Source: a virus. From it: a stretch of DNA of 63,560 bases. Positions 1 to 63,560 of this stretch are shown here, one piece after another (the stretch's first letter is position 1; each line of letters opens with the position of its first letter). The DNA lies in IMG/VR virus record IMGVR_UViG_3300027852_000005, positions 1 to 63,560 of that record; one strand, written 5' to 3'. The position numbers and the translations under genes were made by a program. Below the pieces are notes generated by a model. It saw only the letters and a list, made by a program, of their open reading frames with translations, was not told the origin of the DNA and searched no databases.

Positions 1-127
1 TAGTGTTCATCTGAATACCAGAGCCATCTAAGATAATACAAGTGGCAGTCGGCATGACAACCCAAGTGGGACCACCAATCTCTTCTCCTGATGCGGTATT
101 GAGAATTGCTCCATCTGCTTCAATTGA
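1..127. repeat. Left copy of a 127-bp terminal direct repeat (identical to 63434-63560). The contig closes on itself.
   Basis: Direct reading: tagtgttcatctgaatacca...ccatctgcttcaattga is present at both window ends. Confidence 0.95.
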
Positions 128-1027
128 GCTGACAACACCAAGGGATGATTGTTCACTAGCGGTGTTCACGACAGCAAGGAACTGTCCAACTCGAACGTTA
201 CATCTAGCAGGGTCGAAGAAGATCTTTGATCCGCCAATCGGTGTCGTACCTGTGGTCGGAGTGGAATACTGATACATCGGCACCAATGCCTGAACAGAGA
301 TGTTCTTATGCAAGAGAGCATACTGCTCACGACGTTGCCGTTCATCAACGATCTCTACATTGAATTCTTGGTCCAGACGTGGATAGAGACGCAGAGATGC
401 TCGTTGCTCACTGCCATCGTAGGCTGTGATGATGTCGGTCAGGAAGTTCCACCGCTCCGTGACTGGTACGTCAGGGATAAGATTGAAAGTAGATGAAACA
501 GCCGCGATAACTCTAAGTTGACCGTCCACCTCTGGGTAATCAAATGAGATAGTGGCGTCAATAGTTGGTTCTCCAGCGTCAATCTGCAAATTAGTCTCTA
601 GTAATTGGCTGTCATTAATAACGTCTGTCGGCACGAGATCAAATGTCAGGACCGAAGAGCCGCTGATTAGAATACTGTTCAAAGACTGAGGTGAAGTCCA
701 AGTATTCCAGAGTTTAAAAGGGATATTAGAATTCAATTGAGGATTTGTCAGTTGCAGAACTGGTGGAATAACCCAGATGCGAAGATAGAAATCTCCCCAA
801 TGACTTCCAGCGATGACTGGAGTTACAGGATCTCCCCAATTCTCAGTGAATTCACCTGAATTGTCACCAATAATCGGAGGGTGTTGCATTGAGATCCCAC
901 TCGCTACGTCCAAACCAGTTACGGCCTCCTGACGTGGTACGACAGAAGTTCGGTAGGAAATAGATAAGGGATCACCACCAGTTACATCATGAAGTGCCCC
1001 GATAGTTCCGTCTGTGATGAACGACAT
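1..1027 (-). CDS. Distal-tail/baseplate-like structural protein. This is the 5' part of a junction-spanning gene that continues 63433->62733 (575 aa in total).
   Basis: ATG 1027-1025 overlaps the stop of 1027..2088 (TAATG). Hand translation MSFITDGTIGALHDVTGGDPLSISY... has no stop down to base 1. It is in frame with ORF-track 62733..63488 (1027-55=972, a multiple of 3). It is missing from the ORF track only because its stop lies across the junction. Confidence 0.75.
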   Translation of the reverse strand, partial: MSFITDGTIGALHDVTGGDPLSISYRTSVVPRQEAVTGLDVASGISMQHPPIIGDNSGEFTENWGDPVTPVIAGSHWGDFYLRIWVIPPVLQLTNPQLNSNIPFKLWNTWTSPQSLNSILISGSSVLTFDLVPTDVINDSQLLETNLQIDAGEPTIDATISFDYPEVDGQLRVIAAVSSTFNLIPDVPVTERWNFLTDIITAYDGSEQRASLRLYPRLDQEFNVEIVDERQRREQYALLHKNISVQALVPMYQYSTPTTGTTPIGGSKIFFDPARCNVRVGQFLAVVNTASEQSSLGVVSSIEADGAILNTASGEEIGGPTWVVMPTATCIILDGSGIQMNT

Positions 1028-2088
1028 TAGACAACTCGCTTATGAGCGAACCCTGCGTAGCCAGAGCCTATATAATTAACAGTGTGAAGAAGATTTTCTT
1101 CGCAAATTCTCAATAGTGGCCAGACATTCCAATTTTCAGCTGAATAGGTGACTGTGTCTCCAGCAGCATAGGTTCTGAGATTACAGGACCTGATGTTTGG
1201 GAAGTCTCCAAGATACATGATCAGTCCAGTCGATGATCCGTTCTGCACCAACCAGAAGCCCAATGGAGACAAGGATATAGATCCAGAATATGGCTGAGGA
1301 GATGAGAAACAAGCAGAGGTCGCTGGTCCCCACGACGTAGCATTGGTTCGAAGACCTAGACTGTCTTGAGTAGAGGTGGAGGTATTGGTGAGAGACAATG
1401 TGTCCATAGCGTCATGAGGATCGAGAACAGTGTCTACAAGCGGCCATCCGACGAAGACAGGAGAAATTGTCCCATCTATCATGAAGCAACTTGGATTTGT
1501 GAAACTGTGATCTGCCCAAGACCAGCGTGTCTCGCCAGTGAAACCGTGTCCAGTCGTACCATAGGTGCCTCCGTTCCAATCTGCTGCATTATTACCAACG
1601 CGATCAGAGCTATTTGAGTAGGCTCGCTTCGCATGACAAGTAGCATAGGTAACAGCCGTGTGACCCATACCTTTCTTGTCTAACTCACCGAAGCCGAAGT
1701 GTATGTAGCAATCTCCATTTACACCATTGGAGAAGTTCGCTACGACGTGAATATAATCACAGAGAGATGGATCTGAATAGATAGTCCAAGATGTGAATGT
1801 GTATTCCATGTTCGGGCAATGGGCGGCTGTGCCGAGAGCAGCATTCACAGTGGCGTTGGCCGGAGATGTCCCAATGCCGATCCGCACATAACGGGCACTC
1901 TTGGTCGCTCCACCTAGAAGAGTGAAGTCAGCTTCACTTTGCGTGAACGTTGTCCAGTCAACTCCTCTTACGTTGCCCTTACTTATAGGCCAGAGACCAC
2001 CAGTGGTTGTCCATCCGTCAGTAGCAGCATGAGTTAGAATGGCACCCATCAATGCGATGTAGTTACCTGATCCAGTTGAGATAGTCAT
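1027..2088 (-). CDS. Tail fibre / receptor-binding-like protein (353 aa)
   Basis: ORF-track 1027..2166 trimmed to ATG 2088 (MTISTGSGNYIAL...), 1 nt after the stop of 2090..3577. It shares an N-terminal module (..TDGWT.., KSARYVRIGIG) with 2090..3577 and 58272..58952. Confidence 0.6.
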   Translation of the reverse strand: MTISTGSGNYIALMGAILTHAATDGWTTTGGLWPISKGNVRGVDWTTFTQSEADFTLLGGATKSARYVRIGIGTSPANATVNAALGTAAHCPNMEYTFTSWTIYSDPSLCDYIHVVANFSNGVNGDCYIHFGFGELDKKGMGHTAVTYATCHAKRAYSNSSDRVGNNAADWNGGTYGTTGHGFTGETRWSWADHSFTNPSCFMIDGTISPVFVGWPLVDTVLDPHDAMDTLSLTNTSTSTQDSLGLRTNATSWGPATSACFSSPQPYSGSISLSPLGFWLVQNGSSTGLIMYLGDFPNIRSCNLRTYAAGDTVTYSAENWNVWPLLRICEENLLHTVNYIGSGYAGFAHKRVV

Positions 2089-2089
2089 A

Positions 2090-3577
2090 TTAGTCCTCTC
2101 GAATAGCGAACCAGTTACTATCAGCACGTCGGTTCCTGTTTGGAAACACACGATAATTCTGACCACTGATACTGATAACTTGCGTTGGCGTTAGGCTACC
2201 TGCCCCAGGAACAGAAAACAACCCATCCAATACACCGATATTACCATAAACCTCATGCTGAATTGTAGCAGGAAAGAATGGAACGTCGTTTTGGGCTGTC
2301 TTTGAAACAAAGTTCCAGCCGTTAGGAGGATTATCATCGTAATAGTCACCACCCCATGTTCTTGGCCAATTTTCCCGTTGGGTATTCCCTAAATGCTTAG
2401 GCCAGACCCACGAGGTCACAGGATACTGAGCAGAAGCATTGGTAGTTGAACTAGAAATTCTGTTATTCGGATAGATCATGGTCGTATCCCAAAGACGAAC
2501 AACAGCAGAATCTAATCCTGGTTCATCAGGGACCGAGTACTGAGCATTAAAGTCAGTGATCGCAGGTGAGTCGCCTTCATACGCTGTTGAGAAGACGCAC
2601 AGAGGGAATGGATAATCATCAGGAACAGCGAACGCTGAATGGAAACCGATATAGGTGCAGGTATAATCCTGAGAACCAGTTCTCGTCACAAGGATTATCC
2701 GTTTAGAGTTAGAGTAGAGCCAATAGTCTACCTCACCTGATCCCAACAGATGCGCTCGTTTAAGAGCAGTTGTCCCGACTTGCTGGTTCCACGCTGGCTT
2801 CAGAATATCATGCTCAACAGCGAAATCCCATTCAATGAATGACTTCGAGGAAGAGGTGATGCTTTGACCACGAGCATGAATGAACACTCTACGACTTGCA
2901 TCAAATCCATCACCTTGCCAGACCCAATAGTCTTCACTCATTTCTCGTTGCCACGAAGTCGCCCAATTAGTATCCAATGGCATGTTCTCATCACGACCAT
3001 TACGACGAGGTTCAGTGGCAGAATTGTGCTGAGAGTAAAGAGCACCATCATCAAAAGTGAAAGTCTTGGTTTCGGCTACAACCCACGCTTGGTCGGTCCA
3101 TTCTGCCATAGTAGTCCAAGTAATATCGTCGTTGGACCACTGGATGCAGAAATCACTAGGAGCCTCGTTGTCGTCAATTGCTGTGAAATCAAACTCGCGA
3201 ATAATGATCGCGGAGCCGTGATCATACTTTATCCACCATGCCGCGTCATTGATATCAGCTGAACGGATGTTTGCACCACCAGTATCTAAGTCAGAAAGTG
3301 TTCCAGACTGTACGGATGAACAGGTATAGGTTCCTGTCCCAGATACGACAGTACCACCTACGGCTGTCTTGAGTGCCCACATATCGCACTCACGGAAGTC
3401 TTCGCTAACAGATTCGATTTCCCACACTAGGATACGCCAATAGCGAGCTGCCTTGGGCGAAGCAACAGCCATATCTGTTTCACCGCGGAGTTTTGTCCAG
3501 CCGTTTGCTGCGAGGTGCGTATTCATCGCATCCAGTAGCTTAGTCACAGTTTGTACTGTTCCAGAAGTAAAGGGCAT
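2090..3577 (-). CDS. Tail protein with a galactose-binding (discoidin/F5_F8 type C-like) module (495 aa)
   Basis: ATG overlaps the TMP stop (TAATG). Motifs KAARYWRILVWEIES and FCIQWSNDDITWTT recall carbohydrate-binding modules of phage adhesins. Confidence 0.6.
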   Translation of the reverse strand: MPFTSGTVQTVTKLLDAMNTHLAANGWTKLRGETDMAVASPKAARYWRILVWEIESVSEDFRECDMWALKTAVGGTVVSGTGTYTCSSVQSGTLSDLDTGGANIRSADINDAAWWIKYDHGSAIIIREFDFTAIDDNEAPSDFCIQWSNDDITWTTMAEWTDQAWVVAETKTFTFDDGALYSQHNSATEPRRNGRDENMPLDTNWATSWQREMSEDYWVWQGDGFDASRRVFIHARGQSITSSSKSFIEWDFAVEHDILKPAWNQQVGTTALKRAHLLGSGEVDYWLYSNSKRIILVTRTGSQDYTCTYIGFHSAFAVPDDYPFPLCVFSTAYEGDSPAITDFNAQYSVPDEPGLDSAVVRLWDTTMIYPNNRISSSTTNASAQYPVTSWVWPKHLGNTQRENWPRTWGGDYYDDNPPNGWNFVSKTAQNDVPFFPATIQHEVYGNIGVLDGLFSVPGAGSLTPTQVISISGQNYRVFPNRNRRADSNWFAIRED

Positions 3578-6500
3578 TATCCACCTATCAATTGACGAAC
3601 AGTTGAGACATTGCGCGAAAGAATATTAATCACCACAGTCTCACCGTCGGAGTTATCAAATGCACCAGTTATGTCACTAGGTGACAAGACTGCCGCAACG
3701 TTCACAGGGGGAGACTGAACCACGGTATTGCCGCCGCCTCCTCCATTCATATTGTCCCGTTGTGCTTTTTGCTGTCCAGGAGTAAGGATATCAACCCGTT
3801 CATCAGGACGTTTAGCGAACTGAACAATTTGACTATCTGTGGATCCAGGACCAGTGGCGTTAATAGAGCCACCACCAGCGAACCCAAGCCCAGAAGAGGG
3901 ACCTATCGAGCCTCCTCCAGCAAAGCCACCGAAGAGACCACCGAGAGCCTTGAGGATGAGTTGCTTGGCGATCAGCTTGGTGATCTGTGCGAACAGGTCG
4001 AAGAAGAAATCCCTGATATTGAGTTTACCAGTTTTAGCGAACTCTACGATTGCATCTGCTGCACTATCGGCCGCTCCCACAACGATGTCACCGAGGGCGG
4101 AGCCGAGTTCCTGAGTACTCATGATCGCACTGTTGATAGCTGCTCGGAACCCGCCGAAGAGAGTTCCTGAGGCTTCGTCCGCTGCGACCTGCATCTCTCG
4201 AATTGCCGTTGTGTAGTCATTCAAGCCGATACGTCCCTGCTCAAAGAGAGCGTTCAGCGCTTCTTGCTGTTCCGCGATCTCTTCACGAGGACCAATGATG
4301 CTTTGCAGAACTTCATTCTGTGTTTCCGCAGCATGTACCGACTCGATAGTCGCCGCCGCCAGATCACGTTCTGCTTGGGTAAGACCACGCTTGAGTTCCT
4401 TCTCAATTTCAAGAATACCTTCTTGGATGCGACGCTCCTTATTGGAGAGACGCAGCAATTCGATCTCTTGGTTCATACCTCTGATGACGCCAGCAAAGTC
4501 TGCTCGTTGTGCGCCACCTCCACCTCCACCTCCCCCTCCTGGAGGATCAGTCGGAGTTACTGGTGGAACAGCACTGATAACATCTTGAGCATGAAGAGCA
4601 TCCTCAGCAGCTTGATCAATGTTGCGACGAGCCTGACCAGTGATGGCTTCACCAATTGGTCTTAGAGCATTCGCCGCTGAATTAGCCAGTCCCTCGAAGC
4701 TATTAGCTTCAAAACTCTCACCGAAAGCAGTTTGGAATGCTTCTGCTGCGGTGTTGCCTGCTCCAGAATATTCACTTTCAAATCTACCTAGAGTTACTGA
4801 ATCAAGTTTACCGAGTTGACCTGAGAACCCAAAGAGCTCAGCCGCTTTGTCCGCTCCAACGAAAGAGAGTAGAGCATTCAGAGCGCCGATAACCTTATTG
4901 ATTGCATTGATCGCCCCGTTAGCGAATGCCTCAAATCCAGCAATCAGTACATTGGCTAGAGCAGTCGCTGATGTAGCGGCTCCCTCTGGTAGAGATTTGA
5001 AAGCTGCAACCACACCAGCGATTGCACCTAGAGCAACTCGTGGCCAGAAAGTAAACGCATCCACAGCAAGAGCCACAGTATCTGCAAAGACCTTCGCTAC
5101 TGTTGTTCCAAATCCTTCAAAGAAACCTCGGACAGCTGTGACTGCTCCCCCAACTTGCTCTCTGAGGAAAGTGGCGAATGGTGCGATCGCTTCACCCATC
5201 AACTGGAATGCTGCGACTACAAAGTCTTTAAGACCAACCACCCCGTCTGCGGTGACTTTGATCTCGTTGCCCCACAAGACGAATGCTGTTACGACTGCGC
5301 CGACCGCGATAGCGATGAGGCCAAGCGGACCGATAAATGCAGCCAAACCGCTGAGAGAAGCACCAACACGACCGATTGCACCAGCCAGCGTTGGAAATAG
5401 GGCGGTAAGCCGTGCTGTGGTTGCACCCTGTGCCGCCTGTGCTGCGGCTAGCCGCGTGTTAGCTGCTGCCGCGCTAGTGGTGGCGGCTGTCTGTGCTGCC
5501 TTTGCTGTAGCAAGTCTTCCAGCGGTCGTTAGTTCAACGTTCTCTATAATGGAAAGCTGCTGAGTTGCTCTTGTGAGCGCAGCTTTCGCAGATGTGAGTG
5601 AAACGAACTGACCAGTGGCGATATTGCGAGCTCGACCGTTGGCTACAGTGAACTGAGTATCGAGAACTGTTTGCTGGAGTTGCGCTTTCTGGATGCCCAA
5701 GAGAGACAGACGCTGAGTGAGTTCTACTTGTCTTTGGGCATTTGCTGCGACTGCGATCCCATTGTTCCGCACAGAGGAGGAAGCTCTTAGGTTCTCGATT
5801 TCCAACATGCGAGTTGAAGCCAATGCTGCTCCTCGCAAACCAACGATATAATTGGCGATACCTGTGATTGCCTTGCCGACGAATACTGCTGCCAGTGCTG
5901 CGGCGAGAGTACCGAGTGTGCCAAGGATGATACCAATGTTCTGAGACAGAACAATGATCGCCTTAGCCAGCTTGGCTGATCCGTTGGTTGCGTCATCCAA
6001 ACCATCTAAGAACTGAAGCCAGTTGGTATTCGCAACAGACAACGCTTGACTGATGGTCGGAACAGTGTTTGCGAACAGTTGATCAATTTCAACCTCCGCT
6101 TCACTGAAAGCGTCGAGAATTGTTTGCGCTGAAATTTTACCATCAGCACCAAGTTCGCGCAGTTCACCACGAGTGACCCCGAGGTGATCGGAGATGACGT
6201 CTGCAACAAATGGCAGTTGTTCCAGAACAGATCGAAGTTCGTCGCCTCTAAGTGTGTTGGACGCCATACCTTGTCCAAGCTGAATGAGCGCAGCATGTGC
6301 TTCTCGGGACGACGCACCAGAGATGATGGTCGCTTTGGAAAGACTTTCAGTAAATCGCAATGTTTCTTCTTGCGATACACCAAGTTCTCTAACGGACAAT
6401 GCAGTCCGACTATAGATGTCAGCTACCGCTTCAAAGCTGGTCCGACTATCACGCGCTACTTGGAACAAGCGAGATTGAACTTCTTCAAGATTTTCTGCAC

Positions 6501-6729
6501 TTGATGCAGTCAGTCGCAAGCGGTTCTCATAGTTAGTCAGTGTGTCAAGCTGACGTGTGAGCGCACGAAGGATCCCTGCTCCACCCAAGACGAAGAGAGC
6601 ACGTTGCATCAAGAAGATGCCGCGAGTGGCCGAGTTAGCCGCTGCCCCAATTTCATCGATCTTGCGCTTGATTACTCTTGCACCAGTTTCGCGCATTCTG
6701 ATGTCTACGTTATGTGTAGTCGTAGTCAT
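3577..6729 (-). CDS. Tail tape measure protein (1050 aa)
   Basis: Longest ORF in the window, following the G/G-T chaperones. It has long Ala/Gln/Leu-rich helical regions, a central Gly/Ala-rich hydrophobic block and a Gly8 hinge (PPGGGGGGGGAQ). Its ATG is ATGA-coupled to the upstream gene. Confidence 0.9.
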   Translation of the reverse strand: MTTTTHNVDIRMRETGARVIKRKIDEIGAAANSATRGIFLMQRALFVLGGAGILRALTRQLDTLTNYENRLRLTASSAENLEEVQSRLFQVARDSRTSFEAVADIYSRTALSVRELGVSQEETLRFTESLSKATIISGASSREAHAALIQLGQGMASNTLRGDELRSVLEQLPFVADVISDHLGVTRGELRELGADGKISAQTILDAFSEAEVEIDQLFANTVPTISQALSVANTNWLQFLDGLDDATNGSAKLAKAIIVLSQNIGIILGTLGTLAAALAAVFVGKAITGIANYIVGLRGAALASTRMLEIENLRASSSVRNNGIAVAANAQRQVELTQRLSLLGIQKAQLQQTVLDTQFTVANGRARNIATGQFVSLTSAKAALTRATQQLSIIENVELTTAGRLATAKAAQTAATTSAAAANTRLAAAQAAQGATTARLTALFPTLAGAIGRVGASLSGLAAFIGPLGLIAIAVGAVVTAFVLWGNEIKVTADGVVGLKDFVVAAFQLMGEAIAPFATFLREQVGGAVTAVRGFFEGFGTTVAKVFADTVALAVDAFTFWPRVALGAIAGVVAAFKSLPEGAATSATALANVLIAGFEAFANGAINAINKVIGALNALLSFVGADKAAELFGFSGQLGKLDSVTLGRFESEYSGAGNTAAEAFQTAFGESFEANSFEGLANSAANALRPIGEAITGQARRNIDQAAEDALHAQDVISAVPPVTPTDPPGGGGGGGGGAQRADFAGVIRGMNQEIELLRLSNKERRIQEGILEIEKELKRGLTQAERDLAAATIESVHAAETQNEVLQSIIGPREEIAEQQEALNALFEQGRIGLNDYTTAIREMQVAADEASGTLFGGFRAAINSAIMSTQELGSALGDIVVGAADSAADAIVEFAKTGKLNIRDFFFDLFAQITKLIAKQLILKALGGLFGGFAGGGSIGPSSGLGFAGGGSINATGPGSTDSQIVQFAKRPDERVDILTPGQQKAQRDNMNGGGGGNTVVQSPPVNVAAVLSPSDITGAFDNSDGETVVINILSRNVSTVRQLIGG

Positions 6730-7178
6730 CTTGAAAACAACCTAAATCCTGAGATTTCCGCTTGAGCTTCCAATAGAGCTGTCTCAACGAAACCTGATGG
6801 AGCCTGACCTGAATAGCCTGAGTTGAGCCGCCCGATGTAAGGGACAGCGTTGGTGATATAGATAGCGGTTGTCAGCCCAGAGGAAGTTCCCCGAACCGAT
6901 GCGATGCGAGCGCGACCTGCTCTCATAGCGGCAGAGGCGTTCGCTGTCTCACCGATGCCTAGTTTCTTTCCTGGAGCATATGCCCCGATGACTGCTCTGG
7001 TAGGTGCGCCGATACCGACACGCCAGTTAGAGCGAGCGACACCTTTGTCAACAGGTGTGTTCCGGACAAGACTCGTCAAGGCGCGTGTTGACACGGCCTT
7101 GACAAGACGGGTTCCGCCATTTTCAATGTCAGAACCTGTCTTTCTGATGTTTCGCGAGAATTGTGCCAGAGTGGCCAT
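6726..7178 (-). CDS. HK97 gp10-like neck/tail-completion family protein (150 aa)
   Basis: ...NTPVDKGVARSNW... and ...ITNAVPYIGRLNSGYSGQAPSGF match my memory of the HK97 gp10 family pattern. The ATG abuts the stop of the T frame. The position between G/T and TMP is unusual. Confidence 0.55.
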   Translation of the reverse strand: MATLAQFSRNIRKTGSDIENGGTRLVKAVSTRALTSLVRNTPVDKGVARSNWRVGIGAPTRAVIGAYAPGKKLGIGETANASAAMRAGRARIASVRGTSSGLTTAIYITNAVPYIGRLNSGYSGQAPSGFVETALLEAQAEISGFRLFSR

Positions 7179-7936
7179 TTACTTTTTCCCAATCTGCTTG
7201 AGATATGCTAAGTCCATATCTCTAACGTGTGTGTGCATGGCCTCTGTCTGGTCTTCATCTAAGCCGTGCTTGTCGCAATAATCCTGAACTGTTCCCCACC
7301 AGATAGGTCCTGCACTCATGCCCATTTGTCTAGAGGCGATAAGGTCCATGAACCCGATGTAATATAACTCAAGGCCAGCCAAAAGGCTAGGGGCATTGGC
7401 TATCTTTTCTGGTAGATCCCAACCAGTCCTAACGCACTGCTCGATGATCGCTTGTTCTGATGGTCCCTGAACTAACTGATAGGTCAGGAACTCTACGAGT
7501 TTTTTCCCTCCGTCTCCAATTCTCCCTTGCGGAAGTTGGCCAGAGAGGCGGCTTGTTCTTGCAGATCCATGAACAACCGAGGCAGGGCAATCAGCGCCTG
7601 TTCCACGTTCGCTTCATTGAAAGGCAGGATGGTGCCATCTTTGGCTTCGATGCCAGTCTTCATTTCAGCCTTGTCGCCTTTGCCCTGCATGGTTTCCCAC
7701 GCGAGGATAATGGTCTTGGCATAGATGTCCGCCATCAGAGACTGTGAACGTTCGTTGCTGAGAGCACCAGACTCAAGAGCGCGACGGACAGGCTTGAGTT
7801 TCTTCTCGGCGTAGCGGACATAGGACTTATTGCCTTGGCCAGCAGATGCAAGCAGAACACGGAAATCACCATAATCAAGCCAGACGCCGTTTGCTTCTAG
7901 TTCCTGATCGGTTTCAAAGGTGTCGTACATTCCCAT
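7179..7936 (-). CDS. Tail assembly chaperone G-T fusion, made by a -1 programmed frameshift at 7508-7499
   Basis: After the slip the -1 frame reads KKLVEFLTYQLVQGPSEQAIIEQCVRTGWDLPEKIANAPSLLAGLELYYIGF... with no stop until 7179. This frame is ORF-track 7179..7382 extended upstream. Confidence 0.7.
7493..7936 (-). CDS. Tail assembly chaperone (gpG-like, 147 aa)
   Basis: Acidic 147-aa ORF between the tube gene and TMP. It ends 2 codons after a slippery heptamer. Confidence 0.8.
   Translation of the reverse strand: MGMYDTFETDQELEANGVWLDYGDFRVLLASAGQGNKSYVRYAEKKLKPVRRALESGALSNERSQSLMADIYAKTIILAWETMQGKGDKAEMKTGIEAKDGTILPFNEANVEQALIALPRLFMDLQEQAASLANFRKGELETEGKNS
7499..7508 (-). promoter_or_regulatory. 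-1 ribosomal frameshift slippery sequence GGGAAAAAAC
   Basis: The zero frame reads GAG GGA AAA AAC TCG TAG. It contains two overlapping X_XXY_YYZ heptamers, G_GGA_AAA and A_AAA_AAC. The +1 coordinate phase change equals a -1 shift on the minus strand. Confidence 0.75.
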
Positions 7937-8010
7937 TTTTCATATTTCCTTCTTGGGTTATTTTGAAGGCGACTCCATCACAGAGCCGCCCTCAGGGGTG
8001 AGGTTATCGT

Positions 8011-9543
8011 TTACGCTACGGTTGGCAGGTAATTGAAGTATGTCACCAGCATGGTGTGATTGAGAGTCGCGTCAACGTCCTCGCCCGATGCCATGTCAGT
8101 AGACAGTGGAAGTGTGACAGGTTGGTCAACCTCGACGCTGAGACGACCGTCACCAAGTGCGATAAGCGGGAAGTCGAAGATCACACCTTGGTTGTCACGA
8201 ACAAAGCCCATATCCAAGGTGATATCGGAGTTGTTGCGAACTGCAAGAACCGCTGCCACGTTGGAGAAGTAAGCTGTGAGATTGCCCGAGACAGTGAACG
8301 TGCCAGCAGTCACGTCGAATGCGCCAAGAACACCGACCGCCTTGTTGGGCGTCACGTTGTTATTGATGCTGATCGTCGCTTCGGTAACGAATGCAAACAG
8401 TGCAGTCGGTGCCGCGTCAGTCTGACTGACAGCCGCCAAGCGGATACGGTTCACGTCGCTGGAAGTGTTGTATTCCTTAGCTACGAACGGCGCTAGAACG
8501 CTGGCTTGCTTGGGTCCAGTTGCTCCGTCACGTTGAGCGTTGTCTGTGGCCACGAAGGTGATGTCTGCATTGAGCAGGTCAGCCGATGGGACGTTCAGAG
8601 TAAACTCGTTTGGCACCGCGCCGATGAGAACCTCAGTTTGGATCTGAGCGGGTGACGCATCATCAGGAGCGCCCAAGAGACGTTCCACATTGTACGAGCG
8701 ACGCTGGATCAGCGAGCCAGTTTCGTTGCGAATGACATCACCGAAGAACAGGCGAATATCCAGACCAGTGCCAGTTTCAGCAACCATAGTTGCGTCAGAC
8801 TTATCAAAGGTCAGTGTGTTCGCAGCAATCGAGCGAACCCGCTTGAAGCCGTTGTTCGCAGCAGTTACAAAGCGACTGGATGTACCGTCGCCGCCGACGA
8901 AGACCCACTGGCCTTCCACGAGACCGAGAGTGGTGAAATCCAATACTGTAGAAGTCAGGGCAGGCAAGGTGCCTGAGACGTCCACGTCAATGTCTGTGGT
9001 TGCAGCCTCAAAGCCAACGACGCGAATGTTCGCACGATCGGCCGGAACAGCGTCAACAACAGTAGCAGCGCAAGCGATGGAAGTGTCTGCCACAACTGCG
9101 GTCACGACTTGCAGAGCATTGTTGCTAGCAGCAGCGAAGTTCTGACCCTTGATCAACGAACCGACAAGGAAGCCAGTGGTCGATGAGACAAGGAAGTCGG
9201 TAGCGTCAACAGTGTTCGGCTCTTCGTAACCCTTTTCACGAGTGTCAGCGAACATGACACCTTGCATCAGTTCGGCGAAGTTAGAGAACGTGAAGTTCTG
9301 GTTGATCCCGCCGGATGCGTTGAGGTCAGTGGTCACACCTTTACGGCGCTGACGTGAAGGGTTGATTGGGTTTGGTGCCACGGTGACGATCTCGCCGCCG
9401 AAGTCGTTGTAGCTGTTCGGTGCGAGCGAATGCCACACCGGAGTTCCTGGATTTCCATTCTCTCCGGGAAGACTACCAAGCACGGCTTCCTCGGCAAACG
9501 CGAGGCCAGTGATATTGGAGTCGATCTTATTGACCTGTGCCAT
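8011..9543 (-). CDS. Major tail (tube) protein, large form (510 aa)
   Basis: It lies immediately upstream of the G/G-T pair, the conserved position of the tube gene, and has a strong RBS (GGAGGCCTTAAATG). The size suggests extra decoration domains (compare T5 pb6-sized tubes). Confidence 0.7.
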   Translation of the reverse strand: MAQVNKIDSNITGLAFAEEAVLGSLPGENGNPGTPVWHSLAPNSYNDFGGEIVTVAPNPINPSRQRRKGVTTDLNASGGINQNFTFSNFAELMQGVMFADTREKGYEEPNTVDATDFLVSSTTGFLVGSLIKGQNFAAASNNALQVVTAVVADTSIACAATVVDAVPADRANIRVVGFEAATTDIDVDVSGTLPALTSTVLDFTTLGLVEGQWVFVGGDGTSSRFVTAANNGFKRVRSIAANTLTFDKSDATMVAETGTGLDIRLFFGDVIRNETGSLIQRRSYNVERLLGAPDDASPAQIQTEVLIGAVPNEFTLNVPSADLLNADITFVATDNAQRDGATGPKQASVLAPFVAKEYNTSSDVNRIRLAAVSQTDAAPTALFAFVTEATISINNNVTPNKAVGVLGAFDVTAGTFTVSGNLTAYFSNVAAVLAVRNNSDITLDMGFVRDNQGVIFDFPLIALGDGRLSVEVDQPVTLPLSTDMASGEDVDATLNHTMLVTYFNYLPTVA

Positions 9544-9554
9544 TTAAGGCCTCC

Positions 9555-9974
9555 TTACTTCGTTTCATAATATTCAAAATCAGCAAGCACATTGATCTGC
9601 ATGTACTCACCATCGCGACCTATCTCTTGTATCCGCACGTTTCTGAACCAGACACCATTAGGTGATGTCGCGCCCTCATACGCGGTTGCGGACAATCTAG
9701 CAATTTCGTATCCGCTTTGCAAGCCATTTCCTATTGGAGAGAAAATAGCAATAATCAAGGTTCCATTGCGGAGAAAGCTTCTGTTGCCAATTCCACCAAG
9801 TGATGCCTGATTTGCCCCTGCATGACGGATAGTGACCGAAGCCCAAGGGTCGTCAGAATTCAGGGAACTGTCGTCCCCCTTAACGCTTTCCCAATATAGC
9901 TTGCAGGGGTTAACGTCATTGATAATCTTGCTCATGTCATCGACAGCTTGCTGCATCGAGATAGAAGTACTCAT
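9555..9974 (-). CDS. Tail terminator-like protein (139 aa)
   Basis: It lies directly before the tube gene. The pattern ...RNGTLIIAIFSPIGNG...LADFEYYE resembles DUF4128/gpU-type terminators as I recall them. Confidence 0.5.
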   Translation of the reverse strand: MSTSISMQQAVDDMSKIINDVNPCKLYWESVKGDDSSLNSDDPWASVTIRHAGANQASLGGIGNRSFLRNGTLIIAIFSPIGNGLQSGYEIARLSATAYEGATSPNGVWFRNVRIQEIGRDGEYMQINVLADFEYYETK

Positions 9975-10369
9975 CGTCTGACTCCTATGAAAGCAAGAAG
10001 CTGAATATCAGCAGGTTTCAAGATTTGCAGACCGATGATGCCCCAACGAGTTCCATCAGCCTCTTGTAGATGGGAGAACTGTGCGAGTTCTCTTGTCTCT
10101 GGGTTTACGATAGCAATCTGCTCACTGCGATCAATCATGTCAATCATTTCGGTGCCTTTACCCAAGGAGGTAAGACCAAACTGACGAACTGTATTCGGAG
10201 GCACGAAGACGCCGGAAATGCTACTGATTGTCTCAGTTCCTGGAGTCGCACCTTTCCATGGCTCTGCCGCGCTGGCTGGAACCTTGTTGTCTTGTATAAG
10301 CGTGATCACACGACCGTTGGCTTCAATCAATCGCTTGGCCGTAGCTGAGAGTTTGACGTAATCGACCAT
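9971..10369 (-). CDS. Neck / head-tail joining protein (132 aa)
   Basis: ORF-track 9971..10483 trimmed to ATG 10369 (MVDYVKLSATAK...), which overlaps the upstream stop (TAATG). It sits in the neck-module position. Confidence 0.55.
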   Translation of the reverse strand: MVDYVKLSATAKRLIEANGRVITLIQDNKVPASAAEPWKGATPGTETISSISGVFVPPNTVRQFGLTSLGKGTEMIDMIDRSEQIAIVNPETRELAQFSHLQEADGTRWGIIGLQILKPADIQLLAFIGVRR

Positions 10370-10893
10370 TATCGGTAAACGCCTCCCTGATCTGAGCCAG
10401 TGGTGATCTGACGCATTAGGGCATCGGCTTTTGTGACAACAGGATGCTTCGCACCAACAGCACCAAGACCTGAGCCAGACCATTCGGTTTCTGTCTCAAT
10501 CGGGCCGACCTTTTCTTTGAGGAACTTAACTCCCGGACCACTTGAGCGATCATTGTCAATGAACAGGTCATCTGTGAGTGAATAACGCAGATATTCAGCG
10601 GTCGCACGTTGCAACTGAATAGGCAGAGCAACTGGATCAACGATGAAATAATCTGTCGGGAAGCACAAGGCTTGGTCTTCTGAGATCGGAAGTCCGGGAG
10701 CCTTCTTGCCCCAACGAATGTCGATGTATTCAGTGGTGAGACGCAGCTTCGGTTCAGTCGTGGCTTCGTCAGCCGTGCCAGCCTCTGCAGTGGTGTCTAC
10801 ACCACGAGCCAGCCAGTAAGCGACATAATCTTCATAGGAAAGATAAGACTCTGCGGTGGCGAGGCCTGTTGCGTCTTCTACGATGATGGCCAT
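10369..10893 (-). CDS. Head-tail connector (gp6-like / DnaT_2-like) protein (174 aa)
   Basis: MAIIVEDATGLATAESYLSYEDYVAYW...QALCFPTDYF resembles the head-tail connector family pattern. It is the first gene after the capsid accessory genes. Confidence 0.55.
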   Translation of the reverse strand: MAIIVEDATGLATAESYLSYEDYVAYWLARGVDTTAEAGTADEATTEPKLRLTTEYIDIRWGKKAPGLPISEDQALCFPTDYFIVDPVALPIQLQRATAEYLRYSLTDDLFIDNDRSSGPGVKFLKEKVGPIETETEWSGSGLGAVGAKHPVVTKADALMRQITTGSDQGGVYR

Positions 10894-10904
10894 AATGGTT
10901 TTCC

Positions 10905-10994
10905 TTAAGAGGCTGCAATCCGCGCCAGTCGCTTCTTACGAGCGTAGTAAAGCGCAGCCGCCAGTTTCCGTGTCTTCTTTCTGCGCTTTACCAT
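10905..10994 (-). CDS. Possible 29-aa highly basic peptide (MVKRRKKTRKLAAALYYARKKRLARIAAS)
   Basis: It fills the 107-nt gap between 11001..11558 and 10369..10893, with GGAG 9 nt upstream of the ATG. It falls below the ORF-track length cutoff. Confidence 0.3.
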   Translation of the reverse strand: MVKRRKKTRKLAAALYYARKKRLARIAAS

Positions 10995-11000
10995 TTTGTC

Positions 11001-11558
11001 TTACTCCATTTTAGGGCGAACTTTTTTCTCACCCTTCTTGGCCGCATCCAGTGGTGACTGAGGCGGTTGGTCCATCAGCAACGCACGGTTCGCATTGAAG
11101 CCAGCCACGCGAGCCGCTCGGGCTTCGCCGGACTTCTTGATGACGTCCATGATGCTCTTCTGATTGGCGTTCTTGTCCGAGGAGTCATTCATCAAACGAT
11201 TGGTGACTTCCGTCAGCTTGTCACCACGTCGTTGCTTCTCAGCTTTGAACTCAGCTTCGGCCGCGATGATTTCGTCGTAGGCTTCTTGGGCCTCAACGAT
11301 CTCAGGGTGATTGCGCCCTTGGGTATTCACCTCAGGCTCATCTTCGCCGCCAGCTTCGTCGTCCACAGCGGACACATCAGGGTTTTCGCGAGAGAACTTC
11401 GGGGCCGCATTGATGATGTCAGCACGTTTAATGTTTTCCAGATCACCGAGTTCGGCAACGGCATCAACCTTGGGCGCACCATCAGCAGTCCACTGATCGT
11501 CGTCCATGGCGTCCATCATGCCAAGTGCTTCGATGATTTTATCTTTCAGATCGTCCAT
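11001..11558 (-). CDS. Acidic coiled-coil protein in the head module (185 aa), function unknown
   Basis: Clean ORF in the same-strand gene train. It is Asp/Glu-rich and located between the capsid and connector genes. Confidence 0.6.
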   Translation of the reverse strand: MDDLKDKIIEALGMMDAMDDDQWTADGAPKVDAVAELGDLENIKRADIINAAPKFSRENPDVSAVDDEAGGEDEPEVNTQGRNHPEIVEAQEAYDEIIAAEAEFKAEKQRRGDKLTEVTNRLMNDSSDKNANQKSIMDVIKKSGEARAARVAGFNANRALLMDQPPQSPLDAAKKGEKKVRPKME

Positions 11559-11568
11559 TGGTTATCTC

Positions 11569-11769
11569 CTAGACAGGTTCAATAACTGCGGCGACGACCA
11601 CGGCTGGATCAGCCTTGAGAGCGGTCCATACATCAGCAGTTGTAGGGAATAGGGTTGGTGCCGTAGCCACACGTTCCGCAAGGAAGTCCGTGATGATCGG
11701 TTGGCGTTGAGCGCGGTCTTCAGCGCGATGGCGTAGATAGCGAAGTCGTGGAATTCCTGCGCGAGCCAT
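11569..11769 (-). CDS. Hypothetical protein (66 aa)
   Basis: ORF preceded by TAGGAGGTAATCATG. It lies just downstream of the post-capsid stem-loop. Confidence 0.55.
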   Translation of the reverse strand: MARAGIPRLRYLRHRAEDRAQRQPIITDFLAERVATAPTLFPTTADVWTALKADPAVVVAAVIEPV

Positions 11770-11794
11770 GATTACCTCCTAGCCCAAAGGGTGG

Positions 11795-11818
11795 AAGGGG
11801 CGACGTGAGCCGCCCCTT
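11795..11818 (-). terminator. Stem-loop immediately after the major capsid gene (AAGGGGCG-N8-CGCCCCTT)
   Basis: An 8-bp GC stem 6 nt after the capsid stop, followed on the sense strand by CCACCCTTTGGG. This is a typical attenuator position. Confidence 0.5.
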
Positions 11819-11823
11819 GAGGA

Positions 11824-12867
11824 TTATGCTTCGCGAGAGATCAGGCGAGCAATCTTGATTTGCTTCCGCTCAGGGAAGACACGCTGCCACGATGCGGCTG
11901 CGGCCAAGACTGCGTTGGAAGGACCACCAGAAGGAGTCGCACCAGTATACGCGTGACCTTTGGGGTGGAAGCCCCAACGGACGCGGTTGTAGAGGATCTC
12001 TTGACCAGCTCCGTTACCTGCTCCAGGCTGATTGTCAACCTCGGTAGGCTTGTCAGGAGAGCCCTGAGCAAACACGACTGCACCTGCGCCGAAGACCCAG
12101 CTTTCGTAGATAGTGCCCGAGACAGGCAGACCATCGTCCACGATAACTTCACGACCCAAGAAGGTCGGAACGGAAATCGCTTTGCCGTTCGCGCTGTCAG
12201 GGATGAAGTCGATCAGGTTGTTCTTCAGCATACGCGCATAAACGACCGAGTGAACCATGATCATGGACAGATCTTCCATGCTGTCGCCCATTGTCAACGT
12301 GGTGTCGACGAAGGCTTCGGCCGAGAAGTCAGTCACACCAGCAACATATGCGCCGCCGGAGATGTCATTGGTCATGTCGTTCTGAACGTGCTCAGTGCCA
12401 GCAGGAGCAGCGGCGTTATCTGCGAAGATACCGTTGACCACGTTGACGAAGCAGGCTTGCTGACGACGCACCCAATAGTCTGCGACGCGCGACTGGATAG
12501 CAGCAGCGGGGTCATCACCAGACATCAGCTTGGCCAGTTTCGTTGCAGTCCAGGAGTTGTTGCGTTCCAGACGAACAGCGACCTCGGTGAAGGTGCCGAT
12601 TTTGTTTGGAGTAGGATCGACCACACCACCAGCGAAGGTGTTGCGAACGCTCTCGTCAGCGACGCGCTCGGCGTCATTGTCCAAATCGTCATAGGTCGGC
12701 AGGTTGAAAGTCAGGCCACCACCATTCAGCTTGTCGGCCATGTCACTGTCAGAGACCACGGCACCAGAGCGGATGAGGCGAGATTTTTCTTCAGTTTCCT
12801 TAAGAGCATAAGGAGTGAAGATTTCTGGGACGATGATGTCCGAGATTGAAGTATGTCCAGAGGCCAT
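11824..12867 (-). CDS. Major capsid protein (HK97-fold type, 347 aa)
   Basis: It follows the scaffold gene. The N-terminus ...SISDIIVPEIFTPYALKETEEKSRLIRSGAV... is typical of capsid families. RBS AAGGA. Confidence 0.8.
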   Translation of the reverse strand: MASGHTSISDIIVPEIFTPYALKETEEKSRLIRSGAVVSDSDMADKLNGGGLTFNLPTYDDLDNDAERVADESVRNTFAGGVVDPTPNKIGTFTEVAVRLERNNSWTATKLAKLMSGDDPAAAIQSRVADYWVRRQQACFVNVVNGIFADNAAAPAGTEHVQNDMTNDISGGAYVAGVTDFSAEAFVDTTLTMGDSMEDLSMIMVHSVVYARMLKNNLIDFIPDSANGKAISVPTFLGREVIVDDGLPVSGTIYESWVFGAGAVVFAQGSPDKPTEVDNQPGAGNGAGQEILYNRVRWGFHPKGHAYTGATPSGGPSNAVLAAAASWQRVFPERKQIKIARLISREA

Positions 12868-12890
12868 GGAGTGTGTCCTTTCCTAAGAAT

Positions 12891-12962
12891 GTCATGGCAG
12901 AAGATTGCCAGTCCCATGACCAGCTTGAGGAATGTCAGGCGCGTCCCATGGAAGCGCATGAC
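12891..12962 (-). other. Two related stem-loops in the scaffold-capsid intergenic region
   Basis: GTCATGG(12891-97)/CCATGAC(12914-20) and GTCAGGCGC(12934-42)/GCGCATGAC(12954-62). Both loops contain GTCCCATG. Confidence 0.45.
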
Positions 12963-13005
12963 AAATTGTTTACATCAAGTTGCAGAAGATAGCAACAGGT
13001 TATTT

Positions 13006-13827
13006 CTACTGACTAGCAGCAGGGCGTTCACCGCCGATGGTCGTACCAGCAGCCGTTGCGAGTTGTGTGGCCAGATCACGGTCCGAGCGAAGCAGTGCGC
13101 CTTGCTCAGTGAGGTTCCAGCCATCACCAGAGAACGGGTTCTTGCCGCCGTTGACGCCATCGAGAGCGCCACCAGCGCCGCCACCAGTAGAAGCAGGCCA
13201 CCAGTGAGGGCGAATTTTCTGCATCTCTTTCATGAATTGCTTGATGTCCGTTCCAGGAGTTACTCCTTGGGCATCAGCCTTCACGATCCAAGCGCCGGTG
13301 GTTTCGTCCTTCTCGAGGAAGCTGGCCGCAACCAGTTCAACGTCTGCGATTGCAGTCCCATGGACCTTCATCTCAGCGGCAATCTTGCGAACAGCTTCAT
13401 TGCGCGAACCAGTGGTGATCGTGCCGTTCAGCTTGTCGTTGTCGGTGGTCAGTTCAGTGTTCTTTTCGGTAAGATCGTCGATCTGGCGTTGCAGTGGTGC
13501 AGTCTTCTGAGCGATGCGCCCTTCAACAATCTTGTTGATGGCTTCGTCATCCAGCTTGCCGCCGTTCGCAGCTTCCAGTTCGGCGATGCGGTCCAAAGTG
13601 GCCTGAGTTTCTTCAGGGTTCATGTCTTTGAACGGCTTGAATTTCGCTTTCAAAGCAGCGTGATCTTCACGCTCTTTGCGCAGACCTTCCTGGACACGAT
13701 CAATGTCACCTTGGGTCTTCATGCCGTTGATACCAGTCAACGTCGCTTTCCCGTCGGTAATCGTATACAGTTTTTCAAATCCCGCTGGGATCTTGGTCGC
13801 GTCTTCGTAAGTAAGTTCCAGTTCCAT
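13006..13827 (-). CDS. Scaffolding protein (273 aa)
   Basis: It lies between the portal and capsid genes and has charged coiled-coil sequence (..RQIDDLTEKNTELTTDNDKLNG..). RBS GGAGA. Confidence 0.75.
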   Translation of the reverse strand: MELELTYEDATKIPAGFEKLYTITDGKATLTGINGMKTQGDIDRVQEGLRKEREDHAALKAKFKPFKDMNPEETQATLDRIAELEAANGGKLDDEAINKIVEGRIAQKTAPLQRQIDDLTEKNTELTTDNDKLNGTITTGSRNEAVRKIAAEMKVHGTAIADVELVAASFLEKDETTGAWIVKADAQGVTPGTDIKQFMKEMQKIRPHWWPASTGGGAGGALDGVNGGKNPFSGDGWNLTEQGALLRSDRDLATQLATAAGTTIGGERPAASQ

Positions 13828-13874
13828 AACCGGTCTCCATTATATTGCGGTCCACGCCGCAGGTTAACTAAGGA

Positions 13875-15425
13875 TCATTCCTTAGTGGTCTTAGCTTTGT
13901 TACGAGCGGATTTATCATCATCCGTATCATCGCCATCTTCGTTTTGATCCGCACCAGCCATGTCGGGTTTCTCTGGTGTCGAGAATGGGTGATCCTCAGA
14001 CTCCTCCAGCTTTGCCGCTGCCTGCTCCTCTTCAAATGTGAGAGAAGTGATCTTACGCTTGCGAGCAAGATCATGGAGAGACTTGGCACTGATTGGGAAG
14101 CCCAAGGTGCGAGCAGTTGCCATTTCAACCATTGTCTGGCCTGTGAGTGGCGACTCGCCGAATTCTTTGTTGGGTGTGACCTTCACCTCGTCTGGGTTCT
14201 CACCCATCCAAATAGCACATGTCTTCAGGATGGCTTCGAGAGCCATTGCACCTGCATCAGCGACTTGGTTCAGGTCTGCTGTGCGGCTGGCCACACGGAT
14301 ACGCATACTGTCGCCGCTCTCACGCTCGCGGCTGGTGCTGTCTAGGGTCTGTGCACCCATCGTACCAGCACGGCTCTCAAGGCTGTTAATAGCCTCACGC
14401 TGTTCCTGGAGACCAGTGCTTTGAACACCGACATATTTCGCATCTGCGCCCGAAGGAAGATCAATTCTGGCACCAGCGCCAGTCCGGACCTTATCGTCCT
14501 CTTCGAAGTTACCACCAGTCGTTACGAAGGTATCTTGACCCTGCATGAACAAATTCTGGCGATAATCAGCATCTGCGCGATATAGCGTCAGGCAGAGGTT
14601 ACTGAGGTCCAAAAGAACCGGATCATCAGGCTCTGCGACTACATCAACCGAATTTACTATCACAAACGGGATTTGATCCAGTTCTCGGCCTTTATAGGAC
14701 GGTCTTATCATTCCAGTCTTCACAAAAGATGTATTCTGGAACAATCCCTGCTGATAGGTGCCGTTCGGCTCATTTTCATCCGGTTTGCCGAGAATTAGGA
14801 CACGATGCTGCGTTGTTCGGTCCCACATGAAGTTGTCTTTGCGAATGTGGGTTGTTTCGTCCAAAATCACCATATTTAGCGAGTCTTGAGTAAGATCAGT
14901 GGTTCCGACGTCCCAATTGATAATACGTTCGGCTCCATACAACGCCAAAATCGGTTGATCTGGACCATCTCCAGCAACAATCGGCAAATCAGCCATAAGA
15001 CCACAACGGCCGATGAGAAGCTGCTCTGCATTGATGCGTCGGAGGAAATCTTCCAGTTTTTCGCCTTTGGAGGAGCGAATCCCTTCCATTCCCTTGGGCA
15101 GTTCAATCTTCGGAGGCTGATTGTGCATCATGCCGACTGCCATCTGCACGGCTTCGCGCACAAAGTTGGAATATCGGGCTCTCATCTTGTATGCTTCGTA
15201 AGCAGCATATCCAAGGGCGTTCGAATCGTTCCCGCCATAGCCATCTTGATAGTGGCCGGACGTGGCTGGCAGATAAGTCGTGTTTTGCGACTTGATCCGC
15301 TTCTCACCTTTGTACGTATCGCGCATCTGCTTCCAATCAGGAAGGTGCTCGGTATACGACGGGTGAGTTTGAGCGAGAGAATTATCCATGAAGAAGAACA
15401 TACCTCTATCCAGCGCCTTTGACAA
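13875..15425 (-). CDS. Portal protein (516 aa; TTG start as listed, ATG at 15401 possible)
   Basis: It lies directly downstream of terL. The size and N-terminal pattern (..YTEHLPDWKQMRDTYKGEKRIKSQNTTYLP..) resemble DUF4055-type portals. Confidence 0.8.
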   Translation of the reverse strand: MSKALDRGMFFFMDNSLAQTHPSYTEHLPDWKQMRDTYKGEKRIKSQNTTYLPATSGHYQDGYGGNDSNALGYAAYEAYKMRARYSNFVREAVQMAVGMMHNQPPKIELPKGMEGIRSSKGEKLEDFLRRINAEQLLIGRCGLMADLPIVAGDGPDQPILALYGAERIINWDVGTTDLTQDSLNMVILDETTHIRKDNFMWDRTTQHRVLILGKPDENEPNGTYQQGLFQNTSFVKTGMIRPSYKGRELDQIPFVIVNSVDVVAEPDDPVLLDLSNLCLTLYRADADYRQNLFMQGQDTFVTTGGNFEEDDKVRTGAGARIDLPSGADAKYVGVQSTGLQEQREAINSLESRAGTMGAQTLDSTSRERESGDSMRIRVASRTADLNQVADAGAMALEAILKTCAIWMGENPDEVKVTPNKEFGESPLTGQTMVEMATARTLGFPISAKSLHDLARKRKITSLTFEEEQAAAKLEESEDHPFSTPEKPDMAGADQNEDGDDTDDDKSARNKAKTTKE

Positions 15426-15446
15426 TCATTTTTTGTCTCCTGACGC

Positions 15447-16976
15447 CTAGTGGGTGCCTGTCGTGGTTCCGGTGGTTCCGGTTTGCCCAACAGAGCGAAT
15501 AAAATAGCGAACCTCGTCAGCGACGTGGTCCTCTGCCTCAGTATTGATGTCATCGGGGTTCTTTTCATCCCGAGGGAGTACTGGCAAAGTCTCAATAAAT
15601 GCCGTGCAGTTACTGAAGACGTACAAAGCTGGCTTCTCCCGAGGGAAAATAGCGATAACTTCGTTGTCAGGTCCCAATTTTTGGTTTGGACCAGCGTTCC
15701 GAATGCGTTGTCGCACTTGGGTCCACCCTGTGACACGAGATCCGGGACGTTTATCGGCCGCAATCCACTGAATTCCGGGATATTTGTTCCCATCGCCCAG
15801 TCGTACCTTGATTTTCATATCCGTGGCGATACAATTTCCGTTTTCAGCTGCAAATATTTGCGAGTCAGCAACGCCTGCCTTGACACGACACCAAGTGGTT
15901 CCTCTTTCTCGCCATCCCCACTCCATTTCTCGCTGAACAATCCCTTCCGAGATCTCCGAGGCGAGAATATTAAGCCCTTCGTTCGGCTTATTGTTGTGAC
16001 AGCCGTACCATTCTCGAATGCGAAATACATCTCCCCGAATGGTGCTTCTCCAACTTCCATCCCGTAGCTGTACGTCTTCTCCATTGCTGATTGCCCACCA
16101 GCCCACAGAGAAAGGCTTTGACGCGCCCCAGTCAAAACTCCTCGTAATCTTCCAATTATCAGGAATATGGAACGGCTGGAGAACATTGTACTTAGGATCC
16201 CATACATCATCGAACATGCCGCCGGAGACGATATCCCAAGAGCCGTCCAGCCAAGCCTTCTTCTGGGCTTCGTTATCCGCTGACGCGGCGATTTTCTGTT
16301 TATATTCTGGATCCGCCTCAAGCAGCACGATATTCTCATCGATGTGCGACTTAATGCTCAACCGAGCAGGCTCACGAGCACCATCTTCGTCCATGATATC
16401 CTTGCGGACCACCATGTTCAGGCTCTGTGGCTTGAAACGATTCTTCACCCAATTGTGTCCCGGACCACTAGGGTTCGTTGTGGCCCGACACATACGTGGC
16501 ATCCCCTTTTGCGAGGAGCGGCAGGTGGACATCATCTTCTTATATCCCTTGTCGTTGGGCCAGTTGCAGAGTTCTTCCCATCCAATCCATGGATACTCGT
16601 GACCGTGATAGTTATCATAGTCACTTTCTTTGGCAAACTGACGGAGAAGCAATTGCTCTCCAGTAGCGAAAGTCCACGTATGTTCGGAGTGATTGAACTT
16701 TGCGTCAGGCCAAATCTGCGGGATCCATTTCTTCGTCTTGGAAATAACGTCGGTCAACTGTTTGTAGGTCTGCCGAAACAGAATTCCCTTCCACGCAGCG
16801 CCATATCCCTTGTCTACGTGCATACAGAAGGACATCAGCAAGCTATCAGTCTTGCCGCCGCCCCGCGTACCCTCAAAGAGGACCTCGAAGATCGGTGTGG
16901 AAGCGAGGAACGCCTCCTGAGATCCAGGCATTGGCCTCCAGATCACATTCTTTGGATATTGTTTCATAGATGTCAA
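15447..16976 (-). CDS. terL: Terminase large subunit (509 aa; TTG 16976 or ATG 16967)
   Basis: Walker A-like GTRGGGKTD, a downstream ...YPWIGWEEL... acidic motif and a C-terminal nuclease-type region. It is followed by the portal gene. Confidence 0.9.
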   Translation of the reverse strand: MTSMKQYPKNVIWRPMPGSQEAFLASTPIFEVLFEGTRGGGKTDSLLMSFCMHVDKGYGAAWKGILFRQTYKQLTDVISKTKKWIPQIWPDAKFNHSEHTWTFATGEQLLLRQFAKESDYDNYHGHEYPWIGWEELCNWPNDKGYKKMMSTCRSSQKGMPRMCRATTNPSGPGHNWVKNRFKPQSLNMVVRKDIMDEDGAREPARLSIKSHIDENIVLLEADPEYKQKIAASADNEAQKKAWLDGSWDIVSGGMFDDVWDPKYNVLQPFHIPDNWKITRSFDWGASKPFSVGWWAISNGEDVQLRDGSWRSTIRGDVFRIREWYGCHNNKPNEGLNILASEISEGIVQREMEWGWRERGTTWCRVKAGVADSQIFAAENGNCIATDMKIKVRLGDGNKYPGIQWIAADKRPGSRVTGWTQVRQRIRNAGPNQKLGPDNEVIAIFPREKPALYVFSNCTAFIETLPVLPRDEKNPDDINTEAEDHVADEVRYFIRSVGQTGTTGTTTGTH

Positions 16977-17404
16977 TGTAATTTAGATAAATCACATTGG
17001 CAAGCCTCAAACTCTGGCGATTTGTCGTGTATCGCCATGTAATGCCAGTTCGGACAGAAGTGTACGTCCTTCTTTCCTTGCTCCTTATAGAGATGGAGTA
17101 GTTTCGCTTCGTGATCGTGGTTCTCGGTCGTCATTATCGGCAAATCAGCCATCTTAAGTGACCTCGCTGGATTGTTATGAGCGTGGATCAATCTTACTAT
17201 GCTCTTCGGGCTGACATGTAAAGCATTTTGTTCAATGACTGTTCGCTTAGTGACTGGGATATCATAGTGGTCTCTATGGAACCAGTGCTTCCCGAGGCCG
17301 ATCTGCGCGGCCATCATGTGAAGGTGTGGAATTGAGTATGGAAGGCAGACAAGGTGGCGACGACCGTCACTCACTAGGTGCTGGATAGGTCTGTGAATTC
17401 TCAA
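16973..17404 (-). CDS. DUF4031-like protein (143 aa, non-ATG start)
   Basis: ...HLVCLPYSIPHLHMMAAQIGLGKHWFHRDHYDIPVTKRTVIEQNALHVSPKSIV... matches my memory of the DUF4031 signature (HYD.. and GA..VS). Confidence 0.5.
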   Translation of the reverse strand: MRIHRPIQHLVSDGRRHLVCLPYSIPHLHMMAAQIGLGKHWFHRDHYDIPVTKRTVIEQNALHVSPKSIVRLIHAHNNPARSLKMADLPIMTTENHDHEAKLLHLYKEQGKKDVHFCPNWHYMAIHDKSPEFEACQCDLSKLH

Positions 17405-17706
17405 TTGAGGGTCTCCATGCAGTGCTCACAGACCGTATCGCCTGTGGTGGCGCAGATTGTTGTTTCTTCATGAGGACACATGATGGGTCCATTCGTAAAT
17501 CTGATGTCTTCGATATTGATCCAGCGAACCGTCTTCTTTCTCTCAACATAGTGCGGCTGATATGAAGCCGTGGTCTCAACATTGAAATCCTTGTCTAGCC
17601 CAAGAAGGTGGCAGTATCCATAATCCGGATTTTGTGACAAAACGAGCCAGAAGCCGGTTCCTCTGCGACTGAACATCTTGCCGACTAGGCTACGTGTATC
17701 TGACAT
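17401..17706 (-). CDS. Hypothetical protein with a C-terminal Cys cluster (101 aa)
   Basis: ORF-track 17401..17715 trimmed to ATG 17706 behind GGAGG. The C-terminus CPHEETTICATTGDTVCEHC looks like a zinc ribbon. Confidence 0.55.
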   Translation of the reverse strand: MSDTRSLVGKMFSRRGTGFWLVLSQNPDYGYCHLLGLDKDFNVETTASYQPHYVERKKTVRWINIEDIRFTNGPIMCPHEETTICATTGDTVCEHCMETLN

Positions 17707-17766
17707 GCCGAGCAACCTCCTGATCTCGGATCTTGCTCGTTGCGTAGAACGTGACTGGAATGAGGC

Positions 17767-18015
17767 TCATAGCAGCGTCGCAATCCGGTCCAGCTTCGAC
17801 TGAGCCTCGCCTGCTGTTTCGAACTGCTCCGACAGGATACGCTGGATCTCCTCGGAGTTGTCCTGTACGGGTGTCTTCTTCACGGTATAGTCGTCGCTCG
17901 CATAGAATGCGTCATACCACTCGATCACCTCGTTGGCGTTCTTCTCGTTGTCCACGACCAACTCATGCTGGCGTCTCGCAGTCCCGTTTCGGAAATTAAG
18001 TTTAGTCTTCATCAT
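17767..18015 (-). CDS. Hypothetical protein (82 aa)
   Basis: Trimmed to ATG 18015 (MMKTKLNF...), which overlaps the stop of 18012..18380. Confidence 0.5.
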   Translation of the reverse strand: MMKTKLNFRNGTARRQHELVVDNEKNANEVIEWYDAFYASDDYTVKKTPVQDNSEEIQRILSEQFETAGEAQSKLDRIATLL

Positions 18016-18380
18016 ATGCACCTTTCGTCGTTGCCTTCCCAATCAATATAGCGATAGCGCCCGTTGTCCCGCTGCACATGCAGAGCCATGAAGTGCCACA
18101 TAGGGATTTCTGTCGTCGGGTGCTGCCCTTCCTTTATGAGCATCGCATTGTCAGAGATGGGCTGATAGATCACCTTCACAAGAAACGCTCCGCGAAAGTA
18201 AACCTTCCCACGGTCGTGATTCATGTTCCCATACCACCAATCGTGACACTGCTTCTGCAGAGACATATGCGTCTCCACGCTAATTTCGAGAACATGCGCT
18301 CCCTTCTTACTGTCCCAATCAATATCCTCCATGGCTTTGTTCCACAGATCATCGATAACTGTCGCAAAATTCACTTGCAT
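18012..18380 (-). CDS. Hypothetical protein (122 aa)
   Basis: ORF track, in the same-strand gene train. Confidence 0.55.
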   Translation of the reverse strand: MQVNFATVIDDLWNKAMEDIDWDSKKGAHVLEISVETHMSLQKQCHDWWYGNMNHDRGKVYFRGAFLVKVIYQPISDNAMLIKEGQHPTTEIPMWHFMALHVQRDNGRYRYIDWEGNDERCI

Positions 18381-18444
18381 CAGAATTTGATCTCCTCAAA
18401 GATTTGTAGGACATCTTTTCTCTGTGGCTCAAGATCCATAGACC

Positions 18445-18654
18445 TTATTCCCCACTCATAGACATGTCCAAGACAACTATCAGATAAAATCCTCGGTCAT
18501 CTAGATAAGTCACCTTGCGACGTATCCCACCTTCCATCACTTCGGAAACGACATCTAGGTGACTCGCTTCTTTCCATTTCATATTTTCTATCGATACCAC
18601 TGGGTTTTTCCTTTCATAATCGTACCCAAGGGCGGTCGCGCGCCATGGGTTCAA
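18445..18654 (-). CDS. Hypothetical protein (start uncertain; TTG as listed or GTG further in)
   Basis: ORF track. There is no clear RBS at the listed start. AAGGAA precedes an internal GTG. Confidence 0.35.
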   Translation of the reverse strand: MNPWRATALGYDYERKNPVVSIENMKWKEASHLDVVSEVMEGGIRRKVTYLDDRGFYLIVVLDMSMSGE

Positions 18655-18662
18655 AAATCTGT

Positions 18663-18833
18663 TTAGGCTGATTTTGTCAGGTCCACTTCTTCCTGCTCTT
18701 TAATCCACGCTTCCAGCATCGCATCATGCAGATTGTTGCCGAAAGCATTCAGGGGCGGGGTCGCAGTCTTCTTTCTGTCAATCATCGCGGCCAGTAGAAC
18801 TTTGAACTGCGTTCGTGTCATAGTTACTTGCAT
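18663..18833 (-). CDS. Hypothetical protein (56 aa, MQVTMTRTQFKVLLAAMIDRKK...)
   Basis: Hand-found ORF below the track cutoff. It fills the gap directly downstream of promoter 18875-18915. Confidence 0.45.
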   Translation of the reverse strand: MQVTMTRTQFKVLLAAMIDRKKTATPPLNAFGNNLHDAMLEAWIKEQEEVDLTKSA

Positions 18834-18874
18834 GTTACTAATCCAGATCCCTATTAGTTGTCTGATATGTTTTT

Positions 18875-18915
18875 ATTTTAGCGGGTTGGGTTTCGGGTGA
18901 CAAGTGTTTTGTGTC
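18875..18915 (-). promoter_or_regulatory. Dyad-type promoter P1
   Basis: Sense strand: GACACAAAACACTTGTCA-N17-TAAAAT. Confidence 0.55.
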
Positions 18916-18939
18916 TTTCTGGGGATTTGAGGAATGTGG

Positions 18940-19041
18940 TCTAACTCCCGCTACGCGGGGCGACATGTAGCGCAGTCTCTCTCGTGGCCGTTGGTGGGGT
19001 GGGGCCAGCTTGCGCTGGCCCTTGGTGCCTTGTGCCTTGTG
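18940..19041. repeat. G-rich dispersed element copy E1 (downstream of 19042..19437)
   Basis: Contains GCCGTTGGTGG (18987-97, shared with 23541-51 and 57006-18). Hairpins are CCCGC-TAC-GCGGG (18947-59) and GGCCAGC-TTGC-GCTGGCC (19003-20). Confidence 0.5.
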
Positions 19042-19437
19042 TTACTTGGTTGCCACGAGCCAACTTTGGTTAGTGTTGGCCATCCACGTAGGCATATTAT
19101 GCGCGGCCCATCCACCGCGTGGCGGCGCAACGCTGCTAGCCGCTGCACCCGCTACCAGCGCGGCCTTGAACTGTGCCAGCGTAAAGCCTTTGGGGTGCTC
19201 CTTGGTTAAGCTGTTGGCCACGGCCTGCGCGTAAGCACGGTGTGTACCGGGGCGCACAGGTGGCATGGTGCCAGCCACAAACAGGGGTGCTTGTGGTGCT
19301 GCTGCCTGCGCTGCCTTGGTGCCTGTTGCGGCCTTGGTGGTGGCCACTGTGCCGCTACCTGTTGCGGCTGTTGCGGCTGTTGCGGCTGGTGCCTTGCGCT
19401 TGGTTGTGGTGCGGGTGTTTGTTGCTGTGGTAGCCAT
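19042..19437 (-). CDS. Ala/Thr/Lys-rich protein (131 aa), possibly a histone H1-like DNA binder
   Basis: The ORF is much more GC-rich than its surroundings. The N-terminus is MATTATNTRTTTKRKAPAATAATAATGSG...KAATGTKAAQAAAP, and the C-terminal half is GTHRAYAQAVANSLTKEHPKGFTLAQFKAALVAG.... Confidence 0.55.
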   Translation of the reverse strand: MATTATNTRTTTKRKAPAATAATAATGSGTVATTKAATGTKAAQAAAPQAPLFVAGTMPPVRPGTHRAYAQAVANSLTKEHPKGFTLAQFKAALVAGAAASSVAPPRGGWAAHNMPTWMANTNQSWLVATK

Positions 19438-19637
19438 TTTAAATTTACCTTTTGGTGTGTGTGCTTGGCGTTAGTGCCTTGCTACACTTATTAACTTAGG
19501 ACCTGCCAAGGCATATGTAAAGTAAAAAATACACAAAATTCGTAAACAGTGTGTTTCCGCATTAGCGTGCAATCCGCCTTAGTGTTGCCGCATTTGTAGT
19601 GCATAACAATAATGCAACCAAAACAAAGGAACACAAA

Positions 19638-19799
19638 ATGTTTAACCGCTTGTTTAAGAAACCCGCCCCCGCTACTACTGCACCCGACCGCGCCTATGTA
19701 AAGGATAGTTATACGCAAAAGGTTATTTATACCGGAACCGTTGCTGCCTGCCAGCGTTACGTTAGTACCTTTGGGCTTTGCTATGTGGAGGCCTTTTAA
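19638..19799 (+). CDS. Hypothetical small protein (53 aa), plus strand
   Basis: ATG 19638 lies behind AAGGA (ORF-track 19599..19799 trimmed). It is divergent from 19042..19437. Confidence 0.45.
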   Translation: MFNRLFKKPAPATTAPDRAYVKDSYTQKVIYTGTVAACQRYVSTFGLCYVEAF

Positions 19800-19800
19800 T

Positions 19801-19977
19801 ATGGTGAAATTTGTATTACTGCTGACCCTTTGGAGCGCGGATACACCGGTGCCAGAGGTTTACGTTTTGGACAGTGGCATTACCGGACAGTATTGCATAG
19901 AGATGCTTTTGGAAAGCTATGCGCCGGACAGCATAGGGGTGCTGAGTTGTGAAGTTGACCAAGCATTTGAAAGCTGA
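19801..19977 (+). CDS. Hypothetical small protein with a signal-like N-terminus (58 aa), plus strand
   Basis: ATG 19801 lies 9 nt after GGAGG and 1 nt after the upstream TAA. The protein begins MVKFVLLLTLWSADTPVPE.... A terminator follows. Confidence 0.5.
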   Translation: MVKFVLLLTLWSADTPVPEVYVLDSGITGQYCIEMLLESYAPDSIGVLSCEVDQAFES

Positions 19978-19994
19978 CCAGCCCAAAGAGGGCA

Positions 19995-20021
19995 AGCCCT
20001 GCCGAGAGGCGGGGCTTTTTG
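19995..20021 (+). terminator. Rho-independent terminator of the plus-strand mini-operon
   Basis: AGCCCTGCC-GAGA-GGCGGGGCT (9-bp stem, one G-U pair) followed by TTTTT. Confidence 0.7.
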
Positions 20022-20201
20022 ACGACCGAGAGAAAGAGACGGAAAGAGAGAGACCAGTCTTCTTCTTCTTTCTCGGATTTACACTGTCGGCGAAAATCCG
20101 TCGGGGATAATCGGTGTCGGCGATTGACGAAAACGAAGACAGACCTATTCCTGCCGATACCCTCTCGGATACTGACAGTCGGCGATTTTTCCACCGGACG
20201 A
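20019..20201. repeat. Intergenic repeat unit R1 (purine-rich tract plus three TGTCGGCGA-type boxes)
   Basis: Boxes at 20085-93 and 20115-23 (within AATCGGTGTCGGCGATT), plus 20177-85 (AGTCGGCGA). The tract is gagagaaagagacggaaagagagag. Confidence 0.6.
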
Positions 20202-20516
20202 TTAATCTTGAGGATTATGCAGCAAATGGATAACGTCTTCTACCTTCTCGCAGCCCATGCCATCGTAATACTCTGCTTGCTCTATCGCAGTGCTCTCCCA
20301 ATCCAGATACGGTGAACCACCATCCCAGACCAGAAACTCTTGGTTGTTGTCGTCCCAAGCACAAAGCGTGTCCAGACCATAGACCTCTCCCGTCTGAGAG
20401 AGCAAGGCATAGGTGCGACCATTGTGATCGACGATAGCTGGTGGAGTGAACTGTAATGCAGGAGCCTCTTTTTTGAGTGCTTGCATTAAGTCGAGAAACT
20501 CTTGTGGGTGTGACAT
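20202..20516 (-). CDS. Hypothetical protein (104 aa), paralogue of 20717..21076
   Basis: Shares PQEF(L/M)DL ... (A/C)AWDD.N....(L/Y)(V/Y)WDG..P...WE....E.AE with its neighbour. RBS AAGGA. Confidence 0.6.
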   Translation of the reverse strand: MSHPQEFLDLMQALKKEAPALQFTPPAIVDHNGRTYALLSQTGEVYGLDTLCAWDDNNQEFLVWDGGSPYLDWESTAIEQAEYYDGMGCEKVEDVIHLLHNPQD

Positions 20517-20551
20517 TAGCTTATCCTTGGGTGGTAGTACGTTATATACTC

Positions 20552-20592
20552 AGAGTAGCATGTGGCTCCGAGTTAGACAAGTTTTACTTGTC
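20552..20592 (-). promoter_or_regulatory. Dyad-type promoter P2
   Basis: Sense: GACAAGTAAAACTTGTCT-N17-TACTCT. The dyad GACAAGT-N3-ACTTGTC is perfect. Confidence 0.6.
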
Positions 20593-20716
20593 ATCTAAAG
20601 ACAACTTTATTTCCAGTTATTTCCAGAAGAAAAGGAAGAAGAAGACGAATAACCATGCCGACAGCATCTCAGGGATAATCGGTGTCGGCGAAACCGACTA
20701 TCCCTTGGACGAATGC
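20593..20716. repeat. Intergenic repeat unit R2
   Basis: catctaaagacaactttatttccag..gaagaaaaggaagaagaagacga..ccgacag..gggataatcggtgtcggcga (box 20682-90). This parallels R1 and R3. Confidence 0.6.
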
Positions 20717-21076
20717 TTACTTAGGAAGTTCGCCTGTGGCGATGTAAGTGGTGAGCGCTGCGAGATCGGCGAATTTTATACCGCCTAAGACTTCTGCGTT
20801 TTCGAGGATGGAAATCTCCCAATTGTAGGCGGGATCCTCTCCGTCCCAATACAGGTAAACGCCATTGAGATCGTCCCATGCTACGAGCGCTGGCTGGCCT
20901 GACTGCGAGGGGCAATGGCCGAAGCTGAAGAAGTAGTACCAGCGACCCCCATTCTCTACGATGTGTGGGAATGAAGCATAGATCTTCTCGTTTGCTGCCC
21001 ATTGGGCAATAGTAACGCCGAGATCCATGAATTCTTGCGGGCGATAAGCCAGCGTGATATTTGTGTTTGTGGACAT
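20717..21076 (-). CDS. Hypothetical protein (119 aa), paralogue of 20202..20516
   Basis: ORF-track 20717..21136 trimmed to ATG 21076 (MSTNTNITLAYRPQEFMDL...), because the listed start lies inside promoter P3. Confidence 0.6.
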   Translation of the reverse strand: MSTNTNITLAYRPQEFMDLGVTIAQWAANEKIYASFPHIVENGGRWYYFFSFGHCPSQSGQPALVAWDDLNGVYLYWDGEDPAYNWEISILENAEVLGGIKFADLAALTTYIATGELPK

Positions 21077-21107
21077 GTTGGTAGCCTTTATATTAAGTTG
21101 TGAGTTA

Positions 21108-21148
21108 ATATAACATGTAGAAGGTCCGAGAGACAAGTTCTATTTGTC
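21108..21148 (-). promoter_or_regulatory. Dyad-type promoter P3
   Basis: Sense: GACAAATAGAACTTGTCT-N17-TTATAT. Confidence 0.55.
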
Positions 21149-21288
21149 ATCTAAAGACAAACAACTTTATTTCGAAGATGAGGAAGACAGAGAATCCTAC
21201 AGATCTTCAATCCGACAGATCGTGTCGGCGAATTCTGTAGATGGAGTCCGTCCTGGAGACCGAATCGGATTGATCGTGTCGGCGATTT
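21149..21288. repeat. Intergenic repeat unit R3
   Basis: catctaaagacaaacaactttatttcgaag..gaggaagacagagaa..CCGACAgatcgTGTCGGcgaa (hairpin; box 21223-31), plus gattgatcgTGTCGGCGAtttttag (box 21277-85). Confidence 0.6.
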
Positions 21289-21930
21289 TTAGCTTTCGTC
21301 ATCTGAGCCCAAGAGAGGAGCCTCCGGCGTCACATCCTTCGCCGCTCCAAAACGCTTCTCCCAATCGTCAATGTCTTCCATCTCGGCAGGTGCGATCATG
21401 ACACCGCCAGAGTGGTTCACTGCGATCTCCTGTTTATCTCGATATCCCTTGTCGTGCTTCTTCAGTTCGAGCTCGATGAGGCGGATAGGATAGATTGTCT
21501 CTTCGGAGACGAGGTTGCCGTTCCGGTCGTAACTCTTCTTTGTCGTCCCGTTGAACAACAGGTTTTGATGGTGTCCAATCAGCTTGTCTTGATATTCCTG
21601 CTCTTGCATGTAGAGGGCCTCGGCGAACTCTTCATCATCTTCCATCGCCTTGCGAACTGTCTGCGGCGAAACTCCGGCTGCGGCTGCGCTCTCACCCATC
21701 CGTCCCCATTTCGCATACTCCAACAAGAAGATCTCCTTGGCCTTATCGTCGAACTTTATACGAGACATTCTTATCTCGGTCCGCCACTCTCCAGTGACGT
21801 CGTCGTATATATCCAGTTTTTGGACTTTCGATCCTCGGCTGATCAAACTCCGTGGCCTTTCACGCATACGGAATTCTTCGTCGTATTTCTGAGCATAGTC
21901 TTCGATTTCGTCGGCCATCTGTTCTCTCAT
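21289..21930 (-). CDS. terS: Terminase small subunit-like HTH protein (213 aa)
   Basis: ...KAKEIFLLEYAKWGRMGESAAAAGVSPQTVRKAMEDDEEFAEALYMQEQEYQDKL...LIELELKKHDKGYRDK fits the HTH-type small terminase pattern I recall from alphaproteobacterial phages. It is the first gene of the late strand block. Confidence 0.6.
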   Translation of the reverse strand: MREQMADEIEDYAQKYDEEFRMRERPRSLISRGSKVQKLDIYDDVTGEWRTEIRMSRIKFDDKAKEIFLLEYAKWGRMGESAAAAGVSPQTVRKAMEDDEEFAEALYMQEQEYQDKLIGHHQNLLFNGTTKKSYDRNGNLVSEETIYPIRLIELELKKHDKGYRDKQEIAVNHSGGVMIAPAEMEDIDDWEKRFGAAKDVTPEAPLLGSDDES

Positions 21931-22319
21931 CTATGTGCGTGTGAGGGAAGAATGTGAAGATCCCTCCTTAAACAGTTAGCATCCCAGCCCAAGGAAAGCA
22001 AGCTAAACCTCTCAGTAGAGTCAAGTAGAGTCAGCCGTTATTTCCAGAATTTCCGTCAACCTGTTGTTCTAACTACCCTAATTCATAATATTTATTATAA
22101 TAAAATAATAAAATAACTGACTCCCCTAACTTTACCACCAAGTCCCAGCAGCTACGCTGAGCAACCCGCTTCTTGGGCTTCCAACCCGAATTATAACTTA
22201 CCCTTTTAATTCTCATGAGAAATACCTGTTGCAACAGGCACTTAAACCGATATATCATTAAGTTCGTTAAACACATAAAGGGCGCTTTTGCCTCCCCTTA
22301 GACTAAGGAAACATATCGA
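21931..22319. promoter_or_regulatory. Divergent control region between terS (minus) and 22320..23003 (plus)
   Basis: Tandem AGTAGAGTCA x2 (22014-22033); GTTATTTCCAGAA shared with R2; an AT tract ataatatttattataataaaataataaaataa (22085-22116); a perfect 14-bp palindrome CCTGTTGCAACAGG (22225-38) over a plus-strand TTGCAA-N16/17-TATATC. Confidence 0.45.
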
Positions 22320-23003
22320 ATGGCTCAATATCTAAATCAGTTTCAACCCCGTCGTGACCAGAAGGATATGATGTTCAGGACGCACCCAAGACTGGCCCAA
22401 CAGAGAGGAAGACTGTACCGCTCATGCGAATTACCGAACATGATCACACAGATCCAACTCTATAGATACACGTTCGATGACCATTTCGCTACACAGATTG
22501 CGATTTCGGACCTGCATAATTATCTGGTCGGAAGGGTTCCATTTATTTCCAAGAAACACCTTGGTGGAGCAGTGCTGAACGCGCTTGACTACGACCCTCG
22601 TAAATTGAAGGGAGTTACCAAAGAAAACGACAAGGCAACGATGACTTATATCTTTGCAGGTGGTCCGCTTGAATTGCGCTATGGTTTAGAATGGATGATC
22701 TGCGCATGGTATAGAAGATTTTTAATGAGCGAAGGCACGCACGAAAGCGATTTGGACACTCCAGAGAAGATGGCGTGGGAACTGGACCTCTTGGGTACAG
22801 AAAGCCATGAAGATTATATTCAGGATGTTCTTGGGCCTCTCCGACGGATGGAAGCGGTATATCCAGAGCCTGATTGGAAGACTTTGATGCGACAAGCTGC
22901 GATCGGTAATCACGACCGTAAAGCAGATTATGATCTAGTTATGGGAGACCCACCTAAGGATTTGTCTGACCGAGCAACAGGACTAACACTCATCTCGCAA
23001 TGA
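22320..23003 (+). CDS. Hypothetical protein (227 aa), the only sizeable plus-strand gene
   Basis: ATG 8 nt after AAGGAA. It is convergent with the early minus-strand genes, and a hairpin follows. No motif was recognised. Confidence 0.65.
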   Translation: MAQYLNQFQPRRDQKDMMFRTHPRLAQQRGRLYRSCELPNMITQIQLYRYTFDDHFATQIAISDLHNYLVGRVPFISKKHLGGAVLNALDYDPRKLKGVTKENDKATMTYIFAGGPLELRYGLEWMICAWYRRFLMSEGTHESDLDTPEKMAWELDLLGTESHEDYIQDVLGPLRRMEAVYPEPDWKTLMRQAAIGNHDRKADYDLVMGDPPKDLSDRATGLTLISQ

Positions 23004-23013
23004 TAACTCCATC

Positions 23014-23043
23014 CCGCGCTCGTGTCATACTCAACGAGCGCGG
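23014..23043. terminator. Hairpin between convergent genes (CCGCGCTCG-N12-CGAGCGCGG)
   Basis: A 9-bp GC stem 10 nt after the plus-gene stop, followed by TTCCATATTC on the plus strand. Confidence 0.5.
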
Positions 23044-23120
23044 TTCCATATTCATAGGCAGACGGGTAATACCCCAAGGGGACGACCCATTCTCTGGTGG
23101 GAGACAACGCGTCCACCACT

Positions 23121-23279
23121 TCATGGAGCAAGATAGTCACTGTCTCGCAGAACCTTCTCCACAAACTCAGTGACAGCCGGACCAGCCTTCTCTGGGATAT
23201 CTGCATCCGGATAGTCTTTCACCAGAGCATCACGCATCTGTGTCCACAGCACTGTTCGACGTATGTTATGAACTGACAT
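23121..23279 (-). CDS. Hypothetical protein (52 aa)
   Basis: Trimmed to ATG 23279 (MSVHNIRRTVLW...), which overlaps the upstream stop (TGATG). Confidence 0.5.
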   Translation of the reverse strand: MSVHNIRRTVLWTQMRDALVKDYPDADIPEKAGPAVTEFVEKVLRDSDYLAP

Positions 23280-23521
23280 CAGTTCAGCGCCTTGTTCAAG
23301 ATATCGGAGAGGCTGTCGCCAGCATCGATCTGCGTTTCCCATGAGGCTCGTTTCCGAAGGTCTGCAAGTATCTGCGTCGTCAACTCTGCGATACGGTCCT
23401 CACATTCCTGCGCCTTGTCACGGCGCTCCATCTTCAACTCCAGCTGAAACTGAACGAAGCGGAACTGGAGTTCCCCATGGGCCTTTTCGACCTTTTCACG
23501 TAAATCACACATTTCACACAT
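23279..23521 (-). CDS. Hypothetical coiled-coil protein (80 aa)
   Basis: ORF track, same-strand gene train. Confidence 0.55.
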   Translation of the reverse strand: MCEMCDLREKVEKAHGELQFRFVQFQLELKMERRDKAQECEDRIAELTTQILADLRKRASWETQIDAGDSLSDILNKALN

Positions 23522-23524
23522 ATT

Positions 23525-23749
23525 CTAGGACCCCTCTGGTGCCGTTGGTGGTGCAGTGGTGCGGGGCGCTGCATCCAGCGCGTCCGTAGAGCCTCTGTAA
23601 TGGTCCCTGACCATCACTTTGAGGGCGTTGTGCGCTATGCGTAGCGAGGCATCACTGCCTGAGATTAACTTTATCTCCAGACCAGTCGGTTGATGCACCA
23701 TCTTCACCTTATCGAACACAAAGTTCGGCACTTTATCTACCACGGTCAT
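23525..23749 (-). CDS. Small protein with a release-factor (RF-1 domain)-like core lacking GGQ (74 aa)
   Basis: VKMVHQPTGLEIKLISGSDASLRIAHNALKVM compares with RF2 [31 protein letters not shown]. The C-terminal tail GSTDALDAAPRTTAPPTAPEGS is encoded by G-rich element E2. Confidence 0.4.
   Translation of the reverse strand: MTVVDKVPNFVFDKVKMVHQPTGLEIKLISGSDASLRIAHNALKVMVRDHYRGSTDALDAAPRTTAPPTAPEGS
23531..23595. repeat. G-rich dispersed element copy E2 (translated as the C-terminal tail of 23525..23749)
   Basis: GCCGTTGGTGG at 23541-51. The 18-mer CCAGCGCGTCCGTAGAGC at 23575-92 is identical to 36359-76. Confidence 0.6.
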
Positions 23750-24030
23750 GTGTTCAGCATCCTTGTTATGTTGTTCGCCATGCCCTTGCAGAACATACGG
23801 AGGTCTTCCCGTTCACGACGCAGTATGTCATTCTCCAAAGTTATCTCGGCCATCATGACCATCCCTGCTCCTACTGCTTCTTTCAGCGTGGGGTAAGGAT
23901 TGAGAATTCCATCGTGATACACCTGACCGAGACCGGCGAGTGCCTCGTTCTTGGGTTTCTTGTGTTGATCCCACAGGTCCAAGGCAGCAGCGATCTCTTC
24001 ATGCGTTCTGCCCATATAGAGTTTAGTCAT
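23746..24030 (-). CDS. Hypothetical protein (94 aa)
   Basis: Trimmed to ATG 24030 (MTKLYMGRTHEE...) behind AGGAG. Confidence 0.5.
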   Translation of the reverse strand: MTKLYMGRTHEEIAAALDLWDQHKKPKNEALAGLGQVYHDGILNPYPTLKEAVGAGMVMMAEITLENDILRREREDLRMFCKGMANNITRMLNT

Positions 24031-24262
24031 CCAATTGCTCCTGTATCTTGGGAGCGAGGCTTTCAGACACCTCACGTTCCCATGCGTCACCCCATCCACA
24101 GTATTCGTGATGGTCAAGGCTTTCTTGTAGGACCTCCTTCAATTTGGATATCCTCCCAGCGGCGTATTCGAAGGCTCGCCTCGCTTGGGTTTCTGTATCT
24201 TCCGGAACGAAGCCTGCTTTCTTAGCCAGTTCAGCCCACGGTTCTCCGTCGTACAGTCCCAT
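24023..24262 (-). CDS. Hypothetical protein (79 aa)
   Basis: Trimmed to ATG 24262 (MGLYDGEPW...), overlapping the upstream stop. Confidence 0.5.
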   Translation of the reverse strand: MGLYDGEPWAELAKKAGFVPEDTETQARRAFEYAAGRISKLKEVLQESLDHHEYCGWGDAWEREVSESLAPKIQEQLDD

Positions 24263-24438
24263 CAGCGATGCTCCTTGAGGCGACGCCACAGGTAGTCTGC
24301 CCACATCCAGATGATTGCGGCATCAATGGACATAAGGAACCAGTCACCATTCTGCCAGTCGGTCCACAGCATATATGGCCCAATGACACAGGAGCAGGCG
24401 ATTGCGAATATGATCAGTGCGAATTTAGGCTTCCACAT
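24262..24438 (-). CDS. Small membrane protein (58 aa, MWKPKFALIIFAIACSCVIGPYMLW...)
   Basis: Hand-found ORF below the track cutoff. It has two hydrophobic segments and fills a gap. Confidence 0.45.
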   Translation of the reverse strand: MWKPKFALIIFAIACSCVIGPYMLWTDWQNGDWFLMSIDAAIIWMWADYLWRRLKEHR

Positions 24439-24721
24439 CATTAGTCTCCCATTTATACTTCTTGTCTTTACTTAGATCTTGCCAAAATTTAAGATCTTCT
24501 TCTGGTCTATTAGTGAGAAATTCTTCCCAACCAGTCCAGATCATTTCCCAGTCACTGGACGGAAAGCATCCGTTATAGCAGCGACGCTGAGATCCAGGAC
24601 GAGCGACACGTTCCAGCCTCTTACAGTAGATAGTCCCCAGGATTTCTTTCTTGGGTTCTGGAACGTGTCTTCCACTCATTTCCTTACGCCACTTGTCTAG
24701 TGCTGGAGTATCACTTAACAT
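24425..24721 (-). CDS. Hypothetical protein (98 aa)
   Basis: Trimmed to ATG 24721 (MLSDTPALDKW...). Confidence 0.5.
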   Translation of the reverse strand: MLSDTPALDKWRKEMSGRHVPEPKKEILGTIYCKRLERVARPGSQRRCYNGCFPSSDWEMIWTGWEEFLTNRPEEDLKFWQDLSKDKKYKWETNDVEA

Positions 24722-25088
24722 AGTGAGGCAACCTCTCTTCATCCACCTTGCCAGTGCTGACAATCGTTGTCCACGACGTGTAGACCTGCAAGTCCACGAG
24801 CGGGATCTTTGCAGAACACCATGTCGCTCCATCGTTATCGGACCCAAGGAAGAGGCCACACCCAACGAAGGCGACGCCGTTCAGTTTCCAGACTGGCCGT
24901 CCAGGCTTGAGAGCAGCTTCTTCATCGACCAGCAGGTTGTCACCCTGCGGGAGAATGAGGCCGACCTGTACGATCTCGACGCGATGTCCTAACCAGGACA
25001 TTGCATTGTAAACTGACTGGATATCATTCTTCTTGATGATAACCTCTTCGATGGTCTTGATATACGGATTGATCACTACTCCACGCAT
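24711..25088 (-). CDS. DUF3846-like protein (125 aa)
   Basis: ...VEIVQVGLILPQGDNLLVDEEAALKPGRP... resembles the DUF3846 pattern as I recall it. Confidence 0.4.
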   Translation of the reverse strand: MRGVVINPYIKTIEEVIIKKNDIQSVYNAMSWLGHRVEIVQVGLILPQGDNLLVDEEAALKPGRPVWKLNGVAFVGCGLFLGSDNDGATWCSAKIPLVDLQVYTSWTTIVSTGKVDEERLPHYVK

Positions 25089-25288
25089 GGGCGTATCTCC
25101 ATTCTGTTGTCGAACCCATCAGCATAGAATGCTGTCACGAACTCATTAGGGAATTTAGTGTTGACGAGGATCTCCTCGCAATTCTGCACAATGGTATCAT
25201 CGGCGCGAGAAATGCAGCCTTTGATCCGCTCGGTGGTGGCGCAGGCGACCCCGCGTCCACCGCATTTAATGATCAGCAAAAACATCAT
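25076..25288 (-). CDS. Hypothetical Cys-containing protein (70 aa)
   Basis: ORF track; ATGA-type overlap with the upstream gene. Confidence 0.5.
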   Translation of the reverse strand: MMFLLIIKCGGRGVACATTERIKGCISRADDTIVQNCEEILVNTKFPNEFVTAFYADGFDNRMEIRPCVE

Positions 25289-25545
25289 AATTCCACCTGC
25301 TCACCGTTGTGACCTAAGGCCTCGATCTCAAACATAGCATTCGGGTGGGGACCGTTGAATTTCCACCCGTCGCGCTGGTCTTTCGCAGCTTTAATCAGGT
25401 GTCCATCATTACAGTCGTTCAAGATATTGAACCACGGCATTGTCCTGAACTTCGACGTGGTGGTAATCGTGTTCAGCAAGCGACGGGGAGACTGTGCTCC
25501 TTTTTCACGGATCCACAATTTTACTTCTGAGATGTCATGTGTCAT
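25285..25545 (-). CDS. Hypothetical protein (86 aa)
   Basis: ATG lies behind AAAGGAC. Confidence 0.55.
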   Translation of the reverse strand: MTHDISEVKLWIREKGAQSPRRLLNTITTTSKFRTMPWFNILNDCNDGHLIKAAKDQRDGWKFNGPHPNAMFEIEALGHNGEQVEL

Positions 25546-25605
25546 GATAGTCCTTTCAGTCCGGTGTTACCATCGATCATGTCGTTGGCAAAGAATGCTG
25601 TCTTT

Positions 25606-25920
25606 TCAGCCAGTGCGACGGCCTGCTTCAACGTGAACCTGGATCTTTTTACACCAGCCTTTGAGTGTGGAGGCGCGTCCGAGATTAGGATCGAACGGAA
25701 GTTTCAAATCTGTGAGAATATTAATCTCATAATGTACCGCTTGAGTTTCCAATTCAGCGGCGAGATTACGGTCATCACACTGAATAATGTCGCGGACAGA
25801 ACGAGCGCCTGTGTCCTCGTCACGTCCAAAGATAATGATGCGGCAATCTGTAGAAAACTCCAACACTTCCAAAATAATCTGGTGGGGTTGGTCTGTATTG
25901 CAGAAAGTTATCTGTGTCAT
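25606..25920 (-). CDS. Hypothetical protein (104 aa)
   Basis: ORF-track 25606..25959 trimmed to ATG 25920 (MTQITFCNTDQ...), because the listed start lies inside promoter P4. Confidence 0.55.
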   Translation of the reverse strand: MTQITFCNTDQPHQIILEVLEFSTDCRIIIFGRDEDTGARSVRDIIQCDDRNLAAELETQAVHYEINILTDLKLPFDPNLGRASTLKGWCKKIQVHVEAGRRTG

Positions 25921-25947
25921 TTGGTAGCCTTTTGTTGCTATACTAAG

Positions 25948-25988
25948 AGTATAGCACAAGAAGCAGGGCGAGACAAATTCTACTTATC
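25948..25988 (-). promoter_or_regulatory. Dyad-type promoter P4 (second half-site copy at 25995-26005)
   Basis: Sense: GATAAGTAGAATTTGTCT-N17-TATACT. The dyad sits in the loop of CAGGGCG...CGCCCTG. Confidence 0.6.
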
Positions 25989-26001
25989 CCGCCCTGACAA
26001 G

Positions 26002-26400
26002 TTATTGTAGACGGTTCGCTTCCAGGATTGGAATCCCCGCTTCGGTCGGGATATAAATCACCTGTCCGGCGCTACCTTGCTCTTCCAGCATCCGGATGTA
26101 CAGATACCGCAGATAGGCTTCTGGACCGCCGAGACCTTCGGCCAGCGCAAGGTTCGACTTCGCCGCGTACTCAGCGCGAGTGAGCTCGGCCTGCCCTTCC
26201 AATTCAGCGGCATCTGCCTTCGCTTGGGCTTCCCGAACCCGCACTTGCCTAGAGAATTCTGCCTCAGCAAGGAAGGGTAGGCCAGACATTTCAGCGCCCC
26301 AGACTTGGACCGTCTTGTAGCCATACCAGACACCAGTAAGTCCAGCAACAAACATCACACTGACAATAAACACTGCGAAAGTCTCAAATACTTTTTCCAT
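26002..26400 (-). CDS. Membrane-anchored SPFH/band-7 (prohibitin-like) C-terminal-type protein (132 aa)
   Basis: It has an N-terminal TM (FAVFIVSVMFVAGLTGVWYGY). It continues ...REAQAKADAAELEGQAELTRAEYAAKSNLALAEGLGGPEAYLRYLYIRMLEE..., reminiscent of HflC/stomatin tails. Confidence 0.4.
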   Translation of the reverse strand: MEKVFETFAVFIVSVMFVAGLTGVWYGYKTVQVWGAEMSGLPFLAEAEFSRQVRVREAQAKADAAELEGQAELTRAEYAAKSNLALAEGLGGPEAYLRYLYIRMLEEQGSAGQVIYIPTEAGIPILEANRLQ

Positions 26401-26420
26401 CTTCTATCTCCGTTATTGCC

Positions 26421-26447
26421 CAAAGGGAAGCGGATGGTCCGCTTCCC
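26421..26447 (-). terminator. Rho-independent-type terminator (GGGAAGCGG-N5-CCGCTTCCC then TTTG)
   Basis: A 9-bp perfect stem between the stop of 26456..26977 and the ATG of 26002..26400. Confidence 0.6.
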
Positions 26448-26455
26448 TCGTTGTC

Positions 26456-26977
26456 TTACGACGCTGTTTCGATGTTGAACGCAGCAGGCCATTGATGACG
26501 CAGCGGCTTGTTCTCATCACTGGCATCATATAGCTGCATGAAATCGACCATCTTGCCTTCCTGACGACTACGCATAATCATCCGCGAAGTCGGGATCATC
26601 ATGCTGGCCAGAATGCGCTTCTCGAGGTTACCGAAATCTACACCAATCAACTGGTGATCGTACAGCCGTTCAATGAAATTTCCGGACACAGTGTCTTCCG
26701 GGACACCATTCTTGAACCGTTCGGCGAGATCCATGGGATCCATGTCCTCGAACTCTTTCATCCGGCGCTTGATCTTCTTGGCGCGGTGCTTGTGATTGCG
26801 CTTCGCAGCCTTGAGTTCATTGGCGTGGCGTTCCCTGATCGCTGCTAGTGAAGCATCGCGGTCACGATCTTGCTTTGCCATTGCGATGTCGGCTTGCGTG
26901 GCGATGTCGGCAAGGATGTCCTCGTTCATCGAGCACATTGCTTCCATGCCTTTCTTCGCGTTTGGTGTGTGACCCAT
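26456..26977 (-). CDS. Hypothetical protein (173 aa)
   Basis: ATG lies behind AGGAG. The central region is basic (KAAKRNHKHRAKKIKRRMK). Confidence 0.6.
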   Translation of the reverse strand: MGHTPNAKKGMEAMCSMNEDILADIATQADIAMAKQDRDRDASLAAIRERHANELKAAKRNHKHRAKKIKRRMKEFEDMDPMDLAERFKNGVPEDTVSGNFIERLYDHQLIGVDFGNLEKRILASMMIPTSRMIMRSRQEGKMVDFMQLYDASDENKPLRHQWPAAFNIETAS

Positions 26978-27001
26978 TTATCTCTCCTAGGTTATGGGTT
27001 T

Positions 27002-27244
27002 CTACTTTCCAGTCATCCGTTTCATGATGTCTGCGATGTTTGCGTCTTTGATACGCTTCACCTCGAGTTGCAGATCAAGCTGGTCGTCAACCAGTTGGTG
27101 CATCTTGACCCGGATCTCTTCCTGCTTCGCGGGATCGTCGGCCTCAACAGCCACATCGAATTCCATCAAAGCGATCTTGCTATGCTTAGAGATAGCCTCT
27201 CCTCGCTGTGCAATTTCCATCAGTTTCTCTACGTCTGTAGCCAT
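27002..27244 (-). CDS. Hypothetical coiled-coil protein (80 aa)
   Basis: ORF-track 27002..27469 trimmed to ATG 27244 (MATDVEKLMEIAQ...). The upstream part of the listed ORF runs through structured element E3. Confidence 0.55.
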   Translation of the reverse strand: MATDVEKLMEIAQRGEAISKHSKIALMEFDVAVEADDPAKQEEIRVKMHQLVDDQLDLQLEVKRIKDANIADIMKRMTGK

Positions 27245-27254
27245 CTTTAGTTCC

Positions 27255-27440
27255 TTTGCGGTAGCGTGGTGGTAATAGGTGGGCGGGGACACGTGGGAGG
27301 ACCAGTGTATGCACCGCCAGACGCGTCCCCCTTGCTGCCGTAGGCTACCACACCAGCCAGCAAGGGGAGACGGTCCCAGACCGCTAATAAGCGGTCCGCA
27401 ATAGCCGCGCTTTATAGTCCCGTGAGCACAAGCGCGGCTG
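27255..27440. repeat. G-rich element E3: four consecutive strong hairpins (candidate structured RNA or REP-like cluster)
   Basis: Plus-strand coordinates: GGGGACACGT(27285-94)/ACGCGTCCCC(27321-30); CCCCTTGCTG(27327-36)/CAGCAAGGGG(27358-67); GACCGCT-AATA-AGCGGTC(27379-96); AGCCGCGCT(27403-11)/AGCGCGGCT(27431-39). Confidence 0.55.
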
Positions 27441-27590
27441 TTCCGTTCTAGAAAGGGTAAAGCAATCAACTGTTTTCCACAGGACTTCCTTACCGTTCCT
27501 TAAATACTTACGTTGAACCTCCCCCGATGGGAGAACTCTTACGGTCTTGGGCCTGTTATAACGAACGCGGCTCCGAGACCATAGTTTCAT
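27384..27590 (-). CDS. Possible small basic protein (68 aa) whose 3' half runs into element E3
   Basis: The ATG is ATGA-coupled to the stop of 27587..27793. The sequence is MKLWSRSRVRYNRPKTVRVLPSGEVQRKYLRNGK.... Confidence 0.35.
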   Translation of the reverse strand: MKLWSRSRVRYNRPKTVRVLPSGEVQRKYLRNGKEVLWKTVDCFTLSRTEQPRLCSRDYKARLLRTAY

Positions 27591-27793
27591 TCAGTCACCA
27601 CTCTGCGAGCGCGGTTTTCATACGTTGCTCGCTTCCAGGATGGTTGCGTTTGGATTTCCACAACCTTAGGTTCAGTATAGGACTGGCCGTTGTAGACCCG
27701 CCAATCGAAATCGTAAGCTGGTGGTGGCGTAGGCACGAAGTCATTCGTAGCAGAACAGCCAGCAGCTAAAAACAGTATCGCTAATAAACGCAT
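27587..27793 (-). CDS. Small lipoprotein (68 aa)
   Basis: Signal peptide plus lipobox: MRLLAILFLAAGC|SATNDF. Confidence 0.6.
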   Translation of the reverse strand: MRLLAILFLAAGCSATNDFVPTPPPAYDFDWRVYNGQSYTEPKVVEIQTQPSWKRATYENRARRVVTE

Positions 27794-27959
27794 TGATGAT
27801 CACCGTTATTGTTCCTAGGACCATACAGCCCAAGGCAAGAGTTATGGCTCCACCTTCTGGAACCTGTCTACCGCGCCAAAGTACGATGCTCATTAAGACA
27901 ATGAACCAAATCCACGCAGTGATGAAAATCTCGAGTCCTACCCGTATGATGTCACACAA
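27741..27959 (-). CDS. Small two-TM membrane protein (72 aa, TTG start, start uncertain)
   Basis: TM segments are IIRVGLEIFITAWIWFIVLMSIVLW and GAITLALGCMVLGTITVIINAFI. Its 3' end overlaps the lipoprotein gene by 53 nt. Confidence 0.4.
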   Translation of the reverse strand: MCDIIRVGLEIFITAWIWFIVLMSIVLWRGRQVPEGGAITLALGCMVLGTITVIINAFISDTVFSCWLFCYE

Positions 27960-28464
27960 ATAATTCTGCTTTCTCTGGCCATCTTGAAAGGAATGGTTCC
28001 TCGGCGCAGGTTTTCAGCCAGCTTTCCGCTTCTCCAAGGAATATCTCTTGATGTTCGTAGCTCTCGAACAAGTGGCCGCTCACTGCTTCCACATAGTCGT
28101 TCAAATTCCACGGCCAGCGATCCGTATCCATACGCATCCAGTCTTGGACTTTATCCTTGGTCGGTGCTGGCTGGCCCATGTTTGTGTGACCCATGATAGC
28201 GGCGGCACAGAGAGTACGTTTGCGAAGGAGACCCTCATAGGTCTTCCGCATGTTGCGAACAGTAATCTTCCCACAGTTAGGAATGCGACCAAGCTGACCA
28301 TCTGTCTGATCATGCATGATTTCCATGAAGTTACTCAAGGTGATGGGATTGTCTTCTTTATACTTCACCCATTTAGCGTACGACATTACCTTGAGAACCT
28401 CGCAGTGATAGGTGTTGGTAAGACAATTCATGGCGCGAACGCCGAGGAGTGGTAACATATCCAT
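27952..28464 (-). CDS. Protein with RNA polymerase alpha-CTD-like helix-hairpin-helix motifs (170 aa)
   Basis: LGVRAMNCLTN (compare alpha-CTD LTVRSANCLK) and a later LGRIPNCGKITVRNMRKTYEGL (compare PNLGKKSLTEIKDVL..GL). Confidence 0.4.
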   Translation of the reverse strand: MDMLPLLGVRAMNCLTNTYHCEVLKVMSYAKWVKYKEDNPITLSNFMEIMHDQTDGQLGRIPNCGKITVRNMRKTYEGLLRKRTLCAAAIMGHTNMGQPAPTKDKVQDWMRMDTDRWPWNLNDYVEAVSGHLFESYEHQEIFLGEAESWLKTCAEEPFLSRWPEKAELFV

Positions 28465-28691
28465 TAGATCACTCCCGCCAAATCAAGGCAAGAACGGACA
28501 GTGTTCGTTGCGCATTCGTCGCACCAGTTGGCACGAGCATCTGGTTCGCAGTCCTGTGTTCCTTTGCAGCTTGTGCAAATTCCAGGAACGATACTATCGA
28601 AGACGTTATCTTCCAGCATCTGCATTGTGTCTGGGTATCCCTCAGCCTCAGCCAAGTCTTCCAGCAAGTTTTGGTCAGTGATGTTGTTCAT
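28464..28691 (-). CDS. Acidic Cys-rich small protein (75 aa)
   Basis: CTSCKGTQDC...WCDEC looks like a zinc ribbon. It lies directly downstream of promoter P5. Confidence 0.55.
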   Translation of the reverse strand: MNNITDQNLLEDLAEAEGYPDTMQMLEDNVFDSIVPGICTSCKGTQDCEPDARANWCDECATNTVRSCLDLAGVI

Positions 28692-28717
28692 GGTAGCCTC
28701 TTAATTAACCTGCAACC

Positions 28718-28759
28718 AGTATGCACTAAAGAGGCAAACAATGACCAGTTCTATTTATC
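28718..28759 (-). promoter_or_regulatory. Dyad-type promoter P5
   Basis: Sense: GATAAATAGAACTGGTCA-N18-CATACT. The upstream gene's TAA (28755-57) lies inside the element. Confidence 0.55.
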
Positions 28760-29054
28760 CAGAGACAACTGCTTCCCAATCTTCGTACTCAAACATCTCT
28801 TCGATGTAAGTCTCTAAGATCAGGATTGTTTCGAGACAGTTCTGCCTTCCAAGATCAGGACGGAATAGTACGCCAACTCGAAACTTGAGCGGTCCTTCCA
28901 TCAGTTCTTGTTCGCCACGCCATCCAGGAAGTTGATCACCCAAGGGAGGTCCATTGTAATGGCCGACACAGGTGAACGGCGTCTTCCCATATCCAGGAGA
29001 CTGGTTCCAAAAGCCGACACGTAGTCCAGCAGATATATGCACGTTGTTCACCAT
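28755..29054 (-). CDS. Hypothetical protein (99 aa)
   Basis: ORF track, downstream of promoter P6. Confidence 0.55.
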   Translation of the reverse strand: MVNNVHISAGLRVGFWNQSPGYGKTPFTCVGHYNGPPLGDQLPGWRGEQELMEGPLKFRVGVLFRPDLGRQNCLETILILETYIEEMFEYEDWEAVVSG

Positions 29055-29065
29055 GTTGATTTGAT

Positions 29066-29105
29066 AGTATCACCCACGCTAGGCGGGTGACAACTTCATT
29101 TTGCT
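29066..29105 (-). promoter_or_regulatory. Dyad-type promoter P6 (degenerate upstream half)
   Basis: Sense: AGCAAAATGAAGTTGTCA-N16-GATACT. The spacer forms CACCCGC/GTGGGTG. Confidence 0.45.
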
Positions 29106-29193
29106 ATGACTTTTTCCACAGCTGATTAATCGTAACTTCCGTGAAATCCGGAGGATTGAGTTCTTGCAGACCCGCTCTTTTTCGCAGTTAATC

Positions 29194-29538
29194 TTAGTCA
29201 TGGTCAACCTCTTGTTCAGCAGCCCATTCGAAAGCATTGTTCACCACGTCAGCGCCGCCAGGAAAGAACGTGGTGAATTGTGTCTCAGTGAGTTCCAGTC
29301 TCGTTTGGGTTCCGTCATCCGTTTCACCGTGATCGATATCAATAAGGATGATGCAGGTTATCTCAAACTCAGCAGGCCATCCCGGTTCTCCAGGATCATT
29401 AAGCGAGTGCATGACGGGAGCCTGTTCTGGCTCGGTCATCACCAAGTCCACATGACAGAGAAAGGCTTTACAGTCACCTTCCAATCCATCCTCGGTATAG
29501 ACCGTGAACTCTTCAAATTCAAAGGTAAAGGAACTCAA
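29194..29538 (-). CDS. Acidic hypothetical protein (114 aa, TTG start overlapping the upstream stop)
   Basis: ORF track; TTGA overlap. Confidence 0.5.
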   Translation of the reverse strand: MSSFTFEFEEFTVYTEDGLEGDCKAFLCHVDLVMTEPEQAPVMHSLNDPGEPGWPAEFEITCIILIDIDHGETDDGTQTRLELTETQFTTFFPGGADVVNNAFEWAAEQEVDHD

Positions 29539-29753
29539 TGGAAGTTCTCCTTCAAGTGAGCGGTGATGTCCTCGGCCGCCTGATGCAACTCGCTGACTTT
29601 GTACTTCTTACCAGTGATCGCACCAGCCATGTCAGCGGCCTTGCGCTTGGTCATCCCGCGCTGTGTCATGCCAGCATGGAGCAGGCGGCAGACGCCTCTC
29701 ACTTGGGCAATGTGGAAATGTTCGAACTGATGTGGTTCAATAATGGTCGTCAT
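29535..29753 (-). CDS. Hypothetical protein (72 aa)
   Basis: ATG lies behind AGGAGG. It is downstream of promoter P7. Confidence 0.55.
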   Translation of the reverse strand: MTTIIEPHQFEHFHIAQVRGVCRLLHAGMTQRGMTKRKAADMAGAITGKKYKVSELHQAAEDITAHLKENFH

Positions 29754-29777
29754 GGTAGCCTCCTAAGTTAATAGAAT

Positions 29778-29819
29778 AAGTATAGCCCAAAGAGGCTACC
29801 ATTGACCATCTCTTTTTAT
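29778..29819 (-). promoter_or_regulatory. Dyad-type promoter P7
   Basis: Sense: GATAAAAAGAGATGGTCA-N18-TATACT. Confidence 0.5.
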
Positions 29820-30073
29820 CGGTCGTTTAGATACTCGGTGTTGATCTCTTCATTTGGATCAACTTGCACAAAGCGAGCAATCTCGAAGAACTCGCTGCAA
29901 GGGCGGGTCCACGTAGGAAAGGACAACGGGCCATCATGTTTATACACCACGACAGGGATCAGGGTTGCCTCTTCAACAGCAAAGGCAATGATCTCGTATA
30001 GATCGTTGGTCTTCTTGTGTCGCCAGTAACCGAACTTCGGAACGTACTGTGAACTTGGATCAGGTATAGTCAT
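29816..30073 (-). CDS. DUF1653-like protein (85 aa)
   Basis: GYWRHKKTNDLYEIIAFAVEEATLIPVVVYKH...WTRPCSEF matches the DUF1653 pattern (Y.H.KG..Y...........VVY......W.RP...F). Confidence 0.55.
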   Translation of the reverse strand: MTIPDPSSQYVPKFGYWRHKKTNDLYEIIAFAVEEATLIPVVVYKHDGPLSFPTWTRPCSEFFEIARFVQVDPNEEINTEYLNDR

Positions 30074-30261
30074 GGCTTTCCCTTATCAATTTCTTTAAGT
30101 AGTTCTTGCGCAACTGCATCAGATATCTTCCATCGAACAGGTTCCATCGCGATTCTCTCATAACTTAGATACCATTGATCAAGATCATCCAATTCTATAC
30201 GTAGATGACGCCATGTATTTCTAGGATCTTCTATACTTCTTATAAATCCAACGTAACTCAA
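30070..30261 (-). CDS. Hypothetical protein (63 aa, TTG start)
   Basis: ORF track; TTGA overlap with the upstream gene. Confidence 0.45.
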   Translation of the reverse strand: MSYVGFIRSIEDPRNTWRHLRIELDDLDQWYLSYERIAMEPVRWKISDAVAQELLKEIDKGKP

Positions 30262-31307
30262 AACGGCGTCTCCAATTCACCAAGTTGTTCAAAGATCTGG
30301 CTATCAATATCCTTCTGACCAGTGTCCCGCAATGCTGAGACAATACGGTCGATCATTGGCTGCGACAACTTGACTTCCTTGAACTTCTCTTGGGTATCCT
30401 CCTCAACTCGACTGTCATAAAAGGATTTCATCCGCTTGGGCAATGCTCCGCCGGAGTGATAACGATAGCCCACCCGAGCGACGTAGGTCGTACCATACTC
30501 ACCATAGTCTGTATCCCAAGGAAGACCCACTTCCCAACAGCTATCGTCCTCGGCATCCATGATCTTGTCAAGCACGCTGACATCAGTGAGTGACTGAAGA
30601 GCCTGCATGACATTGATCTGATCAGAGTATGGCCATTTAGAAGTCCGGTCCTCGGTTAGCTGAACACGGCTTGTGAAGTTATAGGTGAACATCGCAGGCT
30701 TGTCCATATCGGTAACACGAAGTCCACGATAGAACACATGATTGGATGGAGCATCGTAGACTTCGCAGCCACCGAACTCAGCCAGCAGAGTGAGACCCTC
30801 AGGCATGAAGATCACCTCGTCGTTGTAGGCGTTCTCCATCTCTGGACATTCAATACAGATCAACGTCTTACCTTCGTGACCATAGTTGTCTTGGTTCAAC
30901 CAAGACATTCCAGAGGGTGTCTCATCATCAGGTATAAAGCTGTGACCTGCTTCGTCACGTGTGTTGCTCTCCAGTTCACGGACAGCCATCCACGGCTCCC
31001 AGTGCTTGCCGAGTTCTGTCGTGAAGGCCAGTTTCTGATAGGACCAGCGTTTCAGCGGAGAGTTGCGTTTCCGCATCCGGATAAAGCCGAATTCTTTGCC
31101 ACGGAAGTCGTCATCCTTGACGTAGAATTCATATTCGGTTTCGCCCAAGAAGAGGCGAAAGGTGCCACCTAGACGGAGTGTGACAGCGATAGCGTATTTG
31201 AGACCAGTTCCGAAAAACCCTATCGGCGATTCTCCAAGTTTCACGTTGATACCGAACGTGGTCGCCGCTTCCAGCGGCATAAGTCCGTCGTTTTGAAATA
31301 CTAGCAT
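30258..31307 (-). CDS. Hypothetical protein (349 aa), largest early-region ORF
   Basis: Clean ORF with TAATG coupling. It contains GFFGTGLKYAIA and ELESNTRDE, but not in GHKL order, so no confident family call was made. Confidence 0.6.
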   Translation of the reverse strand: MLVFQNDGLMPLEAATTFGINVKLGESPIGFFGTGLKYAIAVTLRLGGTFRLFLGETEYEFYVKDDDFRGKEFGFIRMRKRNSPLKRWSYQKLAFTTELGKHWEPWMAVRELESNTRDEAGHSFIPDDETPSGMSWLNQDNYGHEGKTLICIECPEMENAYNDEVIFMPEGLTLLAEFGGCEVYDAPSNHVFYRGLRVTDMDKPAMFTYNFTSRVQLTEDRTSKWPYSDQINVMQALQSLTDVSVLDKIMDAEDDSCWEVGLPWDTDYGEYGTTYVARVGYRYHSGGALPKRMKSFYDSRVEEDTQEKFKEVKLSQPMIDRIVSALRDTGQKDIDSQIFEQLGELETPF

Positions 31308-31603
31308 TAAGCTTCTCCCTTAATTGCTGCGGCGAGCATTGTCTGGCGGTTCTCAGTGGCCAGTGCAAAGGCTTCATCGCTGCGGCGTTTACGTTCAGTT
31401 ATCCAAGCATCCATGATCTTAGTTTGACCACGGACAATTTCTGCTGCTTCTGGGTCAACAATTTTGATATCCCAAACGAGATCACCAGACAGACGAACGG
31501 CGACTTCTTCAAACTGAAAGTCGAGAAGCCAGTTCTGTTCACCTTCGAACATACACTGGTCAGATCGGTAGGAGAAGCCTTCTTTCAGGTTCGGTTCATC
31601 CAT
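31307..31603 (-). CDS. Hypothetical protein (98 aa)
   Basis: Trimmed to ATG 31603 (MDEPNLKEGF...) behind GGAG. Confidence 0.5.
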   Translation of the reverse strand: MDEPNLKEGFSYRSDQCMFEGEQNWLLDFQFEEVAVRLSGDLVWDIKIVDPEAAEIVRGQTKIMDAWITERKRRSDEAFALATENRQTMLAAAIKGEA

Positions 31604-31817
31604 CGGTTGGCTCCGCTTCAAAGAACCGTTGACCTTCGCCAGTCGGTTGCACGGTCATGTGATCAAAGCCCATCTCATCACCGAGGGCTTTCCATGCGGC
31701 ATTCGCACGTTCCTGGAGAGAAGGAGGTTCACCACATTGGAGCATGATCATAGGGGGAGACTGACACGCAGTGAGGATCTTGTCCAGCTGCTCTTGGGTC
31801 ATTTCGAACTTCTTCAT
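31596..31817 (-). CDS. Hypothetical protein (73 aa)
   Basis: ATGA overlap with the upstream gene. Confidence 0.55.
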   Translation of the reverse strand: MKKFEMTQEQLDKILTACQSPPMIMLQCGEPPSLQERANAAWKALGDEMGFDHMTVQPTGEGQRFFEAEPTDG

Positions 31818-32077
31818 AGGGATGCTCCATCATATCCATGGTCCTGAACGCCTTCTGGGAACATGGTTGAGTTGATTTCACCAGAAGTCTTGGTCTCTTC
31901 GAACCAAATGTCATAGCTGTGAAAGGTGAAGTGTTTCACGTCAATGTGTGGTGTTCGCTCGCGCTGGCAAACTCGCATGACATAGTCGCCCTTGGTGGTC
32001 TTGAAGACATCACCATAAAGCCACTCACCAGTACAGACGAGGTGAACATGCGCTCCGGTCTTGATGCATTGTGTCAT
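31814..32077 (-). CDS. Hypothetical protein (87 aa)
   Basis: Trimmed to ATG 32077 (MTQCIKTGAHV...), ATGA-coupled. Confidence 0.5.
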   Translation of the reverse strand: MTQCIKTGAHVHLVCTGEWLYGDVFKTTKGDYVMRVCQRERTPHIDVKHFTFHSYDIWFEETKTSGEINSTMFPEGVQDHGYDGASL

Positions 32078-32262
32078 CCGAATGTCTCCTCCCATTGCTC
32101 TGGGGTAAAGCCAGAAATCAAGAATTCACGCTCTTCAGAACTTAAATTTGGCATAGCATCCTGAATGAGTACGCCGCTTTTCCAGGCTGAGATCTGCTCT
32201 AGAGTTACATCAATCTCCATGGTACTTTCGCCATAGAACGGGTTTGAATTGGTTATCTGCAT
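32074..32262 (-). CDS. Hypothetical protein (62 aa)
   Basis: ATG lies behind AGGAGG. It is downstream of promoter P8. Confidence 0.55.
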   Translation of the reverse strand: MQITNSNPFYGESTMEIDVTLEQISAWKSGVLIQDAMPNLSSEEREFLISGFTPEQWEETFG

Positions 32263-32284
32263 AGTAGCCTCCTAAGCTGCAACC

Positions 32285-32325
32285 AGTATGCACTCAGGAG
32301 GCTTTCGTGACAAGTTCTACTTATC
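32285..32325 (-). promoter_or_regulatory. Dyad-type promoter P8
   Basis: Sense: GATAAGTAGAACTTGTCA-N17-CATACT, followed by AGGAGG and ATG. Confidence 0.65.
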
Positions 32326-32657
32326 TATGCGTGAGCACCATGCTTCCGCGTATATTTGACAGTTTCGAGTTGACGATGCCGCTTGACTTCACGGCGAGCC
32401 AGCGCGCGTAATACTTGACGGCTCGGCTCCCTCTTGGGATACTTGATCTTAGCGTTGGCTTTACGCTTGGCAGTCATGCGGTTGATCGCACGGTAGAGGC
32501 CAGCGCGTTCTGGTTCCGCCGTCTTGTTGGAGATATTCCAGTTGTTGGCGATCAGCTTCTCGGCCTCAGTCATCCGGCTGGACGGGCTTTCAATGCGAGT
32601 TCCCTTCTTCCGGAAACTGCGGCGAATTTTCTTGGTGATACGTGACATCAATGACAT
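32325..32657 (-). CDS. Highly basic protein (110 aa)
   Basis: Arg/Lys-rich throughout (..KKIRRSFRKKGTR.., ..KRKANAKIKYPKREPSR..). TAATG coupling. Confidence 0.55.
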   Translation of the reverse strand: MSLMSRITKKIRRSFRKKGTRIESPSSRMTEAEKLIANNWNISNKTAEPERAGLYRAINRMTAKRKANAKIKYPKREPSRQVLRALARREVKRHRQLETVKYTRKHGAHA

Positions 32658-33382
32658 TATGTGATCCTTTTCACATTGGAGGTTTTCTTATCGAGCGGAC
32701 GTTGAAGGTTCACCTTATCACCAGCGACCTTCCCTTGACCATAGGCATCAAGGTTGACTTTGTTCCGCCCTGCTGTCTGCTTGCGAAACTTCATCGAAGG
32801 GAGCATGGCTTCCATACCTTGCTCAACGATTACTTCCTTGACTTCCACGAGATCATTACCTGTGCTGTCTACTTGGGCTACTCGTGCTTCTATAAGCTGA
32901 TCAATCTTCTCATTGATACGCTCGGCGAAGCCAATCATGAATGACCAGTATTGTGTATGACGCGACTGATCTGTCTTAACATTCAGCTTGAGGAATTCTT
33001 TCCAACCACGGTTCATGCTGTCGTGGATAAGCCCAAGGAGGAACTCATGCATCGCAACGTCACCGTCAAATCCGAAGATCTCTGTGGTCTTCTTTCCTCT
33101 CACAGTCTGAGATCGACCATTCCACGCCTTGGTTCCACAGTAGCGAGCAATCGTCGTATCGCAGTATTTTTGCGAGGGATGCTCCTGCTTCTGCTTCTGC
33201 TCGAACTCCCCCTGACGCATGTCACGGCTGAATTCAACTGCCTTGAGATCAGCCTCGGTGATACCGTGCTTCTCCATCAGCTTTTCAGCAATGGCCAGCG
33301 CAGCCATCGCCTCTTCTTCTGTTGCACCGTTCTCAGGGATCTTAGCCCTTAGCGCGGCGATCTTTTCAATCATATCGGTCAT
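32657..33382 (-). CDS. DUF2786-like protein (241 aa)
   Basis: The N-terminus IEKIAALRAKIPENGATEEEAMAALAIAEKLMEKHGITEADL matches the DUF2786 helix pattern. Confidence 0.5.
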   Translation of the reverse strand: MTDMIEKIAALRAKIPENGATEEEAMAALAIAEKLMEKHGITEADLKAVEFSRDMRQGEFEQKQKQEHPSQKYCDTTIARYCGTKAWNGRSQTVRGKKTTEIFGFDGDVAMHEFLLGLIHDSMNRGWKEFLKLNVKTDQSRHTQYWSFMIGFAERINEKIDQLIEARVAQVDSTGNDLVEVKEVIVEQGMEAMLPSMKFRKQTAGRNKVNLDAYGQGKVAGDKVNLQRPLDKKTSNVKRIT

Positions 33383-33388
33383 GGTAGC

Positions 33389-33505
33389 CTACTCTTCAGG
33401 TTGTTGTGCGAGCATCCCCTCCAAGTAGTGCGGAGGGGCAATTGCATATCCGAGTTGGATCAGCGCATCAGCCGCCCATGCTCGCAGAAAGTTAATAAAG
33501 TACAT
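33389..33505 (-). CDS. Possible 38-aa peptide (MYFINFLRAWAADALIQLGYAIAPPHYLEGMLAQQPEE)
   Basis: Hand-found. AAGGA is the RBS. It lies between promoter P9 and the next ATG. Confidence 0.35.
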   Translation of the reverse strand: MYFINFLRAWAADALIQLGYAIAPPHYLEGMLAQQPEE

Positions 33506-33531
33506 TGAGCGGTCCTTTGTTTGTGTAAGCC

Positions 33532-33572
33532 AGCCTAACTCAAGGACCACCCTATGACCAACTCTATTGTTC
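33532..33572 (-). promoter_or_regulatory. Dyad-type promoter P9
   Basis: Sense: GAACAATAGAGTTGGTCA-N17-TAGGCT. The upstream TAG (33564-66) lies inside the element. Confidence 0.5.
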
Positions 33573-34235
33573 GCCGAACGTCATGAGCTCAGCTGGAATT
33601 TTCATCCACTTGGACTTGTTGTCACGCGGAGACAGACACTTGCTGTTCAGATCAGTTACACGCCAGAGCAGGCCAGAATTGAGTTCCAGGAGAACATCGT
33701 CTTTCTCGGCTTGACCTTTCCTGGCGACCACGTGGATCGCATGGGCTTTCTCGCCATCGACCAGTTTCAGCTTCGTGAGTTCGATAGTATGAGGCGTTAC
33801 GATCTCGATGTCTTTCTCATCGAACGGTTCGCACTTTCCACCTTCACCTTTCATTTCCAGGACGAATTGACCCATGGAGTTAACGGTGAGGAATGTGCCG
33901 TAGCGAACAGGGTCTTCGCCAGTTTGATACAGCTTCTGCTTTTCTTGGAATGATGCCATCTCGGGCTCCTTCTCGGGTTGTGGGTCAAAGAACACGAAGT
34001 CATCTGCTTCGCGCCATTTTCTGGCTTCATCGCAGTTAAGGCTGCTGAGATATCTGAAGCTAATATACCAGCCAGCTTTCGGAGAATGCTTCCGTCCAGG
34101 AGATCCCCATTTATGCTTGGCATAATGAGGAAGCTTTTGTCCCTCATCGTAGTAACCGACTTCGACAACCTGTATCGGCGATTTGCCTGTCTTCAGGCGA
34201 ACCTTGTCGCCAGTTTTGAAGGGCGGGTCTGTCAT
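33564..34235 (-). CDS. Hypothetical protein (223 aa)
   Basis: ATG lies behind AGGAGG. It is downstream of promoter P10. Confidence 0.6.
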   Translation of the reverse strand: MTDPPFKTGDKVRLKTGKSPIQVVEVGYYDEGQKLPHYAKHKWGSPGRKHSPKAGWYISFRYLSSLNCDEARKWREADDFVFFDPQPEKEPEMASFQEKQKLYQTGEDPVRYGTFLTVNSMGQFVLEMKGEGGKCEPFDEKDIEIVTPHTIELTKLKLVDGEKAHAIHVVARKGQAEKDDVLLELNSGLLWRVTDLNSKCLSPRDNKSKWMKIPAELMTFGEQ

Positions 34236-34260
34236 GTAGCCTCCTAACTATTGAGCCTTT

Positions 34261-34301
34261 ACAATACAGCACTGAAACCCAAGAGAAAAGTTCTAATTGT
34301 C
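34261..34301 (-). promoter_or_regulatory. Dyad-type promoter P10
   Basis: Sense: GACAATTAGAACTTTTCT-N17-TATTGT. The upstream TAG (34293-95) lies inside the element. Confidence 0.5.
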
Positions 34302-34574
34302 TATCAGAGTACCTTTTAATCCCCCTAGTGGCCTGCCATTATCGGTGAATGGAACGTAGATCTCGATAGTAAGACCATTCGTACTGTCGTAGACTTCAAG
34401 ATCAGGATGATCTTCTGCCCATTTCTCAATCCGCATGTCTTTGATCCAGTCCCAGTTCATGAAGAATGAGTTCCCTTGTGTCTTTTGGAACTCACCCCAT
34501 GTTTCACGCGCTGGTATCGGAGGTTTTCCGCCCATCGCTTTGAGCAGCTTGCTCTTCAGCTCTTCGTGCGTCAT
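34293..34574 (-). CDS. Hypothetical protein (93 aa)
   Basis: ATG lies behind GAGGAG. Confidence 0.55.
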   Translation of the reverse strand: MTHEELKSKLLKAMGGKPPIPARETWGEFQKTQGNSFFMNWDWIKDMRIEKWAEDHPDLEVYDSTNGLTIEIYVPFTDNGRPLGGLKGTLIDN

Positions 34575-34692
34575 CGTTTCTCCTCATCTTAAGGATATTG
34601 CGTCTGATAGAACCCATGTCCTTTCCAAATTGATGTAGAAACACCATCATTTCAAGATGCGTGTCTACTTTCACTCTGCTGTGTTTGACCAT
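34504..34692 (-). CDS. Possible small basic protein (62 aa) overlapping the next gene by 70 nt
   Basis: ORF-track 34504..34752 trimmed to ATG 34692, 7 nt after GGAGG. Confidence 0.4.
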   Translation of the reverse strand: MVKHSRVKVDTHLEMMVFLHQFGKDMGSIRRNILKMRRNDDARRAEEQAAQSDGRKTSDTSA

Positions 34693-34705
34693 CACTGGCC
34701 TCCAT

Positions 34706-35086
34706 TCATTTGTTTCCGAACGTATCTTCCCAAGCCCACACGACATTCGCAACGAGTGACTGGATTGTATATGCCTCGAATTCTATTGAGGGATTATGTT
34801 CGCCAATTCTTTCGATCAGTTCTTGGAACACATGAACACATTCGTGCGCGATGATGCCTGCTCTCATGTACGGAGCCATTCCTTCGCAATTCACGGTTAC
34901 GATACAGACAGGGTCGTTCTTCTTTCCCTTTGGGTAAAAAGTGGCCATCTGTCCAGCCCCTTTGGAGTAGGGTTCATCCTTGATCTTCAGCTTCTTTAGA
35001 AGTCTATGCCACGACTTCTTACTCGGCGCATAATAAGCCTTAATTGGATACGGGCCTAGTTCGAGAGTGTAGTGCCATTTGCTCAT
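34706..35086 (-). CDS. Small HExxH-motif protein (126 aa), putative metallopeptidase-like
   Basis: IIAHECVHVFQELIERIGEHNP. ATGA-coupled to the ligase gene. Confidence 0.45.
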   Translation of the reverse strand: MSKWHYTLELGPYPIKAYYAPSKKSWHRLLKKLKIKDEPYSKGAGQMATFYPKGKKNDPVCIVTVNCEGMAPYMRAGIIAHECVHVFQELIERIGEHNPSIEFEAYTIQSLVANVVWAWEDTFGNK

Positions 35087-36027
35087 GAGAAGAGGTCCAT
35101 CTGTTCTTGATCCATATCGTCGGCGTCTCGGAAGCCCAAGAAGGTAGGAAAGCGAGGCTTGTCCTTGATACCGACAGTGAAATACTTCATCTTTACGATT
35201 TTATCAATATAGTCTTGTCGGCGATCCCAGACTTTTTGCCTGATCTCATCATCTAATCCTGTTCCAACTCTGCACGTGAAAGCAGTTCCGTCTGGGAAGC
35301 TTCCGCTAACGCTAAGAGCGCCGAGCGTGTCTTTGCCGATAAGGTTCTCTTTATGCCCTGAGCGTTCCGTGTGACCGAGATTGTCAATCGTGGCTTCATT
35401 GGCGTTGTGGAGTTGTTCATGGAAGTCGAGGATTTTACACTCTGTGTCAATCCAGCCACCTTCTTTCATTTTGATGCACTCACACTTCACAGGTGAGCCG
35501 CGTCCAAATTTATAGAAGGCATCAGGATCTCGGAGGATGATACCCTCCTGCCCTTGGGCAATCATTTCCTCATGAAACTCGTTCACTTCGTCCATGTTCA
35601 GTAATAACCGAGTTTCTGCTAGTTTTATATTTCCTGGACTTTTCATATTTCTTTGCCAAATACCTTGTTGATACTTAAGATATTCAAATCGCTGCTCAAA
35701 TATATCTGGTTCGTCCCATTTATCAAACACGTAGAATGTGAATGTATCAAGTTTATCGTAACTCATTACGAAGCTGCTGGTTCTCTGGAAGCATCCATCC
35801 GCTGTTGGATCACCGCAGATTATTTCCCCGTCCATACCTTCCAAGAAGTCACTGTTATTTCGAACCCATGATTGAATTTCAGCTGACCGGACTGGTTTCA
35901 GGCTGCGAGTGTAGGCATATCCATCTCGAACAAATACCCTGATCCCGTCGTACTTCAATTGACCCAAGAGAGGAAGCTTCTTTTCGACCTTAATGGGATC
36001 ATATTTCCCAGCGAGCATTGGTTTCAT
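35083..36027 (-). CDS. lig: ATP-dependent DNA ligase (314 aa)
   Basis: Adenylation motif I is KYDGIR in MKPMLAGKYDP...LLGQLKYDGIRVFV. The size is typical of minimal phage ligases. Confidence 0.85.
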   Translation of the reverse strand: MKPMLAGKYDPIKVEKKLPLLGQLKYDGIRVFVRDGYAYTRSLKPVRSAEIQSWVRNNSDFLEGMDGEIICGDPTADGCFQRTSSFVMSYDKLDTFTFYVFDKWDEPDIFEQRFEYLKYQQGIWQRNMKSPGNIKLAETRLLLNMDEVNEFHEEMIAQGQEGIILRDPDAFYKFGRGSPVKCECIKMKEGGWIDTECKILDFHEQLHNANEATIDNLGHTERSGHKENLIGKDTLGALSVSGSFPDGTAFTCRVGTGLDDEIRQKVWDRRQDYIDKIVKMKYFTVGIKDKPRFPTFLGFRDADDMDQEQMDLFS

Positions 36028-36200
36028 TGTTTATCTTCCGCATAGGAACCATCAGTTATTCCCTGCTCTTGTCTTAATCGTTGCTGCCTTGGAGATTTCT
36101 CAAGCCAATTCCAATCACCTTCCTGCAAGGCTATTTTATCATCATACTCTGCCTGTTCTTCGGAAGTTTCATTTCCCCATCCTCTGCCATAGTTAGCCAT
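36024..36200 (-). CDS. Hypothetical protein (58 aa, MANYGRGWGNETSEEQAEYDDK...)
   Basis: Hand-found. ATG lies behind AGGAG, and the stop is ATGA-coupled to the ligase start. It is downstream of promoter P11. Confidence 0.5.
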   Translation of the reverse strand: MANYGRGWGNETSEEQAEYDDKIALQEGDWNWLEKSPRQQRLRQEQGITDGSYAEDKQ

Positions 36201-36228
36201 GTTAAACTCCTAATTATGTTGATACCTT

Positions 36229-36269
36229 AGTATAGCAAAGTAACTGCAAATTGACTAAACCTTTATATC
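36229..36269 (-). promoter_or_regulatory. Dyad-type promoter P11 (degenerate dyad)
   Basis: Sense: GATATAAAGGTTTAGTCA-N17-TATACT. Confidence 0.5.
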
Positions 36270-36270
36270 C

Positions 36271-36380
36271 TACCCCACCGGAGGGCAGCCGTGGCAAGGC
36301 AGGGCATAGGGCGCGGCCTGTGGTGGTGCATGTGGTAGGGCAGGGCGCTAACGCTGCTCCAGCGCGTCCGTAGAGCTCCC
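36271..36380. repeat. G-rich dispersed element copy E4 (intergenic)
   Basis: CTGTGGTGGTGCATGTGGTAGGGCAGGGCGCTA is the core. The 18-mer CCAGCGCGTCCGTAGAGC (36359-76) is identical to 23575-92. Confidence 0.6.
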
Positions 36381-36382
36381 CA

Positions 36383-36694
36383 TTATTCCTCATGGTGGGT
36401 CATATACTCCCATGGGCCATGAAAATAGTCCTTGGTATTGGGAGACAGATCATAAGCTACCTCGCCAATCTCAGAGAAAGGGTCCAATCCAGTTTTCAGG
36501 CCATTCGCTATCATCTGTATCTGTCCAAAGCAAATGTCACCTTGCTCCTCACAGATATATGGATCGTATCCGCCACGGACTCCGTCCTCGGTGTGGTGTT
36601 CTACCACGAAATCGAATATGTCATTGTCGGCGATTTTTAGTTTCTCGCTGTCTCTTAGGTAAGGACAATCAAAACATGGAGATGCGCAAGCCAT
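36383..36694 (-). CDS. Cys-rich hypothetical protein (103 aa)
   Basis: TAATG-coupled to the primase-helicase gene. It contains the exact 16-mer TGTCGGCGATTTTTAG (36625-40), which is also present in repeat unit R3. Confidence 0.6.
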   Translation of the reverse strand: MACASPCFDCPYLRDSEKLKIADNDIFDFVVEHHTEDGVRGGYDPYICEEQGDICFGQIQMIANGLKTGLDPFSEIGEVAYDLSPNTKDYFHGPWEYMTHHEE

Positions 36695-39159
36695 TAGAAC
36701 GGAACCTTTATATCGCCGAGTTCGAGTTCAACTGGACTTGGCCATTCTCGATCACCGTAGACTTTGTCCCAACTGGCTCGGCATTGTTCCAGAGTTCCAA
36801 GGTCATAGTGATACATTCGCTTCTTGGTGCGATATGGTTGGTTAGTCTCGTTATCATATTCCTCAACTGTAACACGCTTTTGCATTTTGTTGATATGAGG
36901 AACAACTCTGTTTAGGAAACGGCCCAAGAGGGTAGCGTTGCCTCTCCGAGCAAATTTCCACTTATCTGCATACGATGTATAGTCCTGCTCCAGAGCGTCT
37001 GTTGGGACATCACGTATCCAGTCATCATGGTTCTGCAAAATGCGGCCATCCCATAGCTTGTGATACCACCATTCCTCTTCAACGCCCATGGACATAAGCT
37101 TCTGTTCTTGCAGAGCATCAGTTTGTGGTACGTTGCGAACTTCAAACTCACTTATATCCACGTTCTGAAGGTGATAGAGCAATGCTTCATATCCACCATT
37201 GTCCATTTGCTTGGTCAATGATTTAAAGAAGGTTGCGTCTTGCTTACGGTTTTCACCCATATCTAGAACAAAATAACGCCTTTCATCTCCAGTTGCCCTA
37301 ATGACATGCGGGTCGTTTGAGGCCATGATGAGGTGAACATAGTTGGGATAAGGTTCGGTGTCAATACCTTTGGCTTCAATCGGTATACTGTCCTCAGTGA
37401 TGAGCATTTTAAGCACTGACTCATGACGTTTATCTCCCGCAAAGAATGCCTCATCGGCAAACAGGCTGATAACATCTCTAAGGTGAGCGTTGAAGTTTCC
37501 GACAAGGTGGGATGGGTTGGCGACGTGAAGGTGATGTCTACCAAAGAGACGTCCGAAAGTTCTCGCAAAATAGCCTTTACCAGTACCTTTTCCACCTCTG
37601 AGGACAATGGCAACTTCACCTGGACTTGCTGGTGTTTGTACGACACGCGCCATCCATTGGATGAGATAATCATAGTGTTCTTGGACCCCACTGCACACAT
37701 TTTCTCTTAGGTGTTCGAGATATATGGAGCAGTCTCCGGGTATAGGTTCCACGTTAAATCCACGCCAGAGATTGTAGACTCCTGGCTGATCGCCCTGCGG
37801 CATGAATTTCATGGTATCGTATTGACGACGCATTCGGTGGTTAATCCAGTATTTACCCAAGGAAACATGCACTGGATCATTTTTGTCGGTCGTACCGATT
37901 TGGATCTGGATATTGCTGTAGCGGTTGCGGATATCTTCGAAGCTGGACATCGTGATCCGGCTCCTGTGTAGAACGTCATCCTCGATCTCCTCAATGACGC
38001 GACACTTCCCTCCGATATTGCCGATAATGGCATGGCGGTCGTTCATCTTGGTAAGGTGCGGGTCCTCACTGTATTCCTTGGCTCGCTTGATCTGGCGGAT
38101 TGCATATTTCTCAGCGCCACCTTTCAGTTCACAGACACTGCTGGCGATCCCCCATTCAGGGTCGGTCAAGATAGCGAATATGACACCGTCGGGGACATTG
38201 CAGCGAGCCAGCGCACAAACACAATCGAACAGCCAAGCTGACCGAGAATTGTCACCTCCCTTGGGTTGGTCAGGATGCTGCCCTTGGGCAATAATAACCT
38301 TGACTCTATCAGGGACGTCCCACACGTCCAGTTCGCTGAGGTCTTGGATGCGCTCTATATTACCGGGAATATCGACTTTAATGCCGTACTCGCCACCATC
38401 GTGGCGTCCAGGAGCGGAGGTCTGTACCGCTTGGGCTTTCTTGAATTGATCAATGCTGTAGACGTTCTTGGTGTCAAATTCAAGGAGGCGGGATAATTCC
38501 TTTGTGCGACCCTTTTTCAGCTTCTTGGCGTCAGGAACGTTGACTGTCCCAGGAAGGCGCATGATGCGGTCGACGTTGTGGCAATGATCGCCTCCGAACA
38601 CCTGCTCTAGCCGCTTGTTATAAAGTTCGAACTCAGACCACGCTGCTTCGGTCCCATCAATCTTGAAGGGCTTGTCCAGTTTCCAGAAGGCTTGATACCC
38701 ACCGCCTGAGAATAGGATAACTGTCGGCTTCTCGATGCCTTTTGGAAGGCGGTCGGTCAATACGCTGAGAACTCGTTCCCGTTCCATTTTCAGGAAACCT
38801 TGAATATCCTCCTCGTCTGCCGAAGCCTCTTCTGGATCAACGTCAACGTGCAGCCAATGGGCTTCGAACATATCTTCTTTGTTTGGCTTCTTGACTTTAT
38901 CTGATTTCAGAAAAGCGAGGTTCGGCTGGTTCACGGTAAAGTAGATGTTCCGTTCGCCGTTGTATCTGTCCAACCATTTAAGACAGGCATCTACAGACTT
39001 TGGTCCGAATGGCTTGGTGTCGATAGCTTTGCGGTCGGTTTGAATTGAAGTAAGAAGCCACGGCCCTTTCGGGTAAAACTTCATTAAGAAATCAATTGCT
39101 CTTTGGCTTTCACCGTTCATTCCAGAATGCCTCCAGTTTCCCTGACGGCACTTTGCCAT
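36694..39159 (-). CDS. Primase-polymerase / SF3 helicase fusion (821 aa; ATG 39120 is an alternative start)
   Basis: Walker A is VLRGGKGTGKGYFARTF, with a downstream ...VHLIMASND... Walker B-like segment. The N-terminal ~300 aa is AEP/prim-pol-like (..HVDVDPEE.., ..RLPGTVN..). Confidence 0.75.
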   Translation of the reverse strand: MAKCRQGNWRHSGMNGESQRAIDFLMKFYPKGPWLLTSIQTDRKAIDTKPFGPKSVDACLKWLDRYNGERNIYFTVNQPNLAFLKSDKVKKPNKEDMFEAHWLHVDVDPEEASADEEDIQGFLKMERERVLSVLTDRLPKGIEKPTVILFSGGGYQAFWKLDKPFKIDGTEAAWSEFELYNKRLEQVFGGDHCHNVDRIMRLPGTVNVPDAKKLKKGRTKELSRLLEFDTKNVYSIDQFKKAQAVQTSAPGRHDGGEYGIKVDIPGNIERIQDLSELDVWDVPDRVKVIIAQGQHPDQPKGGDNSRSAWLFDCVCALARCNVPDGVIFAILTDPEWGIASSVCELKGGAEKYAIRQIKRAKEYSEDPHLTKMNDRHAIIGNIGGKCRVIEEIEDDVLHRSRITMSSFEDIRNRYSNIQIQIGTTDKNDPVHVSLGKYWINHRMRRQYDTMKFMPQGDQPGVYNLWRGFNVEPIPGDCSIYLEHLRENVCSGVQEHYDYLIQWMARVVQTPASPGEVAIVLRGGKGTGKGYFARTFGRLFGRHHLHVANPSHLVGNFNAHLRDVISLFADEAFFAGDKRHESVLKMLITEDSIPIEAKGIDTEPYPNYVHLIMASNDPHVIRATGDERRYFVLDMGENRKQDATFFKSLTKQMDNGGYEALLYHLQNVDISEFEVRNVPQTDALQEQKLMSMGVEEEWWYHKLWDGRILQNHDDWIRDVPTDALEQDYTSYADKWKFARRGNATLLGRFLNRVVPHINKMQKRVTVEEYDNETNQPYRTKKRMYHYDLGTLEQCRASWDKVYGDREWPSPVELELGDIKVPF

Positions 39160-39499
39160 TTTCCATCAGATTGTACCAGTAGCGGGTGATCCCCATCAAA
39201 TCAGCGCAGGATTGCTGCGTCCAACCTGAACGGCGTCTCCAGATAAGGCATTGCTCCGCTCCTGTGAGCGGTTCTATTGATATGTTGCACTTGGCAGTCC
39301 CTTCGGTTTCCATCTCACTGTAGCGTCGGCGCTTAACGCCAGACAGAGCGGCCATCTGTTTTTGGCTGAACCCCATACGGCGGCGATAGATCAGGCTGCG
39401 TTCTCCTTCAGATAAGTCAAGAGTTTCTCCACTTGTAGGCCGTTCGGGAAATACAGTACCGCGTTCGCGATCATCTCCGGCCTCGTCATGTTGTCCCAT
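39110..39499 (-). CDS. Tandem-HTH (XRE-like) DNA-binding protein (start uncertain; ~129 aa from ATG 39499)
   Basis: There are two repeats: LIYRRRMGFSQKQMAALSGVKRRRYSEMETEG and LIWRRRSGWTQQSCADLMGITRYWYNLMENGK. It overlaps the 3' end of 39391..39813 in another frame. Confidence 0.5.
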   Translation of the reverse strand: MGQHDEAGDDRERGTVFPERPTSGETLDLSEGERSLIYRRRMGFSQKQMAALSGVKRRRYSEMETEGTAKCNISIEPLTGAEQCLIWRRRSGWTQQSCADLMGITRYWYNLMENGKVPSGKLEAFWNER

Positions 39500-39813
39500 A
39501 GGTTGTTTTCCTTGATGTGCTTTCCGGACCAAAAGAACCACGACTTGCTGACCTGAGCGCATACCAGCGCCAGACCTCCGCGTCTCTCCCGACGGTATAG
39601 CCATACTTGCTGCTCTTTGGAAAGAGGGTGTGTGAACTTCACTGGCTTGGTGTCTGCTGTCTTGGGCCAGTATCTCATCCATTTGCATTCTATCACACCG
39701 CCAATAAAAAAGACGTCCGGAATACCAAGTCCAGTCGAAGGGCTCTCAATACTCACTGCATCCAGTGGCTTGAGTTTCTTTACGAGGTTGGAACGGCTTG
39801 ATGCTTCGGACAT
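39391..39813 (-). CDS. VRR-NUC-like nuclease (140 aa)
   Basis: Trimmed to ATG 39813 (MSEASSRSNLVKK...). The motif GIPDVFFIGGVIECKW...LSKEQQVWL fits the PD-(D/E)xK VRR-NUC pattern. Confidence 0.5.
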   Translation of the reverse strand: MSEASSRSNLVKKLKPLDAVSIESPSTGLGIPDVFFIGGVIECKWMRYWPKTADTKPVKFTHPLSKEQQVWLYRRERRGGLALVCAQVSKSWFFWSGKHIKENNLWDNMTRPEMIANAVLYFPNGLQVEKLLTYLKENAA

Positions 39814-39826
39814 TTCATGAACCCTT

Positions 39827-39867
39827 ATACTAGTGGCGTGACAGGCAATTGACAAGTTCTACTTATC
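39827..39867 (-). promoter_or_regulatory. Dyad-type promoter P12
   Basis: Sense: GATAAGTAGAACTTGTCA-N17-TAGTAT. The dCMP deaminase TAA (39863-65) lies inside the element. Confidence 0.6.
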
Positions 39868-40315
39868 GGGGAATTTCAACTAATTCCACTCCCGCTTCTT
39901 CGAACATTGACTTGGAGATTTCAATCTGTTCTGCCCACCTTTGGGCATAATCGCTGCTAAGACACTGAGACACAACTCGCTTGATACCATGCTGGATAAT
40001 CAATCCACAACAGGTGCAGCAAGGGAACTCGGTGGTATAGAGGGTGGCACTCTCGAACCCAAGAAGAGGGCGTTCTCGCTGCATCATCCGCGCTCCAGCG
40101 ACCAGAGCGTCAGCTTCGGCATGGATCACACGTGGATACTTTTGGGTACGATCCTCCCACCGCTCGTCGCTGTCTACCACACCTTCTGGAAACTGGTTCC
40201 AGCCGATAGAGAACACCTTTCCCTCCAGAGTGATAACCGCCCCCACTTTCGTGGAGGGGTCAGGACTGAACGTACTGGCGTGGACAGCTTGCGACATGAA
40301 TTCTTGATGGTTCAT
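39863..40315 (-). CDS. dCMP deaminase (150 aa)
   Basis: Zinc motifs HAEADAL and PCCTCCGLIIQHGIKRV. Confidence 0.85.
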   Translation of the reverse strand: MNHQEFMSQAVHASTFSPDPSTKVGAVITLEGKVFSIGWNQFPEGVVDSDERWEDRTQKYPRVIHAEADALVAGARMMQRERPLLGFESATLYTTEFPCCTCCGLIIQHGIKRVVSQCLSSDYAQRWAEQIEISKSMFEEAGVELVEIPR

Positions 40316-40851
40316 CGCTTTTCCACCTTGTCGATCATCATGTACGACTTATAGACGCAGCGGACTTGATGCTTACAGTCGTCCAGAGAATAGTGGTAGA
40401 TACCCTGACGAGGAATGGTCTTGGTGTTCAGACCAGCCGCATCATAGATCGTACGGGTATCGCGGGTTTTGTAGAATTGCCACGGCGGTTTGACACCGAC
40501 AAATTTGCAGGTCGCTTCCCATAGAACACTGTCGAAGTTCGCGCCTTGAGACCAAACAAACTGGAGACGGTTCGCTTTCCAGAAATTGTTAAAGCCATTG
40601 ACCACGGTTTTCAGATCAGCTTGGTTCGGTTCAAGAACGTCCTTGGCTTCCTGACCTTGGCGTTCCCACCATTTGACCGTGTCTGGGTCTTTGAAGGCAC
40701 CAGCGGCAATCTGATCTTCTTCAGTGATGTTTTTGTAGAACTCTTCGCCCAAGGAGGGAGTTCGCGGATCAAAGGCGACCGCACCGATGGAGCGGATGAC
40801 GCAGCCTGCGCCAGTGCCAAAAGTCTCCAAGTCTAACATACAGTGTTTCAA
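40312..40851 (-). CDS. DnaQ-fold 3'-5' exonuclease (Rv2179c-like, 179 aa; TTG start)
   Basis: MLDLETFGT...IRSIGAVAFD...DTVKWW...GANFDSVLW...TRDTRT...HYSLDDCKHQ. Confidence 0.75.
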   Translation of the reverse strand: MKHCMLDLETFGTGAGCVIRSIGAVAFDPRTPSLGEEFYKNITEEDQIAAGAFKDPDTVKWWERQGQEAKDVLEPNQADLKTVVNGFNNFWKANRLQFVWSQGANFDSVLWEATCKFVGVKPPWQFYKTRDTRTIYDAAGLNTKTIPRQGIYHYSLDDCKHQVRCVYKSYMMIDKVEKR

Positions 40852-40852
40852 G

Positions 40853-41152
40853 TTATGTTCCTTCTACATGCTGATGGGAACCGTCTGAGGCAATAGTCCA
40901 TGCGCGCTTCCGGTTAATGACGAGTTTCTTGGCAACCTCTTCCATGAGGTCGAAGCCGTTCTTCTCGCAAATTTGAATGAGGAAGAAAGCCACGTCAGCG
41001 CATTCTTCGCCGATATCTTTCTTGCTCATGCTGTTGGAAATGGTGGAAACCAGTTCGGCCATCTCTTTGTTGCCTCGAATGGCGATTTTGAGTTCAGGAA
41101 TTTCACCGAACTCCCCTTCTGCCCAATCGAGGACTTCTTTCTGTAAACTCAT
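40853..41152 (-). CDS. MazG-like nucleotide pyrophosphohydrolase (99 aa)
   Basis: ...NKEMAELVS...IGEECADVAFFLIQICEKNGFDLMEEVAKKLVINRKR. Confidence 0.75.
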   Translation of the reverse strand: MSLQKEVLDWAEGEFGEIPELKIAIRGNKEMAELVSTISNSMSKKDIGEECADVAFFLIQICEKNGFDLMEEVAKKLVINRKRAWTIASDGSHQHVEGT

Positions 41153-41223
41153 AGCTTTCCCTTTTTGACTACTAATTCAGATCTAACATGACGCGAGCGC
41201 CGCAAAATTTTAGGATATTCTGA

Positions 41224-43299
41224 TTATTTGATTTCTCCCCAACTAGGTCCTGTCTCGGTGTCCACTTTGAATGGAACCAGAGGTCGGCACCGCTTGAGAA
41301 CACAGTCCCTCATAATATCACCAACTGCCACCGCTTCTGCGACTGAGCCATAGCTACCATCTGTCTCATCATGCACCTGCAATTGCAGATACGCATCAGT
41401 CTTATCAATCTCGACCAATGCAAGTTTCGTTTGGTCTGCAGATGACCCTTGGATCACCCTGTTCAATGCTTTGTGAGTATAGTCATAAGAACCATCATCA
41501 CGCTGCTCGAAATGAAGGTGGCGGTTAAAGATAGTCTTAACAAATCCCTTTCCTTCTGCTCTCGCCGTTGCCGCCTTTGCCAATGCTCCAACGAACGGAG
41601 CCTCTCTGTCGAACTTATCTAGGATCTCTTGTCCCTCTTCACCAGCCATCTCCTTATAGTAGCCAGTCCCCGCATCCATCCTTGCAGCCATCGCATCTTG
41701 CTTATCTTCGTAGTAATTAATGCGGCGTTTCTTGCCCCATCCTGAGATATGTGCCCAACGAGTAGGCTTGCCGATGTCCTCACAGAGTTTGGCTCCGCCT
41801 TCACCGTAGCATAGCCCAAGGTAGATCGCCTTGGAGAAGCCTCGCTCCAACTTAAATTGCTTTGGGTCAGTCGCCAACCATGCGTCAACCGCTGTATCAC
41901 CGTTAACGATACGGGTCATCATTTCATGGTTGTCTGTGCTTGGGTCGTCTCTGTATCGCTTGGCTGCGTCTCTGGCTTTTGGGAAGTCCATGAGGGCTGC
42001 GAAGTGTGTTGTCCATCGTGGTTCTTGCTGTGAGTAATCATTACAACCCCAGATGGCTCCTTCCTCGGGAATGAAGATCTTGCGCCATTCGCCAGCAATG
42101 ATCGGATCTCTATCGGGCGAAGGTTGCTGCTGGAGGTTCGGATCGACCGCCGAACACCTTCCATAGCGAACACCTTTCTGTATGCCTTGCTCGTTCTCGG
42201 CTGCGATTTGCTTAAACGAGCAGTGGATCTTGCCGTTAACTGCATACTTGCGAATAGACTCTGCAAAGGTGGTTCTAATCTTGTTTACTTTGCGAGCATG
42301 TAGGATTGCATCAGCGACAGGATGGTCAGCACCAGCGAGCAACGCTTTGTCAATTTGTGGATTGCCAGTAGACGTCTTATTTAGACGCATACCGATATCT
42401 TCCAGCGCAGGTGCGATGACGTTGGGTTTCCAGATATTACCGACGCCGATGTCAACACCAGTCGCTCGCTTAACTGTGTCCAGTGACTTGAGTTCCTCAT
42501 CCATTGACCACTTCTCAATAGACGATAGCTTGTCAAAGTCAATCCGCACACCACGGCGACGCATTCTTACGAGAACAGGAAGGACGTCCGTCTCGAGGTC
42601 CCAGATTTCACGGAGGCCAGCTTTCTCAATTTTTTCTTCTTGTATTCGTAGGATTTCAAGCGGCGAGGTGACGTCTTGTTCACCATACGCCCCGACGAAG
42701 CGAGCGGGTAGCCGCCATAGTCCTTTCTTTGCATCGAGACCGTGGGCTTGTGCTGCCTCGATGAGGAGTGTTTCATCTTTTGCTTCAACTCCGCATCGCT
42801 CACCAATCTTGGCAAGTGAATACGACCATTCGAGTTCGTTGAGCAAGGGATCCGCAATCTGAATATCGCGGAACTTAGCCTCGCGATGCCATTCAAAGCC
42901 ATCGTTATATCCATAGTCAACATCGTAGGCAAGGTTAGCTCCGACAAACTCTCCTGTGAAGTTTTTGATGTTGTCCCGGAGGTAGCGCAGGACTTCGGTT
43001 TCGTCCATGTTGTCTCCTCCTTCGTGTCTGAAGGGGAGGTAGTGTTTTGGTCCTCCGTCAATGGCGAAGGCCCATCCAACTGTATAACCGTCTCGCATTT
43101 GACCAGTCCCGAGACCATTCCCAATTGATGGATCCCTTGTCTCAGCATCGATAGCTATCCTTTTTGCATTAGCCCAAGAAGGAAGATCAGCGATCGCGGG
43201 AGGACGCCAGTCTGCTTTGGGCATGAACATAGACATCTGGAGAGGAGACTCTCCATTATTCCTCGCTTTCGCGGCTGCTTGTTTTGTCTGCTTTGCCAT
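41224..43299 (-). CDS. Family A DNA polymerase with 3'-5' exonuclease domain (691 aa)
   Basis: Exo I is IAIDAETRD. The DPNLQQQP region is also present. Motif B is KAIYLGLCYGEGG and motif C is LQVHDE. Confidence 0.9.
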   Translation of the reverse strand: MAKQTKQAAAKARNNGESPLQMSMFMPKADWRPPAIADLPSWANAKRIAIDAETRDPSIGNGLGTGQMRDGYTVGWAFAIDGGPKHYLPFRHEGGDNMDETEVLRYLRDNIKNFTGEFVGANLAYDVDYGYNDGFEWHREAKFRDIQIADPLLNELEWSYSLAKIGERCGVEAKDETLLIEAAQAHGLDAKKGLWRLPARFVGAYGEQDVTSPLEILRIQEEKIEKAGLREIWDLETDVLPVLVRMRRRGVRIDFDKLSSIEKWSMDEELKSLDTVKRATGVDIGVGNIWKPNVIAPALEDIGMRLNKTSTGNPQIDKALLAGADHPVADAILHARKVNKIRTTFAESIRKYAVNGKIHCSFKQIAAENEQGIQKGVRYGRCSAVDPNLQQQPSPDRDPIIAGEWRKIFIPEEGAIWGCNDYSQQEPRWTTHFAALMDFPKARDAAKRYRDDPSTDNHEMMTRIVNGDTAVDAWLATDPKQFKLERGFSKAIYLGLCYGEGGAKLCEDIGKPTRWAHISGWGKKRRINYYEDKQDAMAARMDAGTGYYKEMAGEEGQEILDKFDREAPFVGALAKAATARAEGKGFVKTIFNRHLHFEQRDDGSYDYTHKALNRVIQGSSADQTKLALVEIDKTDAYLQLQVHDETDGSYGSVAEAVAVGDIMRDCVLKRCRPLVPFKVDTETGPSWGEIK

Positions 43300-43913
43300 T
43301 ATCTTATGTCACCAGGATGCCAATCATCAGCTGAATCATAGCCGAATGGGTGTTCTTGGCCATCAACGCCCCTACTTGCGACCTCTGTGGACGTGCTGGA
43401 CGTTGTGGCTTGGGTGGTAGCACCACCAGCGCATCCGTTGCCCCCTGTTTTTGCCGCCTGTGGCGCGGTTAGAGGTGCCAATGGGCCAAGGGTGCCGCCA
43501 GCATCTAGCGTGGCCTGTGCGGCTTCTATGTGCGCCGAGATTTGGCCGATGATAAGGCTGATATCCGAATCATTGCGCCATTGTGCCATGGAGAGGCAGA
43601 GATCAGCTTCGATATCAGGCAAGTCTGCGCTATCAGCGAACGTACCGAACAGAGTTTCGGCCTTGTCACGAGCCAGCGGCCAGCTATCAACGTGCAGACA
43701 CTTGTTGTCCCAACGACCTTCAAGAAAACATTCCTTGGCTTTGAGCAGGTAGGACCGAGCCTTGTCCAGATCTTCAATGCCGTTCTTCTTGTACCAGCGG
43801 AAGGCATACTTGGAGGCAGCGCTCTCGAGATACCCAAGGCGAACATCGATCGCCCAGTCCCAGTGCTGATAGTCAGCTTCGTAGTGGCTTCCGCCAATTT
43901 GCGTAGATTTCAT
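43299..43913 (-). CDS. DUF3310 (SaV-like) protein with a long C-terminal extension (204 aa)
   Basis: GGSHYEADYQHWDWAIDVRLGYLESAASKYAFRWYKKNGIEDLDKARSYL is the DUF3310 signature. The extension ...TLGPLAPLTAPQAAKTGGNGCAGGATTQATTSSTSTE... is encoded by element E5. Confidence 0.65.
   Translation of the reverse strand: MKSTQIGGSHYEADYQHWDWAIDVRLGYLESAASKYAFRWYKKNGIEDLDKARSYLLKAKECFLEGRWDNKCLHVDSWPLARDKAETLFGTFADSADLPDIEADLCLSMAQWRNDSDISLIIGQISAHIEAAQATLDAGGTLGPLAPLTAPQAAKTGGNGCAGGATTQATTSSTSTEVASRGVDGQEHPFGYDSADDWHPGDIR
43380..43520. repeat. G-rich dispersed element copy E5 (translated inside 43299..43913)
   Basis: GACCTCTGTGGACGTGCTGG (43380-99) is homologous to GACCTCTACGGACGTGTTGG (56921-40), followed by a TTGTGGCTTGGGTGGTAGC core. 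Confidence 0.55.
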
Positions 43914-44467
43914 TACATATCTCCAAGGTCAGGACACATCTGCCAAGAATGGTCCTGTAGTGTGTAGTAGAAATTGAGAAGTTCTGGTGCGAACAAGTGC
44001 TTCTCCCGTTCAATGAACCACTCAATGCGATCCTTCATAGTTAGGACATTCTGGTTGCCAATCATAACCTGATCTTTGCAGAACAGATACAATTCCAAGA
44101 TGTCTAGCCCCCGAAGCCATTTGAGATCTTCTTCGGTCAGTTCCAATTCAGCGACCCATCCAAAGATTTCGTCATTGATTGCTATCTCTGCTTGGGTCAG
44201 ATGATCCTTGTCCACAATCTTGAACCACTTGGTCGGCGAAGGGATATCGCCTGTGAGGCGCTCCGGTACATCGTGTTCTTGGATAGCCCAAACAAGGCAG
44301 ATAGGTGGGTCTGGATGCAAGAGACGCAGCATCGAGAGCATGTTGTAAGAGTGACCACCGACAAAGTACTCACCGATGATCGGCAAGGTGTGACAGCGAC
44401 GCACTGCCGCTGCCTCCCGTGTGAATTTCACTTTGTTGACTATATCGTCCAGCTTATAGATACTCAT
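43913..44467 (-). CDS. HD-domain 5'-deoxynucleotidase (YfbR-like, 184 aa)
   Basis: Trimmed to ATG 44467 (ATGA-coupled to the ThyA-like gene). The sequence ...RRCHTLPIIGEYFVGGHSYNMLSMLRLL...VWAIQEHDVPERLTGDIPSPTKW parallels E. coli YfbR ..ENVSEHS...YHDASEVLTGDLPTPVK. Confidence 0.7.
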   Translation of the reverse strand: MSIYKLDDIVNKVKFTREAAAVRRCHTLPIIGEYFVGGHSYNMLSMLRLLHPDPPICLVWAIQEHDVPERLTGDIPSPTKWFKIVDKDHLTQAEIAINDEIFGWVAELELTEEDLKWLRGLDILELYLFCKDQVMIGNQNVLTMKDRIEWFIEREKHLFAPELLNFYYTLQDHSWQMCPDLGDM

Positions 44468-45462
44468 ACGCCCCGACGCTCCAACCATTCGATACAGGCT
44501 TTGCGCCAGTCAGTCGCGGCAATCTCGTTTGCCTTTTCAATCGCAGCTTCTTTATAGCCAGCGATATCACGGTTCTTCCATCGCATCCAGCTTTGAAGCA
44601 TCGGCACGGCCACCTTCTTGAAGAAAGGATCAGTGTATCCGATAATTGGACCTTCGTCCATGAACATCGCCAGTTCTGAATGCCATTTCTCGATGTCTAC
44701 ATTAACAATCGGGAACGGCTCAACTTCACCTGTTTGATAAGGTGTAAGTCCGCGATCTGTTTCCAGAAGTGGTTTCACCTTTTCATAGGTGTTGAGATAA
44801 GCGTGGAAGTTAGTGCTGATCTGCCAGTATTTACCGACAGGCACACCGATCCAAGTTGCCATGACTTCTTGTAGGAATGACATATGAACAGCGTTCGCTC
44901 CGTAAGCGCCCCAGACCATATCATTGCTACGATTGAACACCGTCATATCAAGCTCCCCGTTAGGGTTGATACGGAACGTGATAATCAGGTTGCAAGGGAA
45001 GTCTTTTCCCTCAAGCCCAAGGTCATCTGTCGCGCTCCACATCTGCAACACCGTGCGGCGATCGTCGGGGTTCTGTTTCAGCAGAGCAGCAATGGTTGCC
45101 AGTTGATCGAGAACACCACCCTGGACTTCGAAGTGGTTCCGCCAGCGATAACCGTAGGCACCATGGAAGTTGACTCCATCGTCGGTGTAATTGGCGATGT
45201 TGCTGCTGAACTGCGAGATCCAATCAACGTCTCGGCGACCAGCGATCATCCAGAGACATTCCATGAAGTGGAAGTATGGATTACAGTCCCGTTCTGGCAG
45301 GAACATAACCCGCTCTCTTGGGCTTCCATACACCGTAGTCAGAGGTTCTGGCATGACCATCACTGGACCATTGCGACTGTCGCGGCGAACACCTTCGGCT
45401 GTGACCAGTGCGGTCCCTTCCATAAGTGCCTCTTCCACATTGCGAACTGAGATAATATGCAT
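44464..45462 (-). CDS. Thymidylate synthase (ThyA)-family enzyme: either true TS or dUMP hydroxymethylase (332 aa)
   Basis: ...RDCNPYFHFMECLWMIAGRRD..., DQLATIAALLKQNPDDRRTVLQMW, the catalytic FPCN, and NRSNDMVWGAYGANAV (compare E. coli QRSCDVFLGLPFNIAS). The Asn suggests uracil specificity. Confidence 0.75.
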   Translation of the reverse strand: MHIISVRNVEEALMEGTALVTAEGVRRDSRNGPVMVMPEPLTTVYGSPRERVMFLPERDCNPYFHFMECLWMIAGRRDVDWISQFSSNIANYTDDGVNFHGAYGYRWRNHFEVQGGVLDQLATIAALLKQNPDDRRTVLQMWSATDDLGLEGKDFPCNLIITFRINPNGELDMTVFNRSNDMVWGAYGANAVHMSFLQEVMATWIGVPVGKYWQISTNFHAYLNTYEKVKPLLETDRGLTPYQTGEVEPFPIVNVDIEKWHSELAMFMDEGPIIGYTDPFFKKVAVPMLQSWMRWKNRDIAGYKEAAIEKANEIAATDWRKACIEWLERRGV

Positions 45463-46743
45463 CTAGCGTAGTACTCCGAAATGGTCGAACAGTTGATTTT
45501 CGACTTTGGTTTCAATTGCTTCGGAAACTGTCCCTTGGGTAGCCTCCGTTTCGATCTCACCGTGCGCCAGATCAATGACACGTTGCGCCACTGTCTTCCG
45601 GTCAAACATTGGTAAGAGTTCACGGTTAGCGTCAATCATATGCTGAGCCGTTTTCGGTGCGATGCCGCTGGCATACTCAATTAGGTCTGCATACTCTTGA
45701 GCATCAGCATCCTCCGGAATGGCCATATAATGTTCACCAGCTTGGAACACTTCAGAACCCATTCCTTTCTCCCTGGCGACGACACAGCATCCTCGCATCA
45801 TCGCGTCTACAGCCACACGGTTAAAGTGACCGCCGACCTTGGAATAATTCTTGGACCATGACGGATCAATCAGGATGCGCGCCTCGTTGAGATAGTTGTC
45901 AACTTGAGCCTTGTCCCAATAGTCATGGTGTGTCATACCGTTAGCGAGAGCAATGTCCCAGAACTTCGCGTGATTGAACCGTTCTCCATGGAAGTAGGCG
46001 TCCTTGCACTTTTCCTCGCTCGTCATGTAGCGGTACTCAATACCCAAGCCAGCAACTTCTCGCAGTTCATCTGCTTCCCTTGGGTTCATGTAGGCGATAG
46101 CTTCCACCAATTCGTGAACGTGCTTCCACGCTTTGAAGGTCTGCATGTTTACGAATCCAGGAGACTTCTGCTCCCATTTGGCGTAAGGACGCACAGGGTC
46201 TTTCTGTGGGTTGACAACCAATGTGCGAGGAACGTCGGCGAAGGCAGCACCGTTGAGAGCGCAGGGATGAACGCAGGCCAGCCCAGAGAGGCGGTCCTGA
46301 ATGGCCAGCAGATGTCCCGCTCCCTTTACTGCATTCCCATCGTGGATGAACGCAATCTGTTTAATGCTGTCTGGAAGGTCGTACAACTCTGGCCAGTCAT
46401 TATTACCGAGATTGTCTTTGTTCTTGCTTGGAACTGGCATGGTCCAAATGATGAGGTCGTACCGTTGGAGGATTTGTGATGCTCCACTAAGAGCAGCCCC
46501 ACCACGATAAGGAATACGATCTTTCCGGTCAAAGTTCCAGCCCTTTCCTTGGTGATGAGGGATACCGCTTGGGCCGATGCTCCAGTCTGCGGTCTTACGT
46601 TGGGCAGGTGCTTGAAACGCCCATACGAGTTCTTTGAGGTGAACATCATGACCGAGGTCTTTGAGACCGCCGATGAGTTGTTCTGTGTGGTCGATAATAC
46701 CACCGAGGTCCATGCACTTGTGAAGTGCGACTAATATCTTCAT
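45463..46743 (-). CDS. GT-B fold glycosyltransferase (GT4-like, 426 aa)
   Basis: The N-terminus is MKILVALHKCMDLGGIIDHTEQLIGGLKDLGHDVHL. The C-terminal FNRVAVDAMMRGCCVVAREKGMGSEVFQAGEHYMAI resembles the GT4 donor-binding region. Confidence 0.6.
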   Translation of the reverse strand: MKILVALHKCMDLGGIIDHTEQLIGGLKDLGHDVHLKELVWAFQAPAQRKTADWSIGPSGIPHHQGKGWNFDRKDRIPYRGGAALSGASQILQRYDLIIWTMPVPSKNKDNLGNNDWPELYDLPDSIKQIAFIHDGNAVKGAGHLLAIQDRLSGLACVHPCALNGAAFADVPRTLVVNPQKDPVRPYAKWEQKSPGFVNMQTFKAWKHVHELVEAIAYMNPREADELREVAGLGIEYRYMTSEEKCKDAYFHGERFNHAKFWDIALANGMTHHDYWDKAQVDNYLNEARILIDPSWSKNYSKVGGHFNRVAVDAMMRGCCVVAREKGMGSEVFQAGEHYMAIPEDADAQEYADLIEYASGIAPKTAQHMIDANRELLPMFDRKTVAQRVIDLAHGEIETEATQGTVSEAIETKVENQLFDHFGVLR

Positions 46744-46771
46744 TGGGCTGTCTCCAACAGGCTATAAAATA

Positions 46772-46812
46772 AACATAGCAGCAGAGGGCGCAAAAGACAA
46801 GTGCTAATTGTC
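46772..46812 (-). promoter_or_regulatory. Dyad-type promoter P13 (inside hairpin AGAGGGCG...CGCCCTCT, 46783-46819)
   Basis: Sense: GACAATTAGCACTTGTCT-N17-TATGTT. Confidence 0.55.
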
Positions 46813-46825
46813 GCCCTCTTCCAGA

Positions 46826-47737
46826 TTATTTCGGCGCTTTGTAGCGAGACCGTGGTCGTCCTTGGCCCAAGCGAACACGCTCATACTTGTCAAACTCACA
46901 AAGCTGGAACTGGATATCATGAGGCGCAAGGCGATCCCAATTATCAGGCCAGAACATGTCTTGTTGGAACATGAGGTCATCGATCATGTCGGCAGCAGCA
47001 GCTTCTTTGAGAGGCTTGGCTTCTTCATCACCGGCCACTCGGGCAGCACCACGTCGCGCTCCTGGACCAATGGGTGTCCAGCTGTCCCAGTCAATCGGGA
47101 AGCTGAACGTGCCATCCTTGGGGTGGCTTACCCAATTATCCCAGAAGGAAGTGTAAGTCGTGTCCAGGAGGATTTCCTTGGTCATGAAGCCAGAGCCTCC
47201 GAAACCTTGGATTTTCCTCATCTCAGTGGCGACGTCTTCCCATGACTCAGTGACAATGGTTAGATCACGAAGTTCCTCAGCCTGTTTCTGCAGAGCCTTG
47301 AGGAAGTACTCAACAACCACTTCTTGTTTGGGAGCAGATATACCTTGGTTCGTGATGACGTAGGCTCCAGTGAACACGCGCTCTTTGTTGGCCAGTCGGT
47401 CCTCAGCGAGATCTTTGACATAGTCCCAATGAAGTTCGTCCATTGCTTCGAAGTCAGTCCAGCCAATTTCAGTTGCAAATTCATGTGTTCCAAAGTAGCG
47501 GAAGGTAGCAGCGTTCATGAGGATAGTTTTCTTATCCGCATGGAAGTTGGGATTGTAGAATTGCTCCCGGAGTTCACGGCTTGTGCGATCGTGGTGCCGA
47601 TGAACGTTGGTGAATTTGAAGTCCCGCAGGATTTGATCTTCAGTCCATGGGTATGGCAAATCCGCCTCCTTTCGGAGACGGATCTGTTCGCGTTCCTCAA
47701 CAAAACTGAAGAACGCATTCACTTTGTCGAGTGCCAT
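46826..47737 (-). CDS. aGPT-Pplase-like protein (candidate DNA base hypermodification enzyme, 303 aa)
   Basis: FFSFVEEREQIRLRKEADLPYPWTEDQILRDFKFTNVHRHHDRTS and GFGGSGFMTKEILLD resemble my recollection of the alpha-glutamyl/putrescinyl thymine pyrophosphorylase family. This was not verified by search. Confidence 0.4.
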   Translation of the reverse strand: MALDKVNAFFSFVEEREQIRLRKEADLPYPWTEDQILRDFKFTNVHRHHDRTSRELREQFYNPNFHADKKTILMNAATFRYFGTHEFATEIGWTDFEAMDELHWDYVKDLAEDRLANKERVFTGAYVITNQGISAPKQEVVVEYFLKALQKQAEELRDLTIVTESWEDVATEMRKIQGFGGSGFMTKEILLDTTYTSFWDNWVSHPKDGTFSFPIDWDSWTPIGPGARRGAARVAGDEEAKPLKEAAAADMIDDLMFQQDMFWPDNWDRLAPHDIQFQLCEFDKYERVRLGQGRPRSRYKAPK

Positions 47738-48453
47738 TATTCGGCAGCGGCCTTCGCAGCAGCTTTCTCAGCAGCAGCTTTGTCTTTGGCAGCTTTCGCT
47801 TCGGCCCGTTCTTTGGCCTTGGCTTCCTTGGCAGCTTCGCGATCGGCCTTCTTGGTAGCGGCGGCTTCTTCCCGTTCAGCTTTCGCTTTCGCGCGCTCTT
47901 CGGCTTTCAGACGCTTGGCTTCCTCAGGGTCGGTGAGGCCGTGCTTCTTGTACCATGCCGCCTTGCGTTCAGCGAACTGTTCGTCAGTCGGTTCAGTCAC
48001 GGACATAATGCCAGCGCCGACCCAATTGTAAACGTCCCAAGGCTCGGTGCCTTCGGTCTCGATCACGTCAACGATGGTCATGCCATCCTTGTAGTTCGGC
48101 CAGCGATGGGTCCGGCCCTGAGTGCCGTCGTGTTCGCCAGTTTTCTCAATAGTCGAGAACATTTTATTGTTCGGACGCTTTACAGTTTTTGCTTCTGCCG
48201 ATTTGGCCAGACCGCGCTCTTTGGGCGGCTGTTTCGCCTTGGCTTCCTTGGCAGCAGCTTTGTCGACGCTCTTCGCGTGACGTTGCAGTGCCTTCCAAGT
48301 CTGGGAAGCGCCGGAGGCTTGATCTTTGAAACCTTTGACTTCCGCGACGCCGAGGCTGACAGCCACTTCGTTACGCAAGGTCAGAAGATCGTCAACAGAC
48401 ATTTCGGCCAGATAGGCCTCAGTATACGCGGTGTCGTTGAAGTTGATATCCAT
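47737..48453 (-). CDS. Protein with a Lys/Ala/Glu-rich histone-like C-terminal tail (238 aa)
   Basis: The C-terminal ~65 aa reads EEAKRLKAEERAKAKAEREEAAATKKADREAAKEAKAKERAEAKAAKDKAAAEKAAAKAAAE. Confidence 0.6.
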   Translation of the reverse strand: MDINFNDTAYTEAYLAEMSVDDLLTLRNEVAVSLGVAEVKGFKDQASGASQTWKALQRHAKSVDKAAAKEAKAKQPPKERGLAKSAEAKTVKRPNNKMFSTIEKTGEHDGTQGRTHRWPNYKDGMTIVDVIETEGTEPWDVYNWVGAGIMSVTEPTDEQFAERKAAWYKKHGLTDPEEAKRLKAEERAKAKAEREEAAATKKADREAAKEAKAKERAEAKAAKDKAAAEKAAAKAAAE

Positions 48454-48504
48454 TGGGTACTCGCTTTCTTTAATATGTTGTGGCCTCGGATTAAGGCATG
48501 TTTG

Positions 48505-48545
48505 ACCCTACCTTATTCCGATATCCGAGGCAACAGCTATTTGTC
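48505..48545 (-). promoter_or_regulatory. Dyad-type promoter P14 (degenerate)
   Basis: Sense: GACAAATAGCTGTTGCCT-N17-TAGGGT. Confidence 0.45.
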
Positions 48546-48560
48546 TTTCAGGGACAACTT

Positions 48561-50426
48561 TTAATCGGCGCAGGCACCTGTCTTGCGGCCGAATTCATCC
48601 AGAGCACAGGAGCCTCCATCTTCAACCTGCATAGAAGCAGCAGTTGCGATTTCTGCATCCTGATTTACTTCTTCGTCACTGTCGGCAGCTTTGATCGGTT
48701 CATCATAGTTACCAGCCGGACGATAGGTTGTCAGACCCTTGGCTCCGTTTTCCCACGCGGCCATGTAGATATTCTTGAAGTCTTCGTATGGGAAGTCAGT
48801 AGGAACATTGCATGTTTTCGAGACCGCGCTATCGCTCCACCTTTGGGCAGTACACAGAACCGAGACATGCTCATCAGCCGTGATGTTTCCATCAGTAACG
48901 GTGCGACCCTTATGCCCAAGAACAGCAACGCCATAGTCTGGGATAGTGACCGTCTCAACGCCAGCCTTCATGATCACATTTCGCTTCTGCTTGTATGCAA
49001 TCACAGGCTCAATGCCAGACGACACGTTGTCAGCGTAGAGTGAGATAGTGCCAGTTGGAGCAATGCTCGTCAGGTGGGAGTTGCGGATGCCGTGTTTCTT
49101 GATCAGCGCAATGGTATCTTCCCACAGACCACCGACGAACTTGGACGCAAGATAACGTGTCTCATCGTACAGTGGGAACGAACCTTTTTCAGCGGCCAGC
49201 AGAGCAGAAGCCTGATAGCAGTGGTTCGCAATGAATTCACCAAGTTGGTCTTGGAACTCGATAAATCCAGGAGTGCCGTATGGAAAGCCCATTGCTTCGA
49301 GAGCGTTGGCCAGACCAGTGATACCGAGACCCATGCGACGTTTCCGTTGGGCTTCCATGCGTTGTTCAGGAAGAGGGTAACGGCTCCGATCAATCACATT
49401 GTCCATAGCACGGACCACATGAGGGATATCAGCTTTCAGTTTGTCCCAATCAAATGACCAGACACCACTATCCAGCTTGACGAGATATTTCACTGCGTTG
49501 AATGAACCCAAGAGGCAGGCACCATATGGAGGGAGCGGTTGCTCGCCACAAGGATTGGTCGCCGCGATCTGTTCACAGTAGTAGAGATTATTCATCTCGT
49601 TGATGCGATCAATGAACAGGACTCCTGGCTCTGCCCAATCGTATGTTCCGCGCATGATCATGTCCCACAGGGCACGAGCGTTGACTTCACGATAATCGAC
49701 GCCGCCGAACTTCAAGGTGAACATACTATCGGACTTGACCGCTTCCATGAGTTCATCAGTGACTGCGACTGACATATTGAAGCCACGCAGAGGGCGCATT
49801 TCCCAAGGAACGCTTTCGTCTGAAACCTGCTTGGCTCGGATGAATTCCTCGATGTCAGGGTGGTCGCAGCGCATCACCATCATCTGTGCGCCCCGTCGGT
49901 TGCCTGCTGAGGCAGTGCATCCACACACCTTGTCAAATATACCAGCAAAGGCAAGGGGACCATCTGTGGTGCTGTCTACGCCCTTAATGATGTCACCAGA
50001 GGGGCGCAGGGTTGAGAAGTCGTAGCCAACACCACCGCCTTGACGCATAGTCGTTGCAGCCAGCTTGGCGACGTCCATAATGCTTTCAGGAGGATGGGTC
50101 AGTGCCGTGGTACACATGAGGCGCTCAGCTTCCGTGGGACCATCGACAAAACTGTCATGAATGGTAGGCATGACAAAACAGTTGTAGAGCGTCACGTTCT
50201 TGAGAGAACCCGCTCCAGCTTGAACTCGTCCAGGTGGCATGAACCGTTGATCCATGGTACATTCGCGGAATGCCATGTAGTGTTCGTGACTGTCCTGTAA
50301 GAAACCAGCTACCCGATTTGATGCCTCTCGGTGATCTTCGTTCTTGCCTCGGTATTTCTCTGCACCGATTGCATCACAGTGTGGATTTTGTGGACCAACC
50401 ATCCGTCGCTTCTCCTGATGTCTCAT
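48561..50426 (-). CDS. nrdJ: Class II (B12-dependent) ribonucleotide reductase (621 aa from ATG 50426)
   Basis: The active-site region is ATNPCGEQPLPPYGACLLGSFN, and there is a C-terminal Cys pair ...GGSCALDEFGRKTGACAD. No NrdB/NrdG partner is present. ATG 50426 lies behind AAGGA, 10 nt after the helicase stop. Confidence 0.8.
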   Translation of the reverse strand: MRHQEKRRMVGPQNPHCDAIGAEKYRGKNEDHREASNRVAGFLQDSHEHYMAFRECTMDQRFMPPGRVQAGAGSLKNVTLYNCFVMPTIHDSFVDGPTEAERLMCTTALTHPPESIMDVAKLAATTMRQGGGVGYDFSTLRPSGDIIKGVDSTTDGPLAFAGIFDKVCGCTASAGNRRGAQMMVMRCDHPDIEEFIRAKQVSDESVPWEMRPLRGFNMSVAVTDELMEAVKSDSMFTLKFGGVDYREVNARALWDMIMRGTYDWAEPGVLFIDRINEMNNLYYCEQIAATNPCGEQPLPPYGACLLGSFNAVKYLVKLDSGVWSFDWDKLKADIPHVVRAMDNVIDRSRYPLPEQRMEAQRKRRMGLGITGLANALEAMGFPYGTPGFIEFQDQLGEFIANHCYQASALLAAEKGSFPLYDETRYLASKFVGGLWEDTIALIKKHGIRNSHLTSIAPTGTISLYADNVSSGIEPVIAYKQKRNVIMKAGVETVTIPDYGVAVLGHKGRTVTDGNITADEHVSVLCTAQRWSDSAVSKTCNVPTDFPYEDFKNIYMAAWENGAKGLTTYRPAGNYDEPIKAADSDEEVNQDAEIATAASMQVEDGGSCALDEFGRKTGACAD

Positions 50427-50436
50427 TTGTTTCCTT

Positions 50437-51675
50437 TCACATTCTAACGACGGTGACATTGTCAGCCGCTCTGGTTATGGCGGTATAGAGCCACCGCCAC
50501 CGGTCTTTACGGAAGCAGAAGCTTTCATCAAAAACACAGACACTGCGCCATTGAGACCCTTGGGCCTTATGACACGTCAGTCCATATCCATATGCAAATT
50601 CTTGGGCCTCCCGCTTTTCATACCACTGGAGGTTCTCTTCCGTTCCAAGGAAGTGATGCTCGTGGGCAGCAATTTCAATCGAGGCCATGCTGTCTTCTGG
50701 GTGGATGGACATAAATACTTTCTGGTCCATCTTAGCCGTAACGTCAGACACTTCAAAGATTGCCCCGTTTAGCAACCCTAGTTCACTATTGTTTCTAAGG
50801 CAAACTAATCTGTCGCCGATCACAGGGTATTGATCTTCTATGCCTTTCAACTTGCGAAGCTTCATATTAGTGAGACGTCGCGTCTTGTTCTTACCGACCA
50901 ATATCTGATCAAACGACAGCATTGTATCAGTATCCAGTTTTGTCCCTTCTGGGTGAACAACGCAGTTATCGCCGTAGTCACCAACAGTCAAAGCAATCTG
51001 GTTCCGTGTTTCGGTTGCCATGCGAATGATAGGACTTTCACCTGCCTGCCTGTGAATGTCTGTAAGCATGACATCAGGCTTTACGTTTTCAGTGAAGAAC
51101 CCAGCACCGCCGACAGGTGGTAATTGAGCAGGATCACCCAAGACGAGGACAGGCACTCCGAAACTGAGTAGGTCCCGACCCATGCGGTCATCAACCATGG
51201 AGCATTCGTCAATGATGACCAGTGCGGCATCGAGAATAATACTGTCAGTGTTTAGAACAAAGAATGGCTGTTCGGAGTTGTCACTCTCCGTTTGAATATC
51301 CGCTCGCAGGCGTCGTACCTTTGGGTGATCATCAATATATTCAGCCTTCATGTTAGCGGCTGAAAGTTCCTTGATCAAGGACTCTAGTTCAAATTCCAGT
51401 TCAACGAGTTTAACACGACTTTTGTCTCGAGAATGGTAAATCAAACTGTGGATAGTACAGGCGTTTTCGCAGCCTTTAGAGCGTAGGACGTGGGCGGCTT
51501 TGCCAGTGTAAGCGGCGAATATGACCTCGCCTCCGATACCTTCTGCTAGGTGTCTTGCGAGTGTTGTCTTGCCTGTGCCAGCGAACCCAAAGAAGCGGAA
51601 CACCTGTTGGTCCCCGTATTTGAGCCAGTCGTCAACTTGTTTTAAGGCTGCTTCCTGTTGTGGTGAGAATTTCAT
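50437..51675 (-). CDS. RecD/Dda-like SF1 DNA helicase (412 aa)
   Basis: Walker A is FGFAGTGKTT, Walker B is LVIIDECSMV, and the C-terminal motif is LTCHKAQGSQWRSVCVFDE. Confidence 0.8.
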   Translation of the reverse strand: MKFSPQQEAALKQVDDWLKYGDQQVFRFFGFAGTGKTTLARHLAEGIGGEVIFAAYTGKAAHVLRSKGCENACTIHSLIYHSRDKSRVKLVELEFELESLIKELSAANMKAEYIDDHPKVRRLRADIQTESDNSEQPFFVLNTDSIILDAALVIIDECSMVDDRMGRDLLSFGVPVLVLGDPAQLPPVGGAGFFTENVKPDVMLTDIHRQAGESPIIRMATETRNQIALTVGDYGDNCVVHPEGTKLDTDTMLSFDQILVGKNKTRRLTNMKLRKLKGIEDQYPVIGDRLVCLRNNSELGLLNGAIFEVSDVTAKMDQKVFMSIHPEDSMASIEIAAHEHHFLGTEENLQWYEKREAQEFAYGYGLTCHKAQGSQWRSVCVFDESFCFRKDRWRWLYTAITRAADNVTVVRM

Positions 51676-51689
51676 TTGTGGGCCTCCAT

Positions 51690-51729
51690 AAAAAATGTTA
51701 GGGAGCGACTGATTGGTTCAGCCGCTCCC
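51690..51729 (-). terminator. Rho-independent-type terminator after the SSB-like gene
   Basis: Sense: GGGAGCG-N15-CGCTCCC, then TAACATTTTTTA. Confidence 0.55.
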
Positions 51730-51756
51730 CGTTGAGATCCGTTCAGTCAGCCCAAC

Positions 51757-52620
51757 TTAGAACGGAATCTCATCGCCGCCGTCGCCATCACCCGAACCGC
51801 CGCTCGAGGAGTCGCCGCCCGACCCTGTTTCCGAGACCTTCCCTTCGGTTTCAACAGCCGCTTTGGCCAATCCACCTTCGATCATTTCACGGAATTTACG
51901 CGCCGCAGTCAGCATCACCTTACCAGCCTCATCAGGCTTGATCAGCGAGCCAATCCAGGTTTCGCCGAACGGACGGATCGACAAGTTGTAGAACGTCTTG
52001 CCTTTCGCAGTCTGCTTGGTAGTTGAAATCTTGGCACGGTTAGCCATCAAAGGCGGAGCGCCCTTGATCATGTACATCGAAGTCCACCAGTCCTTCTGCA
52101 CCTTGATCTTGGTGCTGCTGAATGGAAGAACGCAGTAACCGATGCTCTCGGTGCCAGTTTCGTCCAGGATCAAACAGTAGACATAGTGTGTTTCGATGAG
52201 GTCCATACCGTCCGGAGTTTTGAACGGCATACGCTGGCCATCTGCGTTCTCAGGCGGAATGCGGGAACCGCCGTTCGCATTGAGGATGTCCAGTACCAGC
52301 GGGGAACCATCTTCGTGGGAGTCGCCGCGTCCGCCGCCTTTTGAGCGAGGAACCCATTCGGCCCAGAGGTGGTCCTTGTGGATCGGTTGTACGATGATGG
52401 GCTGCGGTACGATTTCGCCTGTCACAGAGTTAACCAGATCACCAGATTTGGCAGGGTGATCTTCGTCCTCGACCAGCACCGAGTTGCTCTGCATCACAGA
52501 GATAAACGGAATTGAGAGGTCTGTAACTTTGACGTCTTCAAATCCCTCGTGCTTGTGATCACCGTAGTCATAGTTCCCGACTTCGGTGGTGTCGGCTTTC
52601 GCCATTGCTTTTCCAGCCAT
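51757..52620 (-). CDS. ssDNA-binding-like protein with an SSB-type acidic tail (287 aa from ATG 52620)
   Basis: The C-terminus ...GSGGDSSSGGSGDGDGGDEIPF mimics the bacterial SSB tip DDDIPF. ATG 52620 lies behind AAGGA, whereas the listed ATG 52644 lacks an RBS. Confidence 0.5.
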   Translation of the reverse strand: MAGKAMAKADTTEVGNYDYGDHKHEGFEDVKVTDLSIPFISVMQSNSVLVEDEDHPAKSGDLVNSVTGEIVPQPIIVQPIHKDHLWAEWVPRSKGGGRGDSHEDGSPLVLDILNANGGSRIPPENADGQRMPFKTPDGMDLIETHYVYCLILDETGTESIGYCVLPFSSTKIKVQKDWWTSMYMIKGAPPLMANRAKISTTKQTAKGKTFYNLSIRPFGETWIGSLIKPDEAGKVMLTAARKFREMIEGGLAKAAVETEGKVSETGSGGDSSSGGSGDGDGGDEIPF

Positions 52621-52772
52621 AAGGCATTCCTTCAAAGTTATCATGTTACGATTTTGATGGGACTTTATAGACTGGCAGTCCCTGGACCAGTATAGTTGAG
52701 AGGACGGTTAACCCTCCATGCTTCACGGTTTATTCTGGAGAAACTGCCGCGACTGCATCCTTCATGCTCCAA

Positions 52773-53321
52773 CTACTCCTTCACCTTGGCGACGCGCTGT
52801 CGGAAAATACCGAACGTCTCCTTGGGTAACTCCACGCCTTCACCAAGCTGTTCCTTCACCCATGCGTTGAGTGTAGCGTGGTGAACGCTAAATTCTTCTT
52901 TCATGACCAGCGGCATTTTGAGTTTCTGAACGGCCTTCTGGAATTTCGCAAAGGCTTTGTCGTCACCTTTTGCAAATGAGAACACCAGTTGCCGCTTGAC
53001 AATGTGACCATAGTCATGTTGATCCAACCATGCGATAGCAGGGATACGTTTATCACCTGCAATTGATGAGCGGATATCTTCCTTGACTTCTAAGGTGCGG
53101 CCATCTTTCAAGAGCAGCTTGCCGTTCATGCCCTCTGTGGCAGCGGGTATGCGAACCTCGGCGATGTCCTTACGCGCGTCCTTGGCTTTCTCCAGCGCCT
53201 CCTCGCGCTCAAGTATAAGTGCATCGGCGGCTTGCAGTTCGTCAGCAAGCTGGATCAACACAACTTCAAGGTTTCCGGGAATCGCTTCGTCCTTGAACGC
53301 GGCGTATGGGTCATCTGTCAT
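52773..53321 (-). CDS. Hypothetical replication-module protein (182 aa)
   Basis: ORF track, downstream of promoter P15. The N-terminus is coiled-coil. Confidence 0.55.
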   Translation of the reverse strand: MTDDPYAAFKDEAIPGNLEVVLIQLADELQAADALILEREEALEKAKDARKDIAEVRIPAATEGMNGKLLLKDGRTLEVKEDIRSSIAGDKRIPAIAWLDQHDYGHIVKRQLVFSFAKGDDKAFAKFQKAVQKLKMPLVMKEEFSVHHATLNAWVKEQLGEGVELPKETFGIFRQRVAKVKE

Positions 53322-53350
53322 GGTTATTTCCCTGGGCTATCTGTTTGCTC

Positions 53351-53391
53351 AACCTACCGCATCCAGCGGCAGGTGACAACCTCAAAATATC
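53351..53391 (-). promoter_or_regulatory. Dyad-type promoter P15 (degenerate dyad)
   Basis: Sense: GATATTTTGAGGTTGTCA-N17-TAGGTT. The upstream TGA (53382-84) lies inside the element. Confidence 0.5.
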
Positions 53392-53720
53392 TTCGCGACA
53401 ATCTCAGTGTACTCTCCATGTCTTCCGCTCCACTGAAGAAACTTCACTTTCCCATCATTATAGTTAGCAGCGACAGCAGTGGACATTCCAATCAATCCGG
53501 GATTTCCGATGAGTAGAAGATAGTCATCGTCGTTGAACCCAGACAGCCTGTCGTGAATGTCGCCGAGGATGAGTTCAGGGTCGAAAGGGTGAGCGGATGG
53601 GGAGAGGACATAGACGATCGGTCCCCACCTCTCAGCTTTGTGGATTGATGGGAAGCGTGGAACCAGTTCACGCTTGCCTGCATCAAATTTCATTTGTTGC
53701 TGAATAGCATAGACGGTCAT
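53382..53720 (-). CDS. Hypothetical protein (112 aa)
   Basis: Trimmed to ATG 53720 (MTVYAIQQQ...), ATGA-coupled to the SNF2 gene. Confidence 0.55.
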   Translation of the reverse strand: MTVYAIQQQMKFDAGKRELVPRFPSIHKAERWGPIVYVLSPSAHPFDPELILGDIHDRLSGFNDDDYLLLIGNPGLIGMSTAVAANYNDGKVKFLQWSGRHGEYTEIVAKIF

Positions 53721-55186
53721 ATCCATTCCTTCCATGGATCACCTTGGATTTCCACCGCGATGTCCTTTTTGTTTCGGAGGTTGCTAACGATATGCTCGTC
53801 CACAGTATCATTCGCAACGATGTCGATGTAGTTGACAGGATGCTCGTCCATACCAGCACGGTGACAACGGTCTTCTGATTGCAGACGATCCACCAGTCGG
53901 AAACTATTGGAGTAGTAGATCATCGTCTTTGCTTCGGTCAGGGTAAGTCCAGGACCTCCCTTTTGGGCAGTTCCTACGAACCACTGTGCATCACCAGCTT
54001 GGAAGGCCAGTTTGTTTCTTTCGGCGGTATCACCATCGACTGAGCCATCATAGCGCACGGCGTCCTTGCCCAAGAGGTCCATCAGTTGGTCTACGTCGTG
54101 GGTGAAACGCGCCCATACAATTGTGGGATTGTTAGTTGTGTCACGGATATCTTCCATGACTGTCATGCGTGGGTTCTTACTGCTGAACATATGCACAGGC
54201 TCGTCTTCGCCGACGGGCACATAGTTACATGCGATCTGCTGACAGCGAAGCAGCTTGACAATTGGGAGTTCTGCGGTGATGATCTCGTCGCCGATCTCCA
54301 ACATGAGTTCTTCTTCAAGTTCTGAGTAAGCGGCCTTCTGCTCTCGACTCATGTCGAAGTAACGCTTAGAGTATAGTTTCGGAGGTAGATCAAGGACCTC
54401 GTCTTTCAAGACACGGTCAGTAATTTCAGAAAGCCACTCTTGAAGGATATCGAGGTTCTGATACTCAAGCAGCTTATCGTATCCAGGATCGTAGCCGTGA
54501 AGTTTCTGGCAGTCATCACGTGTGAACCAGCGCCCAAAGAACTGACGGAATTCTACGCTTCCGTGGATACCTTTGTTTTTCCAGAAGAATTCGTCAAGGA
54601 AACGAACTTGACTATAGAGGTCGAATGGTCCGACAGCCACCGGGGTTCCGGTAAGGATACGACGATATTCAGCATATTTGCCAGACGCGACAATTGACTT
54701 GGTCCGCTTGGCATTGGGTGTCTTAATGTTATGGGCTTCGTCGAGTACATACAAGCACCGCCGCTTCTTGAGAAATTTCCAAATGAAGTCCTTTCCCTCT
54801 TTGGTCATGAACGCATTGTAACTGATAAGTAGTATAGCAAGACCGTCCCACTCGAGCAAGGCGTTCATGTTGCGCTTGTGTGCTTTGGTGTTCTTTTTGG
54901 CTGTGAGGAACACGGATACCATAGTATCGAACGTGAAGTCAGGCGGCATGTGTTTTGGAATTTCGTCGGTGTTCCAGTTGCGCTCAACTCCTGGAGGAGC
55001 GACAACGACTAAGGCATCAATCTTACCTTCGTCATAGAGATAGCAGGTTGTGTCAATAATAGGCTTTGTCTTGGCTGTTCCCTGTTCCCACAGTAGACCC
55101 CATGAGCGTTCTTCGACGTGCTCGGCTAGGTGGCTCAGCTGATGATCAAATGGTTTGATCGTATGAGGGTATTCTTGTATATCCAT
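53717..55186 (-). CDS. SNF2/DEAD-like helicase (489 aa)
   Basis: The DEAH box is YVLDEAHNIK, with a helicase C-terminal region ...QSEDRCHRAG. RBS AAGGA. Confidence 0.8.
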   Translation of the reverse strand: MDIQEYPHTIKPFDHQLSHLAEHVEERSWGLLWEQGTAKTKPIIDTTCYLYDEGKIDALVVVAPPGVERNWNTDEIPKHMPPDFTFDTMVSVFLTAKKNTKAHKRNMNALLEWDGLAILLISYNAFMTKEGKDFIWKFLKKRRCLYVLDEAHNIKTPNAKRTKSIVASGKYAEYRRILTGTPVAVGPFDLYSQVRFLDEFFWKNKGIHGSVEFRQFFGRWFTRDDCQKLHGYDPGYDKLLEYQNLDILQEWLSEITDRVLKDEVLDLPPKLYSKRYFDMSREQKAAYSELEEELMLEIGDEIITAELPIVKLLRCQQIACNYVPVGEDEPVHMFSSKNPRMTVMEDIRDTTNNPTIVWARFTHDVDQLMDLLGKDAVRYDGSVDGDTAERNKLAFQAGDAQWFVGTAQKGGPGLTLTEAKTMIYYSNSFRLVDRLQSEDRCHRAGMDEHPVNYIDIVANDTVDEHIVSNLRNKKDIAVEIQGDPWKEWI

Positions 55187-55209
55187 GGTTATATCCTTTA
55201 TCTATTTGC

Positions 55210-55250
55210 ACCTTAACTCAAACAGGTTACTGTGACAACATCACTGACTC
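55210..55250 (-). promoter_or_regulatory. Promoter P16 for the replication block
   Basis: Sense: GAGTCAGTGATGTTGTCA-N17-TAAGGT. Confidence 0.45.
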
Positions 55251-55331
55251 CACTGACTTCACTCGTGAAACGTCCCTTGCGCCCAAGTGAGGGCATCTCA
55301 AGCCGTTGTTTTTATTTACTTTATTTATCAC

Positions 55332-55360
55332 TGACTTTACTTACTTTACTTACTTTACTA
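55332..55360. repeat. Tandem 9-mer repeat (TGACTTTAC TTACTTTAC TTACTTTAC) in the 331-bp noncoding region
   Basis: Read directly at 55332-55358. It is flanked by A/T-rich sequence. Confidence 0.8.
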
Positions 55361-55517
55361 AAAACCATAGCCAGCTAAACCCGCCAGCCCTAGCAATTGG
55401 AAATTTAGGGGTGCCAGTAGTGCAAGTGAAGTCAGGCGATAATCTTTGCAGCAATAACAACGCTGTAAGACTTTAGGGATGACTTCACCTGCCTCTACTT
55501 GCCCTCACTAAAAGGCG

Positions 55518-56024
55518 CTAATGCAGCATCTCATAATGCGGCCCATCAATAAAGTCAGGTCCAGGATGACGGATGGTGTAGTCACGAACAGCCTTCTGCA
55601 TCGCTGCTGCGTATGCTTCTGGGCTGTTTAGGCTCTTGGGCGCATACTCGTCAAGTTCCTTGTCCCATACACCGCCCCACCGCAACTCCAGATCCATCTC
55701 GCGGCTTAGATAAGCCATGCAACCTGCGATCGGATAGATCAGTGGCCATTCCCAACGTGGAGACCCAACGTAAGGGACGAGGTCCACCGCTTCGCCGTAC
55801 CCACTGGTCTGCTTCTGGTGCTTTGACTTGCGACGACGACCATCCAACTTTGATGCTCCGCGATCGTAGAGTTTCTTCTGCATAGAAGCGGTTCGCAGGC
55901 CACCGTCGGCGAGAATTGTGAAATCAACAGGAGTGATCTTGATGCACTCTTTAACCAGAGCGACTAGCTTCGGATGAACGCCTTTCAGGTTCTTCTTTGA
56001 GTTTGTACCGAGTACATATTTCAT
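55518..56024 (-). CDS. Endolysin, M15-family (VanY/L-alanyl-D-glutamate peptidase-like, 168 aa)
   Basis: ...GGLRTASMQKKLYDRGAS...SKHQKQTSGYGEAVDLVPY... fits the zinc-peptidase M15 pattern (compare T5 endolysin). Confidence 0.65.
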   Translation of the reverse strand: MKYVLGTNSKKNLKGVHPKLVALVKECIKITPVDFTILADGGLRTASMQKKLYDRGASKLDGRRRKSKHQKQTSGYGEAVDLVPYVGSPRWEWPLIYPIAGCMAYLSREMDLELRWGGVWDKELDEYAPKSLNSPEAYAAAMQKAVRDYTIRHPGPDFIDGPHYEMLH

Positions 56025-56344
56025 TATGATTTCTCCATTCTTTCGAGCATCCTATCAATCCGTGAGGTTAGATTACCCATAGTTGAAATTAGCCTCTCCT
56101 CACTGAGAAGCATTTTCTGCTCCATGTCAGCAAGACGATTTCCACTGACATATTTCTCTGCGACCTGCAATTTGAATTCATGCAGTTCATCTGTTATCTG
56201 CTGGTGATGAACAGCATCGGTCAGTGAATTAGCCATAACTTTTCTCCATAGGTTCCAGAGAATTGTTCCGAAGATACCAGAAGTAGTGATCGCCAAGCCT
56301 AATATACTAAGCAATTCTGGGAGTGATATTGTAATTCCGGTCAT
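56024..56344 (-). CDS. TM plus coiled-coil protein in the lysis cassette (106 aa), possibly a holin/antiholin or lysis regulator
   Basis: It has an N-terminal TM (LSILGLAITTSGIFGTILWNLW) and is coupled on both sides (ATGA, TAATG). Confidence 0.5.
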   Translation of the reverse strand: MTGITISLPELLSILGLAITTSGIFGTILWNLWRKVMANSLTDAVHHQQITDELHEFKLQVAEKYVSGNRLADMEQKMLLSEERLISTMGNLTSRIDRMLERMEKS

Positions 56345-56655
56345 GTGTCTGTGATCCTTTGGTCTCGCTTCTTATAGAAGTCTATAAGGGCCTGTAGTTG
56401 CAATCCACAACTGATTAAGTTAGATCTATCGCGGATCCAAAAGGCTTCCACTTCCACTTGGGTCATGGATCTAGATGGCAGCAGAGCAGGCCGCTCACAA
56501 TCAGCAATCAACCCAGAAGGAGGATCAGAAAGAATCGGTGGCTCAACGGATCCTATTGATTCTGAACACGCTGTCGTCGCCAATGGCGCGGCGATCAGCA
56601 TTAGGATCTTTAGAACCTTGAAGCAATAATTCTTCAATTTCTGAGTTACGTTCAT
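56341..56655 (-). CDS. o-spanin-like lipoprotein (104 aa from ATG 56655)
   Basis: The signal is ...LKILMLIAAPLATTAC|SES. The gene overlaps the 3' end of the i-spanin gene by ~113 nt, an overlapped spanin architecture. Confidence 0.6.
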   Translation of the reverse strand: MNVTQKLKNYCFKVLKILMLIAAPLATTACSESIGSVEPPILSDPPSGLIADCERPALLPSRSMTQVEVEAFWIRDRSNLISCGLQLQALIDFYKKRDQRITDT

Positions 56656-56914
56656 CAAGTAGTCTCTCGAGTTCTAACTGTCTTAATCTCGCTTCTTCGA
56701 GTGCCTCGTTGTTGGCCTCAGTTTGACGATGACGTTCCTCTTGAACGGCGGTTTGATATTTTTGTTCGGTTACTTCGACACCACGGTCGTAGCCGCTATC
56801 ATAGACCCACCACACGGCAAAGATGATAGCTAGTGCGACCAAGATGTAGGGTAAAAACTTCGCTAATGCAACCCCAGCGCGTTTTCCGAACAGTGAAATT
56901 AGAAGTGATACCAT
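56543..56914 (-). CDS. i-spanin-like protein (123 aa)
   Basis: It has an N-terminal TM (FLPYILVALAIIFAVWWVY), a coiled-coil periplasmic part and the tail ...IGDDSVFRINRIR. Confidence 0.65.
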   Translation of the reverse strand: MVSLLISLFGKRAGVALAKFLPYILVALAIIFAVWWVYDSGYDRGVEVTEQKYQTAVQEERHRQTEANNEALEEARLRQLELERLLDERNSEIEELLLQGSKDPNADRRAIGDDSVFRINRIR

Positions 56915-56920
56915 AGTGTT

Positions 56921-57036
56921 GACCTCTACGGACGTGTTGGTGTGGGTTGGGTGGGCGGTAGGGTAAGCGGCGGCAACGCAGGGCGTCCGCCTGCGCCTAT
57001 TGTGGCCCGTTGGTGGGGCATAGGGGCAGGGCGCTA
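56921..57036. repeat. G-rich dispersed element copy E6 (intergenic, holin to spanin)
   Basis: CCTCTACGGACGTGTTGG (56923-40) is the inverted form of the 18-mer at 23575/36359. Also present are the core TGTGGGTTGGGTGGGCGGTAGGG, CCCGTTGGTGGGG (57006-18) and GGCAGGGCGCTA (shared with 36339-50). Confidence 0.6.
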
Positions 57037-57306
57037 TTGCACGGCATCTGGTGGCTCCTTTTGGCTCCCAAACTTAGTGTCATTCATCTGTGTCATAGTG
57101 GAAGATGTGAAGTAACTGACGATTATAGTCGTACACATGCCGAACACTGAGCCCAAGAGGAAACTCAGCTTCTCAATCCGAGTTGCCATTCCTTCTTGGG
57201 TCGTTCCAAGTAGAAGCATTGATCCACCAACGAAAAGCATGAACCAGAAGCTGATCCATGCCATTCGCCTACGATTGCGAAAACGTATGTCGTCTTGCTT
57301 ACTCAC
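57034..57306 (-). CDS. Holin candidate (90 aa, two TM; GTG start overlapping the upstream stop)
   Basis: TM segments are MAWISFWFMLFVGGSMLLLG and LSFLLGSVFGMCTTIIVSYF. It is the first gene of the lysis region. Confidence 0.5.
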   Translation of the reverse strand: MSKQDDIRFRNRRRMAWISFWFMLFVGGSMLLLGTTQEGMATRIEKLSFLLGSVFGMCTTIIVSYFTSSTMTQMNDTKFGSQKEPPDAVQ

Positions 57307-58268
57307 GCGACAGACTCGACACCGATCTCCAGTGAAGCGAAATCAGCAGCCACCCAATCAACAGCAGTGTTCGGGTTCGTTGCCCATTCACCGATAACAG
57401 GCACTGAGTAATCAGGAGATACGTTGCCTGCATCATAGTTCACAGAAGAGATGCGAATGAAAGGATCAATGCTTTGCGGTCCAGTCGTACCTTTGCTCGC
57501 CCATGATTGTGTGAAGACGCCACGGACAGCAGTTGGTGAAGCTGGTCCACCATAAGCAGTGATGTTGAATGAAGAACGCTCGGCTGCTGTACCAGACTTG
57601 ATACCAAGACCGTTGTTCCGTTCAATGATGTCGCTGAATGCTCCAGAGAAGTCAGTCTCGCCTCCGACCGCATCAGGAGTAAGAGTTGCTAGACGAAGAC
57701 CACGAGTGTCTTCATCTGCGACCATCATTTCGGAGATATACAAACGATCTCCACCACCTTGACCAATATCATAGACGTTCAAGATCATATTGAAAGCACC
57801 AGTCGAGTCTATCCATGGCTCACTGGCAGTTGCAACTTGAACACCGTTATGGTAAGCGGTGATGATATTGTTTCCACCAGAGTTAACCTGAATGTGAATA
57901 TCCACGTCTGTTTGAATACCAATACCTGGAGACGAAATGTATGAAGAGTAAGTTGATCCACCATTCCCATCAAAGACACCATATGCAGTTTCCCCATCAG
58001 AGATATCTGCTCTGGCTAGAGACTGACCGTTGCCATCAAGAATAGTCCACCAATATCCATCGGCGTTGATGTTGTGAGTACCAGTAAAATATTGACGCCA
58101 GTGGATCCAGACATCAGTTAGGGCAGTTCCCCAAGAGACAGCACCCGCTCTTTCATTCGTGAACTGAACTGCACGATCTGTATAATCAGGATCATGATAA
58201 GTTACGGTTAGATTGTCGACGCCACCAGAGAAGTCTGCGGCTCGTGTAAAAAATCCATAGAATGCCAT
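57303..58268 (-). CDS. Tail fibre-associated protein (321 aa)
   Basis: ORF in the fibre cluster. It is Gly/Thr/Ser-rich and beta-type, with no specific motif. Confidence 0.5.
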   Translation of the reverse strand: MAFYGFFTRAADFSGGVDNLTVTYHDPDYTDRAVQFTNERAGAVSWGTALTDVWIHWRQYFTGTHNINADGYWWTILDGNGQSLARADISDGETAYGVFDGNGGSTYSSYISSPGIGIQTDVDIHIQVNSGGNNIITAYHNGVQVATASEPWIDSTGAFNMILNVYDIGQGGGDRLYISEMMVADEDTRGLRLATLTPDAVGGETDFSGAFSDIIERNNGLGIKSGTAAERSSFNITAYGGPASPTAVRGVFTQSWASKGTTGPQSIDPFIRISSVNYDAGNVSPDYSVPVIGEWATNPNTAVDWVAADFASLEIGVESVA

Positions 58269-58271
58269 TGT

Positions 58272-58952
58272 TTAGGGCTCCACTACTACGTGAGCGGCCA
58301 TACCATAGACGCCCACTTTGCTTCCTGTTGGGTCCAACCTGCCGATGAGAACATGGGCAAGATGAGCATTTACAACGACTCCGGTATCTGAGCCGCCCAT
58401 CGGTATAAATGCTCTCAATTCATTAATCAGAACTACGTCCTGATCTCCGACTGCTGAACCAGTATAAGTTCTGACTTCCGCTGATGAGAAATCAGCTTCT
58501 CCGGTTACCGTGAATTCGTTTGTCCAACCAATTCCGTCGTCTGACCATTGCAGAGAGAAATCTTTAATTGTATAGTTCGCATCAGAGATACTAGCAGAGA
58601 TCATAATCTTACCGACTTTCACGGCATTACCTACTCCGGTGTCAATCTGAATATATTGTGAAGACTCGCTAATAGTACCGCGCCATGTTTCACCTAACCA
58701 CGGGATCATTGCGAAGTCTTTTTCATTATTTTGATTTTTATCTTCGTCACCGACATCAACTTGATCTACATTCGCTGTCTGGAAGAAATTAGCTGTGCCA
58801 TCATCGTATTCAAAGAAGCCGATCTGACCTGCACCAGTATATGATGGGTTGCCGGAATTCTGGATACTTTGTATTCTCCAAAATCGGTGTGCTTCTCCGC
58901 CTACCGCAGTCGCCGTTGCGCCAGAAGCTGATATGATGCCAAAGAGGATCAT
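58272..58952 (-). CDS. Discoidin-like carbohydrate-binding fibre protein (226 aa)
   Basis: EAHRFWRIQSIQNSG and DFSLQWSDDGIGWTNEF parallel the motifs in 2090..3577. Confidence 0.55.
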   Translation of the reverse strand: MILFGIISASGATATAVGGEAHRFWRIQSIQNSGNPSYTGAGQIGFFEYDDGTANFFQTANVDQVDVGDEDKNQNNEKDFAMIPWLGETWRGTISESSQYIQIDTGVGNAVKVGKIMISASISDANYTIKDFSLQWSDDGIGWTNEFTVTGEADFSSAEVRTYTGSAVGDQDVVLINELRAFIPMGGSDTGVVVNAHLAHVLIGRLDPTGSKVGVYGMAAHVVVEP

Positions 58953-59368
58953 ACGAGATTACCAAACAGAGTTGCTGTTGTTGCAGAAAGGAATTTGAGA
59001 CCTTGAACAGATCGAGATCCGTTTGAGATAATCAGTGAACCTGCCGAGCCCAAGGTAAAACCACCGCCTGCTGTGAACGTGACTGCACCTGATCCGAACT
59101 GTTCGAAAGCAATCTCATCGCCAGCGACGAAGATACCAGTGTTGATCGTACAGATAATAGCTCCGCTGTTTGTGAATGAAATCCACTTGCCTACATCAGC
59201 AACTGTCAAGACACGTGCTGTCGTAGCATCAGTGACAATACTGGAGCCTATCTCTGTTATCTGTCGAGCCGTGAGACCACGAGAGTTTGCACCTTGTAGG
59301 GCGTGGAGGGTTTCTGTACCGTCTGGCTTTGTAGCAGCGGTTAGGTCTCCAATTGCTTTATCAGCCAT
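58949..59368 (-). CDS. Small tail fibre protein (139 aa)
   Basis: TAATG-coupled to the J-like gene. It is Gly/Ala/Thr-rich. Confidence 0.5.
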   Translation of the reverse strand: MADKAIGDLTAATKPDGTETLHALQGANSRGLTARQITEIGSSIVTDATTARVLTVADVGKWISFTNSGAIICTINTGIFVAGDEIAFEQFGSGAVTFTAGGGFTLGSAGSLIISNGSRSVQGLKFLSATTATLFGNLV

Positions 59369-61926
59369 TACGCTTCATCTCCTGAGAATTCAATTACATC
59401 AGTTCCACTCTGGGCGTCACCTGATAGAAGTAGTTTGTCTGTTCCACTTTGCTCGTCACCTGAGAGCAGTAATTTGTCAGCGGCGATTGTGAACGCAAGC
59501 ATAGCGTAACCAGAGGAAACACGCAAGTCACCAACGGTACGACGTGCAAACACTCTGATTTCACCATCAACAGTCGGTCCTGGATAATTCGCTGCAAGAG
59601 GCAACGTGTGAGGTGAAGTCACGCCGAGGGCAGTCAGTCCTGGAATAGCAACTCCACTTTGGGTAACATAGACATCATAGGTTTCTGCTTGGTCTGGTGT
59701 CTGAGTTGCATCAGTTTCGATAGCTACGTCATTCTCGTCACGATTACTGGAAACCCAAGTGAGGGAGACATCATCGGCTGTAACGACTGGTGTTCGTGAT
59801 CCACCGAAGGACAGGTTCCTTGGACGTAGAGGACGATTGGCGATGTTGTTGTTAAGAATAGCATTCTGCTCAATGATATCATCAATGCCTTGAACCACTG
59901 CCCCAACTCTATCCAGAGGCGTAAAGTAGACAGTGCCTCCTTCAAGAATTGACAAGTCTCCATTAGACATATGATCGAAGTTGAACTCCCAGACCTTAGT
60001 GCCGATAGGGTGTGTCCGAGGCGTGGTGCCAAACAATCCACGATAGACATTCTCAATAGTCCACTGATTACCACCATCATCAGTCGCTGATGTATAGCCC
60101 ATCCACTCACCGTCAACATAGAGCAGACCGAACTCAGCCGCCCTGATCTCTGCAAGGCTTGGTGATACAGTGAAGCCTTTCCAGTTCACACTGTCCACTG
60201 ACATTCCGACAGTTGTGTCTTGACCAGTTTCTTGACCTTCTATCTTGTTATACTCTACGTCCAGTTGTCCCGCTCCAAGGTAAGGACCATACTCTGGTTC
60301 ATACACTTGGCTTGGATCAGCGGCTGAGTCAGAGCCTGCAATCATGAAAGCATCAGACACAGACGAAGGTTGCTTCGCTATGATGATAGGTGTCACTTCA
60401 CCATCTGGCAGTGGGAACTCAATTGCCCGAGCCATAACGTATGGAGCCTCCACTTGCTCTGTGAGAACGATGTTCGAAGGTGTGGTGACAGGTGCAACCC
60501 AACCGGAACCAGTTGGAGCAGCGAAGACAGTTGAGCTCAAAGCAAAGCTATCTTGCAGACACTTAACTACGATGCGACCATCCAGTAATTCACCGAGATC
60601 AAACTCTTGGACACGTAGAACAAGGTTCGTGAAGCCATACTCAGGCCAGTCCATCCTGAACACTGATCCAGGACGGAGAACAGAAGCGTTGCGGTTCATC
60701 TCGAGTGTGATACGGAACAGTGGGATAGACATCTGCGCTCGCTCACGAGAAGCGATGTCATTAGCCAAGTCAGGATTATAGACGAATGGCATGGACAAAG
60801 TGGTTGAACGGAGACGTCCAATCGTGGCGACAGTCGCCAAGTCTTGTGATATAGCAACCGCATTGCTTTCCTTGTCGCGTTGCGGGAAGCTGATCTTAAC
60901 TTGGGCCATTACCTCATCCCAACCGGAACGAGCAAACTCTTTCACTTTAACAATGTCATTAGCATCGTAGAGTGGAGTAGCGTCTACATCATAGTCATCA
61001 CGGATCAGAATGAATCTGATCTTACCAGTGGCAGGATCTTGATAAGCTACACCATCCACTTGACGGAGGATCTCAGTAATCAGACCTTTGCCGTTTGTCT
61101 CTGCAGTGACCAACACAGAACAACCATTTCCTTCAGTGTATAGAGTTTCACCGAACTCTTGAAGTGCAGGAATATCGATCTCTGAAGTGCTAATACCCAT
61201 GCCGCGCCATGTGTTTGTCATGATCTGGAAGATTGCCTCCGCTGGGTTCATGTCTTCGCCGACCTTACCTGCGCCAGTCAGACCAAGACCATTGGTGTAA
61301 CTTTCCAGAACGAAGGCCATCTTGCGAAGCTGTGCGCTTTCACCAAGCCAGAGATCTCCATATAGGTGAGCAGTGCCCAAGTAAGCAGGAACATTACCAA
61401 CTCCGACGTGTATCTCAAGATCCGTGTTCACAGGTTGCTGAGCGATGTCCAGTGATCCAGGATAGTAAACACCACTGATACTGAAACCACCACCTGACTT
61501 ATAGCCTCCGAAGAAAGAACTATCACTGGCAGATACAGCAGTCACAGAGGTAGAGTTTGTTGTACCAGTCCAGAACTCTTTGTCGTCAACATAGATAGCT
61601 GTCATCACCGTTTCTGGACCCATTGCTAGGGCGAGATCTATTGACAAATAATAATTGTGACCAACGACGATAGTTTTCTTTTTTAAGGGACTGACCCTGA
61701 CACGCTCAGTGATAGCAACTGATCTGAAATTTCCCCACCAAGTTGTGTTCGGTGCTTTCATTCGGACCTTACCGAGGACCAGTGGGATAGGTGCGTCTTC
61801 TGTCGCCCTTGGGAACTGCTCAGGATTAAGTTCTCGAGGACGGGCATTCTCAATGTTTGGTGACGGAGCCAGTAGGGCTGTCAACACAAACGATACGACG
61901 AATAGGGCAAGAGTAAACCAAATCAT
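59368..61926 (-). CDS. Host-specificity / central tail fibre protein (gpJ / RcGTA g15-like, 852 aa)
   Basis: It follows the BR0599-like gene. It has an N-terminal hydrophobic segment, and the conserved start ...FPRATEDAPIPLVLGKVRM... is typical of Phage-tail_3-type proteins. The C-terminus carries tandem repeats. Confidence 0.65.
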   Translation of the reverse strand: MIWFTLALFVVSFVLTALLAPSPNIENARPRELNPEQFPRATEDAPIPLVLGKVRMKAPNTTWWGNFRSVAITERVRVSPLKKKTIVVGHNYYLSIDLALAMGPETVMTAIYVDDKEFWTGTTNSTSVTAVSASDSSFFGGYKSGGGFSISGVYYPGSLDIAQQPVNTDLEIHVGVGNVPAYLGTAHLYGDLWLGESAQLRKMAFVLESYTNGLGLTGAGKVGEDMNPAEAIFQIMTNTWRGMGISTSEIDIPALQEFGETLYTEGNGCSVLVTAETNGKGLITEILRQVDGVAYQDPATGKIRFILIRDDYDVDATPLYDANDIVKVKEFARSGWDEVMAQVKISFPQRDKESNAVAISQDLATVATIGRLRSTTLSMPFVYNPDLANDIASRERAQMSIPLFRITLEMNRNASVLRPGSVFRMDWPEYGFTNLVLRVQEFDLGELLDGRIVVKCLQDSFALSSTVFAAPTGSGWVAPVTTPSNIVLTEQVEAPYVMARAIEFPLPDGEVTPIIIAKQPSSVSDAFMIAGSDSAADPSQVYEPEYGPYLGAGQLDVEYNKIEGQETGQDTTVGMSVDSVNWKGFTVSPSLAEIRAAEFGLLYVDGEWMGYTSATDDGGNQWTIENVYRGLFGTTPRTHPIGTKVWEFNFDHMSNGDLSILEGGTVYFTPLDRVGAVVQGIDDIIEQNAILNNNIANRPLRPRNLSFGGSRTPVVTADDVSLTWVSSNRDENDVAIETDATQTPDQAETYDVYVTQSGVAIPGLTALGVTSPHTLPLAANYPGPTVDGEIRVFARRTVGDLRVSSGYAMLAFTIAADKLLLSGDEQSGTDKLLLSGDAQSGTDVIEFSGDEA
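59371..59479. repeat. About 2.7 tandem copies of a 39-bp unit at the 3' end of the J-like gene
   Basis: Units at 59402-59440 and 59441-59479, plus a degenerate copy at 59371-59401. They encode DKLLLSGDEQSGT / DKLLLSGDAQSGT / DVIEFSGDEA. Confidence 0.8.
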
Positions 61927-62732
61927 GTGATTGTGCTCGTGAATGGGTTACGGTCCGGAACCAGTGGAAATCCACCGAACCGAGCTCCGTTGTTAAATCT
62001 GTTGATGCAGTGTCCTTGTAGTGAGTGATCACAACCTTTCCGCAATGTGATTGCGTCTCCGTTGCTAAGATTGGAGAACGCATAACTAACTTGGACTGCT
62101 GTCCCTACATTACTGATGATCATTCTGGCTTCACCTCCAGGAGCAATTATGATGCCAGCGGCACCTTCGTTATCAAGCCAAGGGAGATCAGCTACATTTA
62201 GATTGAAACCACTGAAACTGTCTACTGTGGTGATATACTGAAACAGAGCAGGATCAGCACCGCATTGTGTGCTGTATAGGACATGATTACAGGGAGCCTG
62301 AAAACGAGGAGTCGGCGTGTTGCCTTCCAACACATGGCTGAACGTTGCAGGGACGCGCAACTTGGCAGTGCGGCCCGATACAGATACCCCTGTGACCCTG
62401 CCAGACCATAGCAGAACAGTATCGTCGAAGTCTTGCTGGTGTGCCCTGATCAGTTCCAAGGTGAGGTCAGGTGGTGCGCTTTCGTAAGCATATTCCTGAA
62501 CCAGAGGATGGTCAAATGGCAGTGTGATTTCGAGAGCGCGTTCACCGCCGTTCTCTTGGGTTCCTATATTCAATTTGTTCCGTGAGATTGGGGCCAGATC
62601 AAACAACTGTCCATTTGAAGTAACAGTCGTAGCGAAACTGGTTAGTCTGTACGTGTTGAAAGTCCCAGTGAACCGATAGAGTTCAACTGGCTTCGCTGTG
62701 TCTGCACCTGTCTCATAGTCGTTATATGCCAT
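61923..62732 (-). CDS. DUF2163 / BR0599-like distal tail (hub) protein, RcGTA g13-like (269 aa)
   Basis: ...KPVELYRFTG...TSNGQLFDLAPISR... plus a C-terminal Cys-rich CNHVLYSTQCGAD...CDHSLQGHCINRFNNGARFGGFP. Confidence 0.6.
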   Translation of the reverse strand: MAYNDYETGADTAKPVELYRFTGTFNTYRLTSFATTVTSNGQLFDLAPISRNKLNIGTQENGGERALEITLPFDHPLVQEYAYESAPPDLTLELIRAHQQDFDDTVLLWSGRVTGVSVSGRTAKLRVPATFSHVLEGNTPTPRFQAPCNHVLYSTQCGADPALFQYITTVDSFSGFNLNVADLPWLDNEGAAGIIIAPGGEARMIISNVGTAVQVSYAFSNLSNGDAITLRKGCDHSLQGHCINRFNNGARFGGFPLVPDRNPFTSTIT

Positions 62733-63560
62733 TTATTCATCCGTTGATTTGATACCAAAGCTGACCACACTATAGTTCGCAAAGTGCCGCCATGCAATAG
62801 TATCTGTGGCTCGACAACGCATCAGGAAAGAAATCTTGACTATTTGGTTTTCATATTCAGGACCAGAAGGTATCTCAGGGGTGAAGCCCAAGGTGGCAGT
62901 TCCATCCTCATTGATCGTGGCTGATGTTATTCTGTGCTGAGTTCTGAGACTGTCACCCTTCTTAGCTTCGCCGAACGTCAACTCAATATTGTCCCATGTC
63001 TTGTAGGAATTAAACTGATTTACGAATTCACCTTCCTCAATTATGAATTGGGAAGCACCGTCTGGAACAGTCTGTGTTCCTTCCAGAGTAAGATCTGGGA
63101 AGTAAGTCGATAGAAGGAACGTGCCATGAGCGCCGCGAACAGTGTCAAACAGAGAACGCCAGTAATCCATTTCATCAGGATCACTGATTCGCTGGATCAA
63201 GAAGGAGCGATTTCCTACCACTCTTGGGTGAAGATGACTGCTGTTCAGATCTCGTTGACCAGTGCTGTTGTCGATGAGTTCCCGTTCAAACTCGAAGCCC
63301 TCATTCGCACCAGCCAGAGGTCTCCGATTAAGAAGCGGTATATCACCGAGCATATCTATTGTGCGAGTTGCTCCCGGACGTAGCAGGGAGTCTTCTTGAA
63401 GGGACTTCGCCCTGATAGAAAGAACACCTGTGATAGTGTTCATCTGAATACCAGAGCCATCTAAGATAATACAAGTGGCAGTCGGCATGACAACCCAAGT
63501 GGGACCACCAATCTCTTCTCCTGATGCGGTATTGAGAATTGCTCCATCTGCTTCAATTGA
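62733..63560 (-). CDS. 3' part of the junction-spanning tail gene (see 1..1027). Bases 63434-63560 duplicate 1-127.
   Basis: ORF-track 62733..63488 begins at an internal Met only because the window ends. The frame remains open to 63560 and continues at base 128 of the left end. Confidence 0.75.
   Translation of the reverse strand, partial: SIEADGAILNTASGEEIGGPTWVVMPTATCIILDGSGIQMNTITGVLSIRAKSLQEDSLLRPGATRTIDMLGDIPLLNRRPLAGANEGFEFERELIDNSTGQRDLNSSHLHPRVVGNRSFLIQRISDPDEMDYWRSLFDTVRGAHGTFLLSTYFPDLTLEGTQTVPDGASQFIIEEGEFVNQFNSYKTWDNIELTFGEAKKGDSLRTQHRITSATINEDGTATLGFTPEIPSGPEYENQIVKISFLMRCRATDTIAWRHFANYSVVSFGIKSTDE
63434..63560. repeat. Right copy of the 127-bp terminal direct repeat
   Basis: Identical to 1-127. 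Confidence 0.95.

Follow-up and report, generated by a model that had tools for sequence, protein, structure and literature searches.

Phage T4 produces glucosyl-hydroxymethylcytosine with the dCMP hydroxymethylase gp42 and alpha- and beta-glucosyltransferases. In kinetoplastids, base J depends on the thymidine hydroxylases JBP1/2 and the glucosyltransferase JGT. Pseudomonas phage M6 and other yuaviruses contain 5-NedU, and the M6 cluster encodes ADDT (gp51), a PLP enzyme (gp52), an rSAM enzyme (gp53), 5-HMUDK (gp54), a PF18723 protein (gp55), and a dUMP hydroxymethylase (gp58) (Lee et al. 2018, 2021). M6 and its kind start from 5-hmdU DNA, as was shown experimentally, and the clade 2 transferase ADDT (PF18724; M6 gp51, ViI gp247) works with the kinase in described systems, while M6 gp55 was not required for N-alpha-glycinylthymidine formation in lysates (PMC8989533). 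Phage sugar clusters combining 5mYOX/TET enzymes with TAGT and GT-B glycosyltransferases are also known (bioRxiv 10.1101/2023.12.21.572611; PMC8256090; PMC13229309), and metavirome glycosyltransferases have been associated in bulk with ThyS genes (bioRxiv 10.1101/2023.12.21.572611). Neither PF18723 nor a 5-hmdU pathway without a kinase was mentioned in the literature searched.

Genome context of the locus

The window, meaning the whole 63,560-nucleotide stretch of DNA analyzed (IMG/VR record IMGVR_UViG_3300027852_000005), has a 127-bp exact overlap between its termini and is therefore a complete assembly, corresponding to a phage genome of ~63.4 kb. The phage is uncultured and marine, and its genome is that of an M6-like siphophage, with synteny to M6 extending over Dda/RecD helicase, RNR, gp49, gp55, gp58, gp59, gp61, PolA, gp65, gp66, gp67, and primase. 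The block from 39863 to 48453 constitutes its module for nucleotide metabolism and replication. All operon genes named in an earlier sequence-only reading were found where it had placed them, on the minus strand.

Gene junctions in the operon are tight. The TAG of the glycosyltransferase (GT) gene abuts the ATG of the ThyA-like gene without a gap, the ThyA-like and HD genes meet in ATGA (provided that the HD start is 44467), and three further boundaries of the block are of the TAATG type. A 238-aa protein of unknown function (47737 to 48453, minus strand; pI 8.5), with a Lys/Ala/Glu-rich C-terminal tail and no match in Pfam or PHROG, is 44% identical at its N terminus to the first ~60 aa of M6 gp49; its gene is kept directly upstream of the PF18723 gene in related loci, and its stop overlaps the PF18723 start (TAATG).

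The HD/YfbR-like phosphohydrolase (43913 to 44467, ORF to 44488) gave weak, sub-threshold Pfam YfbR-like/HD_3 matches and a match to phrog_6047 (E 5e-34); it carries the HD dyad at residues 72 to 73 and is 37% identical to M6 gp59. The DUF3310-type protein (43299 to 43913; Pfam sub-threshold, phrog_5839 E 7e-18) is a homologue of M6 gp61. PolA, a family A DNA polymerase (41224 to 43299), is 47% identical to the M6-type polymerase region and is conserved in all related loci, while the MazG-like nucleotide pyrophosphohydrolase (40853 to 41152; Pfam weak, E 0.007; phrog_9147 E 1e-13) is limited to closer relatives. An Rv2179c-like 3′-5′ exonuclease (40312 to 40851; PF16473, E 1e-41) and a dCMP deaminase (39863 to 40315; PF00383, E 7e-19; 40% identical to M6 gp65) complete the block. 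Some relatives have a dCTP-deaminase/dUTPase-fold gene in this region instead of the dCMP deaminase.

The ThyA-family protein is a predicted dUMP 5-hydroxymethylase

The 332-aa ThyA-family enzyme (44464 to 45462, minus strand) matched PF00303 (E 1e-25) over residues 54 to 236 only and phrog_5131 with an E value of 3e-124. It is 50% identical to M6 gp58, and tblastn ranked M6-like sequences ahead of SPO1-like (E 2e-40), ViI-like (E ~1e-25), and canonical thymidylate synthase (TS; E ~1e-6 to 1e-9) sequences; the best PDB match was the CMP hydroxymethylase MilA. In a neighbor-joining tree, the protein grouped with homologues from M6, Epa5, SPO1-like, and ViI-like 5-hmdU phages and was split from the canonical set (E. 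coli ThyA, T4-like td, Bacillus-phage ThyA, and Bosa TS) with 100% bootstrap support. The catalytic residue is Cys157. Alignment placed Asp154 at the position of E. coli L143 and showed D169 and N177 to be kept, as Asp181 and Asn190, and the WDEW folate segment and C terminus of TS to be replaced. Asp154 together with the kept D169 and N177 fits the published rule for hydroxymethylating, uracil-specific ThyA homologues (PMC13326640). The sequence-only reading would have been refuted by a position inside canonical TS; the protein instead fell outside them and carries the signature residues for hydroxymethylation and for uracil. From residues and phylogeny, without an assay, we predict that this gene encodes a dUMP 5-hydroxymethylase. 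A 5-hydroxy-dCMP synthase was ruled out by the retention of D169 and N177.

The Pfam match to the thymidylate synthase family, and the many GenBank homologue records that say thymidylate synthase, could instead suggest an ordinary nucleotide-metabolism operon, with a true TS, canonical DNA, and the GT and PF18723 genes as unrelated passengers. This explanation is already disfavored, and we give it very little credence: the bootstrap-supported separation from canonical TS, the Asp at the L143 position, and the loss of the WDEW segment and TS C terminus argue against it, the nearest characterized phages all use 5-hmdU, and PF18723 and GTs co-occur in 66 of 73 related loci.

A clade 1 PF18723 protein without a kinase or ADDT

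The 303-aa protein encoded at 46826 to 47737 (minus strand; function unknown) belongs to PF18723 (E 5e-33; 115 bits against a cutoff of 25). Pfam now names this family HMUDK_hel; it was previously aGPT-Pplase clade 1, the label that GenBank gives to M6-type members (gp55 homologues). The earlier comparison with aGPT-Pplase was thus correct as to family, but the kinase-partner transferase of described systems is clade 2 and the window protein is clade 1. The protein is 30% identical to M6 gp55 and has a pI of 5.2. Its AlphaFold2 model is all alpha (pLDDT 92.8) and had no fold neighbor in the PDB, where no sequence match was found either; hhalign gave no link to the ADDT M6 gp51. Cys280-Glu281, in QFQLCEFDKYERV, was invariant in a 40-sequence alignment, and GFGGSGFMTKE forms a hairpin. 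Bacterial PF18723 homologues are located in unrelated contexts.

The absence of a spare P-loop ORF, initially noted from the letters alone, extended to the whole genome: the only proteins with a Walker A motif are the large terminase, the primase-helicase, and the RecD-like helicase. M6 gp51 to gp54 and gp56 had no tblastn match in the window, and ~36 window ORFs scanned against Pfam included no kinase or NDP-sugar enzyme. In the complete genome, we detected neither a kinase nor an ADDT, a PLP enzyme, or an rSAM enzyme, and it also lacks a phage dNMP kinase.

One way to interpret this combination is that the GT and PF18723 proteins form a two-step group-transfer system replacing the kinase/ADDT pair, with Cys-Glu attacking C6 to yield an exocyclic methylene, either directly from 5-hmdU or from its glycoside. 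In that case the base ultimately formed would be no simple O-glycoside and might be thymine or an adduct with another nucleophile. Cys280-Glu281 and many polar residues are invariant in PF18723, the Cys-Glu pair recalls the essential Cys and nearby Glu of clade 2 transferases (PMC8989533), and the family is kept under strong conservation in kinase-less phages. Moreover, SP10 gp186 is a PF18723 protein fused to the 5-hmdU DNA kinase, SP10 has no detected clade 2 paralogue (PMC5889632), and the route from 5-hmdU to T in these phages is still unexplained (PMC5889632; PMC8989533). We nevertheless consider such a mechanism distinctly unlikely. No relationship to clade 2 enzymes was detectable for PF18723 at the level of sequence, profile, or fold, the in vitro reaction ran without M6 gp55, neither a glycoside nor a free hydroxyl is a good leaving group, and direct evidence is absent.

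A discrete GT-B family lies between the two genes

The gene at 45463 to 46743 (minus strand) encodes a 426-aa GT-B (GT4-like) protein that matched Glycos_transf_1 with 34.7 bits (cutoff, 26.4). Pfam, the AlphaFold2 model (GT-B fold, pLDDT 92.6), and Foldseek agreed with its initial description as GT-B glycosyltransferase-like. The top Foldseek matches were GT4 enzymes and T4 alpha-glucosyltransferase (AGT), including DNA complexes (E ~1e-11, TM ~0.6), and the resemblance to AGT was no closer than that to GT4 enzymes with lipid, sugar, or small-molecule substrates. Against BFVD, the model matched the SP-15 GT, its second-best viral structural neighbor, and proteins labeled DNA alpha-GT. The protein is acidic (pI 5.9), and it retains the classical GT4 E-x7-E motif only in degenerate form (G305/H306 ... 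D313). No homologue was found among 50,697 isolated phages. The family is discrete and metagenomic, with 141 clusters at E<=1e-30 and only 280 at E<=1e-3 among 1.84 billion representatives, and it is nearly confined to the PF18723/hydroxymethylase context. We predict that the protein is a DNA 5-hmdU glycosyltransferase, no member of the family having been characterized.

A promoter/operator-like element (46772 to 46812, minus strand) lies upstream of the GT gene. It consists of the palindrome GACAA-N7-TTGTC, which overlaps a -35-like TTGTCT, a 17-nt spacer, and a -10-like TATGTT. The element, originally read as a promoter, agrees with the sigma-70 consensus at only 8 of 12 positions, under the scan threshold, but has other support: in 23 of 24 related loci the core TTGTCTTTTG-N13-TATGNT recurs ~55 to 62 nt ahead of the start of the GT gene, and the palindrome is enriched (4 copies in the window against 0.38 expected, a number reached in 0 of 100 shuffles). 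The gene that ends at 20516 is preceded by the same layout, and the one that ends at 21136 by the palindrome.

Glycosyltransferases are exchanged within a conserved slot

We analyzed 80 related loci, chosen from 452 as those with the PF18723 homologues closest to that of the window; the counts are therefore biased. The kinase and ADDT HMMs rested on only 5 to 6 seed sequences, and the scan was limited to ±7 kb. The GT gene lay between PF18723 and the hydroxymethylase in all 24 loci with a long enough contig, at GT identities down to 49%. Much of the strict synteny could stem from shared ancestry in one phage clade.

The decisive evidence came from comparing these loci. Among the 73 IMG/VR loci with PF18723 and a hydroxymethylase, 33 carried GT-B and 33 carried TAGT, while a kinase was detected in only 3 and ADDT in 1. 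TAGT is unrelated to the window GT-B; all 22 distinct members matched PF20691 (best E 3e-26), with R...DDD invariant, and the TAGT gene sits between PF18723 and the hydroxymethylase in 31 of its 33 loci. The slot also hosts an NAD-dependent sugar epimerase/dehydratase, an APH-like kinase and nucleotidyltransferase, an FkbM methyltransferase, a radical-SAM enzyme, and another GT4-like protein, and some loci add NDP-sugar tailoring genes. Since GT-B and TAGT lineages are interleaved on the PF18723 tree, the GT type has been exchanged repeatedly. The earlier suggestion of a glycosylated hydroxymethyl-pyrimidine or a pathway variant gained strong independent support from the TAGT and NDP-sugar genes in the same slot of sister phages.

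These loci also bear on whether the GT acts on DNA at all. The phage might make 5-hmdU DNA and direct the GT-B to a virion protein, a host envelope glycan, or a small molecule, leaving the DNA unsugared, as plain 5-hmdU or regenerated T. We judge this unlikely, although the acidic GT has mostly GT4 neighbors that use lipids, sugars, and small molecules, and its family has no characterized member. Against a non-DNA acceptor, the gene lies inside a nucleotide-metabolism operon and abuts the hydroxymethylase in all related loci, sister lineages place TAGT, which is tied to DNA base glycosylation, in the same slot, and the family is discrete and nearly restricted to this operon context even at the permissive threshold (280 clusters).

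Proposed pathway

The best reading, which we hold with moderate confidence in the absence of nucleoside chemistry and of a cultured relative, is pre-replicative 5-hmdU substitution followed by kinase-independent DNA O-glycosylation. Points that weigh against it are the degenerate E-x7-E motif of the GT, its equal resemblance to GT4 enzymes with other substrates, and the acidic pI of both the GT and the PF18723 protein. The homologies and signature residues suggest that dCMP deaminase supplies dUMP and that the ThyA-family enzyme converts it to 5-hydroxymethyl-dUMP. Host kinases, proposed because a phage dNMP kinase is absent, would carry this to the triphosphate, and the HD and MazG hydrolases may remove competing dT/dU nucleotides, a role that is inferred only. 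PolA would then place 5-hmdU in DNA where T would be, which requires that it use 5-hmdUTP.

Three observations lead us to infer that the GT-B O-glycosylates the 5-hydroxymethyl group in the DNA polymer: its fold, the strict order of the genes, and its non-orthologous displacement by a DNA-GT family that is already known. The donor would be a host NDP-sugar, since the genome lacks sugar-activating genes. Because the structural neighbors of the GT are of the retaining type, the product is probably alpha-glycosyl-5-hydroxymethyl-dU, a predicted base comparable to T4 glucosyl-hmC and base J. PF18723 would be a conserved partner acting on 5-hmdU DNA without any kinase. Its role is open; most likely it recognizes or flips the base for the derivatizing enzyme, or it processes 5-hmdU that escapes glycosylation. 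The expected gain is resistance to restriction and to other DNA-targeting defenses. If true, this would be a "base J-like" phage DNA, not yet described, with a GT in place of the DNA kinase and amino-acid transferase of relatives.

Comparison with known systems

The proposed pathway resembles that of T4 in that a ThyA homologue provides the hydroxymethyl-pyrimidine nucleotide ahead of replication and, once the DNA has been replicated, a GT-B attaches sugar from a host NDP-sugar; the window GT model superposes on AGT-DNA complexes (E ~1e-11, TM ~0.6). It differs in the base, which is uracil (Asn190) rather than cytosine, in a GT-AGT sequence identity of only ~12%, in the extra conserved PF18723 partner, and in the absence of a phage dNMP kinase. 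With base J it shares the predicted product class, glycosylated 5-hydroxymethyluracil in DNA. However, 5-hmU would come from a ThyA homologue before replication rather than from oxidation of T in DNA, and the window GT is a GT-B whereas JGT is a GT-A. A closer analogue is found in the TAGT-bearing sister loci.

Phage 5mYOX/TET clusters likewise combine GT-A (TAGT-like) and GT-B DNA glycosyltransferases, epimerases, an APH-like kinase, and nucleotidyltransferases, but their characterized pathways oxidize 5mC or T in DNA and lead to glycosyl-5hmC. In the arabinosyl-5-hydroxycytosine system of RB69/DLP3, a ThyA homologue (5hodCMP synthase) also stands beside DNA GTs (PMC13326640); a 5hoC system was rejected for the window, which lacks the diagnostic D169N and N177D (Asp181, Asn190). 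SP-15, YerA41, and Carin-5 carry sugar-bearing (oligosaccharide-hypermodified) thymidine derivatives (PMC12686479), but they are unrelated ~145- to 220-kb myoviruses with a dihydroxypentyl linker plus phosphate and UDG-fused polymerases, and their gene order is not common with that of the window.

M6 shares with the window both the synteny of the replication module and pre-replicative 5-hmdU as the first step. The kinase, ADDT, PLP enzyme, rSAM enzyme, and Nmad5 of M6 have no counterpart in the window, where the GT-B occupies the site of M6 gp56 and gp57. The predicted product is accordingly of another kind: an O-glycoside in the window, as opposed to the amino-acid-derived side chain of M6.

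RESULTS

The operon lies in a complete genome and is collinear with the replication module of phage M6

The window begins and ends with the same exact 127-bp direct repeat (positions 1 to 127 and 63434 to 63560), indicating that it represents a complete genome of ~63.4 kb (63,433 bp), either circularly assembled or terminally redundant. A search for tRNA genes, which might have given a clue to the host, found none in the window. Every gene named in an earlier sequence-only reading, which had proposed a thymidine-hypermodification or glycosylation operon at 39863 to 48453, was recovered on the minus strand where that reading had placed it. In transcription order, the tightly packed, co-oriented block encodes a RecD/Dda-like helicase (50437 to 51675), a ribonucleotide reductase (48561 to 50459), a 238-aa protein (47737 to 48453), a 303-aa protein of the Pfam family PF18723 (46826 to 47737) and, after an 82-nt spacer, a 426-aa glycosyltransferase (GT; Pfam Glycos_transf_1; 45463 to 46743), a ThyA-like enzyme (44464 to 45462) and an HD hydrolase (43913 to 44467). 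A DUF3310 protein, PolA, a MazG-like protein, an Rv2179c-type exonuclease and dCMP deaminase (39863 to 40315) follow in that order, and the block ends with a small helicase-associated protein and a primase-helicase, also co-oriented. Junctions within the block include a TAG codon directly followed by ATG, ATGA overlaps, and TAATG.

Megablast of the 8.6-kb block against 50,697 isolated phage records gave no match. Comparison of the encoded proteins shows the block to be collinear with the replication module of Pseudomonas phage M6 (Yuavirus, Mesyanzhinovviridae): the window has homologues of M6 gp49, gp55, gp58, gp59, gp61, gp65, gp66, gp67, the polymerase, and the primase, with their order kept. 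Two long overlapping minus-strand open reading frames (39110 to 39688 and 39391 to 39855) lie between the dCMP deaminase and primase-helicase genes. One (154 aa) is a homologue of M6 gp66 (phrog_2165), and the other (192 aa) has two Pfam HTH domains and a C-terminal part that matches M6 gp67; gene boundaries in this stretch are uncertain.

The ThyA-like enzyme has the residues predicted for a dUMP hydroxymethylase

In tblastn searches, the closest relatives of the ThyA-like enzyme were encoded by M6-like phages (46 to 52% identity; 50% for M6 gp58), followed by SPO1-like Bacillus phages (36%; E, 2e-40), ViI-like Ackermannviridae (~30%; E, ~1e-25) and, last, canonical phage thymidylate synthases (TS; E, 1e-6 to 1e-9). 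A simple neighbor-joining tree gave the same division with 100% bootstrap support. The window enzyme grouped with two relatives and with the enzymes of M6, Epa5, an SPO1-like phage, and a ViI-like phage, apart from E. coli ThyA, a T4-like td, a Bacillus-phage ThyA, and the TS of Xanthomonas phage Bosa. Placement among canonical TS had been set beforehand as a refuting result and was not obtained.

Published rules for the ThyA family (PMC13326640, 2026) assign a dUMP substrate to enzymes with N177 and a dCMP substrate to those with Asp there; a bulky L143 keeps water out, Asp or Glu at that position marks hydroxymethylases, and D169N marks 5-hydroxy-dCMP synthases. Aligned to E. coli numbering, the window enzyme has catalytic Cys157, Asp154 at the L143 position, Asp181 at D169, and Asn190 at N177. 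This is the signature of a dUMP hydroxymethylase, rather than of a TS, a dCMP enzyme, or a 5-hydroxy-dC synthase; the activity itself, conversion of dUMP and methylene-THF to 5-hmdUMP, is inferred from residues and phylogeny. The enzyme also lacks the WDEW folate segment and the C terminus of TS, in place of which the window, M6-like, SPO1-like, and ViI-like enzymes share an ~100-aa helical tail. Its best sequence match in the PDB is the CMP hydroxymethylase MilA. Membership of the ThyA family leaves room for an ordinary TS operon, a reading that the tree and these residues make highly improbable. A 5-hydroxy-dCMP synthase leading to arabinosyl-5-hydroxy-C, as in RB69, was ruled out because D169 and N177 are both retained.

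The annotated TS of phage Bosa (Mesyanzhinovviridae; L052, 308 to 1234) groups with canonical TS yet has Asp at the N177 position (LPYDVMG). By the published rule its predicted substrate is dCMP, which would imply that its pathway leads to 5-methyl-dC or 5-hydroxymethyl-dC. The gene adjoins one for dCMP deaminase.

The M6 kinase and amino-acid transferase have no counterparts in the window

M6 DNA is first made with 5-hydroxymethyl-dU (5-hmdU) fully replacing T; 5-hmdU is then phosphorylated by the P-loop kinase gp54, the phosphate is displaced with glycine by gp51 (a clade 2 aGPT-Pplase, now called amino-acid:DNA transferase [ADDT]), and the product is tailored by a PLP enzyme and a radical-SAM enzyme (PMC8989533). 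No counterparts of M6 gp51, gp52, gp53, gp54, or gp56 were found in the window by tblastn. The sequence-only reading had seen no spare P-loop frame, and this held for the complete genome: Walker A motifs occur only in the terminase, the primase-helicase, and the RecD-like helicase. Six-frame Walker A scans, tblastn with M6 gp54, and Pfam scans of window ORFs all failed to reveal a hidden kinase. The Pfam scans likewise found no sugar-nucleotide genes. Kinship with the T-hypermodified marine phage Carin-5, SP-15, or YerA41 was considered and rejected; those are unrelated large myoviruses.

The glycosyltransferase has a GT-B fold compatible with a DNA acceptor

The proposed GT-B glycosyltransferase was borne out by both profile and structure: the protein scores 34.7 bits against Glycos_transf_1 (cutoff, 26.4), and its AlphaFold2 model is a confident GT-B fold of two Rossmann domains (pLDDT, 92.6). 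Foldseek returned 407 PDB matches at E ≤ 1e-3, the best 50 of which are all GT-B enzymes. Its neighbors are retaining enzymes of the GT4 type (HepE, PimA, MshA, BshA, and glycogen synthase), and T4 DNA alpha-glucosyltransferase (AGT) matches at the same level (E, ~1e-11; TM score, ~0.6), including its complexes with DNA and with the HMU base. Among viral models, the GT matches an SP-15 glycosyltransferase and proteins labeled DNA alpha-GT. Since GT4 enzymes and T4 AGT match equally well, the fold is compatible with a DNA acceptor and does not prove one.

GT4 enzymes canonically carry an E-x7-E motif. In the window protein this motif is degenerate (stretch GGHFNRVAVDAM): the first Glu is replaced (G305, followed by invariant H306), and across the family the position of the second is held by Asp or Glu (D313). 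The family is a discrete one, comprising only 280 clusters at E ≤ 1e-3 (141 at E ≤ 1e-30) in a set of 1.84 billion representatives. It has no homologue at E ≤ 1e-3 in the 50,697 isolated phages (tblastn) and is frequent on metagenomic contigs of 60 to 67 kb, some of them from Tara and other marine samples.

Two unrelated glycosyltransferase folds are exchanged at the same position

We found 24 IMG/VR loci with this GT (down to 49% identity). As far as each contig extends, all keep the order 238-aa protein, PF18723 protein, GT, hydroxymethylase, HD hydrolase, DUF3310, PolA, and none of the 24 carries an M6-type kinase, ADDT, PLP enzyme, or radical-SAM enzyme. A PF18723 profile search gave 452 viral stretches. 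We analyzed the best 80 of these, i.e., those nearest to the window, and counted the 73 that have a hydroxymethylase within 7 kb; kinase and ADDT were sought with home-made HMMs built from 5 to 6 seed sequences.

The GT-B family is present in 33 of the 73 loci, and in another 33 it is replaced by a 240- to 307-aa family. All 22 distinct members of the latter match the TET-associated glycosyltransferase (TAGT) family PF20691 (best E, 3e-26) and share an invariant R...DDD motif. Kinase without GT occurs in two loci, one of which also has an ADDT, and a weak kinase match stands beside TAGT in one further locus. The remaining five have neither a GT-B/TAGT gene nor a kinase: one has a weak GT4-like protein, and the others have an unassigned ~330-aa family, alone or with a radical-SAM enzyme. 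The TAGT gene lies between the PF18723 and hydroxymethylase genes in 31 of 33 cases. The same slot also holds an NAD-dependent sugar epimerase/dehydratase (E, 2e-52), a radical-SAM/SPASM enzyme, an FkbM methyltransferase, an APH-like kinase with an NTP-transferase (both weak matches) and, occasionally, Nmad5. Some TAGT members, APH, NTP_transf, and GT4 for one family score below the Pfam gathering threshold.

In a PF18723 tree, GT-B and TAGT lineages interleave, and gp55 of the kinase-bearing phage M6 nests among them. Together with the shared slot, this indicates that two unrelated GT folds, along with sugar-activating and sugar-tailoring genes, have been repeatedly swapped between PF18723 and the hydroxymethylase, which argues for glycosyl transfer, tied to 5-hmdU, as the function under selection at this slot. 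Phage GT-A enzymes of the TAGT kind have been shown to add sugar to 5hmC in DNA, and in structure they are related to the glucosyltransferase of base J (bioRxiv 10.1101/2023.12.21.572611). The GT might still act on a non-DNA acceptor, which its equal likeness to GT4 enzymes would permit; set against the repeated swapping beside the hydroxymethylase, we regard this as unlikely. That the window GT moves a sugar onto a 5-hydroxymethyl-pyrimidine in DNA is supported only indirectly, by its AGT-like fold, its gene position, and its replacement by TAGT in sister loci; the transfer is inferred.

Two kinds of variation around the core were also observed. A radical-SAM/SPASM enzyme and/or an FkbM-type methyltransferase adjoins the GT in nine loci (L079, L085, L086, L110, L095, L096, L098, L127, and L133), with extra tailoring genes between the PF18723 and GT-B genes in the first four; these additions suggest further sugar or base tailoring and lineage-specific modified nucleosides. 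Eight loci (L008, L013, L014, and L016 to L020) lack dCMP deaminase, MazG, and the exonuclease and have a dCTP-deaminase/dUTPase-fold gene in that region instead (e.g., L013, 15247 to 15531). The route to dUMP thus appears interchangeable, while the PF18723-GT-hydroxymethylase-HD core is fixed.

A recurrent palindromic element precedes the glycosyltransferase gene

The sequence-only reading had placed a promoter at 46772 to 46812. As a sigma-70 promoter it is poor, matching only 8 of 12 consensus positions, and a consensus promoter/terminator scan of 39 to 49 kb did not exceed shuffled expectation; its support comes from conservation and recurrence. A core, TTGTCTTTTG-N13-TATGNT, is kept in 23 of 24 relatives at 55 to 62 nt upstream of the GT start, including those whose spacer is otherwise diverged. 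It overlaps the palindrome GACAA-N7-TTGTC, which occurs four times in the window (15421 to 15437, 20576 to 20592, 21132 to 21148, and 46796 to 46812) against 0.38 expected; none of 100 shuffles reached four. At 20.6 and 46.8 kb, the palindrome comes with a −35-like TTGTCT and a −10-like TAnnnT separated by a 17-nt spacer, shortly before a gene start; the 21.1-kb palindrome also directly precedes one. On these grounds we regard the element as a genuine promoter/operator that recurs in this phage. Its appearance is that of a phage-specific promoter whose operator would bind a dimeric regulator. Its position implies that the genes from GT to deaminase are transcribed as a single unit and that the PF18723 gene is part of the one upstream.

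PF18723 is conserved without a kinase and has no structural relative

The 303-aa protein matches PF18723 at 115 bits (cutoff, 25) over residues 6 to 290 and profile positions 4 to 276 of 281. M6 gp55 and the C-terminal domain of SP10 gp186 match the model as well, and gp55 homologues are annotated "aGPT-Pplase clade 1" in GenBank records. The resemblance to the aGPT-Pplases proposed in the sequence-only reading therefore holds: the protein is a full-length PF18723 protein of the kind shared with M6 gp55. It is not a clade 2 transferase, since only PF18723 matches, even at E ≤ 10. Amino-acid transfer has been shown for clade 2 (PF18724; M6 gp51 and ViI gp247), not for clade 1. M6 gp55 was dispensable in lysate reconstitution (PMC8989533), and the literature that we searched states no function for PF18723 or clade 1.

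Fusions such as SP10 gp186, which a Pfam scan resolved into kinase (PF18748) plus PF18723, accord with the Pfam name "5-hmdU DNA kinase, helical domain." The association that the name implies does not hold here: the window has no kinase, and among the 73 related viral loci a kinase lies within ±7 kb in only 3. The family is nonetheless strongly constrained. Its sole cysteine is invariant and lies in QFQLCEFDKYERV (Cys280-Glu281), and a GFGGSGFMTKE..D hairpin and GPGARRG are likewise invariant. Because it is kept and conserved without a kinase, its role must be independent of 5-phosphomethyl-dU.

AlphaFold2 modeled the protein (m124fcf6a943c) as all-alpha (pLDDT, 92.8; pTM, 0.90). The model had no PDB Foldseek match at E < 1, including the solved clade 2 transferases and helix-hairpin-helix glycosylases. 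There was also no PDB sequence match, including the PaMx11 gp46 and YuA structures, and no profile link to M6 gp51 (hhalign probability, 0.5%). PF18723 is thus a fold for which no structure has been solved. Iyer et al. (2013), as quoted in PMC8989533, predicted a helix-hairpin-helix DNA-glycosylase-like fold; the model does show helix-GFGGSG-helix and GPGARRG hairpins, and Foldseek finds no glycosylase at E < 1.

We can only speculate on function. PF18723 could be a recognition or base-flipping partner of the derivatizing enzyme, which fits its fusion to the kinase in SP10, or it could itself deal enzymatically with residual 5-hmdU; how M6, ViI, PhiW-14, and SP10 turn 5-hmdU into T has yet to be explained (PMC5889632). 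By analogy, the invariant Cys-Glu pair may echo the Cys and Glu chemistry of clade 2. That echo would leave room for a two-step exchange system of GT and PF18723 with a non-glycoside product; the lack of a sequence, profile, or fold relationship to clade 2 enzymes and the dispensability of M6 gp55 speak against it, and we think it quite unlikely.

PF18723 homologues 41 to 44% identical to the window protein also occur in bacterial genome contigs (L027 to L030), from an Erythrobacteraceae isolate and from Alphaproteobacteria, Rhodospirillaceae, and "Mycobacterium" metagenome-assembled genomes. None of these four genes has a ThyA-like, kinase, or GT neighbor. In all four loci (e.g., L029, 9842 to 12167, and L028, 898 to 3077) the gene is convergent with genes for a dCTP-deaminase-fold protein and an unassigned ~200-aa protein; the former matches PF22769 in L028 and L029 and has a hydrophobic C-terminal tail in L029. 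The surroundings in L029 are core genes (hslVU, an Exo_endo_phos nuclease, lolA, and ftsK). This context is no more than suggestive of a nucleotide or repair role, and the bacterial genes may serve a cellular role or a defense triad.

DISCUSSION

We lean toward a pathway of 5-hmdU substitution followed by glycosylation of the DNA by the GT-B enzyme, a proposal that is purely computational, with no chemistry and no cultured member. dCMP deaminase would supply dUMP, and the hydroxymethylase would convert it to 5-hmdUMP. Host kinases and the phage PolA would then place 5-hmdU in DNA, the HD and MazG hydrolases might trim competing nucleotides (roles that are inferred only), and the GT-B would finally glycosylate the hydroxymethyl group in DNA with a host NDP-sugar.

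All four of the reference phages for thymidine hypermodification (PhiW-14, SP10, ViI, and M6) encode PF18723, which has no assigned function and no structural relative, and the kinase-less phages offer a clean natural experiment on it. A bolder proposal, to which we give only a modest chance as a whole, is that PF18723 is either a kinase-independent enzyme of unseen fold that acts on 5-hmdU DNA through its invariant Cys-Glu, the long-sought activity turning leftover 5-hmdU into thymine, or a universal base-flipping or targeting subunit for any derivatizing enzyme (the kinase in M6, ViI, and SP10; GT-B or TAGT in the marine clade), and that the phages package a base-J-like, alpha-glycosylated 5-hmU genome whose glycan differs by lineage. 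With two GT folds, an epimerase, a sugar kinase plus nucleotidyltransferase, a methyltransferase, and a radical-SAM enzyme, the slot shows combinatorial glycan diversity. The enzymes could serve to label or map 5-hmU in DNA, and modified genomes are likely underrepresented or miscalled in amplification-based and nanopore viromics.

Synthesis of a hydroxymethyl-pyrimidine before replication and glycosylation in DNA afterward are familiar from T4. Glycosyl-5-hmU has to date been known as base J, from kinetoplastids and their relatives. If the glycosylation pathway is correct, uncultured phages of a widespread clade, many of them from marine samples, make it too, by a route that differs from that of base J in using a ThyA-type hydroxymethylase before replication and a GT after it. 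Metavirome GTs have been associated in bulk with ThyS genes (bioRxiv 10.1101/2023.12.21.572611); the searchable literature yielded no 5-hmdU pathway with a GT in place of the kinase/ADDT pair, no PF18723-GT-hydroxymethylase architecture with a swappable glyco-cassette, and no phage glycosyl-5-hmdU made by a ThyA-hydroxymethylase and GT route. The M6-type system of 5-hmdU DNA kinase and ADDT (Lee et al. 2018, 2021) shares with the window genome the ThyA-family dUMP hydroxymethylase, whereas its P-loop kinase (PF18748) and its ADDT (PF18724) are both missing here. The pathway, if true, would constitute a third branch of thymidine hypermodification, beside the kinase/amino-acid-transferase and SP-15-type branches.
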